Assembly (NCBI GenBank): GCA_041671325.1
Contig: JBAZBR010000001.1
Location: 221,332-285,331, forward strand
Origin: Patescibacteria group bacterium
GTDB taxonomy: Bacteria > Patescibacteriota > Patescibacteriia > PEXW01
Length of the DNA: 64,000 nucleotides
Reading direction: 5' to 3'
Shown here: positions 1 through 64,000 of the stretch, piece by piece
How the letters are laid out: each line of letters opens with the position of its first letter
Position numbering within the stretch: the first letter of the stretch is position 1
Notes under the pieces: generated by a model
The model's input: only the letters and a program-made list of their open reading frames with translations
Told to the model about the DNA's origin: nothing
Databases searched by the model: none
Translations under genes and position numbers: made by a program

Positions 1-4
1 CCTT

Positions 5-1777
5 TTGGATTCTTGGCACCTGTATTTATGTTACGTTCGTGATCTTGCAGTCGATCGATTTCTGGAAATACGACAAATGGAAGAAATCGCGGGGGATCAG
101 CGTATGATACCGTTTGCTTACATCGTAAGAATGCTGTTTACGTTAGTCATTTTCGTCTTTACCGTCATCCTCGTTCGCTTCTTTCAGCTCGTGAATCGGT
201 CTCCATGGCTAATGTATCCTGTCTGTTGTATCTTCGTGATTGCCTGCGTCATCTATTATTATTATCGCATTGAGGCAAATTTCAATTACATATCGACGAG
301 GGTTGGCTTTGGCGCGAAGAGACCTTTATCACTATTCCTGCGCTCGTGCGATTTTCTGATCTACGCGTTCCTTAAGCTTGATTGGACGGGGCTAGCCTTT
401 TTCTTCACGGCAACTGTGCTTCCATCCCTTATCGTAGTCATTCAAAAACTGCCAAGGGTGGCTGCAGAAGCTCCAGGTACAATACACGGAAATATTTCCG
501 CAATCGTTTTTGGCATATTGCTTGGGTACCTCGTTCGAAAGACCTTTATCTTAAGCATCACAAAGCAGTACTTACGAGTCGCGACTCGTATGGATTGGTT
601 GCGTTTTTCATTCATCGTGGTTGCTGCCGCTGCTACGTTTACGTATTCCGTGTATACCCACCTTTTAGCTGAATTCGTATTCGGAGTTTCTCTAGGCATC
701 TCGTTCGATCTCTTGTGGTGGCTGAGACAGCGGGCAGCTACGTACCGCATGCGACGGGGGTTACTGGCATTCACCTACATCAAGGGGGCTCATTTCATGC
801 GAGAGGATTTTATATCGAACCTCCTTTTGGGTAGGTCAAGGGAACTACCGCGGATAATCGATAAAGAACGTCGGTCTTTTGGGATGACACGCAATTACTA
901 TTTAATGCGTTGCTGCCAATTGTTTTACAATCGCCGATTCGAGCAACTGCATAAATTCTACAACAATTATCTTCCGAAAGAGTTCAGGACTGATCTTTGG
1001 TTCAAACACATCATTGGAGGCACGTATTTCTCTATCGGTGACTACAAAGGCGGCATCACCGTACTTACGAAATTGATCGAGGAGTTACAACCAGATTCGA
1101 CTGAAGACCAGAAGCTCCGGCCCCACGTTTTGGTCACTTTGGCTTCCTTCTATGATCAGCAGTATTGCGCGACGCTGTCTAATGATAGCCTGGAGCGTGC
1201 GGTCGATTTATGTTGGCAAGCGGTGAAATTGGATCCGACTTGTTCTTTCGCAGCAATATCGCTGGCCTACTACATTGCCAAATCAGTACCCACATTTGAA
1301 TTTGGCGAGAACGCCGAAAGGTTACAGCAGTGCCACGACAGTCTCAAGCAGGCACTCTTTCATTTTTCAAGATCAGACAACTTTCCGTGGCAGGATGCTT
1401 CGAAAACGTATGTAGAGTACTCAACCATCTTTTACATATTGGTAAGGGGTTATATCTACATGAAAATGGGGGTGTTGAAGTTTGCTAGGGACGATTTTTC
1501 CAACTGTCTGCTGATAGATCCTCTATACGCTCGGGGGCATTTGCATATGGCCGAGCTGTTTGAACGTTTGGTTCCGGGAGGCGGTAACGCGGAAGATAGT
1601 GCTTTCGAGTATCTCAAGGTAATGCATGTTATCCCCGGGATAAATCTATCTTCGCCTCTGTTCCAAATGGCTCGCACTTTGTTAAAACAGACAGTTGTGC
1701 GTATCGGCGATAACCTAGTATATAAGGACCCGCGTGTATGTGGTCAAACAATCCGGACACAACCTACCTCTAATTAG
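5..1777 (+). CDS. Hypothetical membrane-anchored protein with TPR-like helical C-terminal region. It is GC-rich and may be 5'-partial, since the ORF begins with TTG at the window edge.
   Basis: Long ORF on the six-frame track. The N-terminus has hydrophobic helices; the C-terminal half is helical and repeat-like. GC content is clearly above the window average. Confidence 0.4.
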   Translation: MDSWHLYLCYVRDLAVDRFLEIRQMEEIAGDQRMIPFAYIVRMLFTLVIFVFTVILVRFFQLVNRSPWLMYPVCCIFVIACVIYYYYRIEANFNYISTRVGFGAKRPLSLFLRSCDFLIYAFLKLDWTGLAFFFTATVLPSLIVVIQKLPRVAAEAPGTIHGNISAIVFGILLGYLVRKTFILSITKQYLRVATRMDWLRFSFIVVAAAATFTYSVYTHLLAEFVFGVSLGISFDLLWWLRQRAATYRMRRGLLAFTYIKGAHFMREDFISNLLLGRSRELPRIIDKERRSFGMTRNYYLMRCCQLFYNRRFEQLHKFYNNYLPKEFRTDLWFKHIIGGTYFSIGDYKGGITVLTKLIEELQPDSTEDQKLRPHVLVTLASFYDQQYCATLSNDSLERAVDLCWQAVKLDPTCSFAAISLAYYIAKSVPTFEFGENAERLQQCHDSLKQALFHFSRSDNFPWQDASKTYVEYSTIFYILVRGYIYMKMGVLKFARDDFSNCLLIDPLYARGHLHMAELFERLVPGGGNAEDSAFEYLKVMHVIPGINLSSPLFQMARTLLKQTVVRIGDNLVYKDPRVCGQTIRTQPTSN

Positions 1778-2219
1778 GACATGGTTTGCCTGGTGGCAAT
1801 GGCCTTTCGATACTCGTTCTTCCTTCGGTTAAGAATCTCTTAAAAATCTTTCGTTTAATCTCCACCTGTTGCTCCAGGATCTCAGCTGCCGGACCGAGGT
1901 ATGCATCTGCTGGAATCACATTGGCGAGTGACTTGTGGTACCGCCGTTGATTGTAGTAATCCATGAATGTTGCGGTCCAAGCGGTCAGATACTGCGGAAT
2001 GTGCGACGTCCAACAATGAAAATAATCATGATCTGGCTCAAGCCAAGGTAGAATATTTGTATACAATATAATATAGACAAACAAAATAAAGATAGGCTTA
2101 TAACAAACCGCCACAGTTACTCTTACCCTAAGCATGTCAGGCAATACCGCCGACGACTCCTTATTCGGGTTTGGGAAATCGCATGGATAGTCAGCCGTAA
2201 GCCACACGCAGTCTTCCAT
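1770..2219 (-). pseudogene. C-terminal remnant of a DDE (rve-type) transposase of an IS481/IS3-like element. The catalytic N-terminal part is missing.
   Basis: The C-terminus reads ...FMDYYNQRRYHKSLANVIPADAY, matching the conserved rve tail motif YN..R.H.SL....PAE.Y. The N-terminal part of the ORF is unrelated, and no upstream transposase ORF exists. Confidence 0.5.
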
Positions 2220-2220
2220 T

Positions 2221-2397
2221 GGGAGAAGTGCCGGTGCAATCCGACGTTGGAAGATGCTCTTGCTATCGCAGCAGCCTTGGATTGCCCAGTGGAGGCGTTA
2301 TTCTTAGATCAATTTCGACAAATCCGCAAGGTGGTGTTGAAACGTAGGGCCAATCTTCAGGCCAAGCGTTACCCTGATTTTCGGTCCTGTTTAACAC
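2221..2397 (+). pseudogene. Truncated XRE-family HTH gene (C-terminal half only). It begins 1 bp after the transposase remnant.
   Basis: The frame translates to WEKCRCNPTLEDALAIAAALDCPVEALF, the second half of a Cro/C1 HTH. There is no start codon or N-terminal half. Confidence 0.4.
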
Positions 2398-2513
2398 ACT
2401 AAATGCCCTGCAATGCCAGGACTGTCATCCAGGTTATCCTCAGTTGAGGGACGAAAGGTTCCCGACTTCGGCAATTGATGGGTTTTTGAGGTCTGTTTAT
2501 ACTGCCTGGTGCT

Positions 2514-2759
2514 ATGGAAATACCAAGTCATCAACCTTTATATCTTTATCGACGACAACACCGCCTCAAGCGGGTCGCTTTGGCTAAATCGATCGGTTGT
2601 TCTACAAAATCTTTGTCCCGCTGGGAGCATGGGATAACCCGGCCCCGTATGTCCTGGGCAGTTCAGGCTAGCCGCGTGACGGGTTTATCGCTTGACCAGT
2701 TGTTTGGCGAGAAGCTATTACCTTCCGTATCTGCTAATTCTGTTTCTGTGCCCGGCTGA
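2514..2759 (+). CDS. XRE-family (Cro/C1-type) helix-turn-helix transcriptional regulator
   Basis: 81-aa ORF with LKRVALAKSIGCSTKSLSRWEHGITRP...LSLDQLF, a canonical HTH_XRE pattern. Confidence 0.55.
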   Translation: MEIPSHQPLYLYRRQHRLKRVALAKSIGCSTKSLSRWEHGITRPRMSWAVQASRVTGLSLDQLFGEKLLPSVSANSVSVPG

Positions 2760-3144
2760 GAATTCGGTGTTGCTGTTTTCGAAAAGAAGAATATTTTTTG
2801 ACCTCCAAAAGGATCTGTTTGAAGATGGGCGCAGAACGGTTTTCAAGGTAGAAGGTTCGAACGTCCTTGATTAGGGCGAGCCACGGGTCATCACGAACTC
2901 CACCCTCCGCACGCTCGCTTTCGCGAGTTTGCTTCGGATTCCGTTCGTGTGCCCCTTTCCCCAAATTTTCATTCTGAAAATTTAGGGGCCCCAAAAGCGT
3001 GCCGCTTTACTTATTCTGCTAAAAAATAGTATGGAATCCTAACTAAAGATCAACTTTTTTATTTTTAAAAATAAGGTATAATTATTATAAAGGTGGGGTC
3101 TCCACCAATAAGATAAAAATTTATCATTAAAAATATCCAAACAT

Positions 3145-5469
3145 ATGGGTAATTTGAGTAAAAGCCTTATTAGAATAATAGGGATTTTTTCAGGTATTTT
3201 AATTATTTTTGGCACCTCGGTCACCCCGATGGCTAGCGCCAAAAAGGTTTCAATGGCCTTGGCAGACAGCCAACAATCGGCCGTGTCCACCGACCTTGGC
3301 ATCTATGGCGGGGATAATTGGGATATTGCGGTTGACGGCGACCACGTCTATACCATTGCCAACGGAGTGCCTAACGGTTTCTTCTATTCGACTGACGCGG
3401 CTGCTACCTGGCAACGCCCTACCGGAACATATGATTTTGGTTCCGGCACCGCGGTTGAAGTGGATCCGACAACCCACGCAGTTTACATAGCACTCGATGG
3501 GCTATTTAAAAGTTCCGATTACGGCGTGACTTTGACGAAAATTGCAGACAGTGTCGGCAATCCATTACTCTTCGCCCAAGGAAGACTATTTGCAACACAT
3601 AATGATACCATCTACGTCAGTAGCGATAATGGAGCAACCTTTGCGACCGTAGCGATATCCGGTGAAAATATCATGAGCTATGCTGCATCAAAAACAGCCG
3701 GTACATTCTACGCCGTAACCCGAAACTCCACAACAAGTGCGGCGCATCTGTATACCAGTACTGATTACGGCGTAACCTGGACAGCTATTACTGTCGACGC
3801 CAGCGTGACTTCGTATACCGATGTTAACGCTGATCCATATGATGCAAGCATCCTGACCTTAAGCGGCGATAATGCCTTGTGGTTATCACTTAATGCCGGT
3901 ACATCCTGGACAAAGATAGGAGTAACACCCGCCCGTTCCTGCGGTAACTTCTCGGTCTGGACCTCCACCCGCTGGTACGCCTGTGCTGGCTACTCCACAG
4001 ACAACGGAACTACTTGGACTAATATGGACACACATACGTATGTCATGCGCGGTCCAGGCAAGATTATTGCCATCAATACCGCTGATGAGGATATCATTTA
4101 CGGCGACTGCATGAGTGGCATTTGTAAGAGTACTGATGGCGGTCTAACCTGGCATAATAGCCTGAAAGGCATTACCGGCGTTAACGTCTTGGCGATAAGT
4201 TATACTACTGACAAAACTACAGCTTGGGTCTCATCAAGCAATGGCTTGGCGAAAACCTCAAATTTCAATTCAACCACGCCGACCTGGACCTGGCCGATCT
4301 TGCCTTGTGACCCCAGCCCGAGTGCTCGTTGCGATTCGAGTGGCATTGGCGAATCAGTCTGGGTAAAACCGAATGATCCGACTATTGTCATGGCCGGATC
4401 AATTGGGGGCTGGGTATATCGGAGTACAGATTCTGGAACCACTTGGACAGCCCAAATCCCTACAGTAGTAAATCAAGCTAAGTTTAAAACCGATACTTGG
4501 AACAATTTGCGACCTAAGCATTTCTTGAGTGACCCAACTGACGCTAATATTCTTTATCTGGCGATGTACGACCCGATTGACAATAACGGCGCCGTTCTGA
4601 AAAGTACCGATGCTGGGATTACTTGGACGGATATGGGCATTGCCGATGACGCACCGGCTACGGTTCTGTCTATGACGAAAACCGGAGTGCTTTATGCCGG
4701 GACTGGTTATGGCAAATCAACAACGACTACTAAGGGTATTTATAAGTTCGACGGGGCGAGCTGGACCAAGCTGGTTGGAATCGAAACTAGCCTGAATATC
4801 ATTAGCATTCTTGTCGATCCGGAGGTTGAGACCACAGTCTACGCCACAGCCGCAAATGATTTAGCCCCGTTACAATTGGATGGGTTCTACAAGTCTATTG
4901 ATAGCGGTGCAACCTGGACAAAGATCGTCCCGACTGGCTATACGGACTTTGGTGCTATTACCGTGCAAAAGAACACTTCACCGAACACCCTTTACATGTC
5001 GGCTAGTGATAGCGCTAACCATGGCATCTTGCTCAAATCAAGTGATCAAGGCGCCACTTGGGGCGTGCTTTATCAAGGTTTAAAATCAGAGTCTTATGGC
5101 GCGGTTGTGTTTGATGGTTTAGTTGTCGGCTCAAAACACGGTTTGTTTGGGCTTAAATCAAAAGGCACATTCCTATCCTTAAATGGCGCAAAAGTTAAAG
5201 CTAAAGTTCCGGTGAAGCTCTCTGCTACCTTGAAGGATAAAGCCACTAAAAAAATCTTAAGCGGAAAATTAGTCAAACTTTACTACAAGGAGGGCAATAA
5301 ATGGAAACTTAAGGCAACCGCAGTTTCGAATAAAAAAGGTAAAGTAACTTTCACGGTTAAGACTCATATCACCAGGCAATACCATATGGCTTGGGCTCCT
5401 GGGAAAATCGATAAGAATGAGTATGCTGGCACGGATTCAAGCAATGTGACGATAACCATAAAAAAATAG
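3145..5469 (+). CDS. Secreted BNR/Asp-box repeat protein (sialidase/sortilin-like beta-propeller) with a C-terminal Ig-like domain
   Basis: N-terminal signal/TM segment. At least 10 S-x-D-x-G-x-T-W motifs, e.g. STDYGVTWT, STDNGTTWT, STDGGLTWH, STDSGTTWT, STDAGITWT, SIDSGATWT. Lys-rich Ig-like tail. Confidence 0.8.
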   Translation: MGNLSKSLIRIIGIFSGILIIFGTSVTPMASAKKVSMALADSQQSAVSTDLGIYGGDNWDIAVDGDHVYTIANGVPNGFFYSTDAAATWQRPTGTYDFGSGTAVEVDPTTHAVYIALDGLFKSSDYGVTLTKIADSVGNPLLFAQGRLFATHNDTIYVSSDNGATFATVAISGENIMSYAASKTAGTFYAVTRNSTTSAAHLYTSTDYGVTWTAITVDASVTSYTDVNADPYDASILTLSGDNALWLSLNAGTSWTKIGVTPARSCGNFSVWTSTRWYACAGYSTDNGTTWTNMDTHTYVMRGPGKIIAINTADEDIIYGDCMSGICKSTDGGLTWHNSLKGITGVNVLAISYTTDKTTAWVSSSNGLAKTSNFNSTTPTWTWPILPCDPSPSARCDSSGIGESVWVKPNDPTIVMAGSIGGWVYRSTDSGTTWTAQIPTVVNQAKFKTDTWNNLRPKHFLSDPTDANILYLAMYDPIDNNGAVLKSTDAGITWTDMGIADDAPATVLSMTKTGVLYAGTGYGKSTTTTKGIYKFDGASWTKLVGIETSLNIISILVDPEVETTVYATAANDLAPLQLDGFYKSIDSGATWTKIVPTGYTDFGAITVQKNTSPNTLYMSASDSANHGILLKSSDQGATWGVLYQGLKSESYGAVVFDGLVVGSKHGLFGLKSKGTFLSLNGAKVKAKVPVKLSATLKDKATKKILSGKLVKLYYKEGNKWKLKATAVSNKKGKVTFTVKTHITRQYHMAWAPGKIDKNEYAGTDSSNVTITIKK

Positions 5470-5552
5470 TTAACAATTCAATAATGATTAAAGCTCCCGC
5501 CAAAGGCGGGAGCTTTTGGTATGGCAATAAAGTTTTCTGCTATAATTATTCC

Positions 5553-6182
5553 ATGCATGAATTATTGGCAAAAGAACTAATTGCTAAAGGCGTGTTGTAT
5601 TCAGATAACATTATTAAGGCCTTTAACAAAGTCAGGCGTGTTGATTTTGTGCATGAAGATTTTCATTCCCAAGCTTATGATGACGCGCCTTTGCCTATTG
5701 GCAAGGGCCAAAGCATATCTCAACCCTCGACTGTGGCGCATATGCTGGAATTACTGGCGGTTGAACCTGGCAGCCGGATTTTGGAGGTTGGTTGTGGCTC
5801 AGGCTGGCTGACCGCGCTTTTAGCAGAGATCACTGGTCCAAGCGGTTTTGTTTATGCCATAGACATCATTCCAGAATTGACCGAATTGACTAAACACCAT
5901 TTGGTTTCATACCACTTTAATAATATTAAAACTAAAATCGGTAATGGCTGGCTTGGCATACCCGAACACGCACCTTTCAACCGGATAATTGTGTCAGCAG
6001 CAGCACCAAAAATTCCCGGAAAATTAATTGAGCAACTGACACATGGTGGGAGATTAGTAATGCCAGTAGGGGAAGATATCCAGGATTTAGTCTTATTGAA
6101 AAAATCAGAAAAAGGTGAAATTACTGAAGAGCATCATCCGGGTTATCAATTTGTCCCCCTAATTTCTTCAGATAAAAAATAA
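5553..6182 (+). CDS. pcm: Protein-L-isoaspartate O-methyltransferase
   Basis: Contains QSISQPSTVA, ILEVGCGSGWLTA and a C-terminal GGRLVMPVG, the canonical PCMT motifs. The track ORF starts at 5484, but the homologous region begins at the Met at 5553. Confidence 0.85.
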   Translation: MHELLAKELIAKGVLYSDNIIKAFNKVRRVDFVHEDFHSQAYDDAPLPIGKGQSISQPSTVAHMLELLAVEPGSRILEVGCGSGWLTALLAEITGPSGFVYAIDIIPELTELTKHHLVSYHFNNIKTKIGNGWLGIPEHAPFNRIIVSAAAPKIPGKLIEQLTHGGRLVMPVGEDIQDLVLLKKSEKGEITEEHHPGYQFVPLISSDKK

Positions 6183-6183
6183 T

Positions 6184-7257
6184 ATGAAAATAGTCATTTT
6201 AGCCGGTGGCGGCGGTACCAGGCTTTGGCCAATTTCCAGGAAAAATTCACCCAAGCAAAGCCAGGCGTTTATTGATAATAAAACCCTGCTTCAAAAAACT
6301 TTTGACCGGGTCAGGCGCGGTTTCAAGTTAACCGATATTTTTGTTTCAACCAACTATCAGCAGTTACCATTATTGCAAAAACAGATACCTAAATTACCGC
6401 GTTTAAACTTCATTGCCGAAAGCGCTAAACGGGATACAGCCGGTGCCATTGGTTTAGCAGTGGCTTATATTGATAAGTTATACCCCCGCGAAACCATGAT
6501 GACCGTGGGTTCTGACCATTTTATTAAGGATGAAAAATCCTTTATAGAATTAGTTAAGTTGGCTGAAAAAATAATTAAGGAAAATCATAAGCAAACCGCC
6601 CTGATTGCCGTGCGTCCGACTTATCCAGAAACCGGCTATGGCTACATCAAGGTCAATAAGATATTCAAGCAATACGGCAATAATGAGGTTTTTTACGGGG
6701 AAAAATTCATTGAAAAGCCCAATCTCGCCAAAGCCAAGCAATACTTAAGAAGCTGGGACTACCTTTGGAATACCAATATGTTTTGCTGGCGCAGCGATTA
6801 TTTATTAGATTTATTCAAACTTTATCTGCCAAAACATTACAAAATTTTGAAACGTATTCAACCAGCATTGGGAACGCCAAAGGCTAGGCCAACAATTTTA
6901 AGGGAATTTAGCAAACTGCCCTCCATTTCCATTGATTATGGGATTATGGAAAAAACAAAAAAGATCGTGGTTATCCCGGCAAGTTTTGGTTGGGCGGATA
7001 TTGGGCATTGGCGCACGGTCAGGGACGTTTTACAAAAGAAACCTGGCATGAATGTGATTCGGGGTAAGCATATTGGTTCAGCCGAAAATTCTTTAATCTA
7101 TAGCTATACTAAAAGGGTCATCACCACAGCAGGCGTAAAAAACTTGATTATTGTGGATACTGAAGATGCGTTGTTAGTTTGTCCTGCGGATGCCGCCCAA
7201 GAAGTGAAAAAAATCGTGGAAGAATTGAAAAATAGAAATTTAAAGTCCTTAATTTGA
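6184..7257 (+). CDS. Mannose-1-phosphate guanylyltransferase-like sugar nucleotidyltransferase
   Basis: N-terminal IVILAGGGGTRLWPISR...PKQ nucleotidyltransferase signature and a ManC-like length. Confidence 0.65.
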   Translation: MKIVILAGGGGTRLWPISRKNSPKQSQAFIDNKTLLQKTFDRVRRGFKLTDIFVSTNYQQLPLLQKQIPKLPRLNFIAESAKRDTAGAIGLAVAYIDKLYPRETMMTVGSDHFIKDEKSFIELVKLAEKIIKENHKQTALIAVRPTYPETGYGYIKVNKIFKQYGNNEVFYGEKFIEKPNLAKAKQYLRSWDYLWNTNMFCWRSDYLLDLFKLYLPKHYKILKRIQPALGTPKARPTILREFSKLPSISIDYGIMEKTKKIVVIPASFGWADIGHWRTVRDVLQKKPGMNVIRGKHIGSAENSLIYSYTKRVITTAGVKNLIIVDTEDALLVCPADAAQEVKKIVEELKNRNLKSLI

Positions 7258-8276
7258 TGAAAAAAATCCTCCTAAGCTTAGCTGGCGCGGTTTTAATTGT
7301 TTTAGTCGTCTTCATAATTTGGTTTTTAAATAGTTCCAACGTCCAAAGCAGTTTTGCGGAAAATAAAGATTTCGAAGTAATTACCGGCCAGGGTGTTAAT
7401 CAAATAGCGGATAATTTAAAAAACCAAGTCTTTATTAACAGTACCTTAGCTTTTAAAATTGAAGTAGTTTTAGAGGGCGTAAAGAGTGATTTTAAGGCGG
7501 GGACGTTTTCAATTCCCGCTCGTTCGAGTATTAGCCAGATAATTGAAATTTTAACCAGCACTCCAAAATCAGATGAGGTAGAAATCAGGATTCCGGAAGA
7601 TGCTACAGCAAAAGAGATTTCAATAATTTTAGAGCAAAAAGGCGTTATGAGTTCTGCAGAATTCATTAGCATTGCCAGCACCACGGATTCAAGGAATGTT
7701 GCTCCGGACAATGCCTACCCCTTTTTGGGCGATAAACCCCAATCCGCAACCATGGAGGGTTTTCTTTTCCCAGATACCTACCGTTTTTTCAAAAAAGCTA
7801 CGCCCGCCCACGTCTTGAAAAAGTTTTTGGATAATTTTGGACTGAAAGTTCCCCAGGAAATTTTGAATAAAATAAACGCTGACGGCCATACAATTTATCA
7901 AGGCATTATTTTGGCAAGCATTGTCGATAAGGAAGTCAGGACAGATACGGATAGGAAAATTGCCGCAGGGATATTCTGGAACAGGCTGAAGTTAGGCATG
8001 GCTATGCAATCTGATGCCACGGTTAACTATGTTACTGGCAAGCAGGCCTTACAGCCGACAAATGAGGATATTTCTATTGAATCGCTTTATAATACTTATA
8101 AACAACAGGGCTTACCTCCGGGTCCCATTGGCAACCCCAGTCTTTCAGCTATTCGGGCAGTAGCTTATCCGCAAGAGTCTGACTATTTATATTTCCTGAC
8201 CAAGCCAGATGGGACTACAGTTTTTAGCAAAACTTATGAAGAGCACTTGGCTAACAAAAGGAAATATCTGCAATGA
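7254..8276 (+). CDS. mltG: Endolytic murein transglycosylase MltG (YceG family)
   Basis: N-terminal TM anchor. YceG motifs EGFLFPDTY, ASIVDKE, NRL.LGM.MQSDATV.Y, YNTY...GLPPGPIGNP and YLYF. Confidence 0.85.
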   Translation: MMKKILLSLAGAVLIVLVVFIIWFLNSSNVQSSFAENKDFEVITGQGVNQIADNLKNQVFINSTLAFKIEVVLEGVKSDFKAGTFSIPARSSISQIIEILTSTPKSDEVEIRIPEDATAKEISIILEQKGVMSSAEFISIASTTDSRNVAPDNAYPFLGDKPQSATMEGFLFPDTYRFFKKATPAHVLKKFLDNFGLKVPQEILNKINADGHTIYQGIILASIVDKEVRTDTDRKIAAGIFWNRLKLGMAMQSDATVNYVTGKQALQPTNEDISIESLYNTYKQQGLPPGPIGNPSLSAIRAVAYPQESDYLYFLTKPDGTTVFSKTYEEHLANKRKYLQ

Positions 8277-8965
8277 GTAATATTAAAGCCCCCATTGTCA
8301 TTTCAGTTGGTGGCTCTTTGGTTATTCCGGGGGAAATCGATATTGATTTTCTTAACAAATTCCGGAATTTAGTTTTAGATGAATTAAAAAAAGGCCGGAA
8401 ATTCATTTTAGTGGTTGGGGGCGGGAAAATCGCCAGAGTTTACCAGCAAGCCGCTAAAAAAGTGATACCCGTAAATAATCAAGACCTGGATTGGATTGGC
8501 ATTCATTCAACCCGGCTTAATGCCCAGTTATTAAGGATTATTTTCCAAAAACAGGCATTTCCAAAAATTATTACTAATAAGCAAAAAATCAATCCCAAAA
8601 TAAAGTCCCCAATTATTATTGCTTCAGGTTTTCGGCCTGGCAATTCAACGGATTATATCGCAGTCTTGCTGGCCAAAGCTTATAAGGCTAAAACCATCAT
8701 AAACCTTTCTAATATTGATTGGGTATATACAAAAGATCCGAGGAAATTCAAAAATGCCAAAATTATTAAGCAAATTAGCTGGCCTGCTTTCCTAAAAATT
8801 ATCGGAACCAAGTGGGAGCCTGGGGAAAACGTGCCTTTTGATCCAATTGCCAGCAAATTCGCCCATAAATGGGGGATGAAGGTGGTAATTTGTAATGGTA
8901 AGGATTTTAGTAATTTACGGCTGCTTTTTAAGGGACAGGAGCATAAAGGTACGGTAATTCAATAA
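8273..8965 (+). CDS. pyrH: Uridylate kinase, archaeal-type (amino-acid kinase family)
   Basis: VGGSLVIPGEIDIDFL, LVVGGGKIARVY and GNSTDYIAVLLA align with archaeal UMP kinases. Length ~230 aa. Confidence 0.65.
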   Translation: MSNIKAPIVISVGGSLVIPGEIDIDFLNKFRNLVLDELKKGRKFILVVGGGKIARVYQQAAKKVIPVNNQDLDWIGIHSTRLNAQLLRIIFQKQAFPKIITNKQKINPKIKSPIIIASGFRPGNSTDYIAVLLAKAYKAKTIINLSNIDWVYTKDPRKFKNAKIIKQISWPAFLKIIGTKWEPGENVPFDPIASKFAHKWGMKVVICNGKDFSNLRLLFKGQEHKGTVIQ

Positions 8966-9027
8966 GGAATAGATATACAAAAAACCCTTCTATGCAAAGA
9001 AGAGTTTTTTGAATGAACGGTTCAAGG

Positions 9028-9333
9028 TCAATCGATAGGTATTTCGGTGACATTCAGGAGGGCAACAACTTCCAAATTTGGTTCAAGTACATAATCATAC
9101 CCCCCCTGATTCACCAACTTGATCAAATAGCCGGGTGTGTGTGTTATTTCTGTGAATCCTTTAAAATCATGTATCACGCATTCCAGGATACCCTTTACCT
9201 GGCCAAAGTCTACCCGAATTCTTTGGCCAGTTTGGAATTTCCGCGTACTTCCCTGTGCTTCACACGCTTGAGCTTCTTTAGAAGTAGGGAATTCCGCATT
9301 GCAGATACTGCATCTAAAGAACGGTTTTGGCAC
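9028..9333 (-). CDS. Hypothetical small protein with a CxxC-containing N-terminus
   Basis: 101-aa ORF with protein-like composition. It is preferred over the overlapping + strand ORF 9013-9444, whose translation is low-complexity. Confidence 0.35.
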   Translation of the reverse strand: MPKPFFRCSICNAEFPTSKEAQACEAQGSTRKFQTGQRIRVDFGQVKGILECVIHDFKGFTEITHTPGYLIKLVNQGGYDYVLEPNLEVVALLNVTEIPID

Positions 9334-9499
9334 CTTAGACTCCTTGGAAAAGGTTATTGTTCAGATATATGTTTGGCTTTATTTCAAATAAAATTAGTCC
9401 AAAACAAATTATATGTCAAGGGGGGAACATTGGGGGTTTTATGAATTAGATATATTAATCGGGAACTTAATTTGACAGTTTTTCGGGAATAAGTTAGTC

Positions 9500-9632
9500 T
9501 ATTTTCAGGGTATCCACAGACCGTAGGTGGCTCACATAAAAAAGGGCGTAATACCTACGCAGGAAACCGCTGAGTTCCCAATATTGGGATAATTACGTCT
9601 GTGGAAACACAGCTTATTTTTTATATAAATAT
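9500..9632 (+). promoter_or_regulatory. Candidate ribosomal protein L10 (rplJ) autoregulatory leader structure
   Basis: Nested stems lie directly upstream of rplJ: CCACAGAC...GTCTGTGG long-range, CGTAGGT...ACCTACG, TCCCAA-tat-TGGGA. A TTGACA -35-like hexamer is at ~9472. Confidence 0.4.
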
Positions 9633-10157
9633 ATGGCAAAAACTAAAGCGGAAAAGCAAGAAACAATTAAAAAATTCAAGGACAATTTAGGCCAAATGAA
9701 AGTGGCAATCTTTGCGGCCATTGATGGCTTGACCGTAAAGGAAATTACAAAGTTACGGAAAGAAATGCGGGAAGCAAAAGTGAATTTTATTGGCTGTAAA
9801 AAAACCCTTTTTAATTTGGCTTTGAAAGAAAATGGTTTTGATACTGAACCACTAAAAGCTTTTCGGGGGAATGTAGGCATTGCCTTTGGCCTGGAAGATG
9901 AAGTCAAACCAGCCAGTATTTTGCAGGGCTTTGTGAAAGTAAATAAGAAATTGCAGTTTGTCGGAGGTTTATTGAACGGCAAATGGTTAAGCGCGGCAGA
10001 AGTGAAAGGCTTGGCTAACTTGCCAACCAAGGAAATCCTTTTGGCAAAATTGGTCGGTTCAATCAAAGCGCCAATCTCTGGTTTAGTAAATGTTTTGGCT
10101 GGTCCCATGCGTGGCTTAGTCCAAGTTTTGAAAGCCAAAGCTGAAAAAACTTCTTAA
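9633..10157 (+). CDS. rplJ: 50S ribosomal protein L10
   Basis: MAKTKAEKQETIKKFKDNL... with the conserved L10 N-terminus and length. Confidence 0.95.
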   Translation: MAKTKAEKQETIKKFKDNLGQMKVAIFAAIDGLTVKEITKLRKEMREAKVNFIGCKKTLFNLALKENGFDTEPLKAFRGNVGIAFGLEDEVKPASILQGFVKVNKKLQFVGGLLNGKWLSAAEVKGLANLPTKEILLAKLVGSIKAPISGLVNVLAGPMRGLVQVLKAKAEKTS

Positions 10158-10192
10158 TTTACTTATTAATTAATAATTAATCCTTTAAACAT

Positions 10193-10603
10193 ATGTCTGA
10201 AGAAAAAAAGAACGTAGAAGTTCCAGAAAAGTTCAAAACTTTAGTGGAACAAATCGAAAAGTTGTCAGTCGTGGACTTGGCTGAATTAGTCAAAGTTCTG
10301 GAAGACAAGTTTGGTGTTTCTGCTGCCGCCCCAGTCATGATGGGCGCTATGCCAGTTGCCGGCGCTGCAGCCGCAGACGCTGGTGAAGAAAAGTCCACTT
10401 TCAATGTGGAATTGACCTCAGCTGGTGGCAGTAAGATTGCCGTTATTAAAGTCTTGCGCGAAATTACCGGCAAAGGCTTGAAAGATGCCAAAGACTTGGC
10501 TGATGCCGCGCCAAAAGTCGTGAAAGAAAATGCCGCCAAGGAAGAAGCAGAGGAATTGAAGAAAAAACTGGAAGAAGCCGGCGCGACTGTGACTTTGAAG
10601 TAA
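10193..10603 (+). CDS. rplL: 50S ribosomal protein L7/L12
   Basis: Ala-rich flexible hinge and a C-terminal domain ending [10 protein letters not shown]; N-terminus [30 protein letters not shown]. Confidence 0.95.
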
Positions 10604-10623
10604 TTAATTTTATTCAAGTTAAA

Positions 10624-10659
10624 TAAGGCTTACCTGAATTAAGGCAGGCCTTATTTTTA
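10624..10659 (+). terminator. Rho-independent terminator after rplL
   Basis: TAAGG..CCTG / CAGGCCTTA stem followed by TTTTTAA. Confidence 0.5.
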
Positions 10660-10660
10660 A

Positions 10661-10862
10661 GGTTGTGGATCCTGTTCCATCTCGCTACCGCTCGATGAAC
10701 AGGGCGAAGGTCAACATGTGAGGTTCCTCGTATGACTCGGGACGAAATACAAGGAAGCCCTTCGTGAGTATACTCAGGGGAAAGTAAAGTCAGTCTTATA
10801 AAAAGGTCCTTCGGCTACGCCTCAGGACGAAAAGTCAAGAAAACTTGACTTTTCGGTTTTTA
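10661..10862 (+). ncRNA. Candidate structured small RNA of unknown class: a GC-rich ~200-nt noncoding island ending in its own intrinsic terminator
   Basis: No ORF in any frame. GC content is far above the flanks. Several local hairpins, e.g. CCTGTTC...GAACAGG. A strong terminator GAAAAGTCAAG-aaaa-CTTGACTTTTC+GGTTTTT lies at 10828-10862. Confidence 0.3.
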
Positions 10863-11300
10863 TTCGGTTATAATAGTAATTACTATGTTGGTATTCCATG
10901 AACAGCCACACCAAAAAATTCGGGTTTTTGCCGACTTTTCCCTTGGTCAAAACAACCTTAAGCGAGTTATCCCCAAGGCCTTTTTTTGGGCTGGCCGGAG
11001 GTATGATATCCAGTCAGTTAACCTGGTTTACCAGCGCAGGCGAGGGGACAAGTTTGACTGGTGTTTTGCAGTTTCTGATTTGGCCAATGCTTTTGTCCTG
11101 GCTTTTAACCCTGAAAGCCTGGAATGGACTTTAGATGAAGTCCAAGGTGGATAAAAAAACAAGGACCCGCTCCCTCACAAAGCAGATCCTCTACCGCCCT
11201 CTTTGATGGCCTTTGGGGTATCCCCCCTCTTCTGTAAGGCCTAAGAAGGCAAGTTCAAAAGATCTCAATTCCATTATAGTTAGAGATTTTTACAAGTCAA

Positions 11301-11408
11301 ACCCCGCACCACTTTCTAAATAAATATTGATTTTAATAAATCTAAGATATTATTTCTGTGAATTTCTTAAAAATTAAAAAGTAATTTTCATAGAAAGTGG
11401 TGCGGGGT
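11301..11408. repeat. Perfect 18-bp inverted repeat (ACCCCGCACCACTTTCTA / TAGAAAGTGGTGCGGGGT) around a 72-bp AT-rich spacer; MITE-like or long hairpin
   Basis: Exact reverse-complement arms read directly at 11301-11318 and 11391-11408. Confidence 0.5.
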
Positions 11409-11439
11409 CAACCCCATAAAGTTATGCTCTTATAAATAA

Positions 11440-11470
11440 AAAATCGGCCTGGTTTAATAAGCCGATTTAG
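11440..11470 (-). terminator. Terminator for the minus-strand gene 11508-11891
   Basis: AAATCGGC...GCCGATTT stem, with a T-run on the minus strand. Confidence 0.5.
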
Positions 11471-11507
11471 ATGGTAGATTGCTTATTTGACGCAATTCAC
11501 TAAGGTC

Positions 11508-11891
11508 TTATTCTGGCAACACTTGTCCCTTCGTGCATAATAATTCGTTTTTCCTTAAGGGAGACATTTGGTAAACGATCAGGCTTAATATGGTTCCCAT
11601 GAACAAGCAGGTGATGCCGACTGGCCAATGATTCCAGATGCCTATTTCGTGGCCTCCGTACAAAAAGCAGTGGACAGCGGCCAAAATCAGACTGGTTATA
11701 AAAACGACTCCGGTTCCAGCCTTGCGGCTTGTCTCACTGTTTCTGATTATGACAGAAGTGATTAGTGCTGTAATCAGGATCAGGCCGGCGAAAAGCCGAA
11801 GTTCCTGCCAATAACCACTCAGCCAGCCGCTGGCCGTAATCACGCTTATGCCAACAATCAAGATCACCAGGAACTTTTGCATTTTGGTCAT
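11508..11891 (-). CDS. Hypothetical small integral membrane protein (4 TM helices)
   Basis: 127-aa ORF consisting largely of hydrophobic helices. Confidence 0.55.
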   Translation of the reverse strand: MTKMQKFLVILIVGISVITASGWLSGYWQELRLFAGLILITALITSVIIRNSETSRKAGTGVVFITSLILAAVHCFLYGGHEIGIWNHWPVGITCLFMGTILSLIVYQMSPLRKNELLCTKGQVLPE

Positions 11892-12036
11892 TATTACCCT
11901 CCAGGGTTAGGCCATGAAAAGTGAACTATTTTGAAATAATCTTAGTAAATTGCCATTGGCTTTGTCAATAAAATTATACAACGCATTGTTCTCCATTTTG
12001 ACCCCGCCAATAGGTTAGAGTCAGGCTATCGGCGGG

Positions 12037-12101
12037 ACGGAGCTCCGCAAAAGCTTTATGATAGGCAAGTGAAATTCCAGCGGAGCTCCGCATGAATTCA
12101 T
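12037..12101. promoter_or_regulatory. Candidate operator upstream of dinB: CGGAGCTCCG at 12038-12047, GCGGAGCTCCGC at 12080-12091, then ATGAATTCAT at 12092-12101
   Basis: Perfect palindromes read directly from the sequence, ending 14 bp before the dinB ATG. Confidence 0.35.
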
Positions 12102-12114
12102 AGATAAATAATAT

Positions 12115-13326
12115 ATGCAAAGAATCGTTTTACACTTTGACATGAATTCGTACTTCGCCTCAGTCGAACAACAGGCGAACCCGTTTTTGCGCGGCCAGCC
12201 AGTGGGCGTCTGTTCAACCATGTCCAGGCGCGGTTGCATAATTGCTTCTTCCAAAGAAGCCAAGGCTTTTGGCGTCAAAACTGGCTGTCGGGTGGCTGAA
12301 GCGCAAATTTTGTGTCCGCAAATAAAATTAGTGGAAGTGGATCCGCCCAAGTACCGGACTACTACCCAGAAAATTTTTGGCTTGTGCAAAGATTATACCA
12401 GCGACATTGAATTATATTCAATTGATGAAGGCTTTTTGGATTTGACTGGACTGGTAAAATCTTTTCCAGAAGCGATTGGCATTGGCCAGCTTATAAAAGC
12501 CAGGATCAAGAATGAAGTCGGGGAGTGGCTGAATAATTCCATGGGTATTGCTTACACCCGCTGGCTGGCAAAATTTGGCAGCGATATTGCGCCCAAAGGC
12601 GGGTTGGTGGTGATTACGCCGGCCAATCGTTTAACATACCTGAAAGGCCGCGAACTGGAAGACGCCTGGGGCATTGCCGGGGCTTTGGCTAGCCGCCTGC
12701 AGGTGCTGGGCATCCAAACTTTAGACGAGTTGGCCAGGTATTCGCCTATTAACCTTTTGGAAATTTTTGGCATAAAAGGTTATGAACTTTGGGCCAATGT
12801 TAATGGCATTGAATTGGCTGGCTTGGCAGAAAAGCAGTTGCCAAAATCCATTGGCCACAGCCACGTTTTGCGCAAAAGGAATCATGATGAAAAGTTCCAT
12901 AAGGCCGTGATCATGCGGCTGGCGGAAAAAACCGGCCGGAGACTGCGGGAAATTGGCTTGGAAGGCCATGGCTTGTATGCCTTTATGAAGCTGGAGGGCT
13001 TAGGGGATTTTGGCGCCAGTAAAAAAGTCTTTAGGCCAATTATCACTACCCAAAGGATTTATAGCCAGACTTTGGAAATCCTGGAGCTGCACCTTAAAAA
13101 GGGCGTACCAACTTTTTTCGCCTTAGGCCTCTTCAATCTCCAACCCAAGTCAAACCAATTAAGCCTTTTTGAAAAGCCTAAATCCGAAGCTTTGGTCAGA
13201 GCATTAGACAGAATCAATAATAAATACGGCGAGGAGGCGATTGTCCAGGGTGATTTGGTGCGTTTAGGTTTTCAACATGTGCCAGACCGGATTGGTTTTC
13301 GGAAGACCGTAGGCTTAGATGACTAA
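12115..13326 (+). CDS. dinB: DNA polymerase IV (Y-family translesion polymerase)
   Basis: N-terminal HFDMNSYFASVEQ, YSIDEGFLD and helix-hairpin-helix and little-finger regions. ~400 aa. Confidence 0.9.
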   Translation: MQRIVLHFDMNSYFASVEQQANPFLRGQPVGVCSTMSRRGCIIASSKEAKAFGVKTGCRVAEAQILCPQIKLVEVDPPKYRTTTQKIFGLCKDYTSDIELYSIDEGFLDLTGLVKSFPEAIGIGQLIKARIKNEVGEWLNNSMGIAYTRWLAKFGSDIAPKGGLVVITPANRLTYLKGRELEDAWGIAGALASRLQVLGIQTLDELARYSPINLLEIFGIKGYELWANVNGIELAGLAEKQLPKSIGHSHVLRKRNHDEKFHKAVIMRLAEKTGRRLREIGLEGHGLYAFMKLEGLGDFGASKKVFRPIITTQRIYSQTLEILELHLKKGVPTFFALGLFNLQPKSNQLSLFEKPKSEALVRALDRINNKYGEEAIVQGDLVRLGFQHVPDRIGFRKTVGLDD

Positions 13327-15582
13327 CTATTTTTGAATCCCAAAAACTTGTAGGTTATTCCCATTCAAGAGATATATTTTTTGTGCACTTTCATCTACGG
13401 TAAAATCTGAGGTCGTGCCTATAGCATCAAGAGCATATTGGTTAATAAATTTCCCGGCTTTAGAAAAGACCGCGATCCGTTTTAAGCCCTTATCTAAAAT
13501 ATAAAGGTTTTGCAGGGTTGTATCAGCCGCGAGCTTGTCTGCAGAAGATAAGGACGGTTCAACGGTTGAAAGCGCTAATTGGACCCTTTGGCCTTGGTTG
13601 AATTTCATAACCTCGCCTTGGTTAGTGAGGACATATAAGGAACCGTCAACGGAAAGATCAGTGGCGTTATTTAAAGTTTGGCTTTGTTTGAGCCAGTTTA
13701 CGGCTTTGTAGCCCGTACCTTGACGAGTAGCTTTCAAGATTAGGTTATTCGCTATATCAATTGAATATAAAGCCGTATTATAGGTTGCAAAGCCGGCCAA
13801 ATTAGCGTTTGCGTTTGGCAAGACTAAACTAAGCCGAGTGCCTTTAGTCGAACTTGGTTTTTGTTCAATAATTTCAAAACCAGAAGTTAAGGCGATTAAA
13901 CTACCGCTGCCAAAGGTTGATAGTTCCGTAATGTCAGTATTGCCAGGCAAGGTGGCTAATTCTTTAACTTCGCCCGTGGCGCTGCTTATGGATATAAGCT
14001 GATTATTATTAGCATTAATAGTGAATAAATTTTTTCCTAAAATTACTAGACCATTTCCATTAACCCCCGTTTTAAATGTGGCTAAAGTTTTGATTTCGGG
14101 CTTAATTTCATGTCTGGTTTTTACCAAGACCGCTTCAATATCAGCAAGTAATGTTGTTTGTTGAGTTTTTTGGGATTTCGATTTATTTGGCAAGTTATTG
14201 GTTAATTTTTTTGCTTCTGTTAAAAGAGTTTTTGCCCGATCTTCGTCACCGTAAAGTAAAGCAGATCTGGCAGATTCAATATTGCTTTGAATAGTCGAAA
14301 TTGAATTTTGGGTTGTCTGGTTGCTGCTTGAGCGTTGGCGCTGTATACCGGCGACGATTAAAACAATTGCTAAAATCAGCGCAATTGTAATCGTGCTTAA
14401 AAAAAGCATCCTAGATTTTTGAGGCAGGCCTTTAACTGAATTTACCTGCCTTTCAATGGCCACTGGAATTTGCTGAGGGGTTTTTCTTAGGTTATTGCCT
14501 AAGGAACGTATTGAGTGGATTAATTTAGGCGTTGCCTGTATAGCTTGACGGCTCCTTTGCCAAACAAATCTTGGAATTTTACTAAGAATTGTCCTTCTAA
14601 TCTCTTTAGCCACTAAACGGGAATGAGAAGGCGACAATACTTGACCTTTTCGAACTTGGTTTTGTTTTTCAAAAATTGTATTTTCATTTTCTAAAGCAGA
14701 AGAAATCCGGGTTGGTTTTCTTAAAACCCAAGCTCTGAATAATATTTTGGCTTCTCGGAAAAACCTTTTTCCACTTTTTTTTACCGTCGGCCAAAGTGAA
14801 GGCGTAAGTAATTCTTGAGTTTGGGCGTTTTGAGCCAGCATATTATCGATAGATTTTTTAGGCGCACCGGCAATATTTTGTATTAGTTGTTGTTCTTGGG
14901 AAGCAGGCGATGAAATTGCGACATTTTCACCGCGCAATATAATCGAAGCAAAAGCCGAACGAGTTGGGTCCTGACGTAAAATTTCTTCAAAAAATTCAGC
15001 AGCTCCGCCTAAAGGTGTTTCGGCAATCGTCCTTCTTAGTTTTTCAATTGAAAAATAATCAAGCACATTTGAGGTGCTAAAAAAGATTGCGTCACTGTTT
15101 TTTATTTCACCAGAAGCAATTGAAGCGAACATTTTTATAGGATTGACCTTTTGAAGTCGATTTTGCTTACCTAACAAATCAATGACTTTTTTTTCATGCA
15201 TTAACAAACCTAAAATTTTGCCGGTATCAGCAAAATGAAGTTTTTCTTCAAGGATTGTAAATATTACCATTGAAAAATTATCAACCCAATCAGAACCAAA
15301 ATCACTTATCAATTCACCTAAGTAACGGTTGCAGGCTTGGATTGTGTGTTCAAAAGCGACCTCGGGATTAACCTCCGGAGAGGTATAATAAGCAGCTTTC
15401 AAGAAGTCTTGCAAACGGCTTAATAATTCTTGGTTAATTCGGTCAGCAGAAGTAATTTCGGCCAAAAAACCCAGTTTTCCCAAGATCCTTTCTTCAGCCG
15501 GGCTTGGTCGGGCTATAAAGACATGAGCCGTCGCCCGGCTGTTGGTAGCGTCGTATATGAGTAATTTTTCGATTTTATTCAT
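13327..15582 (-). CDS. Large membrane-anchored protein: N-terminal cytoplasmic domain, a single TM helix and a C-terminal extracytoplasmic beta-propeller-like repeat region
   Basis: 751 aa. TM segment LFLSTITIALILAIVLIVAGI. The C-terminal half has repeated blade-like segments (NHL/PQQ-like). The N-terminal domain could not be assigned. Confidence 0.55.
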   Translation of the reverse strand: MNKIEKLLIYDATNSRATAHVFIARPSPAEERILGKLGFLAEITSADRINQELLSRLQDFLKAAYYTSPEVNPEVAFEHTIQACNRYLGELISDFGSDWVDNFSMVIFTILEEKLHFADTGKILGLLMHEKKVIDLLGKQNRLQKVNPIKMFASIASGEIKNSDAIFFSTSNVLDYFSIEKLRRTIAETPLGGAAEFFEEILRQDPTRSAFASIILRGENVAISSPASQEQQLIQNIAGAPKKSIDNMLAQNAQTQELLTPSLWPTVKKSGKRFFREAKILFRAWVLRKPTRISSALENENTIFEKQNQVRKGQVLSPSHSRLVAKEIRRTILSKIPRFVWQRSRQAIQATPKLIHSIRSLGNNLRKTPQQIPVAIERQVNSVKGLPQKSRMLFLSTITIALILAIVLIVAGIQRQRSSSNQTTQNSISTIQSNIESARSALLYGDEDRAKTLLTEAKKLTNNLPNKSKSQKTQQTTLLADIEAVLVKTRHEIKPEIKTLATFKTGVNGNGLVILGKNLFTINANNNQLISISSATGEVKELATLPGNTDITELSTFGSGSLIALTSGFEIIEQKPSSTKGTRLSLVLPNANANLAGFATYNTALYSIDIANNLILKATRQGTGYKAVNWLKQSQTLNNATDLSVDGSLYVLTNQGEVMKFNQGQRVQLALSTVEPSLSSADKLAADTTLQNLYILDKGLKRIAVFSKAGKFINQYALDAIGTTSDFTVDESAQKIYLLNGNNLQVFGIQK

Positions 15583-15643
15583 CTTGTTTTAGTCACCTTA
15601 ACTAAAGTATACTACAGCTATCTATGTACCGTGAAATGCATTT

Positions 15644-16204
15644 ATGCTAGAAGAAATTTTTGGCTCAAACACTCGATATGCCCTTTTAAGGCTGCTGATT
15701 TTTAATCCCAGCAAAACCTATCAAACTACCGAGTTAAGTAAAAAAACCGGTTTGAGTCTGGCGTCCATAAGGGCAGAAATTAAACGCCTTGAACAAAGTG
15801 GATTAGTTAGGGTTAGTGAACAGGATAATGTTAATTTAGTCCAGATAGATCCGCAAAACCCATTATTTCCAGAATTGCGCGCTTTATTTTTGAAGGCGCA
15901 AATTTTGACTGAATATAATTTTGGAAAAAAACTTTTAAAAATTGGCAGTTTAGCTTATGCTGCCTTAACAGGATATTTTACTAATATTCCAGAAGCCAAG
16001 ACAGATATTTTCATTGTCGGTACGGTCAACCGTTTAAAATTGAGAAAATTAGTAAGAAGGTTTCAAAAAGACATGGACCATAGCTTGCGTTATACGGTAA
16101 TGTCAAAAAAAGAGTATCAATATCGTAATGATATTACTGATCGGTTTTTATATGATATTATTGAAAACCGAAAAATTGTTTTAGTTGATAAAATGCCTAA
16201 ATGA
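15644..16204 (+). CDS. Winged-helix DNA-binding protein with a C-terminal nucleotidyltransferase-like region (hypothetical regulator)
   Basis: N-terminal LLRLLIFNPSKTYQTTELSKKTGLSLASIRAEIKRLEQSGLV is typical of a winged HTH. Confidence 0.45.
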   Translation: MLEEIFGSNTRYALLRLLIFNPSKTYQTTELSKKTGLSLASIRAEIKRLEQSGLVRVSEQDNVNLVQIDPQNPLFPELRALFLKAQILTEYNFGKKLLKIGSLAYAALTGYFTNIPEAKTDIFIVGTVNRLKLRKLVRRFQKDMDHSLRYTVMSKKEYQYRNDITDRFLYDIIENRKIVLVDKMPK

Positions 16205-17052
16205 AGGAAACAATTTTCCTGTTGATCATTGCCGAATCCACCAAATTGATAATTGTAAAAAAGCAAGGCAATAAACTTTTTAGCAAGACAAAAACTGCAG
16301 ACTTGTTTAAAAATGCAGATTCTTTGACTTTAATCAATCAAGTTTTTAAACTACAGAAAAATCAAAAATTAAACGGAATATTTTTAAGTATAGAAAAGCA
16401 AAGCTTTTCTTCAACTCGTGCCTTGGTGAGCATAGCCAATGCCTTGGCTTACGCATATAATTGTAAAGCCGTGGAGTTAAAAGTTTCTCTACCAAGCTCC
16501 CAAATTTCAAAACTTTTTACTCTTGGCAAAAATGAATTGTCCAAAACCATTACGCAATTTATTAAACCCACATACCTTAATTTGCCTAATATTACTAAAC
16601 CCAAATTAAAAATTAACGAATTTCATATTTGTTCGGGGGCATTAGTTTATGATCAAGTAAATAAAAAGTTTCTATTTATCAGACGAAAAGATACCAAAAA
16701 AATTGGTTTACCTAAAGGCCATCAAGAAAAGAATGAGAATTTAGGCTTTACCGCTAAAAGAGAAGCTGGCGAGGAAACTGGGTATTCTGATTTAAAATTA
16801 ATCGGTAAATTGAAAAGTATAAAATATAAATTTACGGTAAAGGGCGAGTTACATGAAAAAACCGAACACCAATTTTTATTATTATTGAATTCTTCTAAGA
16901 CAAAAAATAGGTTAAGCACCGGTGAAGTAAAAAATTTGGATAACCTGTGGCTTACGCCACAACAAGCTTTATTAGATCCGAATTTGTATCCAAATTTACA
17001 GGATACAATAAAAAAGGCTATTTTTATCTTGAAAAAACGAAATTTATTTTAA
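16201..17052 (+). CDS. Fusion protein: TsaB/YeaZ-like N-terminal domain plus C-terminal Nudix hydrolase domain
   Basis: The N-terminus aligns to TsaB (IFLLIIAEST...; EKQSFSSTRALVSIANALAYAY against GPGSFTGLRIGI..A.GLA). The C-terminus carries the Nudix box GHQEKNENLGFTAKREAGEETGY. Confidence 0.55.
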   Translation: MKETIFLLIIAESTKLIIVKKQGNKLFSKTKTADLFKNADSLTLINQVFKLQKNQKLNGIFLSIEKQSFSSTRALVSIANALAYAYNCKAVELKVSLPSSQISKLFTLGKNELSKTITQFIKPTYLNLPNITKPKLKINEFHICSGALVYDQVNKKFLFIRRKDTKKIGLPKGHQEKNENLGFTAKREAGEETGYSDLKLIGKLKSIKYKFTVKGELHEKTEHQFLLLLNSSKTKNRLSTGEVKNLDNLWLTPQQALLDPNLYPNLQDTIKKAIFILKKRNLF

Positions 17053-17882
17053 GTATTTACTGAAGCAAGATTTTTGTTGAAAAAATTAAAATTGAAGCGT
17101 TTATTTAATTTTAAACCAATAGCTTTAGAACCCACGATTTCTTCAGGTTTTTTTACTCCTATCCAGGAAGATGTAACTTGGTATCGTAAAGCCAAGCCTT
17201 TTTTGCCAAGCCAAGAATAAACATCTTCTGTTTTTGCGTTTAGAAATTCACCAATAAATGCAATCCCAGATTCCTTTAGTCTTAAGGCGCTAGATTGGCC
17301 TAAGCCTGGCAAAAACCTTATGGGTATTCGGTTTAAGGTCTGAGCATCGTTTTTATCATAAAATTGAAAGCCAGGTTGGCGTAAGGTGAGATTAGCAAGT
17401 TTGGCTAAAGTTGGACTGCTGCCAAAACCAATATTAACTTTGCATTCCAGCTCCTGCCAACAAGCATTTTGGATTTTTAAGAAAATTATTGCTCTTTCAA
17501 TAGATGTAGAGTAGGGAATAGTAAGCAGGATTTCATTATTCTTTTCCATAACAAACTCACCCCATTTTTTTGAAATTTTAATAAAAGCCCTGGAAAAACC
17601 TTTTAAAAAACCGGATTGAATGGGTCTAATTACCAATCGTGGAGTAATTTGAAAAGCTTTTTTTAAACTCATCCCTTTTTTTATGCCAAAGCTTGCAGCA
17701 ATAACATTGCAGTCAACAATAGTCAATTCTGAATTTATATTTTCGATAATTGCCAAAGGGACATTTCTAAATTGCGGATTGAGTGCCTCCTCCACGCTCG
17801 CGGCAAAATGGTTTATAGAAATATATAAATAATGCCTTGGGCTAAGATTTTCGAATGGTTGTTTTGAAGTTTTGTTATACAT
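17049..17882 (-). CDS. Y-family DNA polymerase paralog lacking catalytic carboxylates (ImuB-like), downstream of lexA
   Basis: YISINHFAASVEE aligns to DinB DMDxFFAxVE with both Asp replaced. YSTSIERAI replaces the S(I/L)DE motif. GIGSSPTLAKLA is the HhH region. Only 277 aa. Confidence 0.6.
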   Translation of the reverse strand: MYNKTSKQPFENLSPRHYLYISINHFAASVEEALNPQFRNVPLAIIENINSELTIVDCNVIAASFGIKKGMSLKKAFQITPRLVIRPIQSGFLKGFSRAFIKISKKWGEFVMEKNNEILLTIPYSTSIERAIIFLKIQNACWQELECKVNIGFGSSPTLAKLANLTLRQPGFQFYDKNDAQTLNRIPIRFLPGLGQSSALRLKESGIAFIGEFLNAKTEDVYSWLGKKGLALRYQVTSSWIGVKKPEEIVGSKAIGLKLNKRFNFNFFNKNLASVNT

Positions 17883-18104
17883 AGATAAACTAATATATTT
17901 ATATTCTGTCCTACTAGGTTAGCGTTAAATTTGCTAAGGAATGGTTCTACCAAAATAATTCATTAGATTTAGACGCTCCACCCCGCAAAAAAATTGAGAG
18001 AAGGTATGCCTGCGGGGCGTCACTTAACAAAAGAGCTAAAAAATAAGTGGGTATTTTTTGTAAGTTGAGTGCCGAATTAAAACCGAAAATAAAAATTAAA
18101 AAAA

Positions 18105-18722
18105 TTAATACTTGCGAATTAGGCCAATAACCTTTCCTTGGATAGTAACGTTTTTAACGTCAATAGGCTGATAATTTGGATTTGCCGGTTGAAGCCTAAT
18201 AAAATTTTTCTTACGGAAAAACTTTTTTAAAGTAGCATTCCCGTCATCCAAGAGCGCCACAACCATATCGCCATCTTTGGCTAATTGGGTTTTTTCCACC
18301 ACCACCAAATCACCATCATTTACTAAACTTTCAATCATTGAATCGCCTCTGACTTTCAAGATGTAAGCATTTTTCTTGCCGACTAAATTTTGCGGCACTG
18401 GGATCATGTCCTGCTTATCCTCAAAGGCTTCAATTGGCGAGCCAGCGGCAATAGTCCCAACCAGCGGCAATAAACTTGAAGCAAATTCCAAATCCGGTTT
18501 AAGATCTGGCTCGATAATTTCAATACCGCGCGTATTATTCTTATCTCTTTTTATAAACCCGGATTTTTCCAAAAAAGTCAGGTGTTCATGGACCGTGGCT
18601 AAGGAGGATAAGTCAAAAGCCTTGGCAATTTCCGTTAAAGTCGGGGCATAACCATGCTCTTGCATGTATTTTTTTAGAAAATCCAGAATAGCCCTTTTTT
18701 GTTTGTGTAATATTGGCGCCAT
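18105..18722 (-). CDS. lexA: LexA repressor (SOS regulator, S24 peptidase)
   Basis: N-terminal wHTH (LTEIAKAFDLSSLATVHEHLTFLEKSGFIKR), cleavage-site AAG, and catalytic VRGDSM...K of the S24 domain. Confidence 0.9.
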   Translation of the reverse strand: MAPILHKQKRAILDFLKKYMQEHGYAPTLTEIAKAFDLSSLATVHEHLTFLEKSGFIKRDKNNTRGIEIIEPDLKPDLEFASSLLPLVGTIAAGSPIEAFEDKQDMIPVPQNLVGKKNAYILKVRGDSMIESLVNDGDLVVVEKTQLAKDGDMVVALLDDGNATLKKFFRKKNFIRLQPANPNYQPIDVKNVTIQGKVIGLIRKY

Positions 18723-19039
18723 ATTTGCTATGAATTACGAATAAATACGAATTTTGCTAATTAAGGTAGAAATAGTATAACCGAAATAAAACCGAAAATC
18801 AATTAAAAATACAATAATTTTGAATGTTTTATGAGGTTTATTTATGAAACGTGATTTTTTAACAAAAAGTCCTGTGGATAACTTTTGAAGTTAAAATAAG
18901 CTTAAAATCCGCATTTTAGATTAAACGGTATTGGTGATTATCTGGTTTATGTGGATAAACCGCCTTGACAGCAGGTTTTTTGCACCTTATGCTGTAATTC
19001 CTAAAAAGAGAAAACCAAAAGAGTATTGAACTAGCCAGT

Positions 19040-19408
19040 GGCTAGTCAGATTAAAAAGTCGGTCGGAACATGATTCTGGATCTTCTTCAGCCTTCGGGCT
19101 ACCAATACCCAGAGCGCGGTAGCGTCACTTGTCTAATAGGGCTCACTCCTCTTAAATTAGTTGCGGTACGCGTATTCATGTTTTTTCTGCGGTTTGCCCA
19201 GATGGTTAACCCAGAGAAAGCGCATAGCAAGCGTATATGTTTGCCATTCCCATGAATGGCCAGAGTATCAGGTTTTACCTGAATTGCCCTTTAAAAAAGG
19301 CATTTCAACAGAGGTCAAAACCTGACCTTTGAATGACTAACCGCTTCTAGCGTATTCCAGTCCGACTTGTATGGGGGCCTTCCTTTGCGTCGGCCCCCTT
19401 TTTTTATT
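19040..19408 (+). ncRNA. GC-rich noncoding segment ending in a strong intrinsic terminator (GGGGGCC...GGCCCCC+T8 at 19373-19406). Candidate structured RNA or leader of unknown class.
   Basis: No credible ORF. GC content well above the flanks. The terminator lies ~25 nt upstream of the BadF-type kinase start. Contains GAUUCUGGAU, which resembles the tmRNA 5' region, but no T-arm/CCA is found. Confidence 0.3.
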
Positions 19409-19431
19409 ATTTGATTAATACAAGTGCTAAA

Positions 19432-20355
19432 ATGAAGTATATGCAAAAAGCAACTTGGTTTTTAGGAATAGACGGTGGCGGGACTAAAACCGAAGCCCTG
19501 CTTGGTTATGGTAAGCGGGTTGCTTGGGGAAAAGCTGGTCCATCAAACCCGCGCGCGGTTGGTTTCGCAGAAGCTGCGAAGAATGTGAAGGCCGCTATCA
19601 TTTCAGCAGAGAAGCAACTTGGACAAAGACGTTTATATAAAGCCGTGATTGGCTTGGCTGGGATGGATACGCCTCGGGACATTGCGACAATGCACCGCGC
19701 GCTGAGCAAGGCGCTTCGTGGAATGCTGGCGCCAAACTGGAAGCTGGTTAATGATATTATCATCGCGCTTCGATCAGGTACGGACGCAAAGCATGCCGCA
19801 GTTGTAATCGCCGGCACTGGTTCAAACGCTTATGCTTATGGGCCAAGAGGCGTTGCCCGGGCAAGCGGCCGTGGCCATCGTCTGGCAGATGAAGGTTCAG
19901 GCTATGCACAAGGCCTTGCCGCGCTGCATGCCGTGACTAAAGCCGATGATGGGCGGGGGCCAGCCACCAAGCTGACACCTCTGATACTCGAACATTTTAA
20001 AGTGCATAAACCCGTTAATTTGGTTCAGATCGTTTACCAGGCTGGATTTGGCAAACCGCAAATCGCCGCGCTTGCCCCGCTTGTGCAAACTGCCGCCGAA
20101 AAAGGGGATAAGGCGGCAAAAAATATTCTTGCTGATGCCGCTCGTGAGCTGGCGATCCTCGCCTCGACAGTCGTACGGAAAAGTGGTTTGCAGCAAAAAG
20201 CTTTCCCACTTATAACAATTGGCGGGATTTTCAAGTGCCCAATTGTTATTCCAGCAATTTTTAAAAAAGGCGTTAAGCAAATTGCGCCTAAGGTAAGTTT
20301 TATCATGCCAAAACCCCGACCGGCTTACGGCGCCTGGCTAATGGCAGGTAAATAG
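19432..20355 (+). CDS. BadF/BadG/BcrA/BcrD-type ATPase (N-acetylglucosamine kinase-like); GC-rich
   Basis: WFLGIDGGGTKTEALL phosphate-1 motif and IAGTGSNAYAY motif of the ASKHA family. The track start at 19411 is TTG; the ATG at 19432 is more likely. Confidence 0.65.
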   Translation: MKYMQKATWFLGIDGGGTKTEALLGYGKRVAWGKAGPSNPRAVGFAEAAKNVKAAIISAEKQLGQRRLYKAVIGLAGMDTPRDIATMHRALSKALRGMLAPNWKLVNDIIIALRSGTDAKHAAVVIAGTGSNAYAYGPRGVARASGRGHRLADEGSGYAQGLAALHAVTKADDGRGPATKLTPLILEHFKVHKPVNLVQIVYQAGFGKPQIAALAPLVQTAAEKGDKAAKNILADAARELAILASTVVRKSGLQQKAFPLITIGGIFKCPIVIPAIFKKGVKQIAPKVSFIMPKPRPAYGAWLMAGK

Positions 20356-20359
20356 TTCT

Positions 20360-21118
20360 TTGATGGGCAGGAATAAATTTGGAATTATTATTTTATGCAC
20401 TATAGTATTTTTTGGGCTTTGCGTTTATTTAATAAAGTCAAATAAGAAATTAATGCCGGAAAAAATAAACTTTCTAACTGAAGATAAAGTCACCATAATC
20501 GGGGATTATTATAACGCCAAAAGCAGTCGGGTGGCCTTGCTTTTGCATATGATGCCAGCAACCAAAGAAAGCTGGCAGGCTTTCGCTGAAGGTTTGTTGG
20601 AAAAAGAAATTAGTTCCTTAGCCATTGATTTACGCGGTCACGGGCAAAGCCTTGACCAAATTGGCCAGGTTTTAAATTATCAGAATTTTGGAGATCTCCA
20701 GCATCAAGCCAGCGCTAAAGACGTGGAAGCGGCTTTAACTTGGCTAAAAAATCGCGGATTTAAAGAAAATAATATAGCCATTGTCGGTGCTAGTATTGGG
20801 GCAAACTTAGCCCTTCAAGAAATGGGTTATAAGCCGGAATATAAGATTGTGGTTGCAATTTCTGCGGGTTCGGACTATCGTGGAATTCAGCCCGCGCCTT
20901 TTATTTCGTCATATAAATCCAACCAGCGGATATTATTCATAGCCAGCCATGAAGATACTGAATCGGCAATCGCCAGCCAAAGTTTTTTTGACCAGACCCA
21001 AGCCCAGAAAAAATTAATCATGCTGGATAATGCCGGGCATGGCACAAATATTTTTTTAAATTCACCGCAAACGCTTGCAGATGCAATTTCTTGGCTAAAC
21101 CTAAACTTACCAAAATGA
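20360..21118 (+). CDS. Membrane-anchored alpha/beta-hydrolase fold protein
   Basis: N-terminal TM helix. IDLRGHGQS, GASIGANLAL (nucleophile elbow G-x-S-x-G) and C-terminal DNAGHG. Confidence 0.6.
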   Translation: MMGRNKFGIIILCTIVFFGLCVYLIKSNKKLMPEKINFLTEDKVTIIGDYYNAKSSRVALLLHMMPATKESWQAFAEGLLEKEISSLAIDLRGHGQSLDQIGQVLNYQNFGDLQHQASAKDVEAALTWLKNRGFKENNIAIVGASIGANLALQEMGYKPEYKIVVAISAGSDYRGIQPAPFISSYKSNQRILFIASHEDTESAIASQSFFDQTQAQKKLIMLDNAGHGTNIFLNSPQTLADAISWLNLNLPK

Positions 21119-21441
21119 TTTTAAATGATTTAAGTCAAAAAATAATCAACCAAGTGTTTTCTTTTTATGCTAAAGCCATAAATTTGGAATCACCGGCAAT
21201 ACCGACAATTGAAGAAGTAAAGCTTTCGATAGCAGGTGACACCAAGCGTTTTGTCTACTTCCCACCAACGAAAAGTTTAATTTCTGCTGAATTGTGGCTG
21301 ACTGAAGATTCAAACAAAAACATTTTTTTTACTTTTGCCATCCCGAGTGATTTGACTAAAACCAAAACAGAAAAAGCTGAAGAAGCAAAGAAGGTGTTTG
21401 ATAAGGAGCTGCAACAGTTTTTGGTGGATTACTATATTTAA
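21091..21441 (+). CDS. Hypothetical protein; the start may be the ATG at 21118
   Basis: 116-aa ORF with no recognisable motif. Confidence 0.35.
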   Translation: MAKPKLTKMILNDLSQKIINQVFSFYAKAINLESPAIPTIEEVKLSIAGDTKRFVYFPPTKSLISAELWLTEDSNKNIFFTFAIPSDLTKTKTEKAEEAKKVFDKELQQFLVDYYI

Positions 21442-21486
21442 GCCAAATGTGATATTTTATAAGCATCAAGATTAATTGGAAAAAAT

Positions 21487-21891
21487 ATGTCAACCAGAAG
21501 CACTTTGTATTTAAAATCAGCCGTAATCATTTTAATTTCTGGCTTTTTGGTCTTTGGACTTTCTGCTTGCAAAAAGAATTCAGGTAATCAAAATTCTAAC
21601 AGCTCGACAAATTCAGTTAAGGCAACGCCAAAAAGCCCCGGTTTGGTTTTTAGCGCAGAACCCAATAAAGGCCCAGTTAACGGCGGGACAACAGTAAAAT
21701 TTACTGGCGAAGGCATCCAAGGGAATTTAAAGGTTTTATTTGGAGAAAATGAAGCTACAGACGTGGTGGTAAAAAGCGATAAGGAAATAGAGTGCAAAAC
21801 CCCGGCCGGGAAAAAGGGTAAAGTTAACGTAACCCTTAAAGCTGAAGCAGGCACGGTGACAACCCTGGAACAAGCCTTTACCTACGAATAA
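21487..21891 (+). CDS. Lipoprotein with an IPT/TIG-like Ig domain
   Basis: Lipobox LSAC after the signal peptide. GPVNGGTTVKFTGEGI...VLFGENEATDVVVKSDKEIECKTPAGKKGKVNVTLK is IPT/TIG-like. Confidence 0.55.
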   Translation: MSTRSTLYLKSAVIILISGFLVFGLSACKKNSGNQNSNSSTNSVKATPKSPGLVFSAEPNKGPVNGGTTVKFTGEGIQGNLKVLFGENEATDVVVKSDKEIECKTPAGKKGKVNVTLKAEAGTVTTLEQAFTYE

Positions 21892-21957
21892 GACTGCAGT
21901 ATAATCCGAATTCATGCTTTAGGCCAAACCTAGGTGTAAAAATTTTTTATATATCCC

Positions 21958-23454
21958 ATGCTTTCAAAAAAATTTGAATATCGCATCTATCGAATCTTAG
22001 AAATCATCCCTGGCGCTATGGTTTGGGTAACTTTTTTGTTGGCCCTTGGCTTGTCTTTTATAAATCCGCTTTTTGTCATTGCTTTTATAATCGTTTTTGA
22101 CGCGCTTTGGCTTGCCCGGATAAGCTATTTGTTGATTTACCTGTTAGCCGCATATTTTAAGTTTAGGAAAGAAAGCAAAAAAGACTGGCTAAGCTTGGCT
22201 CAGGCCCAAAATGGTTTTGGGGATTTGATGCACTTAATTTTTTTGCCGACATATAAGGAACCCGAAGTGGTGATTGATCAAACTCTGGAAAGCTTGACTA
22301 AAATTCAATATCCAGCCAAAAAACTTTTTGTGGTCTTGTGCGGCGAAGAGAAAGACAAAGAAAATTTTTTGAATATAGCCGGCAAGATGGAAAGTAAGTA
22401 CCAGGATGCCTTTTTTAAATTATTAGTTACTTTGCATCCTCAGGATGTCCCGGGTGAAGTGGCTGGCAAGGGCGCCAATACTGCTTACGCCGGGAAAATT
22501 GCCAAAGGCATAATTGACGAATTGCAGATTGCTTATGAAAAAATCGTGGTTTCTTCTTTTGATGTTGATACCGTGGTTCACCCCCAATATTTTGCCTGTT
22601 TGGCTTACCACTATTTGACTGTGCCTAAACCAACTCGCACCAGCTATCAGCCTCTGGCGCTTTATAACAATAATGTCTGGCAGTCGCCATTTTTAATGCG
22701 CGTGGTTTCCATGTCCACGACTTTTTGGCTCTTGACCGAACAAATGCGGCCAGAAAGGTTATTTACCTTTTCTTCCCACTCTATGTCGTTTAAGGCTTTA
22801 GTAGACGTGGGTTTTTGGCAAAGCGACATTGTCACTGAAGATTCCCGGATCTGCGTGCAGGGCATAATTGAATATGACGGCGATTACCGGGTTCAGCCCA
22901 TGTTCATTCCGCTCTCCATGGATACGGTTATGGGACAGAATTTAAAAAGCAGCTTGTCGAATCAATACAAACAGGTCCGTCGCTGGGCTTATGGCGTCGA
23001 AAATTTTCCCTTTATGGCTTGGAATTTTTGGGGCAATAAAAACATAAAATTTTTAAAAAAATTCAGGTATATTTATAACCAGCTAGAAGGCATTTATTCC
23101 TGGGCTACGGCGCCGATTTTAATTTTTGTTTTGGGCCGATTACCGATTGCCATCGCTAACCATCGGGGCTTAAATTCGGCAATCATCCAAAATACGCCTC
23201 ATATCTTGTCTATTTTAATGACCGTATCCATGATCGGCTTGTTAGCTTCGGCTTTTATCAGTTTAACTTTGCTCCCGCCAAAACCAACAATTGTTCCACG
23301 CTGGCATTGGGTGATCATGTTCGCCCAATGGATATTTTTCCCCATTACCATGATAATATTTGGTTCCATCCCAGCCACTGATGCAGTTACCAGGTTGATG
23401 CTGGGAAAATACTTGGGTTTTCAGGTTACGGAAAAATTCCGGAAAAAAAATTAG
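21958..23454 (+). CDS. Family-2 processive glycosyltransferase (cellulose/chitin synthase-like) integral membrane protein
   Basis: FDVDTVV, TEDSRI and QVRRWAYG (QxxRW) motifs, with multiple TM helices on both sides. Confidence 0.7.
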   Translation: MLSKKFEYRIYRILEIIPGAMVWVTFLLALGLSFINPLFVIAFIIVFDALWLARISYLLIYLLAAYFKFRKESKKDWLSLAQAQNGFGDLMHLIFLPTYKEPEVVIDQTLESLTKIQYPAKKLFVVLCGEEKDKENFLNIAGKMESKYQDAFFKLLVTLHPQDVPGEVAGKGANTAYAGKIAKGIIDELQIAYEKIVVSSFDVDTVVHPQYFACLAYHYLTVPKPTRTSYQPLALYNNNVWQSPFLMRVVSMSTTFWLLTEQMRPERLFTFSSHSMSFKALVDVGFWQSDIVTEDSRICVQGIIEYDGDYRVQPMFIPLSMDTVMGQNLKSSLSNQYKQVRRWAYGVENFPFMAWNFWGNKNIKFLKKFRYIYNQLEGIYSWATAPILIFVLGRLPIAIANHRGLNSAIIQNTPHILSILMTVSMIGLLASAFISLTLLPPKPTIVPRWHWVIMFAQWIFFPITMIIFGSIPATDAVTRLMLGKYLGFQVTEKFRKKN

Positions 23455-23475
23455 AAATATGAAAAAACCCACCAG

Positions 23476-24243
23476 TCATTTGACTGGTGGGTTTTTAAAA
23501 AGGTCTTTGTATTTCTCAAGTTGCTTCTGGGCGTTCTTTGCGGCCAGAGTGCCTTTGTAATTTGTTTTGACATCTGTCCACATATCCTGAGCAAGCTTTA
23601 ATGCCGCTTCGGAATTGCCACCGACTTTTAGTTCAACCTTGCCCATATTGAGCAGAATTGTGCCACGCACTTCAGCATCAAAAAAGCTTTCATAAGGCGA
23701 AGGGTTGAGTATTTCCTCACCATCGCAGTAGAGCATGAGCGCTTGGGAAATTTTCAAGCATCGGTTCCAAAAATACTCAGCGCTATCCAGCCGGTCAGCT
23801 TCGACAAAAAGGTTGGCAGCCAAAAATTGGACCGTGAAATCATCCGGATTGCGCTGGGCTAAAGTGTCAAGCCTATAGAAGGCCTGGGTTACCCTGGATT
23901 TGGTATTGCCAAAGAATTTTTGTACAAAGCCATCTTCTTTTGCCCGGACAGCTTTAGCGATGCAGAGATAAGCTTCGGTTGACGGCAGGCTGTCAAACCG
24001 CAAAGCTTTTTCAAGGTTCGCAATCGCCGAATCAGCGTCAGCTTTTTTGTTGTCGCTATGGTTTAAAAAAGCTTGGTTTATGTACAAAACCCCACGTTCT
24101 CGGAAGTGTTCAGAATCATTTGGCAAGCAAGCAATCAGCGAATCAGCTTGGGTTCCGGCAATGGTGCAGATTTGTTCGCTGGCTGAAAGGTTTGGACAAA
24201 AAAGCCAAAACAGCAAGAATGAAATGAAAACTTTAGTTTTCAT
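23476..24243 (-). CDS. Secreted TPR-like helical repeat protein (hypothetical); moderately GC-rich
   Basis: Signal peptide MKTKVFISFLLFWLFCPNLSA followed by helical repeat content. Confidence 0.5.
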   Translation of the reverse strand: MKTKVFISFLLFWLFCPNLSASEQICTIAGTQADSLIACLPNDSEHFRERGVLYINQAFLNHSDNKKADADSAIANLEKALRFDSLPSTEAYLCIAKAVRAKEDGFVQKFFGNTKSRVTQAFYRLDTLAQRNPDDFTVQFLAANLFVEADRLDSAEYFWNRCLKISQALMLYCDGEEILNPSPYESFFDAEVRGTILLNMGKVELKVGGNSEAALKLAQDMWTDVKTNYKGTLAAKNAQKQLEKYKDLFKNPPVK

Positions 24244-24341
24244 GAAATCCCTTCTTTTTGTAAGATCGATTTTATTTTCTAATGACTTTAGCAGTTTATG
24301 GCAAGCTAGTCAAGACCCTAAAAAACAATTACCATTAAAAC

Positions 24342-25376
24342 ATGCGCAGATTTTCCGGAGTCTTAATCATTATTATCAGCACCATAATTGGCTTTGGCGT
24401 AATTTTGGGTTGGTCATTCAGGTTATCAATATTGAAAAGCGAAACCTGGAAAGAAGCTTTGCAACAAGCCAAGATTTACGACCATTTAGTTTCAGATTTG
24501 ACGGTTTCCATAATTGACAGCAGTGAATCGAAAAATGAGGTTTTAGCCAATGCGCCAGTTACCTCAGCTGAAGCGGCTGATTTGGTTAATGCAGTCATTA
24601 CCCCCGTTTATTTGCAGACCCAAGTTGAAAAAACCCTGGATTTGACTTTTGATATTATTTTCAGCCGGACTGATTTTAATTCCGCGAAATTAGAAATTCC
24701 TCTTCAGGACATCAAAAACCGTCTGCCAGTGGCTGTTCAGGAATTATTGATTAAAAAAATCAACAAACTGCCAATCTGTACTACAGCACAACTGAAGGAA
24801 TTCGAAAAACAAAAAACCCTTGATACGGTTTTGCCTCCCTGTAAGCCAAAAGGCATGGATGCCAGGAGCATTGTCAATGAATCCTTGAAAATTGAAGAAA
24901 TTACCAAACAGATCCCGGAGACAATTGATATCATTGCAGAAATCAAGAAAACCCAGGAAGACTCTGACAGCCAAAATTCATTAAACGAGGTCATTGTCAA
25001 AATCCAAGACATTGCCAAACTTTCCTTAAAATACCATTTATTCGCAACTTGCATTTGGCTTGGCTTGCTGGTTATATTATTCTTGATTTTCTTACCAAGC
25101 TTGCGGCGGTGCTTTCGCTGGTTTTCAATCGGCCTTTTTATACCAAATTTTTTATTAATTATTGGAGCCAGTGTTGGCCGGAACAGAATATCTGAAATTA
25201 CCATTAAAACCGATGCCACTAATGAAATTTTGGTGAGGAATATTACGCCCATTATCCAAAACTTAGCCACCCAAACAGTCTCTCAAGTGCAAAAATTGGC
25301 TTTGATCGGTTTAGTTGCCAGCCTGGTCCTATTTGCGATACAATTTGTTTGGCCGCCTAAAAAATCAATTAAATAA
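24342..25376 (+). CDS. Hypothetical membrane protein (N-terminal TM, internal TM pair, C-terminal TM)
   Basis: 344-aa ORF with hydrophobic segments and no recognisable motifs. Confidence 0.45.
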   Translation: MRRFSGVLIIIISTIIGFGVILGWSFRLSILKSETWKEALQQAKIYDHLVSDLTVSIIDSSESKNEVLANAPVTSAEAADLVNAVITPVYLQTQVEKTLDLTFDIIFSRTDFNSAKLEIPLQDIKNRLPVAVQELLIKKINKLPICTTAQLKEFEKQKTLDTVLPPCKPKGMDARSIVNESLKIEEITKQIPETIDIIAEIKKTQEDSDSQNSLNEVIVKIQDIAKLSLKYHLFATCIWLGLLVILFLIFLPSLRRCFRWFSIGLFIPNFLLIIGASVGRNRISEITIKTDATNEILVRNITPIIQNLATQTVSQVQKLALIGLVASLVLFAIQFVWPPKKSIK

Positions 25377-25382
25377 ATTATT

Positions 25383-25838
25383 ATGACTGATACTAATCCA
25401 TCCGTTCATTCCATAGACCCGACTGAAAAAAAATTAAAACAGGAAACAATGCATCACGCGATTTGGTTCTTGTTAGTAGTTGTAATTGTTGCGGTTTTTG
25501 GGTTTGGCTTGTTAAAAGGCGCTTGGCAGCAAATGACCCGGTCCAAATATTACCAAGCCGTGCACCTGACCAATGGCCAGATATTTTTTGGCAAACTGCA
25601 AGCCTGGAATCACAAAGAAGTCTTATTAACCCAAGTTTATTATTTACAAACCACTGAAGCTGCAACTGATAATAAGAATGCTAATACCAACACTTCTTCC
25701 CAATTCAGCCTAGTTAAGCTTGGCAATGAATTGCACGGACCACTAAACCGGATTTACATCAATAAAAGCCAAATTGTTTACACCGAAGATTTAAAAAATG
25801 ATTCGCAGGTTACCAAGGCGATTTTAGGCAATAAATAA
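25383..25838 (+). CDS. Hypothetical small membrane-anchored protein
   Basis: 151-aa ORF with a single TM helix, AIWFLLVVVIVAVFGFGLL. Confidence 0.45.
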   Translation: MTDTNPSVHSIDPTEKKLKQETMHHAIWFLLVVVIVAVFGFGLLKGAWQQMTRSKYYQAVHLTNGQIFFGKLQAWNHKEVLLTQVYYLQTTEAATDNKNANTNTSSQFSLVKLGNELHGPLNRIYINKSQIVYTEDLKNDSQVTKAILGNK

Positions 25839-25842
25839 ATCA

Positions 25843-26862
25843 ATGAATAAAAAAATTTTATTAACAGGCGATCGGCCTACCGGTAAGCTGCACCTCGGCC
25901 ATTATGTCGGCAGCCTGGCTAACCGCTTGAAGTTTCAAAAAGAATATAACTGTTTTTTTATCATAGCTGATTACCAGGTTTTAACCGACCATTTGCAAGA
26001 TACCAAGCAAGTTCCGCAAAACGTGGAAGAGGTGATTTTAGATTGGCTTTCGATTGGCCTTGATCCTAAGCAAAGCACATTCTTCATCCAATCAGCCGTG
26101 CCGCAATTGGCTGAGCTGACCATGTATTTTTCCATGTTGGTGACTATTGCGCGTCTGCGCCGAAATCCCACCATAAAATCCGAAGCCCAAAATGTCCGGG
26201 TTGATTCAAATAAGGACAATATCACTTATGGTTTTTTGGGCTACCCAGTTTCCCAAGCGGCTGACATCTTGTTATTCCGACCAGATATCGTGCCAGTAGG
26301 CGAAGACCAATTGCCGCATATTGAACAGACCCGGGAGATTGCGGATAAGTTCAATTCGCTTTTTGGCAAGGTTTTTAAATTACCCAAAGCCATAGTCAGT
26401 GAAAATTCCAGGCTGCCGGGCTTGGACGGCAAGAATAAAATGAGCAAGAGTTTGGGCAACGCAATTTATCTTTCGGATTCAGCAGATGAAGTTAAGAAAA
26501 AAGTTATGACTGCTTACACTGACCCGACCCGGATCCGGGCCACTGACCCAGGTCATTTGCAGGGGAATGTAGTTTTTACTTATTTAGACGCATTTCATCC
26601 AAATAAGAAAGAATTGAACTTATTAAAGCAGCGTTACCAAAAAGGCCAAGTAGGGGACGTGGAAGTTAAAAAGATATTAATCGATGTTTTAAATGATTTC
26701 TTGGATCCAATCCACAAGAGAAGACAGGAATTTGAAAAGAATAAGAAATATTTAAAAACTATTTTGACTGAGGGTTGTGAGCAGGCTAGGGCAGTGGGCG
26801 AAAAAACTATGGTCGAGGTGCGTAAAGCCGTACATTACGATTATCCGGAGTTGCTGGGGTAG
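25843..26862 (+). CDS. trpS: Tryptophan--tRNA ligase
   Basis: TGDRPTGKLHLGHYVGS (HIGH) and KMSKSLGNAI (KMSKS), with class I c-subclass length. Confidence 0.95.
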   Translation: MNKKILLTGDRPTGKLHLGHYVGSLANRLKFQKEYNCFFIIADYQVLTDHLQDTKQVPQNVEEVILDWLSIGLDPKQSTFFIQSAVPQLAELTMYFSMLVTIARLRRNPTIKSEAQNVRVDSNKDNITYGFLGYPVSQAADILLFRPDIVPVGEDQLPHIEQTREIADKFNSLFGKVFKLPKAIVSENSRLPGLDGKNKMSKSLGNAIYLSDSADEVKKKVMTAYTDPTRIRATDPGHLQGNVVFTYLDAFHPNKKELNLLKQRYQKGQVGDVEVKKILIDVLNDFLDPIHKRRQEFEKNKKYLKTILTEGCEQARAVGEKTMVEVRKAVHYDYPELLG

Positions 26863-26920
26863 CTGAAATGCTTAGGATCAAAAAGGAGATTGCCACGTCG
26901 TCCCGCAGTCGCGGGACTTC
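26785..26920 (+). repeat. Direct repeat copy A: trpS 3' end (last ~26 codons plus stop) and downstream hairpin GTCCCGCagtcGCGGGAC
   Basis: ~83% identical to copy B at 27800-27927, read by eye. Both include the GATCAAAAG spacer and the hairpin. Confidence 0.7.
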
Positions 26921-26993
26921 TCGCAATGATAGGGGAAGGTTTTTGATAAATATTTTTTTAATCATTTATTGTTTGGGTTTTATGATTTAGTAT

Positions 26994-27812
26994 TTGTATA
27001 TGTTTAATATAGGTTACCGGACAATTTATCAAAAAGATATCCGTTTTGCCATAAAAGAAGCAAAAAAGAACGACTTTAAGGTTATTGAAATACATTTAAC
27101 CTCACCTCAGTTTAGTCCCTTTAAATATTCCTTAAAAGAATTAAAATTAATAAAGTATTTTGCTGCACGAGAAGACATTATTTTGCAAGTTCATGCTCCC
27201 TTAGAGCAGTCATTAATCTTTACTAATAAACAATTAAGAATTGGTGCGAAAAGACAGTTAGAGGAAATGATCAAGTTCGGTAGAAACTTAGGTGTAAAAT
27301 GTCTTACTTTGCATCCAGGTAAGGCGGCAATATATCATTTTGCTGATGGCAAGAAGGTGAAAGATGATGATGTCTACCCAAAATTTTATGGGGGACTTTT
27401 TGAGGATAGTATTAAGCATATTGTATCTATTGTCCCGAAAGATTTTTTTGTCTGTATTGAAAACACCGATAATTTCACTTCTCAATACCAAAAAGTCTTA
27501 AATAAATACTTGCCAAGCGGTAAATTATTTTTGACTTGGGATATAAGAAAAAATTATTCTTATAAAACTAATAAGTTGATTAAGGAACAATGGGGATTTA
27601 TCCAGAGGAATAAAGACTATGTAAAAAATTTGCATGTTAGCGGTTTCAGTATAACTCATGGGGAAATTAAGGGCTGGGAAAAAAGATTAGATAGGTTTAT
27701 TGGTCTGTTTGGAAATAGGAGATTATCGTTAATTATCGAAATTATGCCTCTCAAATATGCTCTTGAGGCAAAAAAAATAATAATTAAGACTGTAAACAGA
27801 CTAGGGCAGTAG
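26994..27812 (+). CDS. Xylose isomerase-like TIM-barrel protein (sugar phosphate isomerase/epimerase, AP endonuclease 2 fold); inserted accessory gene
   Basis: IEIHLTS..., ILQVHAP and GVKCLTLHPG strand motifs typical of the XylA/Endo IV-like TIM barrel. Confidence 0.55.
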   Translation: MYMFNIGYRTIYQKDIRFAIKEAKKNDFKVIEIHLTSPQFSPFKYSLKELKLIKYFAAREDIILQVHAPLEQSLIFTNKQLRIGAKRQLEEMIKFGRNLGVKCLTLHPGKAAIYHFADGKKVKDDDVYPKFYGGLFEDSIKHIVSIVPKDFFVCIENTDNFTSQYQKVLNKYLPSGKLFLTWDIRKNYSYKTNKLIKEQWGFIQRNKDYVKNLHVSGFSITHGEIKGWEKRLDRFIGLFGNRRLSLIIEIMPLKYALEAKKIIIKTVNRLGQ

Positions 27813-27927
27813 GGAAAGAAACCATGCAAGAGGTGCGTAAAGCCGTGCATTATGACTATCCCGAGTTGTTGAAGTAGATCAAAAGCAAAAAATATTTAGA
27901 AGTCCCGGTCAGAGCCGGGACTTTTTA
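27800..27927 (+). repeat. Direct repeat copy B: out-of-frame relic of the trpS 3' end (...RAVGKETMQEVRKAVHYDYPELLK*) plus the terminator GTCCCGGtcagaGCCGGGAC+T5
   Basis: Aligns codon-by-codon to 26785-26862 with ~14 substitutions. The terminator hairpin is also homologous. Confidence 0.7.
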
Positions 27928-28095
27928 GTTATCCACAGATTTTTTAGGAAATTACTAAGACTTGTCAAAATCGTCTAATTTTGTCGTGGTTGACGAGAAC
28001 ACTTTAGTGGTGTAAAATGGAATAGCAGGGTGAAAAGTGGATAAAAGTGGGGATAAGTCATTTCACTTGTGCATAACTATTTCAAAACCCTTTAA

Positions 28096-28537
28096 GTTAA
28101 AGCAAATGTTTATAGGCGAGTATCATCATGGCATAGACGAAAAGGGCCGGTTAGCCATACCGGTTAAGTTTCGTGAACGCCTTTTGCATGGCGCCGTGGT
28201 CACTCGGGGAATTGATAAGTGCCTTTTTGTTTACCCCCAGCGGGACTGGCTGCAGCTGGCAGATAAGCTGGCAAAACTACCTATTTCCCAAGCGAACACT
28301 CGGGCTTTTTCCCGTCTCATGCTGGCTGGAGCCATGCAATTGGAAGTTGATAAGCAGGGCCGGGTGGTTTTGCCGGATTATCTAAGGAAATATGGTTCGA
28401 TAAAGAAAAAAGTGGTGGTGGCAGGGCTGTATAATCGTTTGGAAATTTGGGATGAAAATGCCTGGGAAAAATATAAGACTAGCACAGAAAAAACCTCCGG
28501 TACTATCGCTGAAAACCTTGGCGCTTTAGGCGTTTAA
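28096..28537 (+). CDS. mraZ: Transcriptional regulator MraZ
   Basis: MFIGEYHHGIDEKGRLAIP.KFR and a second repeat GRVVLPDYLRKY; first gene of the dcw cluster. The track ORF starts at 28037. Confidence 0.9.
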
Positions 28538-28552
28538 TTAATTAGGGGATCC

Positions 28553-29548
28553 ATGCTTGCCCCGAACCAATTGCTGGATTCAAATTCCAGCACAAACCCT
28601 AAACATATACCTGTTCTTTTAGAAGAAGTAATTGAGCTTAGCCAACCCAAAAACGGTGAAAATGTCATTGATTGCACATTAGGCTTAGGCGGTTATGCCG
28701 AGAAGTTTTTGGAAGCCATAAAACCTAACGGCAGGCTGTTGGGCTTGGATAGGGATGGCAAAGCCATAGGATTGGTAAAAACTAAATTTGAAAAATTCAA
28801 CGACAGGTTGATATTAAGGCAAGGTAATTTTGGTAACTTGAAAAATTTAATCAAAGATTTCCCCCAACCGGAAATTATTGTTGCTGACCTGGGCTTATCC
28901 AGCTTTGAACTGGATGACAAGAATAGGGGATTTGCTTTTCAAAAGCTTGGCCCGTTAGACATGCGAATGGACCAGACTTCTGGAAAGACGGCAGCTGATC
29001 TTTTAAATACGCTTCCAACCAAGGAGCTGGAAAAAATCTTGAGAGAATACGGCGAAGAGCCTAAAGCCGAATTGATTGCCAGGGGTATTTGCGAAAAAAG
29101 GAAAGTCAAACCGTTTGTAACTACTAAAGACTTAACTGAACTGATTGACGAAGTTTACAGAAAGCTATTGCATGCTCCGCCAAATCGGAAGTTGTGGTTT
29201 AAGCGGCAGTTGCATCCAGCCACCCAAACCTTTCAAGCCTTAAGAATTGCTGTCAATGATGAAATATCAGAATTGGAAAAATTCTTGCCCCAAGCTTTTG
29301 AAATTTTAAGACCAAAGGGCAGGCTGGCAGTGGTTTCGTTCCATTCCTTGGAAGACCGGCTGGTCAAAAGATTTTTCCAGGAGAAAGCCAAAAAATGCTC
29401 CTGTCCGCCAGAACAATTGCAATGCACTTGTGACCGAATTCCAGAAGGTTTACTCATTAGCAAAAAGCCAATCCAGCCAAGTTTACAAGAAATTAATTTC
29501 AATCCCAGAGCCCGCAGCGCGAAATTGCGGGCCATAAAAAAGAATTAA
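28553..29548 (+). CDS. rsmH: 16S rRNA (cytosine1402-N4)-methyltransferase RsmH
   Basis: HIPVLLEEVIE...DCTLGLGGYA...LGLDRD and C-terminal SFHSLEDR.VK motifs. Confidence 0.9.
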   Translation: MLAPNQLLDSNSSTNPKHIPVLLEEVIELSQPKNGENVIDCTLGLGGYAEKFLEAIKPNGRLLGLDRDGKAIGLVKTKFEKFNDRLILRQGNFGNLKNLIKDFPQPEIIVADLGLSSFELDDKNRGFAFQKLGPLDMRMDQTSGKTAADLLNTLPTKELEKILREYGEEPKAELIARGICEKRKVKPFVTTKDLTELIDEVYRKLLHAPPNRKLWFKRQLHPATQTFQALRIAVNDEISELEKFLPQAFEILRPKGRLAVVSFHSLEDRLVKRFFQEKAKKCSCPPEQLQCTCDRIPEGLLISKKPIQPSLQEINFNPRARSAKLRAIKKN

Positions 29549-29908
29549 ATGTCCAAGTTCACCCAATTTTTTAGAAGCCATTTAAGAAAGACCCGTACGG
29601 AGGAATCCATAAAATGCCAAAGCCTTTGGCATGCTCAAAACCTGCCGATTGTTTTGGGTGTGCTAATTGCCGTTTTAGCGGTTGGTTATTTAATTCAAAT
29701 CAACCGAAGCTCGACAAAAAGTTTTATGGTTCATGCCCTAACCCAAAAGCAGCAAGCCTTGATTGAACAAAGGAGAAATTTGGAGTTGCAGCAAGCCGAG
29801 CTCTCGGCTTTAACTAATTTGGAAAATTCCCCAATCATTTCCGAAATGGTAGCCAGTCGGAATCCAGAATACCTGTTGCCACCTGCAGCTGATGTGGCCA
29901 GAAAATAA
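29549..29908 (+). CDS. ftsL: FtsL-like cell division protein
   Basis: Small bitopic protein with a TM helix and coiled-coil, positioned between rsmH and ftsI. Confidence 0.5.
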   Translation: MSKFTQFFRSHLRKTRTEESIKCQSLWHAQNLPIVLGVLIAVLAVGYLIQINRSSTKSFMVHALTQKQQALIEQRRNLELQQAELSALTNLENSPIISEMVASRNPEYLLPPAADVARK

Positions 29909-29920
29909 CCTAAACTTGCC

Positions 29921-31669
29921 ATGGTGAAAAGGCTCCGGCCAAGGACCTCACCAAACAATCGCGATCGCCTCTGGGTTATACAGGTGGTCGTGGTTGCGTT
30001 TACCGCCATAATTGGCCTGCGATTATTTACTTTGCAGGTTATCAGGCACAGCGCTTATGCGGCGATTGCGGAAAATGAGAGTAATTTAGCGGCTAAATTA
30101 ATACCAAACCGGGGCGATATATTCGTTAAAGACCGGGCAAACCCAGAAGAGCTTTTCCCTTTGGCCACCAGCCGGAACGAACCCTTGGTTTACGCCATCC
30201 CGAATTCGATAATAGAAAAAGAAGCTACCGCCGCTGTTCTGGCGCCAATTTTGAGCATGGATAAAGAAGAAATTTTATACAAGGTTTCCAAACCAAAGGA
30301 CATTTACGAAGTCCTAAAAAGAAGACTGACTGTACCTGAAGTTGCGGCTATTGAAGAATTGAGACTAAAAGGCATTAAATTTGAAGATGAGAGATGGCGC
30401 TATTATCCGGAAAATTATTTCGCTAGCCACGTCGTGGGTTTTGTGGGCTATAAGGGTGATGAAAGAAAAGGATTGTATGGGGTGGAAGCGGCCATGGATT
30501 TAGTCTTAGCTGGCAAGGAAGGCAAGCTTCAAGATCAATCCGCAGCCAGGGAGTTTTTACCGGTAGCAGGAGGATTTTTTAAAGAAGCAGTGAATGGCGC
30601 AAATATTACTTTAACCTTGGATCATACTGTCCAATACCAGGCTTGTTCAAAATTAAAAACTGCAGTTGCCAAGCATGGGGCTGATGGCGGTGCCTTGGCA
30701 ATCATGGAAGTGGCGACTGGCCGGATGCTGGCAATTTGCGGCCAGCCGGATTATGACCCGAATAATTATTCAAAGACTGAAAACCCTTCGGCTTTTAATA
30801 ATCCAGTAGTTTTTGGCGCTTATGAACCAGGGTCGGTTTTCAAGGCCATAACCATGGCTGCGGCTTTGGATTTGGGCAAGGTTACGCCGCAAAGCACTTA
30901 TGTAGACACTGGCGCAGTTAAAATTGGGTCGTTCACCATCCGCAACTCTGATGAAAAAGCTTATGGCACGCAAACCATGACCCAGGTTTTGGAAAAATCT
31001 TTGAACACTGGGGCTATCCATGCCGCAGAACTAGTCGGGCTCCAGCCCCTTGCCAAGTATGTAAAAAACTTTGGCTTTGGCGAAAAAACTAATATTGAAA
31101 TGAGCGGTGAGATTGGGGGAAACTTGGCCGCCTTAACTAAGAAGGGGGATATCTTTTTAGCCACTTCTTCTTTTGGCCAGGGGATTACCGTGACGCCACT
31201 TCAATTATTGGCGGCTTTTGGGGCAATTGCCAATGGCGGAAAATTAATGAAGCCTTTTGTGGTGTCAGAAATCCGTTACCCAGACGGTCGGACTGAAAAA
31301 ACTGAATCCCAAGTCGTTCGCCAGGTCATTCGCGCTGACACTGCTTCAACCCTTTCGGCCATGCTGGTAAACGTGGTTGAGCATGGGCATGGCAAGAAAG
31401 CCGGGGTACCGGGTTATTATATTGCCGGCAAAACTGGCACTGCCCAAGTCAGGGCAACCACTGGGAGTGGTTATGATCCTCACAAAACCAACGGGACTTT
31501 TGCAGGCTTTGCGCCAGTGGAAAATCCGCGCTTTGCCATGGTCGCGGTTATTAATGTGCCAAAAGACGTACAGTTTGCCGAAAGTTCAGCCGCCCCCCTA
31601 TTTGGGGAAATTATGGATTTTTTGCTTAAGTATTATGACATTCAACCCAATAGGGAAGTTTCTCAATGA
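29921..31669 (+). CDS. ftsI: Penicillin-binding protein (FtsI/PBP2-type transpeptidase)
   Basis: N-terminal TM, dimerization domain, and transpeptidase motifs SVFK, SLN(T) and KTGTA. Confidence 0.85.
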   Translation: MVKRLRPRTSPNNRDRLWVIQVVVVAFTAIIGLRLFTLQVIRHSAYAAIAENESNLAAKLIPNRGDIFVKDRANPEELFPLATSRNEPLVYAIPNSIIEKEATAAVLAPILSMDKEEILYKVSKPKDIYEVLKRRLTVPEVAAIEELRLKGIKFEDERWRYYPENYFASHVVGFVGYKGDERKGLYGVEAAMDLVLAGKEGKLQDQSAAREFLPVAGGFFKEAVNGANITLTLDHTVQYQACSKLKTAVAKHGADGGALAIMEVATGRMLAICGQPDYDPNNYSKTENPSAFNNPVVFGAYEPGSVFKAITMAAALDLGKVTPQSTYVDTGAVKIGSFTIRNSDEKAYGTQTMTQVLEKSLNTGAIHAAELVGLQPLAKYVKNFGFGEKTNIEMSGEIGGNLAALTKKGDIFLATSSFGQGITVTPLQLLAAFGAIANGGKLMKPFVVSEIRYPDGRTEKTESQVVRQVIRADTASTLSAMLVNVVEHGHGKKAGVPGYYIAGKTGTAQVRATTGSGYDPHKTNGTFAGFAPVENPRFAMVAVINVPKDVQFAESSAAPLFGEIMDFLLKYYDIQPNREVSQ

Positions 31670-31701
31670 CAAATTTAATCTTTCCATGTTAGGGTAAGTT
31701 T

Positions 31702-32988
31702 ATGAAGAAAATGATCTTAAAAATATTGGAATGGAAGCTGACTTTTTTAGCCAAGAGGGTATTGGCTAAATATCAGCCGAAAATTGTGGCAGTGGCTGGT
31801 TCAGTTGGCAAGACTTCAACAGTCAAAGCCATTGCTTTAGCCCTGGCTAAGGATTTTAAAGTTGGCCAGACATTGCGAAGTTACAACCACGAATTAGGTT
31901 TACCTTTATCCATTTTGAGATTGGAAACCGGCTATCGGTCACTTTGGCGCTGGATAAAAATATTTTATTTAGGTAGTAAATTGGCGTTTGGGAGAAAGTC
32001 AGAACATTATCCAAATTTATTGGTATTAGAAATTGGGGCAGAAAAAGTTGGGGATTTGGATAAATTTTTAAAGTGGGTTCATCCCGAAATCGGCGTGCTT
32101 ACCGCCGTCACCACCGAACATGTTGAATTTTTTGGCACGGTGAATGCGGCGATTAATGAAGAATTTAAAATTATTAAAAATTTACCCAAGACCGCTACTG
32201 CCGTAATTAATGATGATGACTCGAATATTGTAGGGATGGCAAAAGACATTAAAAACCCTATTATCCGTTTTAGCCAGACCCACCAGGTTGAAGTCACCGT
32301 GACCAATGCCGCAATCCTGGGAGAAAGCATTACTGATGTCCAGGGGGTGAGTGCAAAAATTTCCGTGGCAGGCAGCAGCATTCCAGTAGTAATTAAGGAT
32401 ACTCTGGGTAGCCATTCATTATATGCCGTAGCTGCGGCTTTTGCCGCTGCCCAGGCTTTAAAAGTAAACCTATCAAATGTTTCTGAACAAATGCGGAATT
32501 ACCAGCCCCCAGCTGGCCGGATGCATTTAATCAAAGGGATAAAGAATACTTTGATTATTGATGACACTTATAATTCTTCACCTGCAGCCGCAAAAGCCGC
32601 CATTGAAACCTTGCAGGAATTAAAAACCTCAAGTAAAAAATATGCAATCCTGGGTGACATGTTAGAACTTGGTTCAGTCAGCGAAGAAGAACATAAAAAG
32701 TTGGGGGAGTTTGTAGCTGGCAAGACTGATTATTTAATTACGGTTGGCGAACAGGCTAAGCATATCGCCCAAGCCGCAGAAAAAGCTGAGATGAATGAGG
32801 ATAAGATTTTAAGTTTTGATAAACCTGAAGGCGTGGGAAACTTTTTGCAGGACCGTTTGCATCCTGGAGATTTGATATTAATAAAAGCCTCCCAAGGTAC
32901 GCGCTGTGAAAAAATCGTTAAGGAAATTATGGCTGAGCCAGAAAAGGCCAAGGAATTATTAACTCGGCAATATTGGCCCTGGATTTAA
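31702..32988 (+). CDS. murF: UDP-N-acetylmuramoyl-tripeptide--D-alanyl-D-alanine ligase
   Basis: VAGSVGKTSTVK P-loop, DDTYNSSP and GDMLELG motifs of the Mur ligase family. Confidence 0.8.
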   Translation: MKKMILKILEWKLTFLAKRVLAKYQPKIVAVAGSVGKTSTVKAIALALAKDFKVGQTLRSYNHELGLPLSILRLETGYRSLWRWIKIFYLGSKLAFGRKSEHYPNLLVLEIGAEKVGDLDKFLKWVHPEIGVLTAVTTEHVEFFGTVNAAINEEFKIIKNLPKTATAVINDDDSNIVGMAKDIKNPIIRFSQTHQVEVTVTNAAILGESITDVQGVSAKISVAGSSIPVVIKDTLGSHSLYAVAAAFAAAQALKVNLSNVSEQMRNYQPPAGRMHLIKGIKNTLIIDDTYNSSPAAAKAAIETLQELKTSSKKYAILGDMLELGSVSEEEHKKLGEFVAGKTDYLITVGEQAKHIAQAAEKAEMNEDKILSFDKPEGVGNFLQDRLHPGDLILIKASQGTRCEKIVKEIMAEPEKAKELLTRQYWPWI

Positions 32989-33113
32989 GAACTAATTTGG
33001 GATTATGGTTTTCACCCTGTTTTTTGCTATACAAATTATTTTAACTTGACAAAGCCCGTATAAGGAGTAAATTTGTTTGAACAAAAAGAATAAAGAAAAG
33101 GAGTTCTTATAAA

Positions 33114-33332
33114 ATGTCCTTGGAACACTTGATGGAAAATCTTGGTTCAAGCGATCTGCATACGGTTATCAGGTTGCATGACCAAGACGCACGTTGCCAA
33201 TGTCAAAGTGAAAACAAGCAAGTTTTCGCATGCACCATATGCTCAGTGGTTTTTTGCAATCATTGTCCTAACGTGAAAATTTCCCAGACTACTATCACAT
33301 GTCCGGATGGGCATAAGATGTTGCTTAAGTAG
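33114..33332 (+). CDS. Small Cys-rich (zinc-binding?) hypothetical protein
   Basis: 72 aa with CQCQ...CTIC...CNHC...CPDGH, followed by the terminator CCGAG...CTCGG+T5 at 33347-33373. Confidence 0.4.
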   Translation: MSLEHLMENLGSSDLHTVIRLHDQDARCQCQSENKQVFACTICSVVFCNHCPNVKISQTTITCPDGHKMLLK

Positions 33333-33405
33333 GTTGTTTGAAAAAAGGCCGAGGTTAACGCTCGGTCTTTTTCTTTTGGGGTTTTTAGCCTTATAATGAC
33401 CATAT

Positions 33406-35109
33406 ATGTGGAAAAAAATAATAATAATCTCAAGTTTCTTATTCATCTTCCCTTTAGTAGCCCATCAGCAAGTTACATCAGAGCAAGTGGATGTATTTAA
33501 GGCCAAGATCGAAATTCAGTCCGACACCACCGTTAAGGTCCAGGAAACCATCCTTTATAATTTTGGGAGTTCAGAAAGGCATGGCATATACCGCAATATC
33601 CCTTATGTTTACAACCGCAAAGGCGCTAAATATACGCTTAGGGTAATGATCCAGAGCGTCAAAGACGAAAACGGCCGGGATTACAAATTTACCCAAAGCC
33701 GGAGCGGGGGCATGTTTGAAATCAAAATCGGTGACAGCAAAACTTATGTGAGCGGCGAAAAAACTTATGTCATCGAGTATACAGTAAACCGTGCGATAAA
33801 TTATTTCGAGCAACAAGATGAATTCTATTGGAATGTGACTGGCAATGGTTGGGAAGTGCCAATTCAGTCTGCTAGCGCTGAAGTGACATTACCAAATAAT
33901 GCGGCGCCTAAGGAAATAATTTGTTATACAGGGCAGACAGGTTCGACTTTAACCAATTGCACCAAGAACATTAAAGCCGATAAGTCTGCGGAATTCATTG
34001 CTCAGTCCCTTTTGGCTTTCCAGGGTTTGACCATTGATGTGGCAATCAAGAAAGGGGTTTTGGCAAAACCCACGGGTTTTGAAAGCGCAAAATTTTTTTT
34101 AATTGACAACTGGTATTTTGTCATCCCGATTTTGGTTTGGCTGTGCCTGCATTGGCTTTGGCTGAAAAAAGGCAAGGATCCCAAAGGCCGGGGAACAATC
34201 GTGCCGCAATATGAACCGCCCTTGAATTTAATGCCTGGGGAATTAGGGACTTTGTGGGATGAAAAAGCAGATAGTAAAGAAGTCTCGGCAACCATTATTA
34301 ACCTGGCAGTCAAGGGATATTTGAAAATAAAAGATTTGGGCAATAAGAATTATGAATTTATCAGACTGAAGGAAGATACGAACCAGTCAAACCCAATCGA
34401 AAAGCAAGTTATGGATGCCTTGTTCAAGGAAGCGGGTAGTGCAAAAAGCGTGGAATTAAAATCTTTAAAAAACAAATTTTATTTAGACTTGACGCTTATT
34501 ACCAAGGCTTTGTATGAAAGCATGGCCAGCGAAGGATTTTTTAGTGCCAATCCCCAGACCGTGAAAGGTAAATACATCGGCATCGGTTTTGGCGTCTGCA
34601 TGTTTGGCTTTATGATTGTTCAAATCCAAAGCAGTTTTTTTGTAGTTTCTGCGTTTTTGGCTTTTATTTTGAGCGGGATTTTATTTATCATTTATGGAAG
34701 CTTCATGCCGCAAAAAACCATTAAGGGCGCAGAGACACAAGAAGAGATTAAGGGCTTCAGATGGTTTTTGTCCGTAACCGAAACCGAACGATTAAAATTC
34801 CATAATGCACCGGCCAAAAAGCCAGAACAATTTGAAAAGTTCTTGCCTTACGCCATGGTTTTGGAGGTAGAAAAAGAATGGGCTAAACAATTTGAAGGCA
34901 TGATGCTTTCGCAACCCGGTTGGTATGAAGGCCAACCAGGTGCGGTCTTCAATGCTGTTTATTTCGGTTCAATAATGTCAGGCATGAACCATGATATGAA
35001 TTCATCGCTTGCTTCCAGGCCATCTAGTGCTGGCAGCGGTACCTCTGGTTTTGGCGGCGGCGGATTTTCTGGCGGCGGTTTTGGAGGGGGTGGGGGCGGG
35101 TCTTGGTAA
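33406..35109 (+). CDS. DUF2207-family membrane protein with a Gly-rich C-terminal tail
   Basis: N-terminal signal/TM, large extracytoplasmic domain, TM helices, and a C-terminal ...GSGTSGFGGGGFSGGGFGGGGGGSW tail typical of this family. Confidence 0.65.
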   Translation: MWKKIIIISSFLFIFPLVAHQQVTSEQVDVFKAKIEIQSDTTVKVQETILYNFGSSERHGIYRNIPYVYNRKGAKYTLRVMIQSVKDENGRDYKFTQSRSGGMFEIKIGDSKTYVSGEKTYVIEYTVNRAINYFEQQDEFYWNVTGNGWEVPIQSASAEVTLPNNAAPKEIICYTGQTGSTLTNCTKNIKADKSAEFIAQSLLAFQGLTIDVAIKKGVLAKPTGFESAKFFLIDNWYFVIPILVWLCLHWLWLKKGKDPKGRGTIVPQYEPPLNLMPGELGTLWDEKADSKEVSATIINLAVKGYLKIKDLGNKNYEFIRLKEDTNQSNPIEKQVMDALFKEAGSAKSVELKSLKNKFYLDLTLITKALYESMASEGFFSANPQTVKGKYIGIGFGVCMFGFMIVQIQSSFFVVSAFLAFILSGILFIIYGSFMPQKTIKGAETQEEIKGFRWFLSVTETERLKFHNAPAKKPEQFEKFLPYAMVLEVEKEWAKQFEGMMLSQPGWYEGQPGAVFNAVYFGSIMSGMNHDMNSSLASRPSSAGSGTSGFGGGGFSGGGFGGGGGGSW

Positions 35110-35316
35110 AGTCAGGGTGGGAAACCTACGGTTTCCCCGTCTCCCGCACCTTTTAATCAAAAATTAAGAACGGAATCCCGCCGAACGGCGGGACGGTGCT
35201 ACCCCTTTCCCTTGTGGAGTCGCTGTCTCAGTCGTCGCACAAAACAAGTTTGATGCTCCTTCTTCGTTGCGACGGTTTTCCGACAGTCATCGGTCCGCAA
35301 AAGGAGATCTACCACT

Positions 35317-36084
35317 ATGAACAACCATTCAACCAATGAGAACGCAGTAACCTATCGGGCTTTGGCGCATTTTTACGACACGATGATGGGGGGGAATAAA
35401 TATCCGGGATGGAAAAACCTCATCGCTTCGGTTGTGAAACAGTATCATGTCGCAACTGGAACGTGTCTTGATGTGGCCTGCGGAACAGGAAACATTTCAA
35501 AACTCGCTCTTGAGCTTGGTTTTCGGGTTGTCGGCGTCGACATGTCGAAGGAAATGGTTTCTGTCGCTCAAACGAAATTTCCCAACGAAACGTTTATCGC
35601 TTCGGACATTCGGGATTTTACGTTAGGTCAAGAAGCCACATCCGGCATTACGCTCGCAGTATCGTTTTACGATTCCCTGAACTATCTTCTTTCGGATGAG
35701 GACATGCTCAAGGCGCTTGAGGCGGTTTATCGAAATGTTGCTTCTGGGACAATCTTTCTTTTCGACATGAATACGCTCGATCATGTTCAGGCTGCCCAGA
35801 AGTATGCGCCTCGAGTGCAGGTTGAACCCGACTTCTATTCTGTTTATCGCTTTAGCGGTGAAGGAAGATTCTGGGTTCTTGATATGGATATCTTCGTCAA
35901 AGAAGGTGCCATGTATCGTCTAGCGCAAGAGCGCCACGTAGAACGATCCTATGATCGGGACGATATCGTTCCGCTTGTCAAAAAAGCAGGATTCGAACTT
36001 TTGGAAGTAAAAGAGGAATACAAAGTCTATCCAGACGGTGTAAACCGTTTGAGTAGACTGTATTTCATTGTTCGTAAACCCTAA
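35317..36084 (+). CDS. Class I SAM-dependent methyltransferase; GC-rich inserted gene
   Basis: CLDVACGTGNIS (motif I) and VVGVDMS (motif II). GC content is markedly above the flanks. Confidence 0.7.
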   Translation: MNNHSTNENAVTYRALAHFYDTMMGGNKYPGWKNLIASVVKQYHVATGTCLDVACGTGNISKLALELGFRVVGVDMSKEMVSVAQTKFPNETFIASDIRDFTLGQEATSGITLAVSFYDSLNYLLSDEDMLKALEAVYRNVASGTIFLFDMNTLDHVQAAQKYAPRVQVEPDFYSVYRFSGEGRFWVLDMDIFVKEGAMYRLAQERHVERSYDRDDIVPLVKKAGFELLEVKEEYKVYPDGVNRLSRLYFIVRKP

Positions 36085-36211
36085 CCCCCTACTTTCGAAG
36101 GAGGGGATATTTTCGTAATTCAATTACCAAAGGGGAGAATAAAAAGTGGGGGTTCTTGTCATTGCGAGGAACGAGTTTCCGAGTAACGCGGCAATCTAAT
36201 GAATTTTTCTC

Positions 36212-36242
36212 ATCCCGAATTAATTTCGGGATCTTTTTTTTA
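36212..36242 (+). terminator. Rho-independent terminator (ATCCCGAA-ttaat-TTCGGGAT + T9)
   Basis: Perfect 8-bp stem and long T tract, read directly. Confidence 0.6.
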
Positions 36243-36374
36243 ATATGTATCTTTGTGACCCAGACGTACGTCGACGGTAATCGCCAGCATTTGACAGTTT
36301 TAAGTTTGACTTTATGCTTGACAAGAGCATACTTTAAGCGTAATCTAAGCCGTTACAATTAATTTTTTATAAAT

Positions 36375-39356
36375 ATGGGAAATAGCAAAAAAGTCGGTAA
36401 AACAATAGGCATTATTGTTTTAGGAGCGGTTTTATTTATTATGCCGATAATAGCAAGGAGTTCAGCGGTTGACATAAAAAGTCAGAGGCAGGCCGACTTT
36501 AACCAGACTTTAATTTCAAATGATAAACGGTACGAAATCACATCTGAAGATATAAAAAGGGGGTACGTGGAAGGCGAAGTACTGGTTAAATTTCAAGAGA
36601 ATAAAATTGATTTAAATAGTTCTCTTGACGATAAAAAAATTCAAGTATTCTATCAGGATAAAGCCGTAAGAGGCGAGAGCATAATTAAAGAGGAAAATTT
36701 AGCTTTATTAAAATCTGACAATAAGACAACGGAAAATCTTATAAACGAACTAAGAAAGGATACGGCAGTGGAATACGTTGAACCAAATTATATTCGTCAT
36801 TACGAGGGCGTACCAAATGATACAGATTTTAATAAATTATGGGGTCTGCATAATTCCGGACAAAATGTTAATGGAGTCACGGGGACAAACGATGCTGATA
36901 TTGATGCTCCGGAAGCATGGGATATTCAAACAGATAGCAATTCACTAACTGTTGCTGTTATTGACTCTGGGATAGCGCCCAATCATCCTGATTTATCATC
37001 AAATTTAGTTGCCGGTTGGGATTTTGTAGATAATGATTCAACCACCGACGACATGGTTGGACATGGCACTCATGTAGCTGGAATTATTGGGGCAGTGGGG
37101 AACAATAGCCAGGGTATAACGGGATTAAATTGGAATGTAAAAATAATGCCGTTAAAAGTCGGTGATCTTGAAGGCGTAACAACTGCCAGGTTTATATCAG
37201 CGTTAGATTTTGCAGTTGATAACGGGATTAAAATTGTTAATTATAGTGTCGGTGGATATAGTTATAGTAGTTTAGAATATTGGGCGATAGAATCTGCTAG
37301 AAACAACGGAGTATTATTGATAGCTGCTGCCGGTAACGAGGCAAATAATAATGATGGAACTCATCACTATCCATCTGATTATGATTTAGATAACATCATA
37401 TCAGTAGCCGCGACGGATCAAGATGATAATTTAGCCGAATTTTCAAATTACGGAACCACTTCGGTCGATGTAACCGCACCTGGAAAGAATATTTATAGTA
37501 CAGTACCATATAATGCCTTTTTTGAAACTTTTGAAAACGCAACTAAGCCTGGATTTACTGGAACAAATTTTACATCAAGCGGATCAAATAATTATTGGGA
37601 AACGTGGGGAACATCTAATATTAATGCTTGGGGCAATCATAATTTATACCCTTACGAAGCTAATTCAAATGGAATTCTTACCTCAAGCGCCGTTGATAGC
37701 TCTGCACAAAGTATAGTTATACTGCAATATGATTATCAAATAGAAGCGGAAAATTCCTTTTTATGTTTAAATGATTATTTATCCACCGAAGTCTATGACG
37801 GCAGTATCTGGCATGAAGTCGCTTATTATTGCGGCAAGCGGGGAGATATAGAGAGTATTAATATTAGTGTTTATAAAAACGCTGATTTGAAAGTAAGGTT
37901 TAAATGGGTGACTAACAGTTCGGATAATAATTATAGCGGTACTTATATTGATAATATAAAGATACTTTATCCAAATTCAACAAGCGGTGGGTATGAGTAT
38001 ATGGACGGTACCTCAATGGCCACTCCTTATGTAACAGGTCTAGCCGCACTAATTAAATCTTACAAGCCAAGTTATTCCTATAAAGCAATAAAGGAAAACA
38101 TTATCAACAATGTTGATAAAAAGGATTCATTAAGTGGTAAAGTTTTATCTGGTGGCAGGATTAACGCTTATAATAGTTTACTAAATGTAGATATCACACC
38201 TCCTACGGCAATCTTCACTTATTCGAAAACAGACCAAACGAACGGGAACGTAATAGCAACTTTAGTTCCTAGTGAACCAGTTAACATAACAAATAACAGC
38301 GGTTTAAACACCCGAACTTTTACGGAGAATGGCAGTTTTACCTTTGAATTCGAGGACGCGGCGGGAAATGTTGGTTCGGCGACAGCTACTGTAAGTAACA
38401 TTGATAAAGTAAGGCCAATTATTACTTTTTCTGGAAGCACTCCGGTGAATATTACCCAAGGCGAAGCCTATGCTGATGCTGGAGCGACCGCGTCGGATAA
38501 TTTTGATGGAGATATTACATCCAGGATCGTAGTCGTGAATCCGGTTAATACTTCAGTTGCTGGATCGTACACTATCACTTATAACGTGACGGACTCCGCT
38601 GGGAACACCGCGGAACAAGTTGTTCGAATAGTGAATGTGAATGCTCCACCAGCACCACCTCCTCCACCTCCGCCCGCGCCAACCGCACCCGCGCCGGTAG
38701 TTTCAACGCCACCCATAAGCACGCCTACGTCTCCAGTACTTATACCCAAGGTATTAGGCGAGGAAGTTATTGTGCCCGTGATTACAAGTTTAAAATTGAG
38801 CAAAGGCGAGTATAAATATAAATTAAATGGAAAAATTATTTCGATTAAGCCATTTGGTACTTCTTACAAAGGTAAAGTATGGGCGAAAAAAGTAAATTTT
38901 GGCACAGAACTTGGCGTAGTTTATTTGTTTATAAATTCTGAAAAGCTGAAAACCGGGGCAGTAAAAATGTATAGTACCCAGGGCAAATTAATTGGTACAT
39001 TCAAGCCATACGGCGGTTTTGCGACAAATGGTTTAAACGCCGATATAACTATTATTAACAATGAAGTTTACTTAGCAGTTGGCACGACTAAGGCTGGAAC
39101 TACTGCCAGGATATACAAGGTTACGAATAAAACCCTTAAAAGTATTAATACGGTAAAAGCCTCTAAATCCAACGGAAACGTCATTGTGGCATATTTAAAA
39201 CTTTATAGTGGCCAATATGGCTTGGTAACCATGCTGAAAAACCAAAAGTCAACTATAAAAGTTTGGAAGTATGATTCAATAAAGAACAAATTTATTGAGG
39301 ATACGAAATTCAATAAGAAAAAGATCAAAGTTGTTAATGGTATCCCGAAATTATAA
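36375..39356 (+). CDS. Secreted subtilisin-like serine protease (S8 family) with a Pro-rich linker and C-terminal Ig-like domains
   Basis: Catalytic triad motifs VAVIDSGI (Asp), HGTHVAGIIG (His) and GTSMATPYVTG (Ser). PPAPPPPPPPAPTAPAP linker. DUF5011-like Ig repeat. Confidence 0.9.
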   Translation: MGNSKKVGKTIGIIVLGAVLFIMPIIARSSAVDIKSQRQADFNQTLISNDKRYEITSEDIKRGYVEGEVLVKFQENKIDLNSSLDDKKIQVFYQDKAVRGESIIKEENLALLKSDNKTTENLINELRKDTAVEYVEPNYIRHYEGVPNDTDFNKLWGLHNSGQNVNGVTGTNDADIDAPEAWDIQTDSNSLTVAVIDSGIAPNHPDLSSNLVAGWDFVDNDSTTDDMVGHGTHVAGIIGAVGNNSQGITGLNWNVKIMPLKVGDLEGVTTARFISALDFAVDNGIKIVNYSVGGYSYSSLEYWAIESARNNGVLLIAAAGNEANNNDGTHHYPSDYDLDNIISVAATDQDDNLAEFSNYGTTSVDVTAPGKNIYSTVPYNAFFETFENATKPGFTGTNFTSSGSNNYWETWGTSNINAWGNHNLYPYEANSNGILTSSAVDSSAQSIVILQYDYQIEAENSFLCLNDYLSTEVYDGSIWHEVAYYCGKRGDIESINISVYKNADLKVRFKWVTNSSDNNYSGTYIDNIKILYPNSTSGGYEYMDGTSMATPYVTGLAALIKSYKPSYSYKAIKENIINNVDKKDSLSGKVLSGGRINAYNSLLNVDITPPTAIFTYSKTDQTNGNVIATLVPSEPVNITNNSGLNTRTFTENGSFTFEFEDAAGNVGSATATVSNIDKVRPIITFSGSTPVNITQGEAYADAGATASDNFDGDITSRIVVVNPVNTSVAGSYTITYNVTDSAGNTAEQVVRIVNVNAPPAPPPPPPPAPTAPAPVVSTPPISTPTSPVLIPKVLGEEVIVPVITSLKLSKGEYKYKLNGKIISIKPFGTSYKGKVWAKKVNFGTELGVVYLFINSEKLKTGAVKMYSTQGKLIGTFKPYGGFATNGLNADITIINNEVYLAVGTTKAGTTARIYKVTNKTLKSINTVKASKSNGNVIVAYLKLYSGQYGLVTMLKNQKSTIKVWKYDSIKNKFIEDTKFNKKKIKVVNGIPKL

Positions 39357-39432
39357 ACTACGATTAGTTACAAAATAGGTGGTGTTGAAACGTAGAAAGA
39401 AAGGAAGTAGACAATCGTCAACCTCACCCCTA

Positions 39433-39462
39433 CCCTCTCCTATATAGGAGAGGGGGTTTCGT
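39433..39462 (+). terminator. Hairpin terminator after the protease gene (CCCTCTCC-tatata-GGAGAGGG + GGTTTCG)
   Basis: Perfect 8-bp palindrome followed by a weak U tract. Confidence 0.45.
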
Positions 39463-39548
39463 ATACGATCTAACCCAGCTGGTAAAATACCTTGTTCGTA
39501 ATAACCTTAAGGGTTGACAAAACTTAATAACCTGCTAGCTTAAAGTAA

Positions 39549-39576
39549 AGCGCCGTCGCGAAATCAGCGCCGTCGC
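39549..39576. promoter_or_regulatory. Direct repeat AGCGCCGTCGC x2 (17-bp register), 24 bp upstream of the asparaginase gene; candidate regulator binding site
   Basis: Two identical GC-rich 11-mers in an AT-rich intergenic region, read directly. Confidence 0.3.
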
Positions 39577-39599
39577 TAATCCAATAAAATATCGGTTTT

Positions 39600-40622
39600 A
39601 TGGCCAAAAGCCTGCCTAAGATCATCTTGCTGTTTGCCGGCGGATCAACTCTTCAAATCGAAGGGGGCGGGGTGATGACTGTAAATTCACCCAAAGATAT
39701 CCAAGCCTGGATGGACCAAGTCCCAGAGCTGGCCCTGATCGCCAAAGTCGAACCGGTTTTTGTCATGCCTGACGGCAAGCATATTGAAATCCCGGACTGG
39801 AATATTTTGGCGCAAAAAGTTTTGCAGTATACCGACGATTATGACGGCTTTGTGATTTTGCAGGGCGTGGACACTATGCTCTACACCAGCGCCTTCTTGT
39901 CGTATGTTTTGAAAGATTTGGCCAAGCCCGTGGTTATCACTGGTTCGCCTTTGACCCCAACTTTGCAAGCGGCCAAGGAAGCGGAAAAAGCCACCATCAA
40001 TTATCGCAATCTGGGAGTGCGCGCCAACCTCATTAATGCTATTCAAGTTTCCACTTTCAAAGTTCCGGAAGTAACCATTGCTTTTGGCAACCAGGTTATC
40101 CGCGCCAACCGGGCCAGGAAATCGCCGAATATTTCTTTTAACATGTTTGACGCGGACGAGCGCGATGTCATGGGCCGTGTGGATTTTGGCATTAAGTTAA
40201 AAAGTGAAAGCGAAAAAACCGTGGAGCCGAAAAAAATCCATCTCACCGAAGTTAAGCCCGCTAACCTGAAAATCCTGACCATCCACCCGACTTTTGAACC
40301 CGAAGAATTGAATGAAGCCATAAAGAATTTGCCTGACGGCATCCTTATCCAAACTTTCATGCAAGAAGGCTGGCCCGAAAGTTTGCAATACCTATTGAAA
40401 GTTGCCAACGACAAGGAAATTCCAGTCGTAGTTTTAAATCCGTATTTTGCCCTGGCTACCAAACTGCCGAACGTGCAAATGGTCTCGGGTATTTCATTGG
40501 AAGCTTTGTACGCTAAATTCCTCTGGGCTCTGTCGAAAGCTCGGAATCCCCAAATTGTCTTGCAATTAATCAGCCAAAATCGCGCTGGGGAGTTTGGGCT
40601 GGAAGAAAAGAAAGCCAAATAG
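39600..40622 (+). CDS. L-asparaginase family protein (type I / GatD-like)
   Basis: ILLFAGGST (the TGGT-like motif region), VILQGVDTMLYTSAFLSY and VVITGS. Confidence 0.65.
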   Translation: MAKSLPKIILLFAGGSTLQIEGGGVMTVNSPKDIQAWMDQVPELALIAKVEPVFVMPDGKHIEIPDWNILAQKVLQYTDDYDGFVILQGVDTMLYTSAFLSYVLKDLAKPVVITGSPLTPTLQAAKEAEKATINYRNLGVRANLINAIQVSTFKVPEVTIAFGNQVIRANRARKSPNISFNMFDADERDVMGRVDFGIKLKSESEKTVEPKKIHLTEVKPANLKILTIHPTFEPEELNEAIKNLPDGILIQTFMQEGWPESLQYLLKVANDKEIPVVVLNPYFALATKLPNVQMVSGISLEALYAKFLWALSKARNPQIVLQLISQNRAGEFGLEEKKAK

Positions 40623-41226
40623 TATGCGCGTCTATTTCTTCCAAGCCCCCAGCGACAAGCCCCGGTTTGAAAATATCCGAATGGAGATTTTGGAAGTTTT
40701 AGACATGAAAAAAGTTTTTTATGTTACTTCTGACGGCAAAAACAGTTTGGATATTCCCGCCGAAGAATTGGAAGCCTTGAACGAAAGCGGGGGATCCATG
40801 CTAGATAAGATGGATGCTTTAGTCATTGAAGGCTCCACGCCAGATGCGGACATTGGCTATTTATTGGCTTATGCCATGAGTTTGCGACGACCAACCTTGT
40901 ATTTGTATGATAAGGATATTTCCAATAAAGGCGTTTTGAAGTTTTTAGGCAATCGCCAAATCCCCGGGCACATCCATGTCAAATCATATTCCGGTGAACA
41001 GGTTAAGGATTTCGTGGACAAATTCATAACGGATTTGCAAGGCGATGAAGCCGAGGAATTGCCTAGCATTAAATTCACCTTACGCATTACCCCGCAAATG
41101 GAGAGGTACTTGCAATGGAAAGCCAAGAAATTCAAGATGACCAAGGCAGATTTCCTGCGGGAAAAAATTTCCGTAGAGCTGATTGAAAAGGATGAGGAAT
41201 ATCAAAAATATTTAAAGAAGAAATGA
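40594..41226 (+). CDS. Hypothetical protein with a nucleoside 2-deoxyribosyltransferase-like core and a C-terminal ribbon-helix-helix-like tail. The likely start is the ATG at 40624 (MRVYFF).
   Basis: ALVIEGSTPDADIGYLLAYAMSLRRPTLYLYD resembles the NDT/YtoQ-fold active region. The C-terminus is TLRITPQMERYLQWKAKKFKMTKADFLREKI. Confidence 0.4.
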   Translation: MGWKKRKPNSMRVYFFQAPSDKPRFENIRMEILEVLDMKKVFYVTSDGKNSLDIPAEELEALNESGGSMLDKMDALVIEGSTPDADIGYLLAYAMSLRRPTLYLYDKDISNKGVLKFLGNRQIPGHIHVKSYSGEQVKDFVDKFITDLQGDEAEELPSIKFTLRITPQMERYLQWKAKKFKMTKADFLREKISVELIEKDEEYQKYLKKK

Positions 41227-41227
41227 T

Positions 41228-42640
41228 ATGATTGAACTATTAAAAATAATTTATTGGTTAGTTGCAATTACGAACTTTATTGTAGCAGTTTTCGTTTTGT
41301 TAAAGGGGATAAAGAAAAAGCCTAACTGGTTATTTTTTCTTTTGGTAATGGCATGTAATGGCTGGTTAATCTCAAATTATTTTTCATATTTCGTCAGAGA
41401 TCTAAATGTTGCTTTAATTGCAGCACGGGTATCTTACTTTTTTGCCTCATTAATAATGCCATTTTTAATTCTTTTTGTTTATAACTTCCCATTCAAGACA
41501 AGTTTTAAGAATAAAAATTATTTCATTATAATTATTCCTGCAATACTTTCTGTGTTTTTATCTTTTGGTCCATGGTTTGTTAAAAGTATTGAGATTAAAG
41601 AAAAAATTAATTTCTATGTTAATGGGAATTTGCATTTATTTTATACTTTATCGATTGGATTATATCTAATCATTTATTGTTACATTTATTTTAAGAAGTT
41701 TAAACAAGCGAATCCGATTGAAAAATCAAAATTAAAATATATTGTAATAGGGTTAATAATTACCGCACTTTTTAGTATTTATTTTGATTTATTATATCCA
41801 TATATTCATAAAATTGAAGCTTGGTCTGGCGGAGTTTATGGTTCACCAACAACAATAATTTTTACTCTATCTGTTGCTTATGCGATTTTACGTTACAGGC
41901 TTTTAGACATACGGATCGTCATTCAAAAAAGCTTTGTGCAATTGATGACTTTTGTGATTTTGTTTGCGATTTATGCTTATGCTCTGATTTTAATTCAGAA
42001 TGTTTCCAGCAAATCCGTGGCTTTAAATAATAATACTGGTTTATTAATTACTATTTTTGTCATTGCTTTAACTATTGAACCTCTCCGCAAATGGATCTAC
42101 AAACTTATTGACGGGATTTTTGAGAATAAGGAAAAACAAAGGCAAGAGGCCTTGCAAAGGGTGCAATTAGTCACTAATTCCACATTGCAATTCCAAACTT
42201 TACTAACCAAGACCCAAGTTGAATTGGAATCTGTTTTCGGGTCAGGAATTGACTTTTACTTGGCAGAAAGAAAGACTGGGAATTTTATCCAATATCCAAA
42301 AGGTGATAAAAAATTGGCTATGGAAAATTCTGTAGGTATGAAAATTTTACCGGGTAATATTCTCATTGCTGATGAATTACCCTATAGGATTGAAAACGGT
42401 GAGACTGCATTAATCCACACCTCGGATTGGTTAAAACAAAACCATTACTCAGCAGTTGTGCCCATTGGCTCAGAAGAGGAAATGGTAGGCATCTTTTGCC
42501 TTCCAATTAGTACCGGCCATCAAAAACCCATTACCGCAGACATGGTTAGGTTTTTGAAGGAATTCCAAACCTCGGTCTTTTTCCCTTTTGCCAGCGCTTA
42601 TGCCTACAAGTTGGCGATTGAGAGAATTGCGCTGAAGTAA
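41228..42640 (+). CDS. 7TM receptor-type sensor domain protein (HisKA_7TM-like) with a cytoplasmic GAF-like C-terminal domain; no output domain
   Basis: Seven predicted TM helices including ILRYRLLDIRIVIQ, then a ~190-aa soluble domain. Confidence 0.45.
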   Translation: MIELLKIIYWLVAITNFIVAVFVLLKGIKKKPNWLFFLLVMACNGWLISNYFSYFVRDLNVALIAARVSYFFASLIMPFLILFVYNFPFKTSFKNKNYFIIIIPAILSVFLSFGPWFVKSIEIKEKINFYVNGNLHLFYTLSIGLYLIIYCYIYFKKFKQANPIEKSKLKYIVIGLIITALFSIYFDLLYPYIHKIEAWSGGVYGSPTTIIFTLSVAYAILRYRLLDIRIVIQKSFVQLMTFVILFAIYAYALILIQNVSSKSVALNNNTGLLITIFVIALTIEPLRKWIYKLIDGIFENKEKQRQEALQRVQLVTNSTLQFQTLLTKTQVELESVFGSGIDFYLAERKTGNFIQYPKGDKKLAMENSVGMKILPGNILIADELPYRIENGETALIHTSDWLKQNHYSAVVPIGSEEEMVGIFCLPISTGHQKPITADMVRFLKEFQTSVFFPFASAYAYKLAIERIALK

Positions 42641-42725
42641 TCTAATGACGTATAAAAATAAACTTGCCAGACTGTTTTAAGCATATTAAGCTGAGAATAA
42701 CTTAGAATATTAACCCCCTAAATAT

Positions 42726-43457
42726 ATGAAAGGAGTAATTTTAGCCGGTGGCACTGGTTCCAGGTTATTCCCTTTAACCAAAGTCACCAATAAGCACTTA
42801 TTACCGGTTTACAACAAACCCATGATTTTTTATCCTTTGCAAACCTTGAAGGACGCAGGAGTAAAAGATATTATGATAATTTCCGGCAAGGGCCATGCTG
42901 GCGGTTTTTTGGAACTTCTGGGTGATGGTCATGATTTTGGCGTACGTTTGTCATATGGCGTGCAAGAGCAACCAGGCGGTATTGCTCAAGCTTTGGGTTT
43001 GGCCGAAGATTTTGCCGATAACCAAAAAATCGTAGTAATTTTGGGTGATAATATTTTAGAAGATAATATTGCCAAAGCCACCAGTGATTTTGAAAATCAG
43101 GAAAAAGGCGGTAAAATATTTTTAAAAGAAGTGGAGAATCCAAAATCTTTTGGCGTAGCAGAAGTCCAGGGTGATAAAATTATCGGCATTGTGGAAAAGC
43201 CTGCCGAACCCAAAAGCAATTTAGCCGTGATCGGGGTGTATATGTATGACGCTGATGTTTTTCAAGTGATTAAAACCTTAAAGCCTTCAGCCAGGGGCGA
43301 ATTGGAAGTTACGGATTTAAATAATTATTATGTCGGAGAGGGAACCATGACTTATGAAATCTTGAAAGGTTCTTGGGGTGATGGCGGAGAGTCATTTGAT
43401 TCATTACTCAAAGCCTCGATTCAGGCTGCAGAGTGGGAAAAACGTAAGCAATTTTAG
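42726..43457 (+). CDS. rmlA: Glucose-1-phosphate thymidylyltransferase-like sugar nucleotidyltransferase (short form)
   Basis: MKGVILAGGTGSRLFPLTKVTNKHLLPVYNKPMIFYPL aligns to the RmlA N-terminus. Confidence 0.7.
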   Translation: MKGVILAGGTGSRLFPLTKVTNKHLLPVYNKPMIFYPLQTLKDAGVKDIMIISGKGHAGGFLELLGDGHDFGVRLSYGVQEQPGGIAQALGLAEDFADNQKIVVILGDNILEDNIAKATSDFENQEKGGKIFLKEVENPKSFGVAEVQGDKIIGIVEKPAEPKSNLAVIGVYMYDADVFQVIKTLKPSARGELEVTDLNNYYVGEGTMTYEILKGSWGDGGESFDSLLKASIQAAEWEKRKQF

Positions 43458-43618
43458 GCAGACAGTTCAAGGCCATTGTTTAATTGACTAAGCCGATTTT
43501 TGGTACGCTAGATTCATAGGCAAAAATAAATTACTAAGTTGACGCGTACTAATATGGTTCTTATACTGTTGATAGAAAAATAACGAATCGTTCTTCTCAT
43601 TTAGGAAGGGGTTGACTA

Positions 43619-43828
43619 ATGGCTTTATTAACACCTGAGCAAGAAGCTGTTTTACGGGCTAAAGTTGCTGAAAGGTTTCCTGGCGATGCGTTGCAAAAAC
43701 TTGCGGCCGATCAATCATTAGCTCCTTGGTGGAATGGAGTTGTAGATCGACTTGATAGCGCTATGCGCACTATTGATATTGACCAACTTGCTTCGTTGGC
43801 CGCAGCTCAAAACAAAATGGTTGATTGA
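43619..43828 (+). CDS. Hypothetical small protein (GC-rich), followed by terminator 43853-43881
   Basis: 69-aa ORF preceded by an AGGAAGGGG SD and followed by ACAGGCGT...ACGCCTGT+T6. Confidence 0.35.
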   Translation: MALLTPEQEAVLRAKVAERFPGDALQKLAADQSLAPWWNGVVDRLDSAMRTIDIDQLASLAAAQNKMVD

Positions 43829-43977
43829 TATCAGTGCATAAGTTCTTACGATACAGGCGTTTTCTTACGCCTGTATTTTTTGTAATAGTTTTGGATCTCT
43901 AAATGAAAATAGGTAAAAGAGTGTTTGCAAAAAACGAATTTTTCTGTTATAATAATACTATAAACAAATTTTTTATT

Positions 43978-45147
43978 ATGAATCTACGCTCTCTTAAGGA
44001 ATTAGCGCTTCAAGGCCAGCAAGTGGTTGTCCGGGTGGATTTTAATGTGCCCATTAAAAACGGTAAGGTCAATGATCCTTCCAGAATAAAAGCAGCTTTG
44101 CCTACTATTAATTACCTTCGGGAACAGCAGTGCCGGATTGTCTTGATTACCCACCTTGGCAAACCCAAAGGCACGCATGACCCGGCTTGCAGTCTGCAGC
44201 CAGTTTTTGATTACTTAGCTGGGATTATGCCCAGCGTAAAGTTTTCTACTTATGTTCCAGGGAGCGACGAGGCTATTAAAAGAAGCCAGGAAGTCAGGCC
44301 GGGAGATGTTTTGTTATTTGATAATTTAAGATTTCATGCCGGTGAAGAAGCCAATGATTTGGAATTTTCAAAAAAACTTGCGGCTCTGGGTGACATTTTT
44401 ATAAACGAAGCTTTTTCAGTTTGTCATCGCAAAGCCGCGTCAGTTTCCACCTTACCCAAGCTTTTGCCCTCGGCTGCGGGTTTTGAACTGCAAAAAGAAG
44501 TTGAGTATTTAAGTAATTTAATGGAAGAGCCTGAACGTCCTTTTATTGGCATTATTGGCGGGGCAAAAATTTCCACCAAGTTACCAGTGATCAGGAATTT
44601 ATTGGAAAAAGTTGATTATCTGTTATTAGGCGGAGCTTTAGCCAACACTATTTTAAAAGCCCAAGGTGTGGCAGTTGGTAAATCCTTGATTGAAGAAAGC
44701 ATGGTGGATGAGGTGAAAGATTTAAGCTTGGTAAATAATAAGCTTCGCGTGCCGATTGACGTGGTTATGGCGCCCAGCATTGAAGCGAATGCCCAATCCC
44801 AGACCGTGGCCGTGGCTAATGTACCGGATGACCAGAGAATTTTGGATATTGGGCCAGAGACTATTGAGCTTTACGACATGATTTTAAAGACGGCCAAGAC
44901 CGTGGTTTGGAACGGACCCATGGGCTATTTTGAATTGCCGCAATTTGAAGTTGGCACAAAACAAATTGCGGAAATCATGTCTAATTTAAATGCCCAGACT
45001 ATTGCCGGGGGCGGTGAAACCTTGGAAGCCATCACGGGCTTGAAATTAAGCGAAAAATTCACTTTTCTTTCCACTGGCGGGGGAGCCATGCTTTCTTATT
45101 TAGAAGGCAAAACTTTACCAGGCATAGAACCGCTAATTAAAATTTAA
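43978..45147 (+). CDS. pgk: Phosphoglycerate kinase
   Basis: VVVRVDFNVP and hinge/ATP-site motifs. The track ORF starts at 43903; the conserved N-terminus begins at the Met at 43978. Confidence 0.9.
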   Translation: MNLRSLKELALQGQQVVVRVDFNVPIKNGKVNDPSRIKAALPTINYLREQQCRIVLITHLGKPKGTHDPACSLQPVFDYLAGIMPSVKFSTYVPGSDEAIKRSQEVRPGDVLLFDNLRFHAGEEANDLEFSKKLAALGDIFINEAFSVCHRKAASVSTLPKLLPSAAGFELQKEVEYLSNLMEEPERPFIGIIGGAKISTKLPVIRNLLEKVDYLLLGGALANTILKAQGVAVGKSLIEESMVDEVKDLSLVNNKLRVPIDVVMAPSIEANAQSQTVAVANVPDDQRILDIGPETIELYDMILKTAKTVVWNGPMGYFELPQFEVGTKQIAEIMSNLNAQTIAGGGETLEAITGLKLSEKFTFLSTGGGAMLSYLEGKTLPGIEPLIKI

Positions 45148-45150
45148 ACC

Positions 45151-46407
45151 ATGCCAAAACTAATTAGTTTAAAAGCGATTGAAATTTTAGATTCACGCGG
45201 TAACCCAACTTTGCAGGTCAAAGCAGATTTTGATGATGGCAGCACTGGTACAGCTGGTGTGCCTTCAGGTGCTTCTACTGGTAGCCATGAAGCTTTGGAA
45301 TTGCGGGACAATGACCAGCGTTTTCATGGTAAAGGCGTCAGGAAAGCTGTTAGTAATGTCAACCAAGAAATCGCCAAAGTTTTAGTGGGTAAGGAAATTA
45401 AAGATTTGAAAAAAATTGATAAAAAACTTTGTACCTTGGATGGTACAAAAAATAAAGCCAGGCTGGGAGCCAACGCCATCTTGGGCGTTTCTTTGGCTAT
45501 GGCCAAAGCTTTGGCCAAAAGCCAAAAACAGCCTTTATATAAATTTTTAATTCAAGAGTATGGATTTAAGCTTGGACAAGTGAAATTTCCCAGGCCAATG
45601 TTCAATGTCATAAATGGCGGCTTGCATGCGGATTCGGGCTTGTCATTTCAGGAATACATGGTCATCCCTAAAACTGGAAATTTTCCAGAAGATGTCAGGT
45701 GCGGAGCAGAAGTTTTTCAAAGTTTAAAAAAATTATTGACAAACAAAAGCCTTTCTACTTTAGTCGGGGACGAAGGCGGTTTCGCGCCGAATTTAAGGTC
45801 TAATGAGGAGCCTTTGCAATTATTAGCTCAAGCCGTGGAACAAGCGGGTTATGAATTAGGCAAGGATGTGGAATTAGGTTTAGATGCGGCGGCAACCCAA
45901 TTACTCAAACCTGAAGGTGCGTACTCCCTGGCTTTGGAAGGCAAGGGCTTAACACCTGAGCAAATGATTGCCTTGTATTTGGAATGGCATAAAAAATACC
46001 ATTTATTTTCAGTTGAAGATGGCTTAGCAGAAGATGATTGGGAAAATTGGCAAGCCCTGACCTCGGGATTAACCAAAGCCAGCATGATGGTAGTCGGTGA
46101 CGATCTTTTTGTGACTAATACAGAAAGATTAAAAATTGGCATTCAAAAGGGCGTTGCTAATTCAATTTTAATTAAAGTTAACCAAATTGGAACTTTGACT
46201 GAAACCATTGAAGCCATAAAATTAGCGCAAAAAAATAATTATCAAGTGGTAGTTTCGCATCGTTCAGGTGAAACCTGTGATAGCACGATTGCGGATTTAG
46301 CCTTGGCAGTAGGCGCAGGCTTTATCAAGTCTGGCTCTTTATCCAGAAGCGAAAGATCCGCAAAATATAACCGTCTGCTGACTATTTGGGAGGAAACCAA
46401 TGGCTAA
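45151..46407 (+). CDS. eno: Enolase
   Basis: AIEILDSRGNPTLQV, SHRSGETCD and other canonical enolase motifs. Confidence 0.95.
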   Translation: MPKLISLKAIEILDSRGNPTLQVKADFDDGSTGTAGVPSGASTGSHEALELRDNDQRFHGKGVRKAVSNVNQEIAKVLVGKEIKDLKKIDKKLCTLDGTKNKARLGANAILGVSLAMAKALAKSQKQPLYKFLIQEYGFKLGQVKFPRPMFNVINGGLHADSGLSFQEYMVIPKTGNFPEDVRCGAEVFQSLKKLLTNKSLSTLVGDEGGFAPNLRSNEEPLQLLAQAVEQAGYELGKDVELGLDAAATQLLKPEGAYSLALEGKGLTPEQMIALYLEWHKKYHLFSVEDGLAEDDWENWQALTSGLTKASMMVVGDDLFVTNTERLKIGIQKGVANSILIKVNQIGTLTETIEAIKLAQKNNYQVVVSHRSGETCDSTIADLALAVGAGFIKSGSLSRSERSAKYNRLLTIWEETNG

Positions 46408-47974
46408 AATAGTTTCGCAAATCAAACCATATTTGCCGGTTGTTTTAGTCGTAATTGACGGTTGGGGAATTGGCAAGCCCGGACCTTGGAACGCCATAAC
46501 CCAAGCAAAGACCCCGAATTATACCTATCTCTTGAAACGCTACCCTAACACAAGCCTTGAAGCTGGCGGGAGGGCGGTTGGTCTTTCTAAAGGCCAAGAT
46601 GGCAATAGCGAAGCCGGGCACATGAACATCGGGGCGGGCCGCGTGGTCTTGCAGGACGAAGTGGAAATTTCACGGGCTATCACGACTGGCGCATTTTTCC
46701 GAAACCCGGCATTCATCCGGGCTATCCGTCATGTCCAGAAGCATAACTCCACTCTTCATCTGATTGGGATGATGGGCAATAACCAAAGTGCCCATGCCAG
46801 TCCCGACCACCTCCTCGCCCTGCTGACCTTTGTCCGACTGATGAGGCTGAAGCATGTAAAATTGCATATTTTTACAGATGGTCGGGACAGCCCGCGTTTT
46901 GCGGCCATCAAGATTTTAAAAATGCTGGAGATGGAGCTAGGGAATACGCGCATTGCTTCGGTTACCGGCCGGTATTATGCCATGGATCGCGCATTGCACT
47001 GGGGGCGCATTAAACAGACATATGACCTACTCACCCTTGGGAGCGGGTTGCGGGCAACCAGCCCAGAAAGCGCAATCCTGGAGGCTTATAACCGGAATGG
47101 AAGTGACGAATTCATTATGCCAACAGCAGTGGTGCCTGAAGGACATCGCCCGAGCGTCGTGAAGGATAATGATTCAATTATCTTCTTTAACTTGCGCAGT
47201 GACCGGGCCCGACAGCTCACCAAGGCTTTCGTACAGCTGGATTTTTCTGGCTTCCGCCGGAAAAAAATTATTAAGAATTTAGTTTTTGTTGCCATGACGG
47301 ACTTTGGGCCAGATTTGCCAGGAGTCCTTTCAGCTTTTCCCAGCCGGGATATTGATGATACATTACCCATGGTTTTAAAAGGCTATAGGCAGTTGTACGT
47401 ATCCGAAAGTGAAAAATATGCGCATATGACCTATTTTTTTAACGGTGGATATGATCACCCCGTGGCAGGTGAAGATCGCGTCTCTATACCTTCACCAAAA
47501 GTGCTGACTTACGATAAACGGCCAGCCATGTCCACGGCAAAAGTCACGCAGTACGTCATTCGCGACCTAAAAAAACAAGCCCACGATTTTATTGCCCTAA
47601 ACTATGCGGCGCCAGATATGGTGGCGCACACCGGGCACATGCACGCGTCGATTAAGGCAGTTGAAGCCGTGGATAAAGGTCTTGGCATATTGGAACGAGC
47701 AGTTCGTAAGGCACATGGTACTCTGATTATCACCGCTGACCATGGTAACATTGAAGAATTGAAAAATATTAGGACTGGCGAAGTTGATACAGAACATTCT
47801 AATACCCCCGTACCTTTTATTTTAGTGAATAAAAATTATAAAAAGTGCAAATTAAGGAAATTTGGGTGTCTGGCCAATATCGCTCCGACCATCCTGGATT
47901 TAATGCAAGTCAGTAAGCCGAAACTGATGATAGGAAAAAGCTTATTAATTAAAAAGCAAAAACATGAATGCTGA
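46400..47974 (+). CDS. gpmI: 2,3-bisphosphoglycerate-independent phosphoglycerate mutase (iPGM), copy 1, GC-rich core
   Basis: VIDGWGIG, GNSEAGHMNIGAGRVV, TADHGN and the phosphatase/transferase domains. GC content of 46480-47750 is clearly elevated. Confidence 0.9.
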   Translation: MAKIVSQIKPYLPVVLVVIDGWGIGKPGPWNAITQAKTPNYTYLLKRYPNTSLEAGGRAVGLSKGQDGNSEAGHMNIGAGRVVLQDEVEISRAITTGAFFRNPAFIRAIRHVQKHNSTLHLIGMMGNNQSAHASPDHLLALLTFVRLMRLKHVKLHIFTDGRDSPRFAAIKILKMLEMELGNTRIASVTGRYYAMDRALHWGRIKQTYDLLTLGSGLRATSPESAILEAYNRNGSDEFIMPTAVVPEGHRPSVVKDNDSIIFFNLRSDRARQLTKAFVQLDFSGFRRKKIIKNLVFVAMTDFGPDLPGVLSAFPSRDIDDTLPMVLKGYRQLYVSESEKYAHMTYFFNGGYDHPVAGEDRVSIPSPKVLTYDKRPAMSTAKVTQYVIRDLKKQAHDFIALNYAAPDMVAHTGHMHASIKAVEAVDKGLGILERAVRKAHGTLIITADHGNIEELKNIRTGEVDTEHSNTPVPFILVNKNYKKCKLRKFGCLANIAPTILDLMQVSKPKLMIGKSLLIKKQKHEC

Positions 47975-49567
47975 ATCATTTGTACCTCGAGTCAGGCCAC
48001 TGGTATTATTAATTTTAGACGGCTGGGGAATTGGCAAGCCTTCCAGAAGCAATCCCTACAGCATTGCTAAATTGCCTAATTATGAAGATTTGATTTTGCA
48101 TTATCCAGCCATAGCCTTGCAGGCTTCCGGTGAGTCCGTAGGTTTACCTTGGGGTGAGATGGGCAATTCTGAAGTCGGCCACGTGAATTGGGTTCGGGAA
48201 AAATCATATACCAAAATCTTCCCAGGATTAACCGGGCAATATCTGACGGCAGTTTTTTCAAAAACCCAGCCTTGTTATCAGCTATCGAAAATACCAAGAA
48301 ACGGAATACCGCCCTGCACCTTATGGGCCTGGTAAGTTCTGGCGGAGTCCACAGTTTTAATGAACATGCTTATGCCTTGATTGAAATGGCCAAGCAACAA
48401 GGCGTGAAAGAACTCTATTTCCATGCTTTTTTGGATGGCCGAGATACGCCGCCAAAAAGCGCGGAAAATTTTATCGGCAAGCTGATAAGCCACATGAAAG
48501 AAGTTGGCTTAGGCAAGATCGCCACCTTAAGCGGCAGATTTTACGCCATGGACCGTGATAATCGCTGGGATAGGGAAGAAAAAGCCTTTAAAGCCTTGGT
48601 CAAGGGTGAAGCGGATAAAAAAGGCCCAGACCCAATTGCTTTAATCCAGCAAAGTTATGCGGTTGGAGTGTATGATGAAGAATTCATCCCAACTGTCATC
48701 ACCAATGAAAAAGGCGAGCCTGTTGGCACTATAAAAGACGGTGATAGTATTATAACTTTTAATTTTCGGCCAGACCGCATGCGGCAAATTACTAAGGTTT
48801 TTACCCTACCAGGTTTTGAAAAATTTGACCGGGGAACGTATTTTAAAGATTTGTTTTTTGTGACCATGACTGAATACGACAAGGACTTGCCGGTTATCGT
48901 GGCTTTTCCGCCAGAAGAAATAAATTACCCGATTGCTAGGGTTATTTCTGATGCGGGTTTAAAGCAAATGCATATAGCCGAAACTGAAAAATACGCGCAT
49001 GTCACTTATTTTTTCAATGGCGGACATGAACAAGCTTATCCCAATGAAGACCATGTGCTCATTCCCAGTCCGCATGTTTCCAGTTATGACCGCAAACCAG
49101 CCATGTCTGTTCGGGAAATCACCGAGAGGTTGGTTAAAGAACTGGCTAAAGGTACCTATGATTTTTATGTCGTTAATTTTGCCAATGCGGATATGGTTGC
49201 CCATACTGGTAATATGCAAGCTACTATTGAGTCTTTAGAAATTTTGGATGAATGTTTAAAACAAGTAGTGGAAGCAGTTTTAGCCATAAATGGCGCTTTA
49301 TATATCACGGCTGACCATGGCAATGCTGAAGAATTAGTAAACATGCAAACCGGCTCGATTGACAAGGAACATTCAACCAGCCCAGTTCCGTTAATCGCCG
49401 TAGCGAATTTTTGGAAAGACACTTCCCCATATATAATCCCAGGCGGCATGTCAGCCCTGAATTCAGCCCAGCCTGTGGGCATTTTGGCAGATGTGACCGT
49501 AACAATCCTGGAAACTTTGGGTTTGCCAGTGCCGGAAGAAATGACGGGCCGAAATTTATTAAATTAA
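47964..49567 (+). pseudogene. gpmI: Second iPGM paralog (native AT-rich composition) interrupted by a +/-1 frameshift near 48186
   Basis: The two overlapping track ORFs 47964-48335 and 48188-49567 together cover a full-length iPGM. The frame changes between GNSEVGHVN and (I/L)GSGKIIYQ. Confidence 0.6.
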
Positions 49568-49573
49568 TTAATT

Positions 49574-51484
49574 ATGCCCGAAGCTGAAAATGCTGCCAGT
49601 ATCCCGCAAACTAAAAGTCATTTAAGGAGGCACTATGGTTTTTTACGCATTTTAATTGCCCTGCCAATTTTTTTTATTGGTGCCTTTTTATTGATTTCAC
49701 AATCTCCAAAACCAAGAATAACTTCACCTTTAGTCAATAATGCCTTGCCTTTGGATGCGTCTTTGGCTATAGATTTTTCATGGCCGGTTTCCCGGAATCT
49801 GGACTTTAAAATTAGCCCGAACGTTGAAGGTGAACTTAGCTTTGAATCAGCTTGGTTTAAAGACCGCATGGTAACTCAGGCAGTTTTTACACCGGATTTT
49901 ACTTGGGATCCCAATGTCAAATATGAAATTACCTTAACAAACGTAAAAAACGCCATTCCCGGCAGGCAAGTCGGCCAAACCCACACTTTAAATTTTTCTA
50001 CCCTGCCAAATCTTAAAATCACTAGCGTACAACCCGCTCAAACCGAAATAATTTCAGCCGATACCAATTGGCAAATAAATTTTGACCGCGCCCAGTCAAA
50101 ATTTGAAGAATATACTTTTCAATTATCGCCGAGCCTAGATTTTTCTGCGGAAAAATTACCAAATAATTCAGGATATGTGATTAGACCTTCGCAATTATTA
50201 GCCCAAGGCCAAAAGTATGCCCTAAAAGCTTTTCAAACTGAAAAAAAGTATGTCTTTAATACCCAAGAAGTGGCCAGCATGTCTGAACAAAATTTGGTAG
50301 TCAATGATGTTTGGCAAGTCAGGCAACCGCCAGGAGTTACAAAAGTTTATCCAACCGGCACTAATATCCCTTTGAATGCTAATTTGGAGATAGATTTTTC
50401 AGAAAGTTTTGCCAAAGAAATTTTATTAGCTAATTTGACTATTGAGCCAGCTTTGGCAGGGAATTGGAGCAGTCAGGATGGTAAAGCTTATATTTTTATT
50501 CCCGAAGAATTAAAATCAGCCACGACTTACACGGTTAAAGTCAAAGCTGGCACTAAGACTTTGGCTGGAGGTTTTTTAGCTGAAGATGTGGTTTACCAAT
50601 TTTCCACCATTGAACCGGTAAAAATTATTTCCAGCACGCCCAAAAATGGTGATAAGGGCATTGCCGTAGGCAGTACTTTGAAATTTACCTTTAACCAGCC
50701 AGTTGACCACAAAAACGCCGAATCGAAATTTAAAATTACCCCGGCTATTTCCGGAGATTTTTCCTGGACAGAAAATACTTTAAATTTCAAACCCAAATCG
50801 CCATTAAATTTTAGTTTAAATTATAGTATTATTTTTGCTTCTGGAATTTTAGCGCCGGCAGGTTTAAATTCAGTAATCCAAGAGGTTATTAATTTTACGA
50901 CCGAAGTTTCGGTTACCCGTTTAGCCGTGCCTTTCCACAGGCAAGAACACAAATTGAGTTGTGAAATTGCCACTTTAGTCATGGCCTTGCGTTATCGGGG
51001 AATTGATATTAGCGAGCAACCCATAATCGACGCGATCGGTTTTGACCCGACCCCGAAAAAGAATGGGGTTTGGGGAAATCCGAATATAGCTTTTGTCGGT
51101 GATATAGACGGCCAACAGCCCGAAACTGGTTATGGGGTTTATTGGGAGCCGATTGCTAAAGCGTCCTTAAAATACCGTAATGCCCGGGCATTTACTAATG
51201 GCAAGTTGACAGACATTACTTCTGAAGTTAAAAAGGGCAATCCCGTGATTGTTTGGGGCACGGCTGGTACTGGCCGGAGGATTGATTGGAAAACCAAAAC
51301 CGGGGAAAACATAATTGCCATAACCGGTGAACATACTCGTATAGTCATTGGCTTTGTTGGGTCAGTGGAAAATCCATCCAAGATAATTACCCTGGACCCG
51401 CTTTATGGTGAAAAGAATTTTACCCAGTCAGCATTTTTATATAACTGGAGTTTGTTAGGTAATAGCGGGGTAGTGGTAGAGTAA
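49574..51484 (+). CDS. Membrane-anchored protein with Ig-like repeats and a C-terminal C39-like (papain-fold) peptidase domain
   Basis: N-terminal TM. Repeated beta-sandwich segments. The C-terminal domain has candidate catalytic Cys in HKLSCEIATLVMAL and His in ITGEHTRIVIGF. Confidence 0.55.
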   Translation: MPEAENAASIPQTKSHLRRHYGFLRILIALPIFFIGAFLLISQSPKPRITSPLVNNALPLDASLAIDFSWPVSRNLDFKISPNVEGELSFESAWFKDRMVTQAVFTPDFTWDPNVKYEITLTNVKNAIPGRQVGQTHTLNFSTLPNLKITSVQPAQTEIISADTNWQINFDRAQSKFEEYTFQLSPSLDFSAEKLPNNSGYVIRPSQLLAQGQKYALKAFQTEKKYVFNTQEVASMSEQNLVVNDVWQVRQPPGVTKVYPTGTNIPLNANLEIDFSESFAKEILLANLTIEPALAGNWSSQDGKAYIFIPEELKSATTYTVKVKAGTKTLAGGFLAEDVVYQFSTIEPVKIISSTPKNGDKGIAVGSTLKFTFNQPVDHKNAESKFKITPAISGDFSWTENTLNFKPKSPLNFSLNYSIIFASGILAPAGLNSVIQEVINFTTEVSVTRLAVPFHRQEHKLSCEIATLVMALRYRGIDISEQPIIDAIGFDPTPKKNGVWGNPNIAFVGDIDGQQPETGYGVYWEPIAKASLKYRNARAFTNGKLTDITSEVKKGNPVIVWGTAGTGRRIDWKTKTGENIIAITGEHTRIVIGFVGSVENPSKIITLDPLYGEKNFTQSAFLYNWSLLGNSGVVVE

Positions 51485-51611
51485 TTCATAAACAATAAAT
51501 TCACTATATAGGAATTTCTTTCTATAGATTTGTCTTTTTCAAATTTAAGCAGTAGGCTATTAAAAAAGCTTTTTTAACAAATAAAAGGGGACAGATTAGG
51601 AGGATTTTAGC

Positions 51612-52478
51612 ATGGTTAACGAAGATATTAAGAAAATTATCGTGGTTTCAGACAGTACTGGGAGTACGGCCAACCGGGTGCTTGGAGCTGTACTGGCTCA
51701 ATATAAAAAGTTGGATATAAGTTTTTGTGTTGAGCATATTTACCGTGAAGTAAGGACACGGAAACAGGTTGACCAAATTTTAGCGACAATCGATGATGAC
51801 TATATGGTGGTCTTCACCATTGTCATTGAAGATTTGCGACATTACTTCCACGACAAGCTTGAAGAAAGGGGGATATTGCACCTGAATGTTTTGGGACCAA
51901 TGCTGCGGACCTGTAAACGTTTTTTAGGCGTCGTTGACCACTATCAACCTGGTTTGACCGTTAAACTTGATGAAGCCTACGACCATCGGGTTAAGGCCGT
52001 GCATTTTGCCCTGGAGCATGATGATGGCAATGGTTTACGCTTGAAAGACGCCGAATTGGTTTTAGTCGGCCCGTCGCGTTGCGGTAAGACCCCGCTTTCC
52101 ATGTACATTGCCAGCGTAGCTGGTTTATGGGTCGGGAATATCCCCATAGTCCCTTTGGAAACCATGAAAGCAGATTTACTGCGCCGCTTAAAGGAAGTGG
52201 ACCCATCGAAAATTGTGGGATTGTTCATTTCTGCGGATGAGTTGTTGAAGCACCGCCAAGAGCGATCTGAAAAATTAGGAATAAACAGTAGTCAAGTTGG
52301 CTTAGGTGTTTATCATGATTTCAGCGCTATTCGGCAGGAAATCATTTTTTGCCGAAGATTGTATAAAAAGCAAGACTGGCCAGTAATCGAAACTACTCGC
52401 CGGGCTTATGAAGAGGTGGCTGTAGAAATCTTGGCTGCCGTGGGCTTTCCTGATATTCGGGCAATCCATCGCACCTAG
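51612..52478 (+). CDS. PpsR-like PEP synthetase / PPDK regulatory protein (bifunctional kinase-pyrophosphorylase, DUF299)
   Basis: IIVVSDSTGSTA near the N-terminus and LVGPSRCGKTPLSMYIA P-loop, the hallmark motifs of PSRP/PDRP. Confidence 0.7.
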   Translation: MVNEDIKKIIVVSDSTGSTANRVLGAVLAQYKKLDISFCVEHIYREVRTRKQVDQILATIDDDYMVVFTIVIEDLRHYFHDKLEERGILHLNVLGPMLRTCKRFLGVVDHYQPGLTVKLDEAYDHRVKAVHFALEHDDGNGLRLKDAELVLVGPSRCGKTPLSMYIASVAGLWVGNIPIVPLETMKADLLRRLKEVDPSKIVGLFISADELLKHRQERSEKLGINSSQVGLGVYHDFSAIRQEIIFCRRLYKKQDWPVIETTRRAYEEVAVEILAAVGFPDIRAIHRT

Positions 52479-52509
52479 CTGTAATCAACTTGTTTTTTTA
52501 TAAGCCTAG

Positions 52510-52545
52510 CTTTCAATTTTGGAGGCTGGGCTTTTTTATTTAATA
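52510..52545. terminator. Bidirectional hairpin terminator between ppsR-like and the convergent 390-aa gene
   Basis: AGCCTAGC...GCTGGGCT stem with T-runs on both sides. Confidence 0.45.
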
Positions 52546-52592
52546 AAAACCCCCACCCTAGAGATGAGAGTTTTTGAAAAGAAAAATTAGCT

Positions 52593-53765
52593 TTATATGC
52601 TAATTTCACGATACTGATGTTGCCGCATGATATGGATGATGCTGTCGTTATCAGAAGGCGTTACCACTAGCATTGAACGGAACTTGCTGGGTATGACAAA
52701 ATTCTTGAGACGGCTGATGTCAAGATAAACGTAGTCATCAGTCGAAGAAAAAATACTGTACGGTTTTGCGGTTGACATTAGTACGCCTTCTTTTACCCAT
52801 GGCCGGTCTGTGGAAACTTCGAAAATCTTCATCACGGGTTCACCTTGGGCATTGCGGGCAAACCGTACAAAAGCCAGCCAATGAATCCATTCACCGATTT
52901 TTTCCCCATTAGCCATGATAAAACCAATTGGGCCATGGTTTTTTTGGAGTTCGGAAAGATACAGGATCCTGGCTGGGCCGCCGGGTTGGGTATGGTGGAC
53001 AAAAGCATCTTTCTGGTCTTTAGCCACAAAGATCATGCAATCGTCAAAATTTTCCCTGTACCCAGCTTTATTGGGCGAGCCAAGGAAAGTGACGAACCGC
53101 TTGCGATCGTCTGCGGTAGCACAGAGTTCACTAGCGGTTAAGAATTCCAACCGCTTGCCGTGCTTGCAAATATGCTCCAAATCAATCGTGTCTAAATGCT
53201 TATCCGTAAAGCGCGGAAGCTTCAAGTTGAAAACACCCGCAGGAGAAGCAACAAAAATTGTTTGGGTTATGTAGTTTAAAATAACCGAAAAAATTATCTC
53301 TCCCTTCCGTACGCAGGTGATTGAAGTCGTCGCCCCGGTAATTGAAGCGGGCGCTTCAAACATTTGATTCCAGATACTAATACTTTTCTCACGACCCATC
53401 AGGATGCCAAGCTTCTGCAGTTCCTGACCCTTAGAGATTTCTTGGATAAATCTTTTTAGAAAACTGGAACGGTCAGTTGGATCGCAAAAGAACATTAATG
53501 GCTGTCTAACTGGATCTGAATCACTCGGCCAACGCCGTTTTGCCGCTTCATCCAATTCTTCGGTTACAAAAATTGCATGATCATCAAAATCGCGAATTCT
53601 TCTGGCTATGCAGATTTCCGGAATTGCGTCTAGGCCAAGAGTGTCGCCTTTGCCATACCGAACCTGTGCCAAGGTTTCTGCGGCAGAGCTTTCAAATAGC
53701 TCACGCCATGCCGTTATCTCGGCGTTAATCGCCACGTCGCAATATTGTTTTTCAATGCCTTGCAT
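52593..53765 (-). CDS. Hypothetical 390-aa protein (GC-rich) with weak IMPase/FBPase-superfamily-like motifs
   Basis: FVTEELDE and FFCDPTDRSSFL loosely resemble the EE and DP(I/L)DG(S/T) metal-binding motifs. Confidence 0.4.
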   Translation of the reverse strand: MQGIEKQYCDVAINAEITAWRELFESSAAETLAQVRYGKGDTLGLDAIPEICIARRIRDFDDHAIFVTEELDEAAKRRWPSDSDPVRQPLMFFCDPTDRSSFLKRFIQEISKGQELQKLGILMGREKSISIWNQMFEAPASITGATTSITCVRKGEIIFSVILNYITQTIFVASPAGVFNLKLPRFTDKHLDTIDLEHICKHGKRLEFLTASELCATADDRKRFVTFLGSPNKAGYRENFDDCMIFVAKDQKDAFVHHTQPGGPARILYLSELQKNHGPIGFIMANGEKIGEWIHWLAFVRFARNAQGEPVMKIFEVSTDRPWVKEGVLMSTAKPYSIFSSTDDYVYLDISRLKNFVIPSKFRSMLVVTPSDNDSIIHIMRQHQYREISI

Positions 53766-53903
53766 ACTTTTCCTCCATTCAAGTTAAGCGTATTTAGTTG
53801 TTAAATTACCTTGTTTATTAACAACATCTTAAGCAAGGTTTTGATTGTAGTCAAGCCATTAAATTACTTTTGAAACGATTATTTATTCAGTCAAATTTTT
53901 TTA

Positions 53904-54959
53904 GTGTATACTTTAAATATGAAGAAAATCACATTTCCAAAAGACGAACTGGTCCATAACACTTTTTTGGAATGGTGGTATTGGAATGGCCAGCTTTGGG
54001 ACGAACAAGGCCGACATTACAGTTACATGAATTGCCTTTTCCGGATCAAGCCAAAAAAGGTGCAATTACCGCTTTTCAAGAGGGTGCCTTTTGAAAATAT
54101 GTATTTTTCCCACTCCTTGCTTTCAGATATTACCCGTAAAAAATTTACAACCCAAATTGACTATTTGGACTTGGTTGCCAAAGACAGTTTTTCCAAACCC
54201 AATTTATTCGTAAACTACGCCAGTCCCATTACCAAAACCGGGTACTTCAATAAAGTTATGGAATTTAAGGATGACCATTATTTTTTAAAGAATGAAAATA
54301 TCGAATTGAATTTAGGTTTAGTTAAAAAACCTTTGTTGGAGAACGGCAATGGTTTTGTTAAATTAAGCACCAAGAAGTCCTATTATTATTCTTTAACTAA
54401 TCTTTCCACCCAAGGCGTAATTAAAATCAATAATCAACTAATTCAAGTTAAGGGTAAATCTTGGATGGATCACCAATGGGCTAATGTAAAATTTACCCGG
54501 GATAAGTGGGATTGGTTTTCCATACAACTTGAAAATAATTCTGAATTAGTCTGTTACCAATATGGCAAGGGTAAAAACAAATCAACTTTAGCCACTATTA
54601 TCCATCCAAATTCCAAGCAGGAATCTACGAAAATAGCCTTTATTAAACCTTGTGGAAAATCTTGGCATAGCTCAAAAACGCACGCAGATTATCCTTTAGA
54701 ATGGCAGATTGAAATTCCTAAATTTAAATTAAAAATTCAAGCTAGGGCATTAAATAACAATCAAGAGGTTATTTTCGGCGTATTGAATTATTGGGAAGGA
54801 CCAATGGAAATAAAAGCCCAAATAGCCGATCGCTCGGTTACGGGTTGGGGATTTACTGAACTGGTTGGTTATGATTCAGTTTTTAATGACCGGACAATGT
54901 TAAAAAATAATCTTAAGGATAGGTTAGTAAACCGTTATAAAAAATTTTTTACATTTTAA
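53904..54959 (+). CDS. AttH/CrtC-like lipocalin-fold protein (hydroxyneurosporene synthase-like family)
   Basis: N-terminal FPKDELVHNTFLEWWYWNGQL resembles the conserved HP..EWWY.TG motif of the AttH/CrtC family. Confidence 0.5.
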   Translation: MYTLNMKKITFPKDELVHNTFLEWWYWNGQLWDEQGRHYSYMNCLFRIKPKKVQLPLFKRVPFENMYFSHSLLSDITRKKFTTQIDYLDLVAKDSFSKPNLFVNYASPITKTGYFNKVMEFKDDHYFLKNENIELNLGLVKKPLLENGNGFVKLSTKKSYYYSLTNLSTQGVIKINNQLIQVKGKSWMDHQWANVKFTRDKWDWFSIQLENNSELVCYQYGKGKNKSTLATIIHPNSKQESTKIAFIKPCGKSWHSSKTHADYPLEWQIEIPKFKLKIQARALNNNQEVIFGVLNYWEGPMEIKAQIADRSVTGWGFTELVGYDSVFNDRTMLKNNLKDRLVNRYKKFFTF

Positions 54960-54970
54960 TTAATAAATAT

Positions 54971-55210
54971 ATGGCGGAAAAACAAGAAGAATTCAAAATT
55001 GATGGTGATAAAATTGTCGCCAAGGTAAAAGAACTTATAAAGGAAGGCAATGCGCGGAAGATTATCATCAAGAATGAAAAAGGGGAGTCAATCATGGAAA
55101 TTCCCGTGACTATTGGTGCGGTTGGCGCTTTGTTAGCCCCCTATTTGTCGGCAGTTGGCGCCCTGGCTGCAATTTTAACAAAGTGTACGATTATTGTCGT
55201 TAAAAAATAA
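54971..55210 (+). CDS. Small DUF4342-like protein
   Basis: 79-aa ORF with a soluble N-terminal half and a hydrophobic C-terminal segment. Confidence 0.4.
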   Translation: MAEKQEEFKIDGDKIVAKVKELIKEGNARKIIIKNEKGESIMEIPVTIGAVGALLAPYLSAVGALAAILTKCTIIVVKK

Positions 55211-55241
55211 TTAAATAGCGAACGATCATTTTGATGGTCCG

Positions 55242-55589
55242 CTATTTTGGAATTCCAGTAAAGAAAGCAATCAGCCATGCACACCAGGCATAAATCGAGT
55301 ATTTATGGAAAAGGTGCGCAGGTTTTCCGCCTTTAAAATATGCCCGCAATGCCCAAATCAAATGCAGGAGCATGATAATTAAAGCGGCATAACCACAGCA
55401 TTTATGAAAGTCAAGCTGATGAGTACGAGCTGACAAACGCATTATAGTTGTCCCGATCAAATCATCAGCAAAGCCCAAGCAAAAAATAATTATCATCCAG
55501 CGCTCAAGGTGGTGCTTGATTTTCTCTGACCAGATTGCCGTGGTATAGAACATTAAGGCCAAAATCATGAAAAGAACTGCCCAAAACAT
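55242..55589 (-). CDS. Hypothetical integral membrane protein (4 TM)
   Basis: 115-aa hydrophobic ORF. Confidence 0.45.
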   Translation of the reverse strand: MFWAVLFMILALMFYTTAIWSEKIKHHLERWMIIIFCLGFADDLIGTTIMRLSARTHQLDFHKCCGYAALIIMLLHLIWALRAYFKGGKPAHLFHKYSIYAWCAWLIAFFTGIPK

Positions 55590-55666
55590 TTTGTCCTCCT
55601 TGGTTTTGAATTAATTTACACCCCAGCAATAGAATGTCAAATATTTAATAGAGCATACTTCAATTT

Positions 55667-56371
55667 ATGGGCACTTACCAAGAATTTATTTTAGACTATA
55701 AAAAATTAGACAATCCAAAACAAGCCAATATTTTGCGAGGGTTTTTCAAAACGGGTAAAGGCGAATATGGAGAAGGTGATGTATTTTTGGGCATAAAAGT
55801 CCCGGTACAAAGATCGGCAGTCAAAAAATATTACGATTTGCCAATTAATGATGTCATTAGAATTTTAACAAACAAGATTCATGAGTATCGTTTATCGGCA
55901 TTGTTTATATTGGTGCATAAGTTTCAAAAAGGGGATGATGCTTTAAAAAATCAAATCTTCAATTTATACCTTAAAAATACCAAGTTCATTAATAACTGGG
56001 ATTTGGTGGATTTATCTGCGCCAAATATAGTCGGTAATTATTTATTGGATAAACCCCGAACAATTTTATATGAGCTGGCTAAATCCAAGAATCTCTGGGA
56101 AAGACGGATTTCAGTGTTAAGCACATTTACTTTTATACGCCAAAATGATTTTAAAGATACCTTACGAATCAGCGGAATATTATTAAATGATAAACACGAT
56201 TTAATCCATAAAGCCGTGGGATGGATGTTAAGGGAAATCGGCAAAAGAAACAAAAAAATAGAAGAAAATTTTTTAAAGAAATATTATCGCCAAATGCCCA
56301 GAACAATGTTAAGATACGCAATAGAAAGGTTTCCTAAAGCTAAGCAACAAAAATATTTAAAGAAAGATTAG
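55667..56371 (+). CDS. DNA alkylation repair enzyme (AlkC/AlkD HEAT-like repeat DNA glycosylase family)
   Basis: NNWDLVD, LWERRISV and KAVGWMLREIGK motifs characteristic of AlkD. Confidence 0.75.
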   Translation: MGTYQEFILDYKKLDNPKQANILRGFFKTGKGEYGEGDVFLGIKVPVQRSAVKKYYDLPINDVIRILTNKIHEYRLSALFILVHKFQKGDDALKNQIFNLYLKNTKFINNWDLVDLSAPNIVGNYLLDKPRTILYELAKSKNLWERRISVLSTFTFIRQNDFKDTLRISGILLNDKHDLIHKAVGWMLREIGKRNKKIEENFLKKYYRQMPRTMLRYAIERFPKAKQQKYLKKD

Positions 56372-56375
56372 ATGT

Positions 56376-56621
56376 ATGGCAAAATCTTGGTTCAGGAAAA
56401 GAAAAGGCTTGAAAAGTCCAGATAAAGGCTGGGGCTTTGTACCTATAAGTTTTGAAGGCGTGACCATGTATTTGATTCTGCTGGCTTTAGCTATATTTTT
56501 GGTCATTCATTTTCAAATATGGCAGGCAACGGTTACCCAGGGTTTGAGTTTTGGGTTATTATTTATTTTTATTCTGATTATTTTTGCTTTTCTGGCCAGA
56601 ATGCGGACATTAAAAGATTGA
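56376..56621 (+). CDS. Small membrane protein (hypothetical)
   Basis: 81 aa with two hydrophobic helices. Confidence 0.35.
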   Translation: MAKSWFRKRKGLKSPDKGWGFVPISFEGVTMYLILLALAIFLVIHFQIWQATVTQGLSFGLLFIFILIIFAFLARMRTLKD

Positions 56622-56689
56622 ATTTGATAACAGTGAATTTTATCGGTACAAAAGAAAAACGACCCCAAAATACAGGGGTCGTTCAGGCA

Positions 56690-56950
56690 TCAGGCGGGTG
56701 TGTTAGCGTCTTGTGTTTTGAGTCGAGGGTCGCCTGGTTGTATAAAGGTCCATGAGCAATGCCTACAGAAAGTGTCATTTTTGCATACTTGACCCTGGCA
56801 ATGATTGCACCTCGGGCCCCATAACTGCGATCCGCATTCTTTACAGACCAGTTTGGCGCCATCAACAATTTTGGCAATTTGTCGGGGTCTAGCTCGGTAC
56901 TTTTCAAGGATTTTCTTGACAACATCCGGAGAAAAAGTTGAGCTTTCCAT
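56690..56950 (-). CDS. Small zinc-ribbon protein (hypothetical)
   Basis: Strong SD AAGGAGAGG before the ATG. CKECGSQLWGPRCNHCQGQVC...CRHC Cys clusters. Minus-strand terminator hairpin at 56648-56680. Confidence 0.5.
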   Translation of the reverse strand: MESSTFSPDVVKKILEKYRARPRQIAKIVDGAKLVCKECGSQLWGPRCNHCQGQVCKNDTFCRHCSWTFIQPGDPRLKTQDANTPA

Positions 56951-57097
56951 TAACCTCTCCTTACTTAAGATTTAACTTCATTCTAATCGTAAGACCTTAT
57001 AATAAATCAGTTTTAGTGTCAAGAATAATTTAACATTGACTTTTTCCCAACAAAGATCTAAAATAATTAGACTCAATTTAAATCACCATAAATTTTT

Positions 57098-58384
57098 ATG
57101 ATGGAAATTTTTCGAAATATGTTCCGCAGGAAATTACGGACTTTACTGACTATAACCGGCATAACCGTGGGTATTTTTGCTTTTACAGTCATGGGTTCCA
57201 TGGCCTTGAGGTTTAATAAAATGATTTCTGGCGGGAAAAGCTATATCACCGGCCAAATCACCATTATGCCCAAAGGTGCTTCGTACATGAGCGGAGGCGG
57301 TTCTTTTTTACCCCTAGATACCTTGGAAAAGATTTCTAAAGTTGAAGGCGTGGAAGCTGTGGCTGGCGGGATTTCTTTAATGGTAAAAGAACCTGACCCT
57401 GATAATCCAACTGGTGGCGGTTTTGGCCAGCCTGCAACTATTGAAGGCATGGATTTAAAATCAGCTTATAAAAATCGGAATTGGCAGACCATAGCCATGA
57501 AATCCGGCCGCATGCTGGATAAAAATGATGCTTCGACAAATAATGTTGCAATTGGCTATACCATTGCTTCTGATGAAAAAATTGAAGTTGGGGATAAGAT
57601 GAAGATCCGTGGGAAAGATTTTAATGTAGTCGGTATTGCTGACCAAACTTTGACTGGTCCAGATATGTACGTTTTTATGCCCATTGAATCAGCCAGGGAT
57701 TTACTGATTGCATCTACACCTTTTCTAAAATCCTTGAAAGCAAGTTCGGAAGAGGCAGCTAAAATTTCTGATGCCGCGTTAGCCAAGTTGCCCCAAGCCA
57801 CGCGCGACCAATTAATCCAAGCCAAAGCCTTTAAGGTAGAAGATTTGAACCAAATGGCCGCAGCTTCTTGGAAAGACGGGCAAGATCCTGATGTTGTTGC
57901 AAATCGAATCAAAGACCAATTCAAGGATGAGGCATTGGTACTTTCGCCGACTAAACTTGGCGAAACTATTGATAAGGCTTCTGCAGTTTTTAATGCCATA
58001 ATTTTGGGTAGTGCGGTTATTGCGCTTATAGTTGGCGGCTTTTCCATCATTAATACCATGATCATGTCCATTTCCGAAAGAAAAAGGGAAATCGGCATCA
58101 AAAAAGCCATTGGCGCTTCTAATCGTTCCATTGCTTGGGACTATACAATTGAAGCCGGGTTTATAGGTATTGTCGGTGGAATTATTGGCATGTTGCTTGG
58201 TATTTTAGTAGCTACAATTATCAATACCAAAACTAAAGCCAGTGGCGCGGAAATTTTCCTGATTAAAGCCTGGTTCATGGCCATAGTCGTGGGTTTTTCA
58301 TTTGTTTTGGGTATCTTGGCAGGAGTACTTCCGGCCATCAGGGCATCCAAAATGAAAGTGGTTGATGCTATTCGCGAATTATAA
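57098..58384 (+). CDS. ABC transporter permease, FtsX/MacB-like
   Basis: N-terminal TM, large periplasmic domain, and C-terminal FtsX 3-TM bundle. Confidence 0.8.
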   Translation: MMEIFRNMFRRKLRTLLTITGITVGIFAFTVMGSMALRFNKMISGGKSYITGQITIMPKGASYMSGGGSFLPLDTLEKISKVEGVEAVAGGISLMVKEPDPDNPTGGGFGQPATIEGMDLKSAYKNRNWQTIAMKSGRMLDKNDASTNNVAIGYTIASDEKIEVGDKMKIRGKDFNVVGIADQTLTGPDMYVFMPIESARDLLIASTPFLKSLKASSEEAAKISDAALAKLPQATRDQLIQAKAFKVEDLNQMAAASWKDGQDPDVVANRIKDQFKDEALVLSPTKLGETIDKASAVFNAIILGSAVIALIVGGFSIINTMIMSISERKREIGIKKAIGASNRSIAWDYTIEAGFIGIVGGIIGMLLGILVATIINTKTKASGAEIFLIKAWFMAIVVGFSFVLGILAGVLPAIRASKMKVVDAIREL

Positions 58385-58394
58385 ATTAAAAAAT

Positions 58395-59072
58395 ATGTCA
58401 AAAATATTAATTCAAGCTAAAAATCTTCATAAAAAGTACCAGATGACCAAAAGCAACATTATCCATGCTTTAAATGGCGTGGATATTGAAGTTCAAGAAG
58501 GTGACTTTTCCGCTATTGTCGGACCGTCAGGCTGCGGAAAATCAACCCTGCTGCATATTTTAGGTTTGTTGGATACCCTAGATGAGGGCGAATACAATTT
58601 GGATGGCATCGACGCCAGGAAGATCAAGGGAAAAGACGCCAACCAAGTCCGGGCCAAGAAAATCGGTTTTATCTTCCAAGGCTTTAATTTGATTCCCACT
58701 TTAACGGCCTTGGAAAATGTCATGCAAGCCGGCAGGTATGGCGGCATGAACTTTAAACAAAGAAAAACTAGGGCAGAAGAACTTTTAGACATGATGGGCT
58801 TGAAAGAAAGGATGAATCATAAGCCTAATGAGCTTTCCGGCGGGCAACAGCAACGGGTGGCAATTGCCAGGGCTTTAGTCAACAAACCCGCTATAATTTT
58901 GGCGGACGAGCCTACTGGGGAATTGGACAGCAAGACTTCTTTGGAAATAATCGAGCTTTTGAAGAAATTAAATAAAGAGAATAACCAGACTTTCTTAATG
59001 GTCACGCATAATTTGGAAGTTGCCCAAGCCTGCAAAAAAATTATCCAGCTCAAAGACGGCAAGAACGCTTAA
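58395..59072 (+). CDS. ABC transporter ATP-binding protein (MacB/LolD-type)
   Basis: Walker A GPSGCGKST, Q-loop, signature LSGGQQQRVAIARAL and Walker B ILADEPTG. The track ORF starts at 58362. Confidence 0.9.
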   Translation: MSKILIQAKNLHKKYQMTKSNIIHALNGVDIEVQEGDFSAIVGPSGCGKSTLLHILGLLDTLDEGEYNLDGIDARKIKGKDANQVRAKKIGFIFQGFNLIPTLTALENVMQAGRYGGMNFKQRKTRAEELLDMMGLKERMNHKPNELSGGQQQRVAIARALVNKPAIILADEPTGELDSKTSLEIIELLKKLNKENNQTFLMVTHNLEVAQACKKIIQLKDGKNA

Positions 59073-59129
59073 ATAAAAAATGAAAAAGTCCCTAAAGTCA
59101 AAAAGGGGCTTTTTTGTTATACTAAATTC

Positions 59130-59579
59130 ATGAAAGCTAAAAATAAATTTCCTAGAGGCGTTGAGGTTGTTGGGGCACCAATAATAGAAAATAATAAAGG
59201 CCAGTTACTCTTTATCAAATCTCCAAAATGGGGCAATAAGTGGGTGTTTCCCGGTGGACATATTAAGGCTGGAGAGACTATTGAACAAGGGCTAATCCGC
59301 GAAGGTTATGAAGAAACAGGTCTAAAACTCAAACCCATAAAAGTTTTTAATTGGGGCGAACTTATTGAATCAAAAGAATTTTCCCGACCAGCGCACCTAA
59401 TTTATTTTGATCTTTATTGTAAAATGGCTGGAGGAAGTTTAGCCTTTGATAAGCGGGAAGTGACTGATTATAAATGGCTGTATCCTAAAACGGCTCTAAA
59501 GTTAAATTTAGAAAAAACTAATATTAGTTCACTAAAGGCCTTTTTGAAATATAAGAAGGTTTCAAGGCATAAGAAATAA
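59130..59579 (+). CDS. Nudix hydrolase
   Basis: Nudix box GGHIKAGETIEQGLIREGYEETGL. Confidence 0.75.
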   Translation: MKAKNKFPRGVEVVGAPIIENNKGQLLFIKSPKWGNKWVFPGGHIKAGETIEQGLIREGYEETGLKLKPIKVFNWGELIESKEFSRPAHLIYFDLYCKMAGGSLAFDKREVTDYKWLYPKTALKLNLEKTNISSLKAFLKYKKVSRHKK

Positions 59580-59583
59580 AATC

Positions 59584-61632
59584 ATGAATTTAAAGCCTTT
59601 ATTTAATCCTAAAAGCATTGCCGTAATAGGTGCTTCACATGACCGGAAAAAGCTTGGTAATGTAATTTTTCGGAATTGCCTGGCTTTTGGGTTCAAGGGT
59701 AAAGTCTATCCAATCAACCCTAAGTTAAAGAAAGTGGAAGGCCGTCAGGCATTTCCCAATTTAATCAGTTTATCAAAAGCAGTTGATTTGGTAATAATTG
59801 TTACTCCTGCACCCACAGTCCCTCAAATTTTGAAAGATGCAGTTAAGGCAAAGGCAAAGTCAGTAGTAATTATCAGCGCCGGGTTCGGGGAAACTGGACT
59901 GCGCGGTAAAAATTTAGAATCGCAAATTAAAAAAATCATTAAAAATAAGATTCCAGTTATTGGCCCAAATTGTTTGGGGGTTGTTTTGCCATATTTGAAA
60001 TTGAATGCTTCTTTTGGCGTGGGTTTGCCTAAAAATGGCGGGGTCAGTATTTTATCCCAATCCGGCGCCATAGCCGTAGCCGAAATGGAGTGGGCCGCCA
60101 GCCAAAACATTGGTTTTAGATCAATCATAAGTTTGGGCAATAAAACCATTTTGAATGAAACGGATTTATTAAAAACTTTAGGTGAAGACAAGGGCACCAA
60201 AGTAATTTTGATGTATTTGGAAGATATTCGTGAAGGCCGAAAGTTTTTACAAATTGCCCAGCAAGTTACCAAGCGTAAACCCGTGGTCATTTTACGAGCA
60301 GGCCGCAGCCAAGCCGCAGCCAAGGCAGCGAAGTCCCATACTGGCGCTTTAGCTGGTTCCAGCCAAGTCACTGATGCGGTCTTGAAACAAGCTGGCTGCT
60401 TAGTAGTCAATAATACGGATGAGTGGTTCACCTTGGCTGAAGTTTTTGACCAACCAAAAAAGCCAGCCGGTAACCAGGTCGCGATTATCACTAATGCTGG
60501 CGGCCCAGGAATTTTAGCCACTGATGCGGTTGATAAAGCAGCTTTGCAGCTCTCGCAATTTTCCAAGAAATCTGACAGTTCATTAAAAAAAGTTTTGCCT
60601 CCAACTGCTGCCCTACACAATCCCATTGACGTGGTAGGGGATGCGCCGCCAGAAAGATACCAAAAAGCTTTAAATATAGTTTTAGCAGATAAAGCCGTGG
60701 ATATGGTTTTGGTCATTTTGACCCACCAATTAGTCACCGATTCCTTAAAGGTCGCTAAAATAATCATTGCCGCCCAAGCCAAAACTTCAAAACCAATCTT
60801 GCCGGTATTTATTGGCGGCGCTAAAGTCGCCAAAGGCATTGAGGTAATGGAAAAAGCTGGTTTGCCGGTTTTTGCTTATCCAGAGCAAGCCGTGTTTGCG
60901 GCTGAAGCGCTTTATAATTCCAAATTTGAAAAAAGGATTCCAGTTTTGCCGCTTTTGAAATCAAAAAAAATAGTTACTATGTCAGGGGTAGCAATTTCCG
61001 GCGAAGCAGCGGCCAAGGTTTTGAGTAAAGCCAAATTAAAAGTTTTACCGACATTTAAGCTCAAGAATTCAGTTCAAGCCATCAACATTGCAAAACGTTT
61101 GCATCTGCCAGTGGTCATGAAAATTGATTCACCAAAAATTTTGCATAAGACTGAAAGCGGGGGAGTTCTGGTAGACTTACACACTCCCAGCATGGTGAAA
61201 TCCGCTTTTAAGAAAATGCAAAATAAATTCAAAACCGTCTTAAAAAATCCGGATTCTAATATCGTTCTGCAAGACCAAAGGTTTGGCGGTTTGGAGCTGA
61301 TTATTGGCGCCATCCAAGACCCGCAATTCGGGCCGGTGGTAATTTTGGGCTTGGGCGGCATTTACGTGGAAGCTATCCGAAAAGTCAATTACCTTTGTGC
61401 GCCTATGGATAAAATTTCCGCACAAAGATTTTTGGAAAATTCAAATGTTTGGCCAATTTTAAAAGGCGTGCGGGGCCAAACTTTTGCAGTGAATAAAGTC
61501 GCCGAAATTTTAGTCAAAGTCAGTAATTTCATTGCCAAGCATCCGGAAATCAAGTCTTTGGACTTAAATCCAGTTTTAGTCGGCTGTGACCAGGCATTTA
61601 TTTTGGATGCCCGGATTGAATTCCTAAAATGA
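59584..61632 (+). CDS. Acetyl-CoA synthetase (ADP-forming), fused alpha/beta (NDP-forming acyl-CoA synthetase)
   Basis: CoA-binding N-terminus SIAVIGAS..., succinyl-CoA-synthetase-like flavodoxin and ligase domains, and C-terminal ATP-grasp. Confidence 0.85.
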   Translation: MNLKPLFNPKSIAVIGASHDRKKLGNVIFRNCLAFGFKGKVYPINPKLKKVEGRQAFPNLISLSKAVDLVIIVTPAPTVPQILKDAVKAKAKSVVIISAGFGETGLRGKNLESQIKKIIKNKIPVIGPNCLGVVLPYLKLNASFGVGLPKNGGVSILSQSGAIAVAEMEWAASQNIGFRSIISLGNKTILNETDLLKTLGEDKGTKVILMYLEDIREGRKFLQIAQQVTKRKPVVILRAGRSQAAAKAAKSHTGALAGSSQVTDAVLKQAGCLVVNNTDEWFTLAEVFDQPKKPAGNQVAIITNAGGPGILATDAVDKAALQLSQFSKKSDSSLKKVLPPTAALHNPIDVVGDAPPERYQKALNIVLADKAVDMVLVILTHQLVTDSLKVAKIIIAAQAKTSKPILPVFIGGAKVAKGIEVMEKAGLPVFAYPEQAVFAAEALYNSKFEKRIPVLPLLKSKKIVTMSGVAISGEAAAKVLSKAKLKVLPTFKLKNSVQAINIAKRLHLPVVMKIDSPKILHKTESGGVLVDLHTPSMVKSAFKKMQNKFKTVLKNPDSNIVLQDQRFGGLELIIGAIQDPQFGPVVILGLGGIYVEAIRKVNYLCAPMDKISAQRFLENSNVWPILKGVRGQTFAVNKVAEILVKVSNFIAKHPEIKSLDLNPVLVGCDQAFILDARIEFLK

Positions 61633-61913
61633 CTTTAGATATTCCCATAAGCCAAATAGGCAACCCAACTGTATTTTTTTCCCGTTTGGGTTATCATCAT
61701 GAGCCCAATGGCAGTTTTGCCAAAAGGGTCAGCGGCATGCCTTTTCCTCGTTACCATTTATATTTTGAGGTTGGCACAGACATGGTACGCGTAAATTTGC
61801 ATTTGGACGCCAAAAAACCCAGTTACCAAGGTACCAGCGCCCATGCCGGGGAATATGACGGGGAAGTGGTGGAAATGGAGCTTACAAGGATTAAACAGTA
61901 CGCGGGAGTTTAG
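61629..61913 (+). CDS. Hypothetical 94-aa protein; its 3' end is duplicated at 62713-62742
   Basis: ORF overlapping the acs stop by 4 nt; ends ...TRIKQYAGV*. Confidence 0.4.
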   Translation: MTLDIPISQIGNPTVFFSRLGYHHEPNGSFAKRVSGMPFPRYHLYFEVGTDMVRVNLHLDAKKPSYQGTSAHAGEYDGEVVEMELTRIKQYAGV

Positions 61914-61951
61914 CGGGAAATATCTTGAAATTTTTTGTGAAATAAGTATTT

Positions 61952-62704
61952 ATGGTTAAAATCAATCGACAAACCTCAATTATAATTGCGCTAATATCAT
62001 TTATTATATTAATTTTATCTTTTAGTCTACCAGAGGAAAATGGCGCAATTCTCATGATGATTGGTATTTTAGGTTTAATAGTTGGTCTGGCAGTCGGTAT
62101 TAATTCTTCATGGAAAAGAACAATTATTAATAAAAATGAATTTGATCTGGTTTACACATTCCATAAGACTAATTTTATTTCGCCCATAAGCGTTATTTTC
62201 AATATCTTGAGCCTGCTTTGGCTGCTTATTGCCAAAATTCAATCCGGCCAAACTTTAGAAATAGCATTAATATTTTTTATAGGTTTTTGGCTTTTGTCTG
62301 CAATTGAACTTATTGTCAAGATTGCCAAACAGTCAAATTTTGATGGTTTTACATTTGGTTTTAATAAAGAGGGTATCACGTTGCTCAAGGGTGATTGGGT
62401 GAAAAAATATGCTTGGGAAAATTATAGAGGATTTAATACAGCGTACTCAACTCGCTACGGTGAATTTCTTTCGTACCTCCCTTATATCTCAATATTTTTT
62501 CACGAAACGGATAAGTACACCATAAATTTATTTTATTCGGAAAAGGGCAGGCAGCAGTCCATGGAACAGACCGCTCCGGGGTATAAAGTAAAAAAGTATC
62601 ATCAAATTGAAACTCAGAAAAATAACTTGTCTCAAGTAATTTCATATCTTAAAAAATATTTACCCCAAATTCAAAAAGATATTTCTTTGAAGGAACGCTT
62701 ATAA
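61952..62704 (+). CDS. Hypothetical membrane protein (inserted accessory gene)
   Basis: 250 aa with 4 TM helices in the N-terminal half and a soluble C-terminal half. Confidence 0.45.
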   Translation: MVKINRQTSIIIALISFIILILSFSLPEENGAILMMIGILGLIVGLAVGINSSWKRTIINKNEFDLVYTFHKTNFISPISVIFNILSLLWLLIAKIQSGQTLEIALIFFIGFWLLSAIELIVKIAKQSNFDGFTFGFNKEGITLLKGDWVKKYAWENYRGFNTAYSTRYGEFLSYLPYISIFFHETDKYTINLFYSEKGRQQSMEQTAPGYKVKKYHQIETQKNNLSQVISYLKKYLPQIQKDISLKERL

Positions 62705-62806
62705 ATATTATCACAAGGATTAAACAGTACGCTGGGGTTTGAAGCTAAGAAAAACCGCCTCCGAATTGGGGGCGGTTGTCGTTCTTGTTTTACTCGTTTT
62801 GGTTCA

Positions 62807-63070
62807 TTAGGCTTGCTGGAGACTGGCTTTGTCAGCCTCGGCGAGTATTTGCAGAACGTAGCCGGCACCAGCCAAAATGAGCGCTATTACGCCGACCATT
62901 ACGACCGCATGCCGGAATATCACGAGAATGAATTCCGGAAGCTTGCCATCCAAAAGCAGTGAAAGAGTCAGGACAGCGATGGTTGCCAAAAAGGCAAGGG
63001 TGCCGATGATATTGAGTTTCTTTGCCTCCGCCAAGCGGACAGGGATCGGCTTTAAGGTACTCAATGACAT
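62807..63070 (-). CDS. Small membrane protein (hypothetical); GC-rich
   Basis: 87 aa with two TM helices. GGAGG SD immediately upstream on the minus strand. Confidence 0.4.
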   Translation of the reverse strand: MSLSTLKPIPVRLAEAKKLNIIGTLAFLATIAVLTLSLLLDGKLPEFILVIFRHAVVMVGVIALILAGAGYVLQILAEADKASLQQA

Positions 63071-63207
63071 ACGTTCCTCCCCATATTAGTGTATTGGTGA
63101 TTTTTGGTTTTCTAAAAAAAATAGCACTTAATTCGTGCTCTGTCAAGCTCGTGCTAATAAAACTTTTAAGGATATTTAGCAAATATAATTTATGCTATAA
63201 TTTAACA

Positions 63208-64000
63208 ATGAAGCAAGTTACTAATCGTTTCACTTGGAAAATTGGCGGCGCGGCCGGGGACGGCATCATGGTCACTGGCGCCATGCTGGGCAAGATTTTC
63301 ACCCGGGCCGGGCTTTGGGTTGTGGATTATTCCGAATATCCATCGCTTATTCGCGGCGGGCACAATACCCAGGTGGTGCAGGTTGATGAAGAGCAGATTT
63401 TTTCCCATGACCAAGGCAATGAAATTTTAGTGGCTTTGAACGAAGAGACGGTCAGACTCCATGCCAAAGAAATCAGCCCGAATGGCGTGATTATTTATGA
63501 TGAGGAAAGATTGAAAATTTTGCCAGCCATGATTGGCAATCGGAACGATATTTCTTTAATGGCCGTACCATTTAAAAAAATTGCCGCAGATTTAGGCGGT
63601 AAGGATATTATGCAGAATACGGTGGCCTTAGGCGCTTCTTTAGGATTTTTAACAGCGCCGTTTGAACTAGTGGAAGACGTCATGCATGATACTTTTGATG
63701 ATAAAGGTGAGGCGATAGTCAAGATGAACATTGATATTGCCAAGGCGGGTTATGAATATGTTTTGAAAAATTTTAAAAAGGAATTCCCTTGGCGCATCAA
63801 ACCAAAAAAATCAGAAAAACGGATTATCATTGGCGGCAATGATGCCATATCTTTGGGCCTGATCCAAGGCGGTTTGAAATTTTATTCAGCATATCCCATG
63901 ACCCCAGCCTCATCCATCCTTTCCACCTTGGCCGAATTAGCCCCGACTTATGGGCACATTACCAAACACTCGGAAGATGAAATTTCGGCAATCAATCTGG
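63208..64000 (+). CDS. 2-oxoacid:ferredoxin oxidoreductase, fused gamma-alpha subunit (5' partial; runs off the window end)
   Basis: Gamma domain WKIGGAAGDGI...YPSLIRGG, then alpha N-terminus IIGGNDAISLGLIQGGLKFYSAYPMTPAS. Confidence 0.8.
   Translation, partial: MKQVTNRFTWKIGGAAGDGIMVTGAMLGKIFTRAGLWVVDYSEYPSLIRGGHNTQVVQVDEEQIFSHDQGNEILVALNEETVRLHAKEISPNGVIIYDEERLKILPAMIGNRNDISLMAVPFKKIAADLGGKDIMQNTVALGASLGFLTAPFELVEDVMHDTFDDKGEAIVKMNIDIAKAGYEYVLKNFKKEFPWRIKPKKSEKRIIIGGNDAISLGLIQGGLKFYSAYPMTPASSILSTLAELAPTYGHITKHSEDEISAINL

Follow-up and report, generated by a model that had tools for sequence, protein, structure and literature searches.

A hairpin-rich island downstream of rplL in a Patescibacteria genome: a candidate intrinsic terminator merged with a predicted LexA-controlled promoter

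Results and discussion

The hairpin-rich island at positions 10661 to 10862 of the window (the whole 64,000-nucleotide stretch of Patescibacteria DNA analysed here) is read here, with reasonable though far from complete confidence, not as a gene, but as an intrinsic terminator placed as an insulator ahead of a LexA-repressed promoter and accompanied by duplicated accessory hairpins. According to this model, the terminator-like hairpin hp2 would form by pairing of an upstream arm with the -35 box and the first operator TTCG of the downstream promoter, and the T-rich operator spacer would serve as its U-tract. Most likely, hp2 would act as an intrinsic terminator and halt upstream transcripts precisely at the operator; at this locus these would be read-through from rplJL, a highly expressed operon. 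Halting transcription at that point would leave a mutagenic cassette under LexA control, and would also prevent bound repressor from being swept off by polymerases arriving from upstream. As for the accessory hairpins, termed hp1, the likeliest role is that the copy nearest to the promoter may stack on hp2 and thereby stabilise or strengthen the 3' end.

Genomic setting and absence of known RNA families

The island is preceded by two features:

10193-10603, + strand: rplL (ribosomal protein L7/L12), the gene upstream of the island (136-aa ORF)
10621-10660, + strand: rplL terminator, a hairpin with 18-nt arms (10621-10656) and a T-run (inverted repeat)

The Pfam families Ribosomal_L12_N and Ribosomal_L12 match the identical rplL product in locus L001, and the RplL protein of the window shares 62-87% identity with those of Kerfeldbacteria, Moranbacteria and Uhrbacteria MAGs. 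The rplL terminator folds with -16.4 kcal/mol on the + strand and -15.8 kcal/mol on the - strand (RNAfold) and, lying between an A-run and a T-run, appears bidirectional. rpoB was not found directly after rplL in any close relative inspected.

A preliminary description, made from the letters of the window, had presented the island as a GC-rich non-coding element with multiple local hairpins directly after rplL, and these points held. The island adjoins rplL and its terminator hairpin, all of its six frames are stopped (no open stretch on the + strand exceeds 26 codons), and several local hairpins are present. Its GC content of 47.0% exceeds that of its flanks (26% in 10604-10660 and 23% in 10863-10884), equals that of neighbouring genes (46.7% in rplL) and is moderately above the window mean of 41%. 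A pseudogene was ruled out on the basis of stop codons in every frame and the lack of any conserved frame.

The same description had suggested a reduced housekeeping RNA, pointing to partial likenesses to RNase P P4 and SRP domain IV, and this suggestion did not survive the comparison with known families. Rfam returned no gathering-score match in the 64-kb window and, at E<=10, nothing inside 10661-10862 on either strand; over 10400-11600, the only hits at E<=10 were plant-miRNA-like noise on an unrelated inverted repeat at 11301-11408. ARAGORN identified no tRNA or tmRNA. What speaks for a housekeeping RNA (RNase P RNA, SRP RNA, 6S or tmRNA) are short string likenesses picked out by eye, GGGGAAAGU and AAGGAAGC, both of which lie in repeated arm/linker sequence. 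Furthermore, the island was absent after rplL from all 80 related Patescibacteria rplL loci (GTDB genomes); blastn and nhmmer searches over 81 rplL loci recovered it only in the near-identical locus L001. Such an identity retains virtually no probability in our judgement and, as far as covariance models can test it, is already refuted.

A predicted SOS promoter and its 89-aa gene

At the 3' end of the island and further along the window, the following features were identified:

10845-10874, + strand: sigma-70-type promoter of the 89-aa gene, with -35 TTGACT (10845-10850), an 18-nt spacer and -10 TATAAT (10869-10874) (consensus scan)
10852-10867, + strand: predicted LexA (SOS) box TTCGGTTTTTATTCGG, a direct repeat with an 11-bp period (motif, PWM)
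10885-11154, + strand: conserved 89-aa gene, remotely DUF6504-like, all-beta (SOS promoter upstream, homologues)
17049-17882, - strand: ImuB-like Y-family polymerase gene, next after lexA (IMS domain, 4.5e-20)
18072-18087, - strand: third SOS box, directly 5' of the ImuB-like gene (motif, PWM)
18105-18722, - strand: lexA, predicted repressor of the box (Pfam Peptidase_S24, 1.7e-33; LexA_DNA_bind, 5e-17)
18781-18796, - strand: box of the lexA promoter, TTGATT-TTCGGTTTTATTTCGG-TTATACT (sequence)

The stretch 10863-11300, previously called low-coding, turned out to contain the conserved 89-aa gene, whose ORF begins 11 bases past the -10 element. Five copies were present in the first set of related loci and 12 more came from metagenomes; overall, the protein falls into about 50 homologue clusters, and every cluster with a named organism belongs to Patescibacteria. 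A dinB gene (IMS and IMS_C domains) almost always follows, frequently overlapping the 89-aa gene, which normally opens the cassette that the two share. The 89-aa product matched DUF6504 (PF20114) with 15.1 bits and E = 0.029, below the gathering threshold of 24.2 bits, and weak matches to this family were obtained for 19 of 28 relatives (best E = 0.0029). Taken together, these similarities would make it at most a remote relative of DUF6504. The PDB provided no sequence match to the 89-aa protein and no Foldseek match at E<=0.001, and a literature search for DUF6504 found no paper mentioning it.

The promoter of the 89-aa gene matches the sigma-70 consensus at 11 of 12 positions, and hp2 contains its -35 box within the 3' arm. 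The sequence TTGACyTTCGGyTwTTmTTCGGkTATAmT is conserved 5' of the 89-aa gene in every lineage examined, and the DNA further upstream is unrelated between lineages. Within this block, the predicted operator has the form TTCGG-N6-TTCGG; the hp2 stem takes in its first TTCG, and the terminator U-tract coincides with its T-rich spacer. The exact motif occurs three times in the 64-kb window, at the promoter of the 89-aa gene, at the lexA promoter and at the ImuB-like gene. With a PWM built from 24 boxes, these three sites scored 33.2, 27.2 and 21.1 bits, compared with 13.9 bits for the next best site. The box lies between the -35 and -10 elements in every 89-aa/dinB cassette promoter examined and, in locus L110, the 89-aa gene lies next to a divergently oriented lexA that carries a box of its own. 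Because the motif marks lexA, the ImuB-like gene and the dinB cassette, and because of the arrangement in L110, we read the box as a LexA operator and the promoter as an SOS promoter. The comparative case for TTCGG-N6-TTCGG as the predicted LexA operator of this lineage is strong, and we infer that LexA binds the box.

In Alphaproteobacteria, the LexA box is a GTTC-N7-GTTC direct repeat (PMC8565304), and the recognition of direct repeats by LexA has arisen several times (PMC7739468). The promoters compared here resemble the alphaproteobacterial ones in the overlap of the operator with the core promoter, in the 11-bp period and in the presence of sites at lexA and translesion-polymerase genes. 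The window box differs in its half-site (TTCGG) and T-rich N6 spacer, and in that one half-site and the -35 box double as an arm of a terminator-like hairpin. A literature search for the TTCGG-N6-TTCGG motif found nothing relevant. The SOS network of Patescibacteria was reportedly described by Sanchez-Osuna et al. in 2017, and the motif of the window may be the one published there. If the assignment is right, lexA, the ImuB-like gene and the 89-aa protein with dinB, each marked by TTCGG-N6-TTCGG, would outline the SOS regulon of an uncultured, Kerfeldbacteria-like lineage.

The hairpin hp2 combines terminator anatomy with the -35 box

The last structured element of the island is the following:

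10828-10862, + strand: hp2, with a 12-bp stem (10828-10839 / 10844-10855), an AAAA loop, then G and UUUUUAU (RNAalifold, covariation across 8 lineages)

The stem arms of hp2, CGAAAAGTCAAG and CTTGACTTTTCG, form an inverted repeat without mismatches over 12 bp (10828-10855), after which comes GTTTTTATT. The hairpin has the anatomy of an intrinsic terminator, with a stem of -14.8 to -16.4 kcal/mol followed by GUUUUUAUU; the - strand has no U-run. The island had initially been credited with a terminator of its own at 10828-10862. The hairpin and U-tract anatomy was confirmed, and the word "own" has to be withdrawn, as the same nucleotides are also the -35 box and the predicted LexA operator of the next gene.

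A perfect hp2 stem of 10-17 bp is found in all nine lineages that carry the module described below. The -35 box occurs in six variants (TTGACT, TTGACC, TTGCGT, TTTACT, TTGTGT and TTGCAT), each mirrored by a complementary 5' arm of hp2. When RNAalifold was applied to eight promoter-proximal modules, it recovered both hp1 and hp2 unaided, with compensatory changes in 9 of 16 pairs; both hairpins covary across relatives. An uninterrupted T5 directly after the stem is present in seven of nine module-bearing promoters as against four of 16 module-less ones (Fisher p = 0.017, uncorrected for phylogeny). In addition, an ordinary terminator stands just 5' of the -35 box in most of the module-less loci whose upstream gene is oriented towards the promoter. 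A U.G wobble pair in hp2 of L082 fits the + strand only; by our own count, about three wobble pairs overall favour the + strand and about three the - strand, which does not settle the strand.

Perfect hp2 stems can also be maintained, in the absence of selection, by template-switching during replication (quasipalindrome correction), which could produce the compensatory pattern as well. Non-consensus -35 boxes were found in four of the nine promoters with the hairpin and in three of the 16 without it, and this excess fits template-switch correction, since mutations would be copied between the arms. As a clean natural case of a stem that co-evolves with a -35 box, hp2 is useful for telling selection on RNA structure apart from palindrome-correcting mutation.

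Like typical intrinsic terminators, hp2 has a perfect stem of 10-17 bp, a short loop and a U-run, and stands at the end of an upstream transcription unit. It departs from them in the moderate GC content of its stem (5 of 12 pairs), in that its arm and U-tract are common to the next promoter and operator, and in that a conserved second hairpin directly precedes it without a linker. Judging from this anatomy, we infer that termination takes place at hp2, and a role of hp2 as terminator and insulator is plausible. Both parts, a LexA promoter and an intrinsic terminator, are of known kinds; the novelty would be their fusion, together with an accessory hairpin that has not been described. For annotation, it implies that a terminator-like hairpin after a CPR ribosomal-protein operon may be a promoter, an operator and a terminator packed into 30 bp.

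The upstream part of the island consists of four diverged modules

This upstream part is made of four diverged copies of one module, in which an hp1 hairpin is followed by a (C/G)GAAR..AAG arm:

10671-10715, + strand: module 1, hairpin A (CCTGTTC..GAACAGG, 10671-10703) and orphan arm GCGAAGGTCAAC (10704-10715) (fold -12.6 kcal/mol)
10722-10754, + strand: module 2, hairpin C (GGTTCC-TC-G..C-TC-GGGAC, 10722-10743) and orphan arm GAAATACAAGG (model R1 match)
10758-10791, + strand: module 3, hairpin D (CCCT-TC-G..C-TC-AGGG, 10758-10779) and orphan arm GGAAAGTAAAGTC (model R1 match)
10805-10828, + strand: module 4, hairpin B (GGTCC-T-TC-GGC TAC GCC-TC-A-GGAC) (model R1 match)

In each hp1, a GC-rich outer stem leads into a symmetric internal loop (TC/TC), beyond which come one to three inner pairs and a variable apex. 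The covariance model R1 matched module 2 at 10720-10747 (34.4 bits), module 3 at 10755-10783 (14.7 bits) and module 4 at 10803-10832 (37.1 bits); modules 2 and 4 form a direct repeat. Hairpin B abuts hp2 without a linker, and C10828 is common to both. The block of module 1 is 91% identical in locus L094, where hairpin B is identical (it is near-identical in L095) and where hairpin D is the promoter-proximal hairpin (model R1, 23.3 bits).

Of the module arms, only the last one (10828-10839) has a partner, namely the -35 box together with the operator's first TTCG, and this pairing constitutes hp2. The other three are orphans, complementary to -35 variants that are functional in other lineages. 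The arm after hairpin A is of the TTGACC type (complementary to a TTGACC-type -35 box plus TTCG), and the one after hairpin C is of the TTGTAT type, near the TTGTGT of L095. The arm after hairpin D, of the TTTACT type, corresponds to the real promoter of L094 and matches its functional stem. The hairpins A, C, D and B are tandem duplicates of a unit of hairpin plus arm, in which the arms are decayed copies of the 5' arm of hp2, and the distal modules are probably debris of repeated duplication and unequal recombination.

For hp1, 87.5% of the alignment cells were paired, compared with 27-55% when the partners were slid, and five pairs showed double changes. Changes in its YTCR...YTCR loop are coupled in the manner of base pairs (T..A with C..G, G..C with A..T). 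These coupled changes, together with the low PWM scores, indicate that hp1 is a hairpin and not a LexA box. The YTCR-N5-7-YTCR loops do resemble the box, and the upstream hairpins might then serve as auxiliary LexA operators tightening repression, most clearly hairpin B, in which a perfect half-site (TTCGGCT) is followed 11 bp further on by CTCAGGA and whose score of 2.8 bits exceeds the 99.9th percentile of the window. None of the other hairpins reaches even -10 bits, the repeat spacing is uneven (9, 10, 11, 13 and 19 nt), and the coupled changes are typical of base pairs rather than of equivalent half-sites; we rejected the classification of hp1 as LexA boxes and regard auxiliary operators as a far-fetched possibility.

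Several other classifications were considered and dropped. Module 3 is not a decayed promoter copy, as comparison with L094 identified it as another hp1-type hairpin. A hammerhead-like arrangement (stem plus GAAA) lacks the CUGANGA core, and its GAAA belongs to the hp2 stem. The GGA motifs sit outside loops, in disagreement with a CsrA/Rsm-type sponge. Finally, the arms GTCAAG...CTTGAC do not have the RYYYAAC...GTTRRRY form of an integron attC site, for which the element is also too short.

In the 64-kb window, model R1 with filters off detected no hp1 beyond the array other than one 22-bit match inside the enolase gene, and in 99 related loci (about 450 kb) its matches away from the 89-aa gene were all weak. 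As no convincing copies were found elsewhere, hp1 is not a dispersed repeat of the REP type. The hairpins do share with REP/BIME and MITE-like repeats their imperfect palindromes with a mid-stem mismatch, their clustering at gene ends, a variable copy number, and presence or absence that differs between relatives. They differ in that they are not dispersed, being found only 5' of one gene (64 kb plus about 450 kb), and no transposase was seen.

The conserved TC/TC loop of hp1 goes beyond what a plain terminator role would need, and on the opposite strand it reads as tandem G.A.

RNA recognition commonly makes use of tandem G.A between flanking C-G pairs, and the - strand might be the functional one; a protein would then recognise its tandem sheared G.A, whether in an RNA (antisense or divergent) or in single-stranded DNA exposed upon damage. 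Compared with shuffled sequences, the island folds with z = -4.9 on the - strand and z = -2.4 on the + strand; the hairpins, except for hairpin C, are 0.8-3 kcal/mol more stable on the - strand, and two A.C mismatches of the + strand become G.U pairs on it. Nevertheless, no promoter-like site was present on the - strand near 10860-10950, on that strand a U-tract is missing behind the hairpins of most copies, three wobble pairs favour the + strand, and the resulting RNA would be antisense to rplL, all of which makes a functional - strand very unlikely.

Distribution and turnover of the modules among relatives

One to four modules precede the SOS promoter in nine of about 25 lineages:

One module: L065, L082, L088, L092, L109
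Two modules: L095
Three modules: L106
Four modules: the window, L094
No module: about 16 other lineages

The module accompanies the downstream promoter irrespective of which gene lies upstream; rplL, fpg, PMT_2, SPOUT, what we take to be a ppdK-like gene, and a reverse transcriptase in divergent orientation were all encountered there. On the tree of the 89-aa protein, modules appear in deep and shallow branches in a patchy pattern, and all four members of the clade of the window have them. L094 is a close relative of the window (98% identity of the 89-aa protein, 91% of the gene DNA). Nonetheless, the order of its hairpins is A, B, C, D as against A, C, D, B in the window, its hp2 and -35 pair differ from those of the window, and its island does not follow rplL. 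Similarly, L088 and L093 are 83% identical and have the same flanking genes, and are distinguished by a clean 55-nt insertion/deletion of the module.

This turnover bears on the suggestion that the island encodes a lineage-specific small RNA. The element is indeed lineage-specific, structured and non-coding, with covarying hairpins, but its reading as a self-contained sRNA gene is not supported. Like many bacterial sRNAs, including those derived from 3'-UTRs, it is about 200 nt long, rich in hairpins and ends in an intrinsic terminator. An independent + strand sRNA (about 10661-10862), or a stable RNA processed out of the 3'-UTR of rplJL read-through transcripts and ending at hp2, might bind a protein or a target through its repeated single-stranded CGAAAGUMAAG linkers or its hairpins; its four covarying hairpins and terminator and its repeated purine-rich linkers would agree with this, and the lack of an Rfam match would make it new. 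By contrast, a consensus scan detected no promoter-like site on the + strand between 10600 and 10845, the unit is not conserved after rplL in the 80 relatives, and both the copy number (0-4) and the order shift between near relatives. Moreover, the element is tied to the downstream promoter and not to any one of its varying upstream genes. An sRNA of either origin is, on this evidence, decidedly improbable.

The same observations could be accounted for at the level of DNA, the hairpins being quasipalindromes and tandem duplications produced by template-switching or unequal recombination, or a small non-autonomous mobile element transporting or targeting the promoter, with no function as RNA. 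The patchy spread over the protein tree, the 55-nt presence/absence difference between L088 and L093, the re-ordered array of L094, the orphan arms that match -35 variants of other lineages, the commoner non-consensus -35 boxes of hairpin-bearing promoters, and the fact that the strands fold equally well are all consistent with such a by-product. It is less easily reconciled with a module architecture that is the same in deep and shallow branches, with the association of the module with a U-run spacer, and with the specific internal loop that hp1 holds while its stem and apex vary; dispersal, as known from REP/MITE families, was also not seen, either in the 64-kb window or in the 450 kb from related loci. 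We consider a purely DNA-level origin unlikely, yet a serious contender.

The preferred reading, a terminator that insulates the promoter, has to accommodate two further observations. In L095 the upstream gene is divergent, as is the only called upstream gene of L094, and both loci have modules despite the lack of any obvious read-through. In L093 the interval from fpg to the promoter is free of terminators, which indicates that insulation is not obligatory.

A more ambitious interpretation is that the two-hairpin module is a dedicated, previously undescribed cis-regulatory device of SOS cassettes in Patescibacteria, in which hp1, with its invariant UC/UC loop, would be stacked on a terminator sequestering the -35 box together with one half of the LexA operator. 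It could be a conditional terminator under protein control, letting upstream transcription bypass LexA, or a structure read in single-stranded DNA during damage. We deem such a device quite unlikely; if hp1 and hp2 do prove to be more than an insulator, they would represent a structured regulatory element of a new sort, linked to mutagenic polymerases in organisms whose genomes are very small.

The ~800 nt that separate the 89-aa gene from dinB

In the window, the 89-aa gene and dinB are separated by a stretch of ~800 nt (11155–11960) that is missing in the related locus L082, where the 89-aa gene is directly followed by the dinB upstream region. The stretch looks like an insertion. It contains the following features:

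11161–11300, minus strand: small-RNA candidate, comprising a promoter-like site, a GC-rich segment and a terminator hairpin
11301–11408: long inverted repeat whose 25-nt arms (ACCCCGCACCACTTTCT...) are 88% complementary and enclose a 58-nt AT-rich spacer
11508–11891, minus strand: 127-aa membrane ORF with a weak holin-like Pfam match (E = 0.004)

The small-RNA candidate opens with a promoter-like TTGACT-16-TATAAT element (11300–11273; 11/12 match to the consensus), followed by ~100 nt of GC-rich sequence and, at its 3′ end, a 13-bp terminator hairpin (11191–11161) with a U7 tract. Its predicted fold has an energy of -45 kcal/mol (z = -2.7). A search against Rfam returned no match, and no homologue was found among 110 related loci. 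The minus strand of 11161–11300 is a stronger small-RNA candidate than the island, the hairpin array located at 10661–10862. The adjoining inverted repeat produced only sub-threshold, plant-miRNA-like Rfam matches, which we regard as noise arising from the long hairpin.

The 89-aa protein

The product of the 89-aa gene (10885–11154) is predicted by AlphaFold2 to adopt a confident all-beta fold of eight strands (pLDDT 90.8). A Foldseek search of the PDB gave nothing at E ≤ 0.001, and the similarity to DUF6504 is exclusively sub-threshold. The gene was found in Patescibacteria only, with a predicted LexA box upstream and dinB almost always adjoining, and its product is a candidate for an accessory role in translesion synthesis.

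Comparison with related loci

Across the aligned region (10590–11000), the window and the near-identical Logan contig L001 differ at two positions only: the G-run that ends hairpin D of the island, which reads GGGG in the window (10777–10780) and carries one extra G in L001 (GGGGG, 3585–3589), and a single base right where the alignment stops. Either a homopolymer assembly error or genuine slippage accounts for the discrepancy in the G-run. In L082 (730–829) and L095 (1410–1500), ~100 nt of additional sequence containing inverted repeats (GCTAGCAAGTTAG...CTGCTAGCTTGC) separates the SOS promoter from the start codon and forms a long structured 5′ leader, which the window lacks. The covariance model of hp1, the module hairpin with the TC/TC loop, gave weak matches upstream of rplJ in the distant relatives L007 (1854–1882) and L008 (1803–1831) (~20 bits, E ~0.03); these are possibly chance matches or part of the L10 leader.

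Neither rpoB nor rpoC was found after rplL in the window (10193–13326) or in the close relatives inspected (loci L002–L081), and the window contains no ORF of rpoB size, the largest being 993 aa. In this clade, the classical rplKAJL-rpoBC linkage is apparently disrupted.

A possible operator at dinB and predicted operators at lexA

Immediately upstream of dinB (start at 12115), the palindrome CGGAGCTCCGCA occurs twice (12038–12049 and 12081–12092), spaced by 43 bp. Since dinB has no TTCGG box, the predicted LexA operator, in the window, the palindrome pair may serve as an operator for a different regulator. The window also contains:

18105–18722, minus strand: lexA; next comes a short (277-aa) ImuB-like gene with an IMS domain only (pair within 17049–18800)
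18072–18087, minus strand: second SOS box, in the 20-nt gap past the lexA stop codon

The position of this box implies that the lexA/ImuB-like pair has two predicted operators, one 5′ of each gene.

Follow-up and report, generated by a model that had tools for sequence, protein, structure and literature searches.

The locus studied here raises the question of what a Y-family polymerase homologue that has lost its catalytic residues does directly downstream of the SOS repressor gene in a member of the Patescibacteria. Mutagenic repair is organised by polymerase homologues without catalytic activity, ImuB among them, and in mycobacteria this helps drug resistance to emerge; the working mode of such dead polymerases is still under study. 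We analysed a 64-kb stretch of DNA, referred to below as the window, together with related loci. As the original prediction had it, a gene for a 277-aa Y-family homologue, which we call iPolY, follows lexA on the same strand; the distance between the two genes is 222 bp.

18774..18802, minus strand: lexA promoter, TTGATT-17 nt-TATACT, from a promoter scan and the sequence
18105..18722, minus strand: lexA, 205 aa, with a winged-helix DNA-binding domain and an S24 autopeptidase domain
17972..18021, minus strand: inverted repeat GACGCCCCGCA ... TGCGGGGTGGAGCGTC in the lexA-iPolY spacer, from sequence and fold
17049..17882, minus strand: iPolY, 277 aa, palm, fingers and thumb only, with a disordered tail ending in NFNFF (residues 264–268)

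The lexA product scored 192.8 bits against TIGR00498 (cut-off 110.95), also matched PF01726 and PF00717, and carries the self-cleavage elements of the family (an Ala93-Gly94 site and a Ser128/Lys166 dyad); judged by these features, it is a canonical SOS repressor. The inverted repeat in the spacer is no obvious terminator because it lacks a T-run. The fold z-score of the whole spacer was only -1.4, and the promoter and terminator scan called neither a terminator in the spacer nor a promoter between lexA and iPolY.

Fold, lost catalysis and conservation of iPolY

iPolY scored 72.5 bits against the PF00817 IMS model (cut-off 23.2) over residues 23–163, with weak matches to the thumb HhH. Its best sequence matches in the PDB were Dbh, Dpo4 and Pol IV (E 1e-15, or 4e-22 with a family profile), and it scored 78.5 bits against the NCBIfam model of Pol IV versus 17 bits against that of UmuC. 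The AF2 model has a pLDDT of 85, rising above 90 across residues 13–244, and Foldseek matched it to Dpo4, Dbh and Pol IV with a TM of ~0.7 and E of 1e-18 to 1e-20, over ~230 columns that cover palm, fingers and thumb only. By sequence and predicted structure, then, iPolY is a member of the Y-family superfamily, to which the original prediction had assigned it, and has the palm/fingers/thumb fold. It descends from a DinB-type polymerase.

Alignment to Dbh and Dpo4 with HMMER, and with MAFFT, gave the changes Asp7 to Ser22, Asp9 to Asn24 and Tyr10 to His25 (Dpo4 numbering first), confirming the reading of ISINHF as a motif that has lost both aspartates. The steric-gate residue is also missing. 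By contrast, the proposal that SIDE had been replaced by SIER was made in the wrong register: in all alignments SIDE falls on KNNE (residues 114–117), with Asp105 changed to Asn116 and Glu106 kept as Glu117, and SIER (127–130) is the start of the next palm helix. This correction does not alter the assignment of iPolY as a catalytically dead Y-family paralogue on its aligned residues, because the family does not conserve the Asp105/Glu106 positions.

The protein had rightly been called unusually short. IMS_C (PF11799, the little-finger/PAD domain) found no match in iPolY, and alignment to DinB shows that the whole domain is deleted, a loss that had been overlooked in the original prediction. 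The AF2 model ends in a thumb helix (218–239) followed by ~33 disordered residues; the thumb HhH is kept (IPGIGRRTA / LPGLGQSSA). Because the 3′ end of the iPolY ORF overlaps a convergent NUDIX gene, there is no space for a remnant of the lost little finger.

An exhaustive HMMER search of 1.84e9 representatives returned 4 clusters at E<1e-45, followed by a gap to 2e-17. The resulting family comprises 28 clusters, found only in Patescibacteria, with identity down to about 30%; all members are 258–292 aa long and catalytically dead. The loss of catalytic residues reported for the window protein holds across 28/28 clusters: D7 is changed to S, R, K or Q, D9 to W or N, and Y10 to H, and D105/E106 are conserved in none. 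The most conserved motifs, LWHF and ERAAxFxxxQxxCWxELEC, the latter on a palm helix, do not restore the catalytic carboxylates. dN/dS was 0.08 (dS 0.84), with other pairs at 0.08–0.21, and iPolY is under purifying selection. Loss of catalytic residues and of a C-terminal domain is also what decay would produce, and iPolY might be a truncated, functionless dinB pseudogene that persists through its transcription with lexA. We consider this extremely improbable given the dN/dS of 0.08–0.2, the constant length of 258–292 aa in 28 clusters down to ~30% identity, the many family-specific invariant residues, the confident AF2 model and the lack of space for a little-finger remnant; length constancy, invariant residues and dN/dS effectively refute the pseudogene reading.

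The tail is more variable. Members of the window clade carry NFNFF or NFGLF, whereas in most members of the main clade the thumb is immediately followed by [QA]xLP[FL], with [HNR][HL][FY] present in addition in 13. RRSLFSLF occurs in a further-reduced relative of 201 aa that adjoins lexA; the DinBs of the clade have QRSLF or QLSLF. The iPolY motifs NFNFF/NFGLF, [QA]xLP[FL] and HHLF resemble the clamp motif QLSLF, in a degenerate form that varies in position and is unclear in several members. Inspection by eye and alignment found no RecA-NT motif (ALxxAxDxIxxKYG type) in the iPolY tail, although the neighbouring DinB has one.

A shared direct repeat and the imuB-C and dinB genes

In all 16 distinct loci examined, lexA lies immediately upstream of iPolY on the same strand, and dinB and imuB-C lie at most 7 kb from iPolY in every locus whose contig extends that far. 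The direct repeat TTCGG-N6-TTCGG occurs in the window in the lexA promoter, at the lexA/iPolY junction and in the imuB-C promoter; its three copies and the 89-aa ImuB-C gene had been overlooked in the original prediction.

18781..18796, minus strand: candidate operator copy 1, TTCGGTTTTATTTCGG, within the lexA promoter spacer, an exact motif match
18072..18087, minus strand: candidate operator copy 2, TTCGGTTTTAATTCGG, 18 nt past the lexA stop and upstream of the iPolY gene
10845..10874, plus strand: imuB-C promoter, TTGACT-18 nt-TATAAT, with copy 3 in its spacer, 10 nt before the start codon
10852..10867, plus strand: candidate operator copy 3, TTCGGTTTTTATTCGG, in the -35/-10 spacer of the imuB-C promoter
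10885..11154, plus strand: standalone ImuB-C-family gene, 89 aa, with a basic QRRRG patch, FAVSD and a C-terminal Trp in LEWTLDEV
12115..13326, plus strand: dinB, 403 aa, with FDMNSYFASVE, SIDE, the clamp motif QLSLF and a RecA-NT-like motif, EALVRALDRINNKYGEEAIV

Exactly three exact copies of the repeat are present in the 64-kb window, where 0.18 are expected, and none of 100 shuffles attained three. The geometry of copy 1 upstream of lexA is conserved in related loci. The copy at the lexA/iPolY junction is present in the related loci checked, ending 2–4 nt before the iPolY ATG in the main clade. The copy in the imuB-C promoter is conserved in loci L001, L008, L009, L011, L014, L015 and L016 and recurs wherever a related contig extends to imuB-C. 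Sharing of the repeat between two promoter spacers and the junction is thus conserved and far above chance. For the SOS regulon of the same superphylum, Sanchez-Osuna, Barbe & Erill (2017, Environ Microbiol 19:3465) reportedly describe a LexA-binding motif in the form of a direct repeat, as cited in PMC7739468, and TTCGG-N6-TTCGG is of that form. We infer that the repeat is a candidate LexA operator. iPolY would be co-transcribed with lexA, with copy 2 sitting between the two genes, and with an operator at that position it is predicted to be made only once DNA damage triggers LexA cleavage. The tie to LexA that had been proposed holds: iPolY has a candidate operator copy of its own within the predicted operon.

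The 89-aa protein aligned by hhalign with the 84-aa protein encoded between lexA and polY in Geobacter anodireducens (probability 95.6%, E 1.1e-8), and tblastn with a relative, P0227, gave E 5e-6. It matched PF20114 weakly, and no direct match linked it to an ImuB C-terminus. The hallmarks of ImuB-C, a conserved C-terminal Trp and basic residues (PMC3765255), are present. The family of small proteins numbers 54 clusters, all from Patescibacteria where the source names an organism.

The window DinB scored 134 bits against IMS, matched IMS_C, and shares 39% identity with the plasmid-borne polY of the Geobacter lexA-imuB-C-polY arrangement; its C-terminal clamp and RecA-NT-like motifs are conserved in the clade. 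It is apparently an active, full-length polymerase on these motifs, as first described from FDMNSYFASVE and SIDE. It is not, however, an unrelated neighbour 5 kb away, belonging instead to the same module as iPolY. dinB adjoins imuB-C in L008, L009, L011, L015 and L016. LexA control of dinB in the window is uncertain because an insertion of ~960 bp and an opposite-strand ORF separate the two genes there.

Comparison with ImuB and published modules

The original prediction had likened the lexA-linked protein to ImuB while pointing out that no imuA or dnaE2 lies nearby. The second part holds for the window and for every syntenic locus. With DnaE2 of Ralstonia and RecA of E. coli as queries, phmmer found no DnaE- or RecA-like sequence among window stop-to-stop ORFs of at least 80 aa, nor did Pfam among ten ORFs of 428–993 aa (26–64 kb of the window), and searches with Ralstonia ImuA, ImuB and DnaE2 in 251 kb of window and related loci yielded no ImuA, DnaE or RecA homologue. 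The only window ORF longer than 800 aa encodes a subtilase.

The first part does not stand. Against a single ImuB sequence, that of Ralstonia, phmmer gave no match to iPolY and hhalign with the family a probability of 1.7%, whereas DinB and Dpo4 were closest (E 1e-15 to 1e-22). What iPolY has in common with ImuB is a catalytically inactive Y-family core. It was rejected as an ImuB orthologue for want of an ImuB-C domain, a little finger, a RecA-NT motif, a nearby DnaE2 and any affinity to ImuB in sequence; the homologue of ImuB-C is encoded on its own, 6 kb from iPolY.

A split imuA'-imuB / dnaE2 arrangement exists in mycobacteria, and iPolY could be the true ImuB of such a divided mutasome, working with a DnaE2 (and ImuA or RecA) whose gene lies in another part of the genome. 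ImuB is likewise an inactive Y-family protein under LexA control (PMC6511836), and the window takes up 64 kb on a contig that measures 618 kb or more, so that dnaE2 may lie farther off. The lack of similarity to Ralstonia ImuB and of a DnaE-like ORF in the window or the 251 kb of window and loci nevertheless makes this very unlikely. In addition, iPolY is without the ImuB-C domain, little finger and RecA-NT motif, the elements of ImuB that contact DnaE2 and ImuA (PMC12926913), and its co-regulated neighbour is an active DinB; an active PolY removes the need for DnaE2 (PMC6511836). iPolY does resemble ImuB as a dead homologue, predicted to be LexA-controlled, that may organise a translesion complex at the clamp. 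It differs in size (~277 aa vs ~500 aa), is much closer to DinB/Dpo4, and has no little finger, a domain retained by even the most reduced ImuBs.

A lexA-imuB-C-polY operon of Geobacter was reportedly described by Jara in 2003. A LexA/ImuB-C/PolY module has been published (PMC6511836 section 17; PMC3765255), the Geobacter operon being the 'GeoPolY-like' PolY-ImuB-C-RecA type (Aravind 2013, PMC3765255; Timinskas & Venclovas 2019, PMC6511836). Like that operon, the patescibacterial genes combine a link to LexA, a standalone ImuB-C of ~85 aa and an active DinB-type PolY with clamp and RecA-NT motifs, without imuA or dnaE2. Unlike in Geobacter, lexA is followed by an extra dead polymerase without a little finger rather than directly by imuB-C-polY; imuB-C and dinB are transcribed as a unit of their own, 5–7 kb off and with its own operator; and the operator is a direct repeat. 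Because imuB-C shares the operator and dinB matches the Geobacter polY, we conclude that lexA, iPolY, imuB-C and dinB are a variant of the published module plus a dead polymerase.

Other inactive PolY groups are known: scDinB2-like, gbDinB2-like and a Kyrpidia type with standalone ImuB-C and DnaE2X (PMC6511836, PMC12926913), and the combination of iPolY and ImuB-C has been termed 'split ImuB' (PMC12926913). They share with the present family an independently inactivated core, a co-occurring standalone ImuB-C and often lexA. By contrast, they are DnaE2-coupled and have RecA-NT, whereas here the candidate partner is an active DinB. The word 'Patescibacteria' is absent from the main text of the 2026 survey of these systems (PMC12926913).

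Possible roles of iPolY

We tentatively favour iPolY as an added, non-catalytic accessory or regulatory part of the LexA/ImuB-C/DinB SOS module, tethered to the clamp. The four genes would constitute one small SOS translesion-synthesis module, in which the QLSLF-like motif of the iPolY tail would tether the protein to the beta sliding clamp, and its conserved surfaces outside the active site would assemble with DinB/ImuB-C at stalled primer ends or gate their access. We infer both the clamp binding and the coupling to DinB/ImuB-C. The job may resemble that of ImuB for DnaE2, an analogy that is loose because iPolY has neither a RecA-NT motif nor a little finger. Of the minimal or repurposed damage-tolerance module originally envisaged, the role in a minimal module survives as the best reading, and the likening of iPolY to ImuB does not.

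In L014 and L015, ImuB-C->DinB pairs with the same operator occur without lexA or iPolY within 10 kb, and the family search found no full-size iPolY member on these long contigs. Because these pairs go without it, iPolY is probably not obligatory for the module. Such modules suit a modulator better than a core subunit, and iPolY might serve as a brake or decoy: induced in the SOS response, it would sit in the clamp cleft, and its HhH thumb might cover primer termini as well, without DNA synthesis. DinB access would then be limited or delayed and mutagenesis held down in a small genome. Retention of the thumb HhH and a clamp-like motif in a dead protein fits this reading, as do the two candidate operators that guard iPolY, as for a late SOS function. 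Core fragments of Dpo4 and Dbh are expected to bind DNA weakly without the little finger, and binding by iPolY should be weak likewise; moreover, the strong conservation of the WxELEC helix and LWHF, which lie outside the clamp motif, points to binding of a particular protein rather than to simple competition. We regard both the braking activity and its effect on DinB as rather doubtful.

Alternatively, iPolY might be a partner of LexA or RecA. Its target would then be the RecA filament or, on the LexA side, either the C-terminal domain or the cleavage product, and it would tune LexA self-cleavage or SOS shut-off rather than act at a primer end. Here, as in the umuD-umuC layout of Pol V, a Y-family gene comes after one for an S24 peptidase, and LexA control is tight (predicted in the present case); lexA->iPolY adjacency holds in 16/16 loci across ~30% identity. 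The LexA C-terminal domain scored 66.7 bits on the UmuD model, and the former active site of iPolY bears new invariant aromatics (LWHF); in Pol V, an arm of UmuD' is inserted next to the UmuC active site (PMC12926913). Unlike in umuDC, however, the upstream gene encodes a complete LexA with a DNA-binding domain, and the downstream protein is dead and nearer to DinB (78 bits for Pol IV) than to UmuC (17 bits). Also missing from iPolY are RecA-NT and the parts of UmuC that contact UmuD', namely its C-terminal region and its little finger, and shared regulation explains the operon adjacency equally well. We judge both the binding and the tuning of the SOS response to be quite unlikely.

Finally, iPolY and the standalone ImuB-C might together amount to a split minimal ImuB, the hub of a DnaE2-independent mutasome in Patescibacteria, although we think this unlikely. 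At lesions, such a hub would bring to the clamp either DinB, with which it is co-regulated, or the single replicative DnaE of the cell. If so, PolY-based translesion complexes would gain a twelfth type, not described before, and the hub function of ImuB would need only palm, fingers, thumb and a clamp peptide.

If Sanchez-Osuna 2017 already lists the lexA-linked dead polymerase, the remaining value of this work lies in the structural and family characterisation. The iPolY family is the most stripped-down dead polymerase that we found, without little finger, RecA-NT or ImuB-C and yet strongly conserved. In the bacteria that carry it, the SOS regulon appears to comprise only a few genes, and the 64-kb window has three units that bear the operator; LexA, a 16-bp operator and four genes make a small, tractable system. 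Should iPolY prove to be a clamp-tethered organiser or a brake on DinB, it would define the minimal parts for such a job and extend the known range of bacterial mutasomes by a variant that does without DnaE2.

Catalytic residues, fold and family of iPolY

We mapped the catalytic residues of iPolY, the 277-aa Y-family polymerase homologue encoded downstream of lexA, using HMMER against the Dbh, Dpo4 and Pol IV structures (E ~1e-15) and a MAFFT alignment with Dpo4, E. coli DinB and the DinB encoded in the window. The two mappings agreed.

Table. Residues of iPolY aligned with catalytic residues of Dpo4
Dpo4 Asp7: iPolY Ser22
Dpo4 Asp9: iPolY Asn24
Dpo4 Tyr10: iPolY His25
Dpo4 Tyr12 (steric gate): iPolY Ala27
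Dpo4 Asp105: iPolY Asn116
Dpo4 Glu106: iPolY Glu117

Only one of the three metal ligands remains, so inactivity is still predicted, as in the original prediction of a catalytically dead Y-family homologue. Both alignments also place ISINHF at the DMDxFF motif, as had been proposed. The equation of SIER with SIDE was mistaken, however: KNNE (residues 114–117) aligns with SIDE, and SIER (residues 127–130) starts the next palm helix. The IMS HMM search proposed at the outset returned PF00817 at 72.5 bits over residues 23–163, with weak matches to the thumb HhH and no Pfam match to IMS_C, the little-finger family. For structure prediction we used an AlphaFold2 model built from 30 sequences, a three-orthologue input having given an unusable pLDDT of 43. 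Residues 13–244 were modelled with pLDDT >90, and the tail (residues 245–277) was disordered. Foldseek matched it to the palm, fingers and thumb regions of Dpo4, Dbh and Pol IV (E 1e-18 to 1e-20, TM ~0.7, ~230 aligned columns), in agreement with assignment to the Y-family fold.

An exhaustive profile search covering 1.84 billion representatives returned four clusters (258–277 aa) with E<1e-45; the next matches, ordinary DinBs, came only at 2e-17. A 90%-identity collection contained 28 iPolY clusters, each of 261–292 aa and from Patescibacteria in every case with an organism label. Family alignments showed the catalytic carboxylates restored in none of the 28 and the little finger likewise in none, extending the loss of catalytic residues to the whole family. 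The motifs LWHFxASVE, ERAAxF(L/M)xxQxxCWxELEC and (I/L)PG(I/L)G are iPolY-specific and near-invariant. We observed a dN/dS of 0.08 in an unsaturated pair (dS 0.84) and of 0.08–0.21 in other pairs. These values, together with the family conservation, led us to reject the reading of this inactivated gene as a pseudogene, which we regard as extremely improbable; iPolY is evidently a maintained family, not debris. A plasmid tblastn search with iPolY as query returned UmuC/DinB only (E 1e-4 to 1e-6) and was uninformative.

A 201-aa protein encoded after lexA in another Patescibacteria lineage (locus L016, 8364..8972, minus strand) matched the iPolY family by hhalign at 97.5%. It retains only the palm end, the thumb and an RRSLFSLF tail, and represents a further reduction step of the iPolY gene. 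In this locus an operator copy precedes the 201-aa gene, and lexA is divergent from imuB-C and the dinB that follows it.

Comparison with ImuB

ImuB proteins combine an inactive PolY core, a clamp-binding motif, a RecA-NT motif, a fused ImuB-C domain and linkage to dnaE2 and imuA. iPolY had been read as ImuB-like, and of these five features it clearly has one, the inactive PolY core, and its clamp motif is uncertain; unlike ImuB, it has no RecA-NT motif, fused ImuB-C domain or dnaE2/imuA linkage. Even the most reduced ImuBs have a little finger, thumb and ImuB-C (PMC12926913), whereas iPolY lacks both the little finger and ImuB-C. Comparison with one ImuB sequence, that of the Ralstonia imuA-imuB-dnaE2 locus, gave an hhalign probability of 1.7% and no phmmer match. 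The statement that the window holds no imuA or dnaE2 partner held more widely, with no DnaE, ImuA or RecA homologue in the window or across 251 kb of the window and related loci. The source is a metagenome-assembled genome, and the longest iPolY-bearing contig is 618 kb. A true ImuB working with a distant DnaE2 would share the inactive core, and is very unlikely given these differences. Judged from its sequence, iPolY is not an ImuB; it is a PolY-core relative inactivated independently, like other iPolY groups.

The lexA-iPolY locus, candidate operators and the ImuB-C/DinB neighbours

Table. Features of the lexA-iPolY locus
18802..18774, minus strand: lexA promoter, sigma-70-type (TTGATT, 17 nt, TATACT), from a promoter scan
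18722..18105, minus strand: lexA, 205 aa, matching TIGR00498 and Pfam
Between lexA and iPolY, minus strand: 222-bp spacer, from the sequence
17882..17049, minus strand: iPolY, 277 aa, matching PF00817

LexA scored 192.8 bits against TIGR00498 (cut-off 110.95), matched both Pfam domains and has Ala93-Gly94, Ser128 and Lys166, features that mark it as canonical. We found lexA directly upstream of iPolY on the same strand in all 16 distinct loci recovered from GTDB genomes, JGI, ENA and Logan assemblies, with iPolY identity down to ~30%. Neither a promoter nor a terminator was called in the lexA-iPolY spacer, whose predicted fold was no more stable than that of shuffled controls (z -1.4).

Exact matches to the direct repeat TTCGG-N6-TTCGG number three in the 64-kb window, where 0.18 would be expected; of 100 shuffled sequences, not one had as many.

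Table. Candidate LexA operators
Copy 1: within the lexA promoter spacer
Copy 2: 18 nt past the lexA stop codon
Copy 3: between the -35 and -10 boxes (TTGACT-18-TATAAT) of a promoter at 10845..10874

The copies at the lexA promoter and the lexA/iPolY junction recur in related loci, and the imuB-C-promoter copy in every locus whose contig reaches imuB-C. In the main clade of the iPolY alignment, copy 2 ends 2–4 nt ahead of the iPolY ATG. The repeat has the look expected of a LexA operator, with LexA as its predicted ligand. A direct-repeat LexA motif in Patescibacteria was reported by Sanchez-Osuna et al. (2017), as that paper is cited in PMC7739468. At the imuB-C promoters of the window, L008, L014 and L015 and the lexA promoter of L001, the start codon lies only 10–21 nt after the -10 box and no Shine-Dalgarno sequence was found, so SOS transcripts in this clade seem to have little or no leader.

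Copy 3 precedes an 89-aa gene (10885..11154), which its promoter is predicted to drive. The original gene inventory correctly listed lexA, iPolY and dinB but overlooked this gene. Its family comprises 54 clusters, from Patescibacteria wherever the source names the organism. Over the full length of both, the 89-aa protein aligned with the 84-aa product of a Geobacter anodireducens plasmid gene (hhalign 95.6%, E 1.1e-8; tblastn E 5e-6). That gene is flanked by lexA and a gene for a Y-family polymerase; the small protein of this Geobacter arrangement is a standalone ImuB-C (Aravind et al. 2013, PMC3765255; Timinskas & Venclovas 2019, PMC6511836). We observed no match between Pfam DUF6504 and the Ralstonia ImuB C-terminus, a negative hhalign result for the 89-aa family against this single ImuB, no NCBIfam model for the 89-aa protein and no mention of DUF6504 in the papers searched. 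The ImuB-C assignment of the 89-aa protein therefore draws on the Geobacter homologue and on how ImuB-C is defined in the literature rather than on a direct match to an ImuB.

The active dinB had been noted ~5 kb away. It is present, but it is no bystander: its product is 39% identical to the Geobacter anodireducens plasmid polymerase and contains QLSLF with a RecA-NT-like motif after it, imuB-C lies directly upstream of dinB in related genomes, and both genes lie within 7 kb of iPolY in every locus extending far enough. The window's dinB thus belongs to a LexA/ImuB-C/PolY module. In the window, ~960 bp (11155..12114) separate imuB-C and dinB, which are close in most related loci; in L014 a different opposite-strand ORF intervenes. 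The segment looks like an insertion and may have cut dinB off from the promoter under LexA control.

Table. Features between imuB-C and dinB
11301–11318 and 11391–11408: 18-bp inverted repeat, within the insert
11508..11891, opposite strand: 127-aa membrane ORF, within the insert
12037–12049 and 12080–12091: two copies of the palindrome CGGAGCTCCGC, just upstream of dinB

We also noted other features of the window. Genes for a 186-aa winged-helix protein and a 283-aa NUDIX-fusion protein (15644..17052, plus strand) are conserved neighbours convergent on iPolY, whose 3' end overlaps the NUDIX-fusion gene by 4 bp; a NUDIX nucleotide-pool sanitiser beside SOS genes would make sense. A 751-aa protein (13327..15582, minus strand) matches no Pfam family; a membrane segment lies at its centre, and its C-terminal half is rich in repeats. 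Its gene lies between lexA/iPolY and dinB/imuB-C in syntenic loci reaching that far, and may therefore be part of the same island. Divergent from lexA, ~400 ORF-free nt (18965..19405, plus strand), partly conserved in two related loci, are flanked by the region's best promoter match (TTGACA-17-TATGCT) and an intrinsic terminator (GGGGGCC...GGCCCCC then T7), and may be an undescribed small RNA. Rfam (gathering threshold) and tRNA/tmRNA scans gave no match across the whole window; upstream of lexA, a permissive Rfam scan returned a terminator-like match only, and RNAalifold no convincing consensus structure. Elsewhere, tandem cofactor-independent phosphoglycerate mutase paralogues (iPGM_N + Metalloenzyme; 46400..47974 and 48188..49567, plus strand) are a redundancy uncommon in a reduced genome.

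Tail motifs and a proposed role

The iPolY tail in the window clade carries NFNFF or NFGLF, resembling the clamp-binding pentapeptide QLSLF. Most main-clade members have [QA]xLP[FL] right after the thumb, and 13 have [HNR][HL][FY]; the RRSLFSLF tail of the 201-aa L016 protein likewise resembles QLSLF. In the MAFFT alignment the main-clade LPF motif falls against the clamp motifs of full-length DinBs, which would fit deletion of the little finger with the clamp peptide retained. Main-clade iPolYs also have a near-invariant N-terminal M(N/H)(F/I)F(T/S)(R/K)L, absent from the window clade, which instead has the C-terminal NF(G/N)(L/F)F; the two may be one relocated short linear motif. We rejected the N-terminal MNFFTRL as a second clamp motif, as it does not fit the consensus.

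SOS control, conserved non-catalytic surfaces, the ImuB-C/DinB neighbours and the tail motifs together make a clamp-tethered subunit the best-supported model, which we put forward tentatively. iPolY would be made upon DNA damage under SOS control, tethered to the clamp via its predicted tail motif, and, as a non-catalytic subunit, would assemble with DinB/ImuB-C or gate their access to the primer end. An iPolY acting purely as a brake or decoy would likewise be inactive and damage-induced, a reading we consider unlikely; a LexA- or RecA-directed modulator, an umuDC-like echo, would account for the lexA linkage and is somewhat less likely still. Some ImuB-C/DinB units with the same operator have no lexA/iPolY within 10 kb, which argues that iPolY is accessory rather than an obligatory core component.

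Inactive PolYs, standalone ImuB-C proteins and lexA-imuB-C-polY operons are already published, and a 2026 survey (PMC12926913) describes 11 module types, the word 'Patescibacteria' being absent from its main text. New here is a lexA-locked iPolY with neither little finger nor RecA-NT motif, beside ImuB-C and an active DinB, with no DnaE2, although it may already appear in the 2017 Patescibacteria SOS paper. LexA, iPolY, ImuB-C and DinB form a tidy, minimal and testable system, the function of which we infer.

Follow-up and report, generated by a model that had tools for sequence, protein, structure and literature searches.

Background

Integrative elements at the 3' ends of genes include ICEs at fda. 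They also include e14 and phage 21, which integrate into icd and leave the 3' pseudogene icdC in E. coli K-12 (PMC13626634; Hill et al. 1989, cited there). Homology-facilitated illegitimate recombination (HFIR) is known in the naturally transformable S. pneumoniae, A. baylyi and P. stutzeri (summarised in PMC3240628), and its joints have been reported with microhomologies of 3-10 bp and inserts of about 1 kb; in E. coli experiments, duplication products came from single crossovers of re-circularised molecules, and HFIR products carried deletions (PMC3240628). An HFIR-like mechanism was also proposed by the authors who described the displacement of T6SS effector-immunity and rhs C-terminal modules (PMC5361080), in which modules enter behind a conserved anchor and old 3' ends persist downstream. 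The minimal mobile elements of Neisseria (PMC3787668, PMC1797815) occupy fixed slots with varied small cassettes and exchange through homology on both flanks, and in Campbell integrants direct repeats of a shared segment flank the insert. Natural competence with homologous integration has been demonstrated in Saccharibacteria (PMC10633639).

We analysed a locus of an uncultured Patescibacteria genome in which an accessory gene lies between two diverged copies of the trpS 3' end. The window is the whole stretch of DNA that was analysed (64 kb), and the features of the locus are as follows.

25843-26862, + strand: trpS (tryptophan--tRNA ligase, 339 aa), intact, its 3' end being copy A (PF00579, E=1e-66)
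26776-26871, + strand: copy A, continuous with the functional gene: the last 28 trpS codons, the stop (TAG, 26860-26862) and the first part of the spacer
26900-26917, + strand: hairpin A, GTCCCGC-AGTC-GCGGGAC, with a 7-bp stem (folding and motif scan)
26938-26999, + strand: promoter-like region that leads into the TIM cassette, with TTGATA at 26943 and the -10-like box TTTTATGATTTAGT
27000-27812, + strand: accessory gene for a xylose-isomerase-like/AP-endonuclease-2 TIM-barrel protein (TIM), 270 aa (PF01261)
27770-27786, + strand: junction of the TIM 3' end and the trpS relic in A/T-rich microhomology (TIM ...AAAAAAAATAATTA..., trpS ...AAAAAAGATAATTA...; from alignment)
27791-27877, + strand: copy B, what remains of a trpS allele (its last 28 codons and stop; CKQTRAVGKETMQEVRKAVHYDYPELLK, then stop), out of frame with TIM (sequence comparison)
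27898-27926, + strand: terminator B, a 12-bp stem (core GTCCCGG...CCGGGAC) and T-run (fold z=-4.2), abutting the mraZ leader block TTTTTAGTTATCCACAGATTTTTT
27922-28537, + strand: conserved mraZ leader and promoter (TTGACG-17-TAAAAT at 27990-28018) and mraZ (synteny and profile search)

With HFIR this locus shares a one-sided homologous anchor beside about 1 kb of foreign DNA, a far end joined at a short microhomology and a phylum with demonstrated natural competence (PMC10633639). It differs from HFIR in being read from a natural scar rather than from an observed event, in a joint that lies within the anchor-homologous region and appears to have stranded a resident tail rather than made a plain deletion, and in a microhomology (13/14 nt, an approximate length) at the long end of the reported range. 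As at icd, the housekeeping frame would be kept by an incoming 3' end and the displaced native end would lie beyond the insert, with mainly silent differences; unlike e14, a 15-kb prophage that encodes an integrase and has a defined att core, the trpS insert is one cassette of about 0.85 kb with no recombinase or phage genes. The T6SS and rhs systems are toxin and immunity arrays under diversifying selection, whereas at this locus an essential gene, for an aminoacyl-tRNA synthetase, is the anchor, only the tail is kept, and the cargo is an unrelated accessory enzyme. The slots described below (between trpS and mraZ, and between a 94-aa gene and POR) resemble those of Neisseria minimal mobile elements in their varied small cargo; unlike those elements, which leave no duplicated gene end, the trpS insert has a non-homologous right-hand join. 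The flanking direct repeats resemble those of Campbell integrants; the locus differs from them in its very short, diverged repeats and in that our searches found no circle.

Results

The trpS tail, stop and hairpin occur twice

The end of trpS, its stop, the spacer and the hairpin (26776-26919) occur again at 27773/27791-27925. A repeat search aligns 26776-26871 with 27791-27886 at 78% identity without gaps over 96 nt, and the translations of copies A and B match at 22 of 27 residues. When one 4-nt deletion in copy B is allowed for, the repeat stretches back to about 27773, or about 33 codons, and the two copies share about 150 nt at about 79% identity. The longest perfect run, a 17-nt block (GAGGTGCGTAAAGCCGT), lies mid-repeat, and similarity continues on both sides of it. 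The sequence-only reading, made before any database search, had put the identity of 26785-26920 and 27800-27927 at about 83%; MAFFT on those coordinates gives 82%, and self-BLAST (E=4e-15 for the trpS-tail repeat) places the similarity well above chance. The repeat of the last 26 or so codons that it described is real but longer (at least 29 codons, about 33 with the deletion), the spacer motif GATCAAAA occurs in each copy, though not at the same distance from the stop, and copy B is indeed out of frame with TIM, although it does not lie just past the TIM stop, because the TIM open reading frame enters it.

Both copies end in a hairpin (A, GTCCCGCAGTCGCGGGAC, 26900-26917; B, GTCCCGGTCAGAGCCGGGAC, 27902-27921), with a compensatory swap of C:G to G:C between their stems. 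The canonical terminator of the two is hairpin B, with a 12-bp stem and a U-tract (fold z=-4.2); in hairpin A the stem is 7 bp long and a U-tract is lacking, so that the earlier description of a terminator in both copies holds in full only for B. Hairpin A, the homologue of terminator B, is probably leaky. The motif GTCCCG-N3-12-CGGGAC has two matches in the 64 kb, hairpins A and B, against none expected, and an Rfam scan of 25-29 kb returned no matches. We rejected the hairpin as a recombination site, since only the two trpS tails have the motif, which is absent from the second instance described below.

The two tails differ as alleles do

The differences between tails A and B are concentrated at synonymous sites (dN/dS 0.15; Fisher p=3e-4 for synonymous versus nonsynonymous differences), a neutral-decay simulation of the tail divergence gave P~5e-4, and all five tail differences in the conserved core EVRKAVHYDYPELL are synonymous. 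This divergence under purifying selection, together with the compensatory hairpin pair, argues that the tails are alleles of two lineages and not a duplicate decayed in situ, which bears out the earlier claim that the copies differ at the level of separate species. The tails are each other's closest relatives (79%); over the same segment the window and its two relatives L004 and L088, whose trpS is 89-90% identical in amino acids over its full length, are at 72-76% to one another, a comparable distance. A mosaic (max-chi2) analysis of trpS against L004 and L088 found no 3' breakpoint and a single weak signal on the 5' side, so that it does not tell donor from resident; the three genomes are about equidistant for every gene.

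The TIM-barrel cassette is compositionally foreign and cut short at the joint

The insert is compositionally foreign, with a GC content of about 30% against 40-46% in the flanks. The gene had been read as encoding 272 aa; the likely start is ATG at 27000, as in all homologues (270 aa), and not TTG at 26994. Its stop is an out-of-frame TAG inside copy B (27810-27812), and comparison of C-termini indicates that the natural last 5-8 codons are missing, their place being taken by 9-10 codons that the junction and tail B supply. The Pfam match is to PF01261 (36.8 bits, cutoff 31.1), and 47 homologues at 48-83% identity occur in Patescibacteria. The AF2 model (pLDDT 93) has a (beta/alpha)8 fold that Foldseek matches about equally to ketose 3-epimerases and endonuclease IV (probability 1.0, TM 0.6-0.76); the sequence had no match in the PDB, and comparison with CbiR and Nfo gave sub-threshold matches only. 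We rejected the protein as a self-mobilising endonuclease, because the fold suits an epimerase and EndoIV alike and the second-instance cargo is unrelated.

Comparison with TIM loci in at least six other contexts sets the limits of the cassette at 26965/26978-27781: similarity to them begins at 26965-26978 and stops at 27781, and TTGATA (26943) and the -10-like box are conserved ahead of TIM genes with unrelated surroundings. Real trpS genes match from about 27773 onwards, and TIM and tail B meet in 13/14 nt of A/T-rich microhomology at 27770-27786 (TIM 3' ends of L087 against trpS of L088), a length that is approximate since the true parents are absent from the collections searched and that could in part reflect coincidence between A/T-rich sequences. 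The closest TIM relatives, P0002 and P0003, were rejected as donor, an unrelated gene preceding TIM in both. In a survey of flanking repeats (about 20 TIM loci versus 39 control genes) there was an apparent but heterogeneous excess. One locus, L094, is a convincing parallel, its TIM gene being flanked by a diverged upstream-gene tail and terminator; we set aside L102, where the flanks are repeated promoter/terminator modules, and L087, where they are paralogues only 32% identical.

The slot between trpS and mraZ holds other genes in relatives

Synteny with L004 and L088 ends at the trpS stop and restarts at 27922, and at the position of terminator B both relatives also have a terminator, though its stem is different. 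Between these points each of the three genomes carries a different cargo, as at a minimal-mobile-element site: TIM in the window, an RNase III-like gene and a 190-aa ORF in L004, and a 121-aa ORF in L088. The sequence-only reading would have been undermined if related genomes all carried the same duplicated arrangement; L004 and L088 lack the TIM insert and hold other cargo. Our searches for an empty trpS-mraZ allele (genome contigs, a 5.8-billion-protein search and context look-ups) found none among relatives, and contig, 5.8-billion-protein and context searches likewise yielded neither a donor (tail A, hairpin A and full-length TIM) nor tail B on an intact trpS; the only relatives returned were the two at about 90%, both with other cargo.

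Because the terminator abuts the same invariant block in all three genomes, tail B and terminator B lie at the ancestral position of the trpS 3' end. Tail B, with its canonical terminator at the relatives' terminator position and beside the invariant mraZ leader, is thus probably the displaced resident end, and tail A, hairpin A and the low-GC cassette are probably imported, both assignments being made by position only.

A second instance with another target and another cargo

The same signature had been said to recur twice more in the window. We found one clear case rather than two, with the following features.

61884-61913, + strand: copy 1, the end of a conserved 94-aa gene (61629-61913), 9 codons and TAG (relic scan)
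61952-62704, + strand: cargo, a predicted membrane protein of 250 aa, GC about 34%, no family match
62713-62778, + strand: copy 2, the same 9 codons and then a canonical terminator (62753-62777; sequence comparison)

The repeat is 30 nt long, and copy 2 (62713-62742) differs from copy 1 by two synonymous changes and by TGA in place of TAG. The target differs from trpS and shares no motif with it, and because the cargo is unrelated to TIM the mechanism appears to be independent of cargo. In this slot, between the 94-aa gene and POR, L117 has four genes, and L115, L116 and L118 have none. A repeat of 30 nt is too short for an efficient single crossover; it poses no difficulty for an anchor lying upstream. 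A scan for tail relics over about 212 to about 950 kb of other Patescibacteria loci gave no further convincing case, so the general route of gene gain in this lineage that had been proposed is suggested but not shown.

Discussion

Probable donor and resident alleles at one locus

In our view a homology-guided integration most probably left these two tails behind, one being the donor allele and the other the resident. The locus is a natural example of a known process and not a new type of element. As to the specific route, we tentatively favour linear HFIR, at close to an even chance. The donor DNA would have come from a related Patescibacteria lineage and carried trpS (or its 3' part), the hairpin and a self-contained TIM cassette with its promoter-like region, and the recipient chromosome would have read trpS, terminator, mraZ. 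At one end, homologous recombination would have taken place inside trpS, with the conserved gene body as the anchor; at the other, which lacked a homologue, an illegitimate join would have formed at the A/T-rich microhomology that the TIM 3' end (...EAKKII) shares with resident trpS some 33 codons before its end (...KKII...). The product would be a functional trpS ending in the donor tail (copy A) and followed by the donor hairpin, its U-tract lost; a TIM gene minus its last few codons; and the resident trpS tail and terminator (copy B), stranded in their native place before the mraZ leader and presumably still terminating transcription. Two marks of HFIR are seen at the locus: the anchor is one-sided, with the trpS body and tail A contiguous with the insert and the TIM/relic join on the right, and the joint has a short microhomology (13/14 nt, approximately). 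We infer that the substrate was linear rather than circular and that the DNA entered by natural transformation.

Alternative routes

The sequence-only reading had instead proposed a Campbell-type single crossover, for which a circle carrying a trpS 3' fragment, the hairpin and TIM would have been closed at the TIM-end/trpS microhomology and would then have recombined once with chromosomal trpS, making the tails reciprocal donor/resident chimeras; in a variant, the circle would have carried a longer trpS fragment and the long duplicate would later have been trimmed by deletion between the 13/14-nt repeats (approximate in length). Its geometry, an integration guided by trpS homology, fits the locus. 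Direct repeats of the homologous segment around the insert, as found here, are the classical product, the junction microhomology could equally be a circularisation or deletion joint, and the selection-shaped divergence of the copies fits as well. In E. coli, 56 of 60 integrants with duplications of 109-950 bp arose in this way (PMC3240628), and this origin of duplications from re-circularised molecules favours the circular route over HFIR. Against it, RecA would have a poor substrate in about 150 nt of homology at about 79% identity, perfect over no more than 17 nt in a row, and in the 30 nt of the second instance, and two rare steps are needed. Transformation, moreover, delivers single-stranded linear DNA. 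The suggested check for circular or episomal contigs with a trpS 3' fragment beside TIM came back empty: searches of IMG/VR, PLSDB and INPHARED gave no TIM homologue, nor did we find the cassette on a circle, plasmid, phage or virus, and short TIM contigs have ordinary chromosomal flanks and no obvious sign of circularity. A circular intermediate is thus not established, linear joining fits at least as well, and we regard the Campbell route as possible but rather unlikely.

The remaining alternatives are weaker. That the insert is the remnant of a site-specific integrative element aimed at the trpS 3' end with a replacement tail, its integrase and most other genes since lost, or an integrase-less cassette mobilised in trans, is improbable: the outward signature is that of icd and icdC flanking e14 (PMC13626634), the duplicated target end keeps trpS intact and the 17-nt block could be a crossover core, but similarity lies on both sides of that putative core rather than distal to it only, Pfam finds no integrase, recombinase, transposase or phage gene in the insert or among the roughly 50 window ORFs scanned, the insert consists of one metabolic-type gene, preceded by a promoter-like region of its own and found in many chromosomal contexts, the second instance has another target and no common motif, and TIM is cut short at the junction, unlike the boundary that an att site predicts. 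Integron gene cassettes were rejected, there being no integrase and the hairpin motif being unique to the two tails and absent from copy 1 of the second instance; so were transposon or IS insertions, as the repeats are 96-150 nt long and only about 79% identical and there is no transposase. A tandem duplication of the trpS 3' end that arose locally in this lineage, with later divergence and insertion of TIM between the copies, would account for the tandem orientation of the repeats and for the tails being mutually closest, yet a non-coding copy should decay neutrally, whereas the tails show selective constraint (dN/dS and simulation as above), an intact frame and stop and the compensatory hairpin change, and they differ by a between-species distance while copy B has suffered one 4-nt deletion only; we think this very improbable. 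An assembly artefact is unlikely, and a chimera of two co-occurring strains in particular has a minimal probability. The data are metagenomic and the Logan contig stops about 130 nt downstream of copy B, but the arrangement is identical in two assemblies from different pipelines (ENA ERZ27249449 and Logan SRR6484324), one a 618-kb contig, and the source list also has NCBI and JGI; a 96-nt repeat at 78% identity holds no k-mer long enough for a mis-join, and strain overlap would not create the TIM/trpS-tail junction. We also give little credence to a dedicated, cargo-independent pathway in the clade that would place single-gene cassettes of about 0.8-1 kb with their own promoters at conserved-gene 3' ends. 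The replacement tail might then keep the target intact while the old tail and terminator insulate downstream operons, and the process might be integrase-in-trans or competence-coupled 'tail-swapping', distinct from integrons and phage-type integration. It is hinted at by two instances within 64 kb whose cargos are unrelated, by L094, and by precise TIM boundaries in at least six contexts.

Conclusion

Patescibacteria have tiny genomes, and their gene gain is poorly documented at sequence resolution. At trpS both anchor alleles, the microhomology joint and the native terminator have all been kept, which allows an almost base-by-base reconstruction of the event. At such sites, annotators should be prepared for stranded relics of gene tails and for cargo genes that are slightly truncated or fused. 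The signature, a gene tail and stop repeated downstream with silent differences, is searchable and could be used to count events across metagenome-assembled genomes. The locus suggests that in these bacteria conserved housekeeping genes serve as landing pads for single accessory genes from related lineages.

The trpS locus holds two diverged trpS 3' ends

The window lies within a 618-kb Patescibacteria contig (ENA ERZ27249449), and the trpS locus reads the same in the Logan assembly of SRR6484324. Behind intact trpS come a hairpin (hairpin A), an accessory gene (the TIM gene) and a repeat of the trpS 3' end that has a hairpin of its own (hairpin B, or terminator B):

25843-26862, trpS (PF00579)
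26900-26917, hairpin A core, GTCCCGC..GCGGGAC
27000-27812, TIM-barrel gene, xylose-isomerase-like, 270 aa (PF01261)
27902-27921, hairpin B core, GTCCCGG..CCGGGAC

Self-comparison of the 64 kb aligned 26776-26871 with 27791-27886 (96 nt ungapped, 78% identity, E = 4e-15), confirming the diverged repeat of the trpS 3' end and hairpin that the sequence-only reading had described, on whose coordinates the identity is 82%. The hairpin-core pattern matches the window at these two hairpins only (0 expected), and the hairpins are therefore part of the repeat. That reading saw a terminator behind each copy; this holds for hairpin B, the only canonical one of the two (12-bp stem and U-tract, z = -4.2), and not for hairpin A (7-bp stem, no U-tract). 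It was also right that a gene is inserted here, but placed the gene's stop before the downstream copy (copy B). Copy B reaches back to about 27773 when compared with real trpS genes, given a 4-nt deletion, and the TIM ORF terminates within it.

The tails at the end of intact trpS (tail A) and in the downstream relic (tail B) show 18 differences across 28 codons (dS 0.95, dN 0.14, dN/dS 0.15 by Nei-Gojobori counts; Fisher p = 3e-4 for synonymous versus nonsynonymous differences). All five differences in the conserved core EVRKAVHYDYPELL are synonymous, and a compensatory pair distinguishes the stems of hairpins A and B. When 18 random substitutions were put on one copy, as in a duplicate decaying neutrally in situ, 0.05% of trials retained the frame, the stop and equally few replacement changes. 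These four observations argue that most of the divergence arose while both tails served working trpS genes in separate lineages, which bears out the two-lineage origin first suggested for the copies. The tails are each other's nearest relatives (79%), at a distance comparable to that among the three available related genomes (72-76% in the same segment).

Resident and imported tails

Our searches yielded two relatives with approximately 90%-identical TrpS, namely L004 (Parcubacteria MAG SURF_31) and the loci L088-L093; none of the genomes found has an intact trpS carrying tail B. Synteny with L004 and L088 breaks off at the trpS stop codon and picks up at 27922. Because each of the three genomes has a terminator hairpin, differing in stem sequence, that directly adjoins an invariant block (TTTTTAGTTATCCACAGATTTTTT) running into the mraZ promoter, tail B, its 24-nt spacer and terminator B occupy the expected site of the trpS 3' end and terminator. 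Unrelated sequence follows tail A and hairpin A, the latter having lost its T-tract, and the GC content of the insert is about 30%, versus 40-46% in its surroundings. Going by position, we infer an imported origin for tail A, hairpin A and the cassette, with tail B as the resident end that was displaced.

The TIM gene and its junction

Homologues of the TIM protein number 47, at 48-83% identity; every source-named one is from Patescibacteria, to which the family appears to be restricted. The homologue contexts examined are all chromosomal and none adjoins trpS. Nucleotide similarity to other TIM loci starts at 26965-26978, includes a conserved promoter-like leader and ends exactly at 27781. 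Homologues end in EAKKII-S/N-x-LL-(K/R)(H/Y) and the window's protein in EAKKII-IKTVNRLGQ; given this difference, the last five to eight TIM codons are missing and translation enters the junction and tail B. The TIM 3' end (GCAAAAAAAATAATTA) and trpS (TTAAAAAAGATAATTAC in L088, where it codes for KKII) have 13 of 14 bases in common, and the join to tail B lies within this microhomology.

AF2 models the protein with confidence (pLDDT 93), and the predicted fold is matched equally well by ketose 3-epimerases and endonuclease IV. Sequence searches gave no specific activity match, with CbiR phosphodiesterase and Nfo as weak, sub-threshold hits. Residues H65, H105, E154, D181, H212 and E247 are invariant in the family (protein family A2); their numbering suggests a likeness both to the Glu-Asp-His-Glu site of ketose 3-epimerases and to some of the metal-site residues of endonuclease IV.

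Variable slots and recurrence of the signature

The interval between trpS and mraZ is a hot spot. Downstream of the trpS stop and ahead of the conserved terminator/mraZ leader, both relatives carry other cargo, and neither slot has a trpS tail relic:

L004:6021-7640, RNase III-like 234-aa gene (reverse strand) and 190-aa ORF
L088:6048-6872, 121-aa ORF of unknown family

We scanned the window for repeats of a gene's last 27 nt plus stop codon at most 3.5 kb away, with the upstream side as control, and obtained two downstream matches (trpS and a conserved 94-aa gene at 61629-61913) and no upstream match. The last nine codons and stop of the 94-aa gene (61884-61913) are repeated at 62713-62742, with two synonymous changes and TAG replaced by TGA; this second copy stands between a 250-aa membrane-protein gene of low GC, directly upstream, and a canonical terminator. 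The slot between the 94-aa gene and the pyruvate:ferredoxin oxidoreductase (POR) gene (61629-63207) holds this membrane-protein gene, the tail relic with its terminator and an 87-aa reverse ORF. The site is empty in L115, L116 and L118, where the 94-aa gene's stop codon leads directly to the POR promoter, and in L117 it holds four genes (Macro-domain, a 67-aa ORF, AF_1845-like and heliorhodopsin). Two further recurrences had been proposed for the window; we find this one, and neither the scan nor other candidates provided another.

A third example comes from another genome (L094:4840-5915, JGI Ga0376277_0016542, and L095), in which a TIM homologue (77% amino acid identity) lies between an upstream zinc-ribbon gene and a diverged copy of that gene's last approximately 10 codons plus terminator (CTCCTCCGCCCC..CGGGCGGATTTTT; 33 nt at 88%, with a 17-nt indel across the stop). 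Its architecture is that of the trpS locus, at an unrelated target. The relic scan over about 950 kb of other loci gave no additional convincing case.

Three candidates were rejected as different phenomena. At L102:3560-6060 (JGI Ga0265297_10003432), two small genes (75 and 67 aa) stand on either side of a TIM gene and a 189-aa gene; they differ in their bodies but share promoter/terminator modules that are nearly identical. What is repeated there is a regulatory module, not a gene tail. At 46400-49567, 2,3-bisphosphoglycerate-independent phosphoglycerate mutase is encoded twice in tandem, by an intact copy (524 aa, GC about 0.50) and a frameshift-split one (47964-48335 and 48188-49567; GC about 0.43; 39-53% amino acid identity to the first). 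An incoming xenologue could here be at an earlier stage of displacing a resident gene in situ, or the frameshift could come from sequencing. The third candidate, 48-nt AT-rich direct repeats flanking lexA (18072-18119 and 18781-18825, 79%; third related copy at 16597-16631), may be regulatory boxes and not insertion scars. The region (12115-18825) includes a low-GC island (15.6-18.8 kb, 31-36%):

12115-13326, second Y-family polymerase
17049-17882, minus strand, truncated Y-family polymerase gene, in the island
18105-18722, minus strand, lexA, in the island

GC is extremely low (24-29%) at 41200-42200, within a gene for a HisKA_7TM-like 470-aa membrane protein (41228-42640).

Mechanism of integration

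The data require a related-lineage donor with the TIM cassette behind trpS, or behind at least the 3' part of that gene, trpS homology guiding integration, as had been proposed, and a non-homologous join at microhomology. By homology-facilitated illegitimate recombination (HFIR) of linear DNA, a homologous crossover would fall somewhere in the trpS body (80-88% identity among relatives, versus 65-74% in the last approximately 80 codons) and the TIM end would be joined illegitimately to resident trpS, about 33 codons ahead of its stop, making tail A entirely donor and tail B entirely resident. HFIR is typical of naturally competent species, its joints usually having 3-10 bp of microhomology and its inserts being about 1 kb (PMC3240628); in Saccharibacteria, which are naturally competent, linear DNA is integrated via homologous recombination (PMC10633639). 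A Campbell integration, the route first proposed, in which a circle that had closed at the TIM/trpS microhomology recombined once within the approximately 150-nt tail, could also yield the observed product, and in E. coli duplications of homologous segments arose by single crossovers of re-circularised DNA (PMC3240628). We favor the linear route because the repeats are short and have diverged (perfect runs of 17 nt at most; a repeat of only 30 nt at the 94-aa gene), because no circular or episomal copy of the cassette was found in IMG/VR, PLSDB, INPHARED or the TIM contigs, and because one event suffices where the Campbell route needs two. A longer first duplication, later trimmed by deletion between the 13/14-nt repeats, is a possible variant.

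A site-specific element of the e14/icd type would look the same outwardly (PMC13626634) but is disfavored: the scanned window ORFs include neither an integrase nor any other element gene, the two instances in the window have targets with no motif in common, and the cargo gene has lost its end at the junction. The locus does not belong with integrase-borne elements, integrons or transposons, the defining features of which were looked for and not found. Local duplication of the trpS 3' end is contradicted by the selection signature between the tails and was rejected, and an assembly artefact is unlikely, since two assemblies from different pipelines agree.

Predicted consequences and related systems

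The insertion leaves trpS intact. Hairpin A, having no U-tract, probably lets some transcription from trpS through to the TIM gene, for which there is also a promoter-like region of its own, and terminator B presumably continues to insulate the mraZ/dcw promoter. The TIM protein is predicted to be functional, because its 9-10 foreign C-terminal residues fall in a region that is variable among homologues. In outward form the locus is like icd/icdC, which flank e14, and like the shifted 3' ends of T6SS and rhs displacement arrays (PMC5361080), and the trpS/mraZ slot behaves as a Neisseria minimal mobile element site does; in its working it would be like an HFIR or Campbell integration scar. Events of this kind are known; this is an unusually legible natural case, from a phylum in which there is little documentation of how genes are gained.
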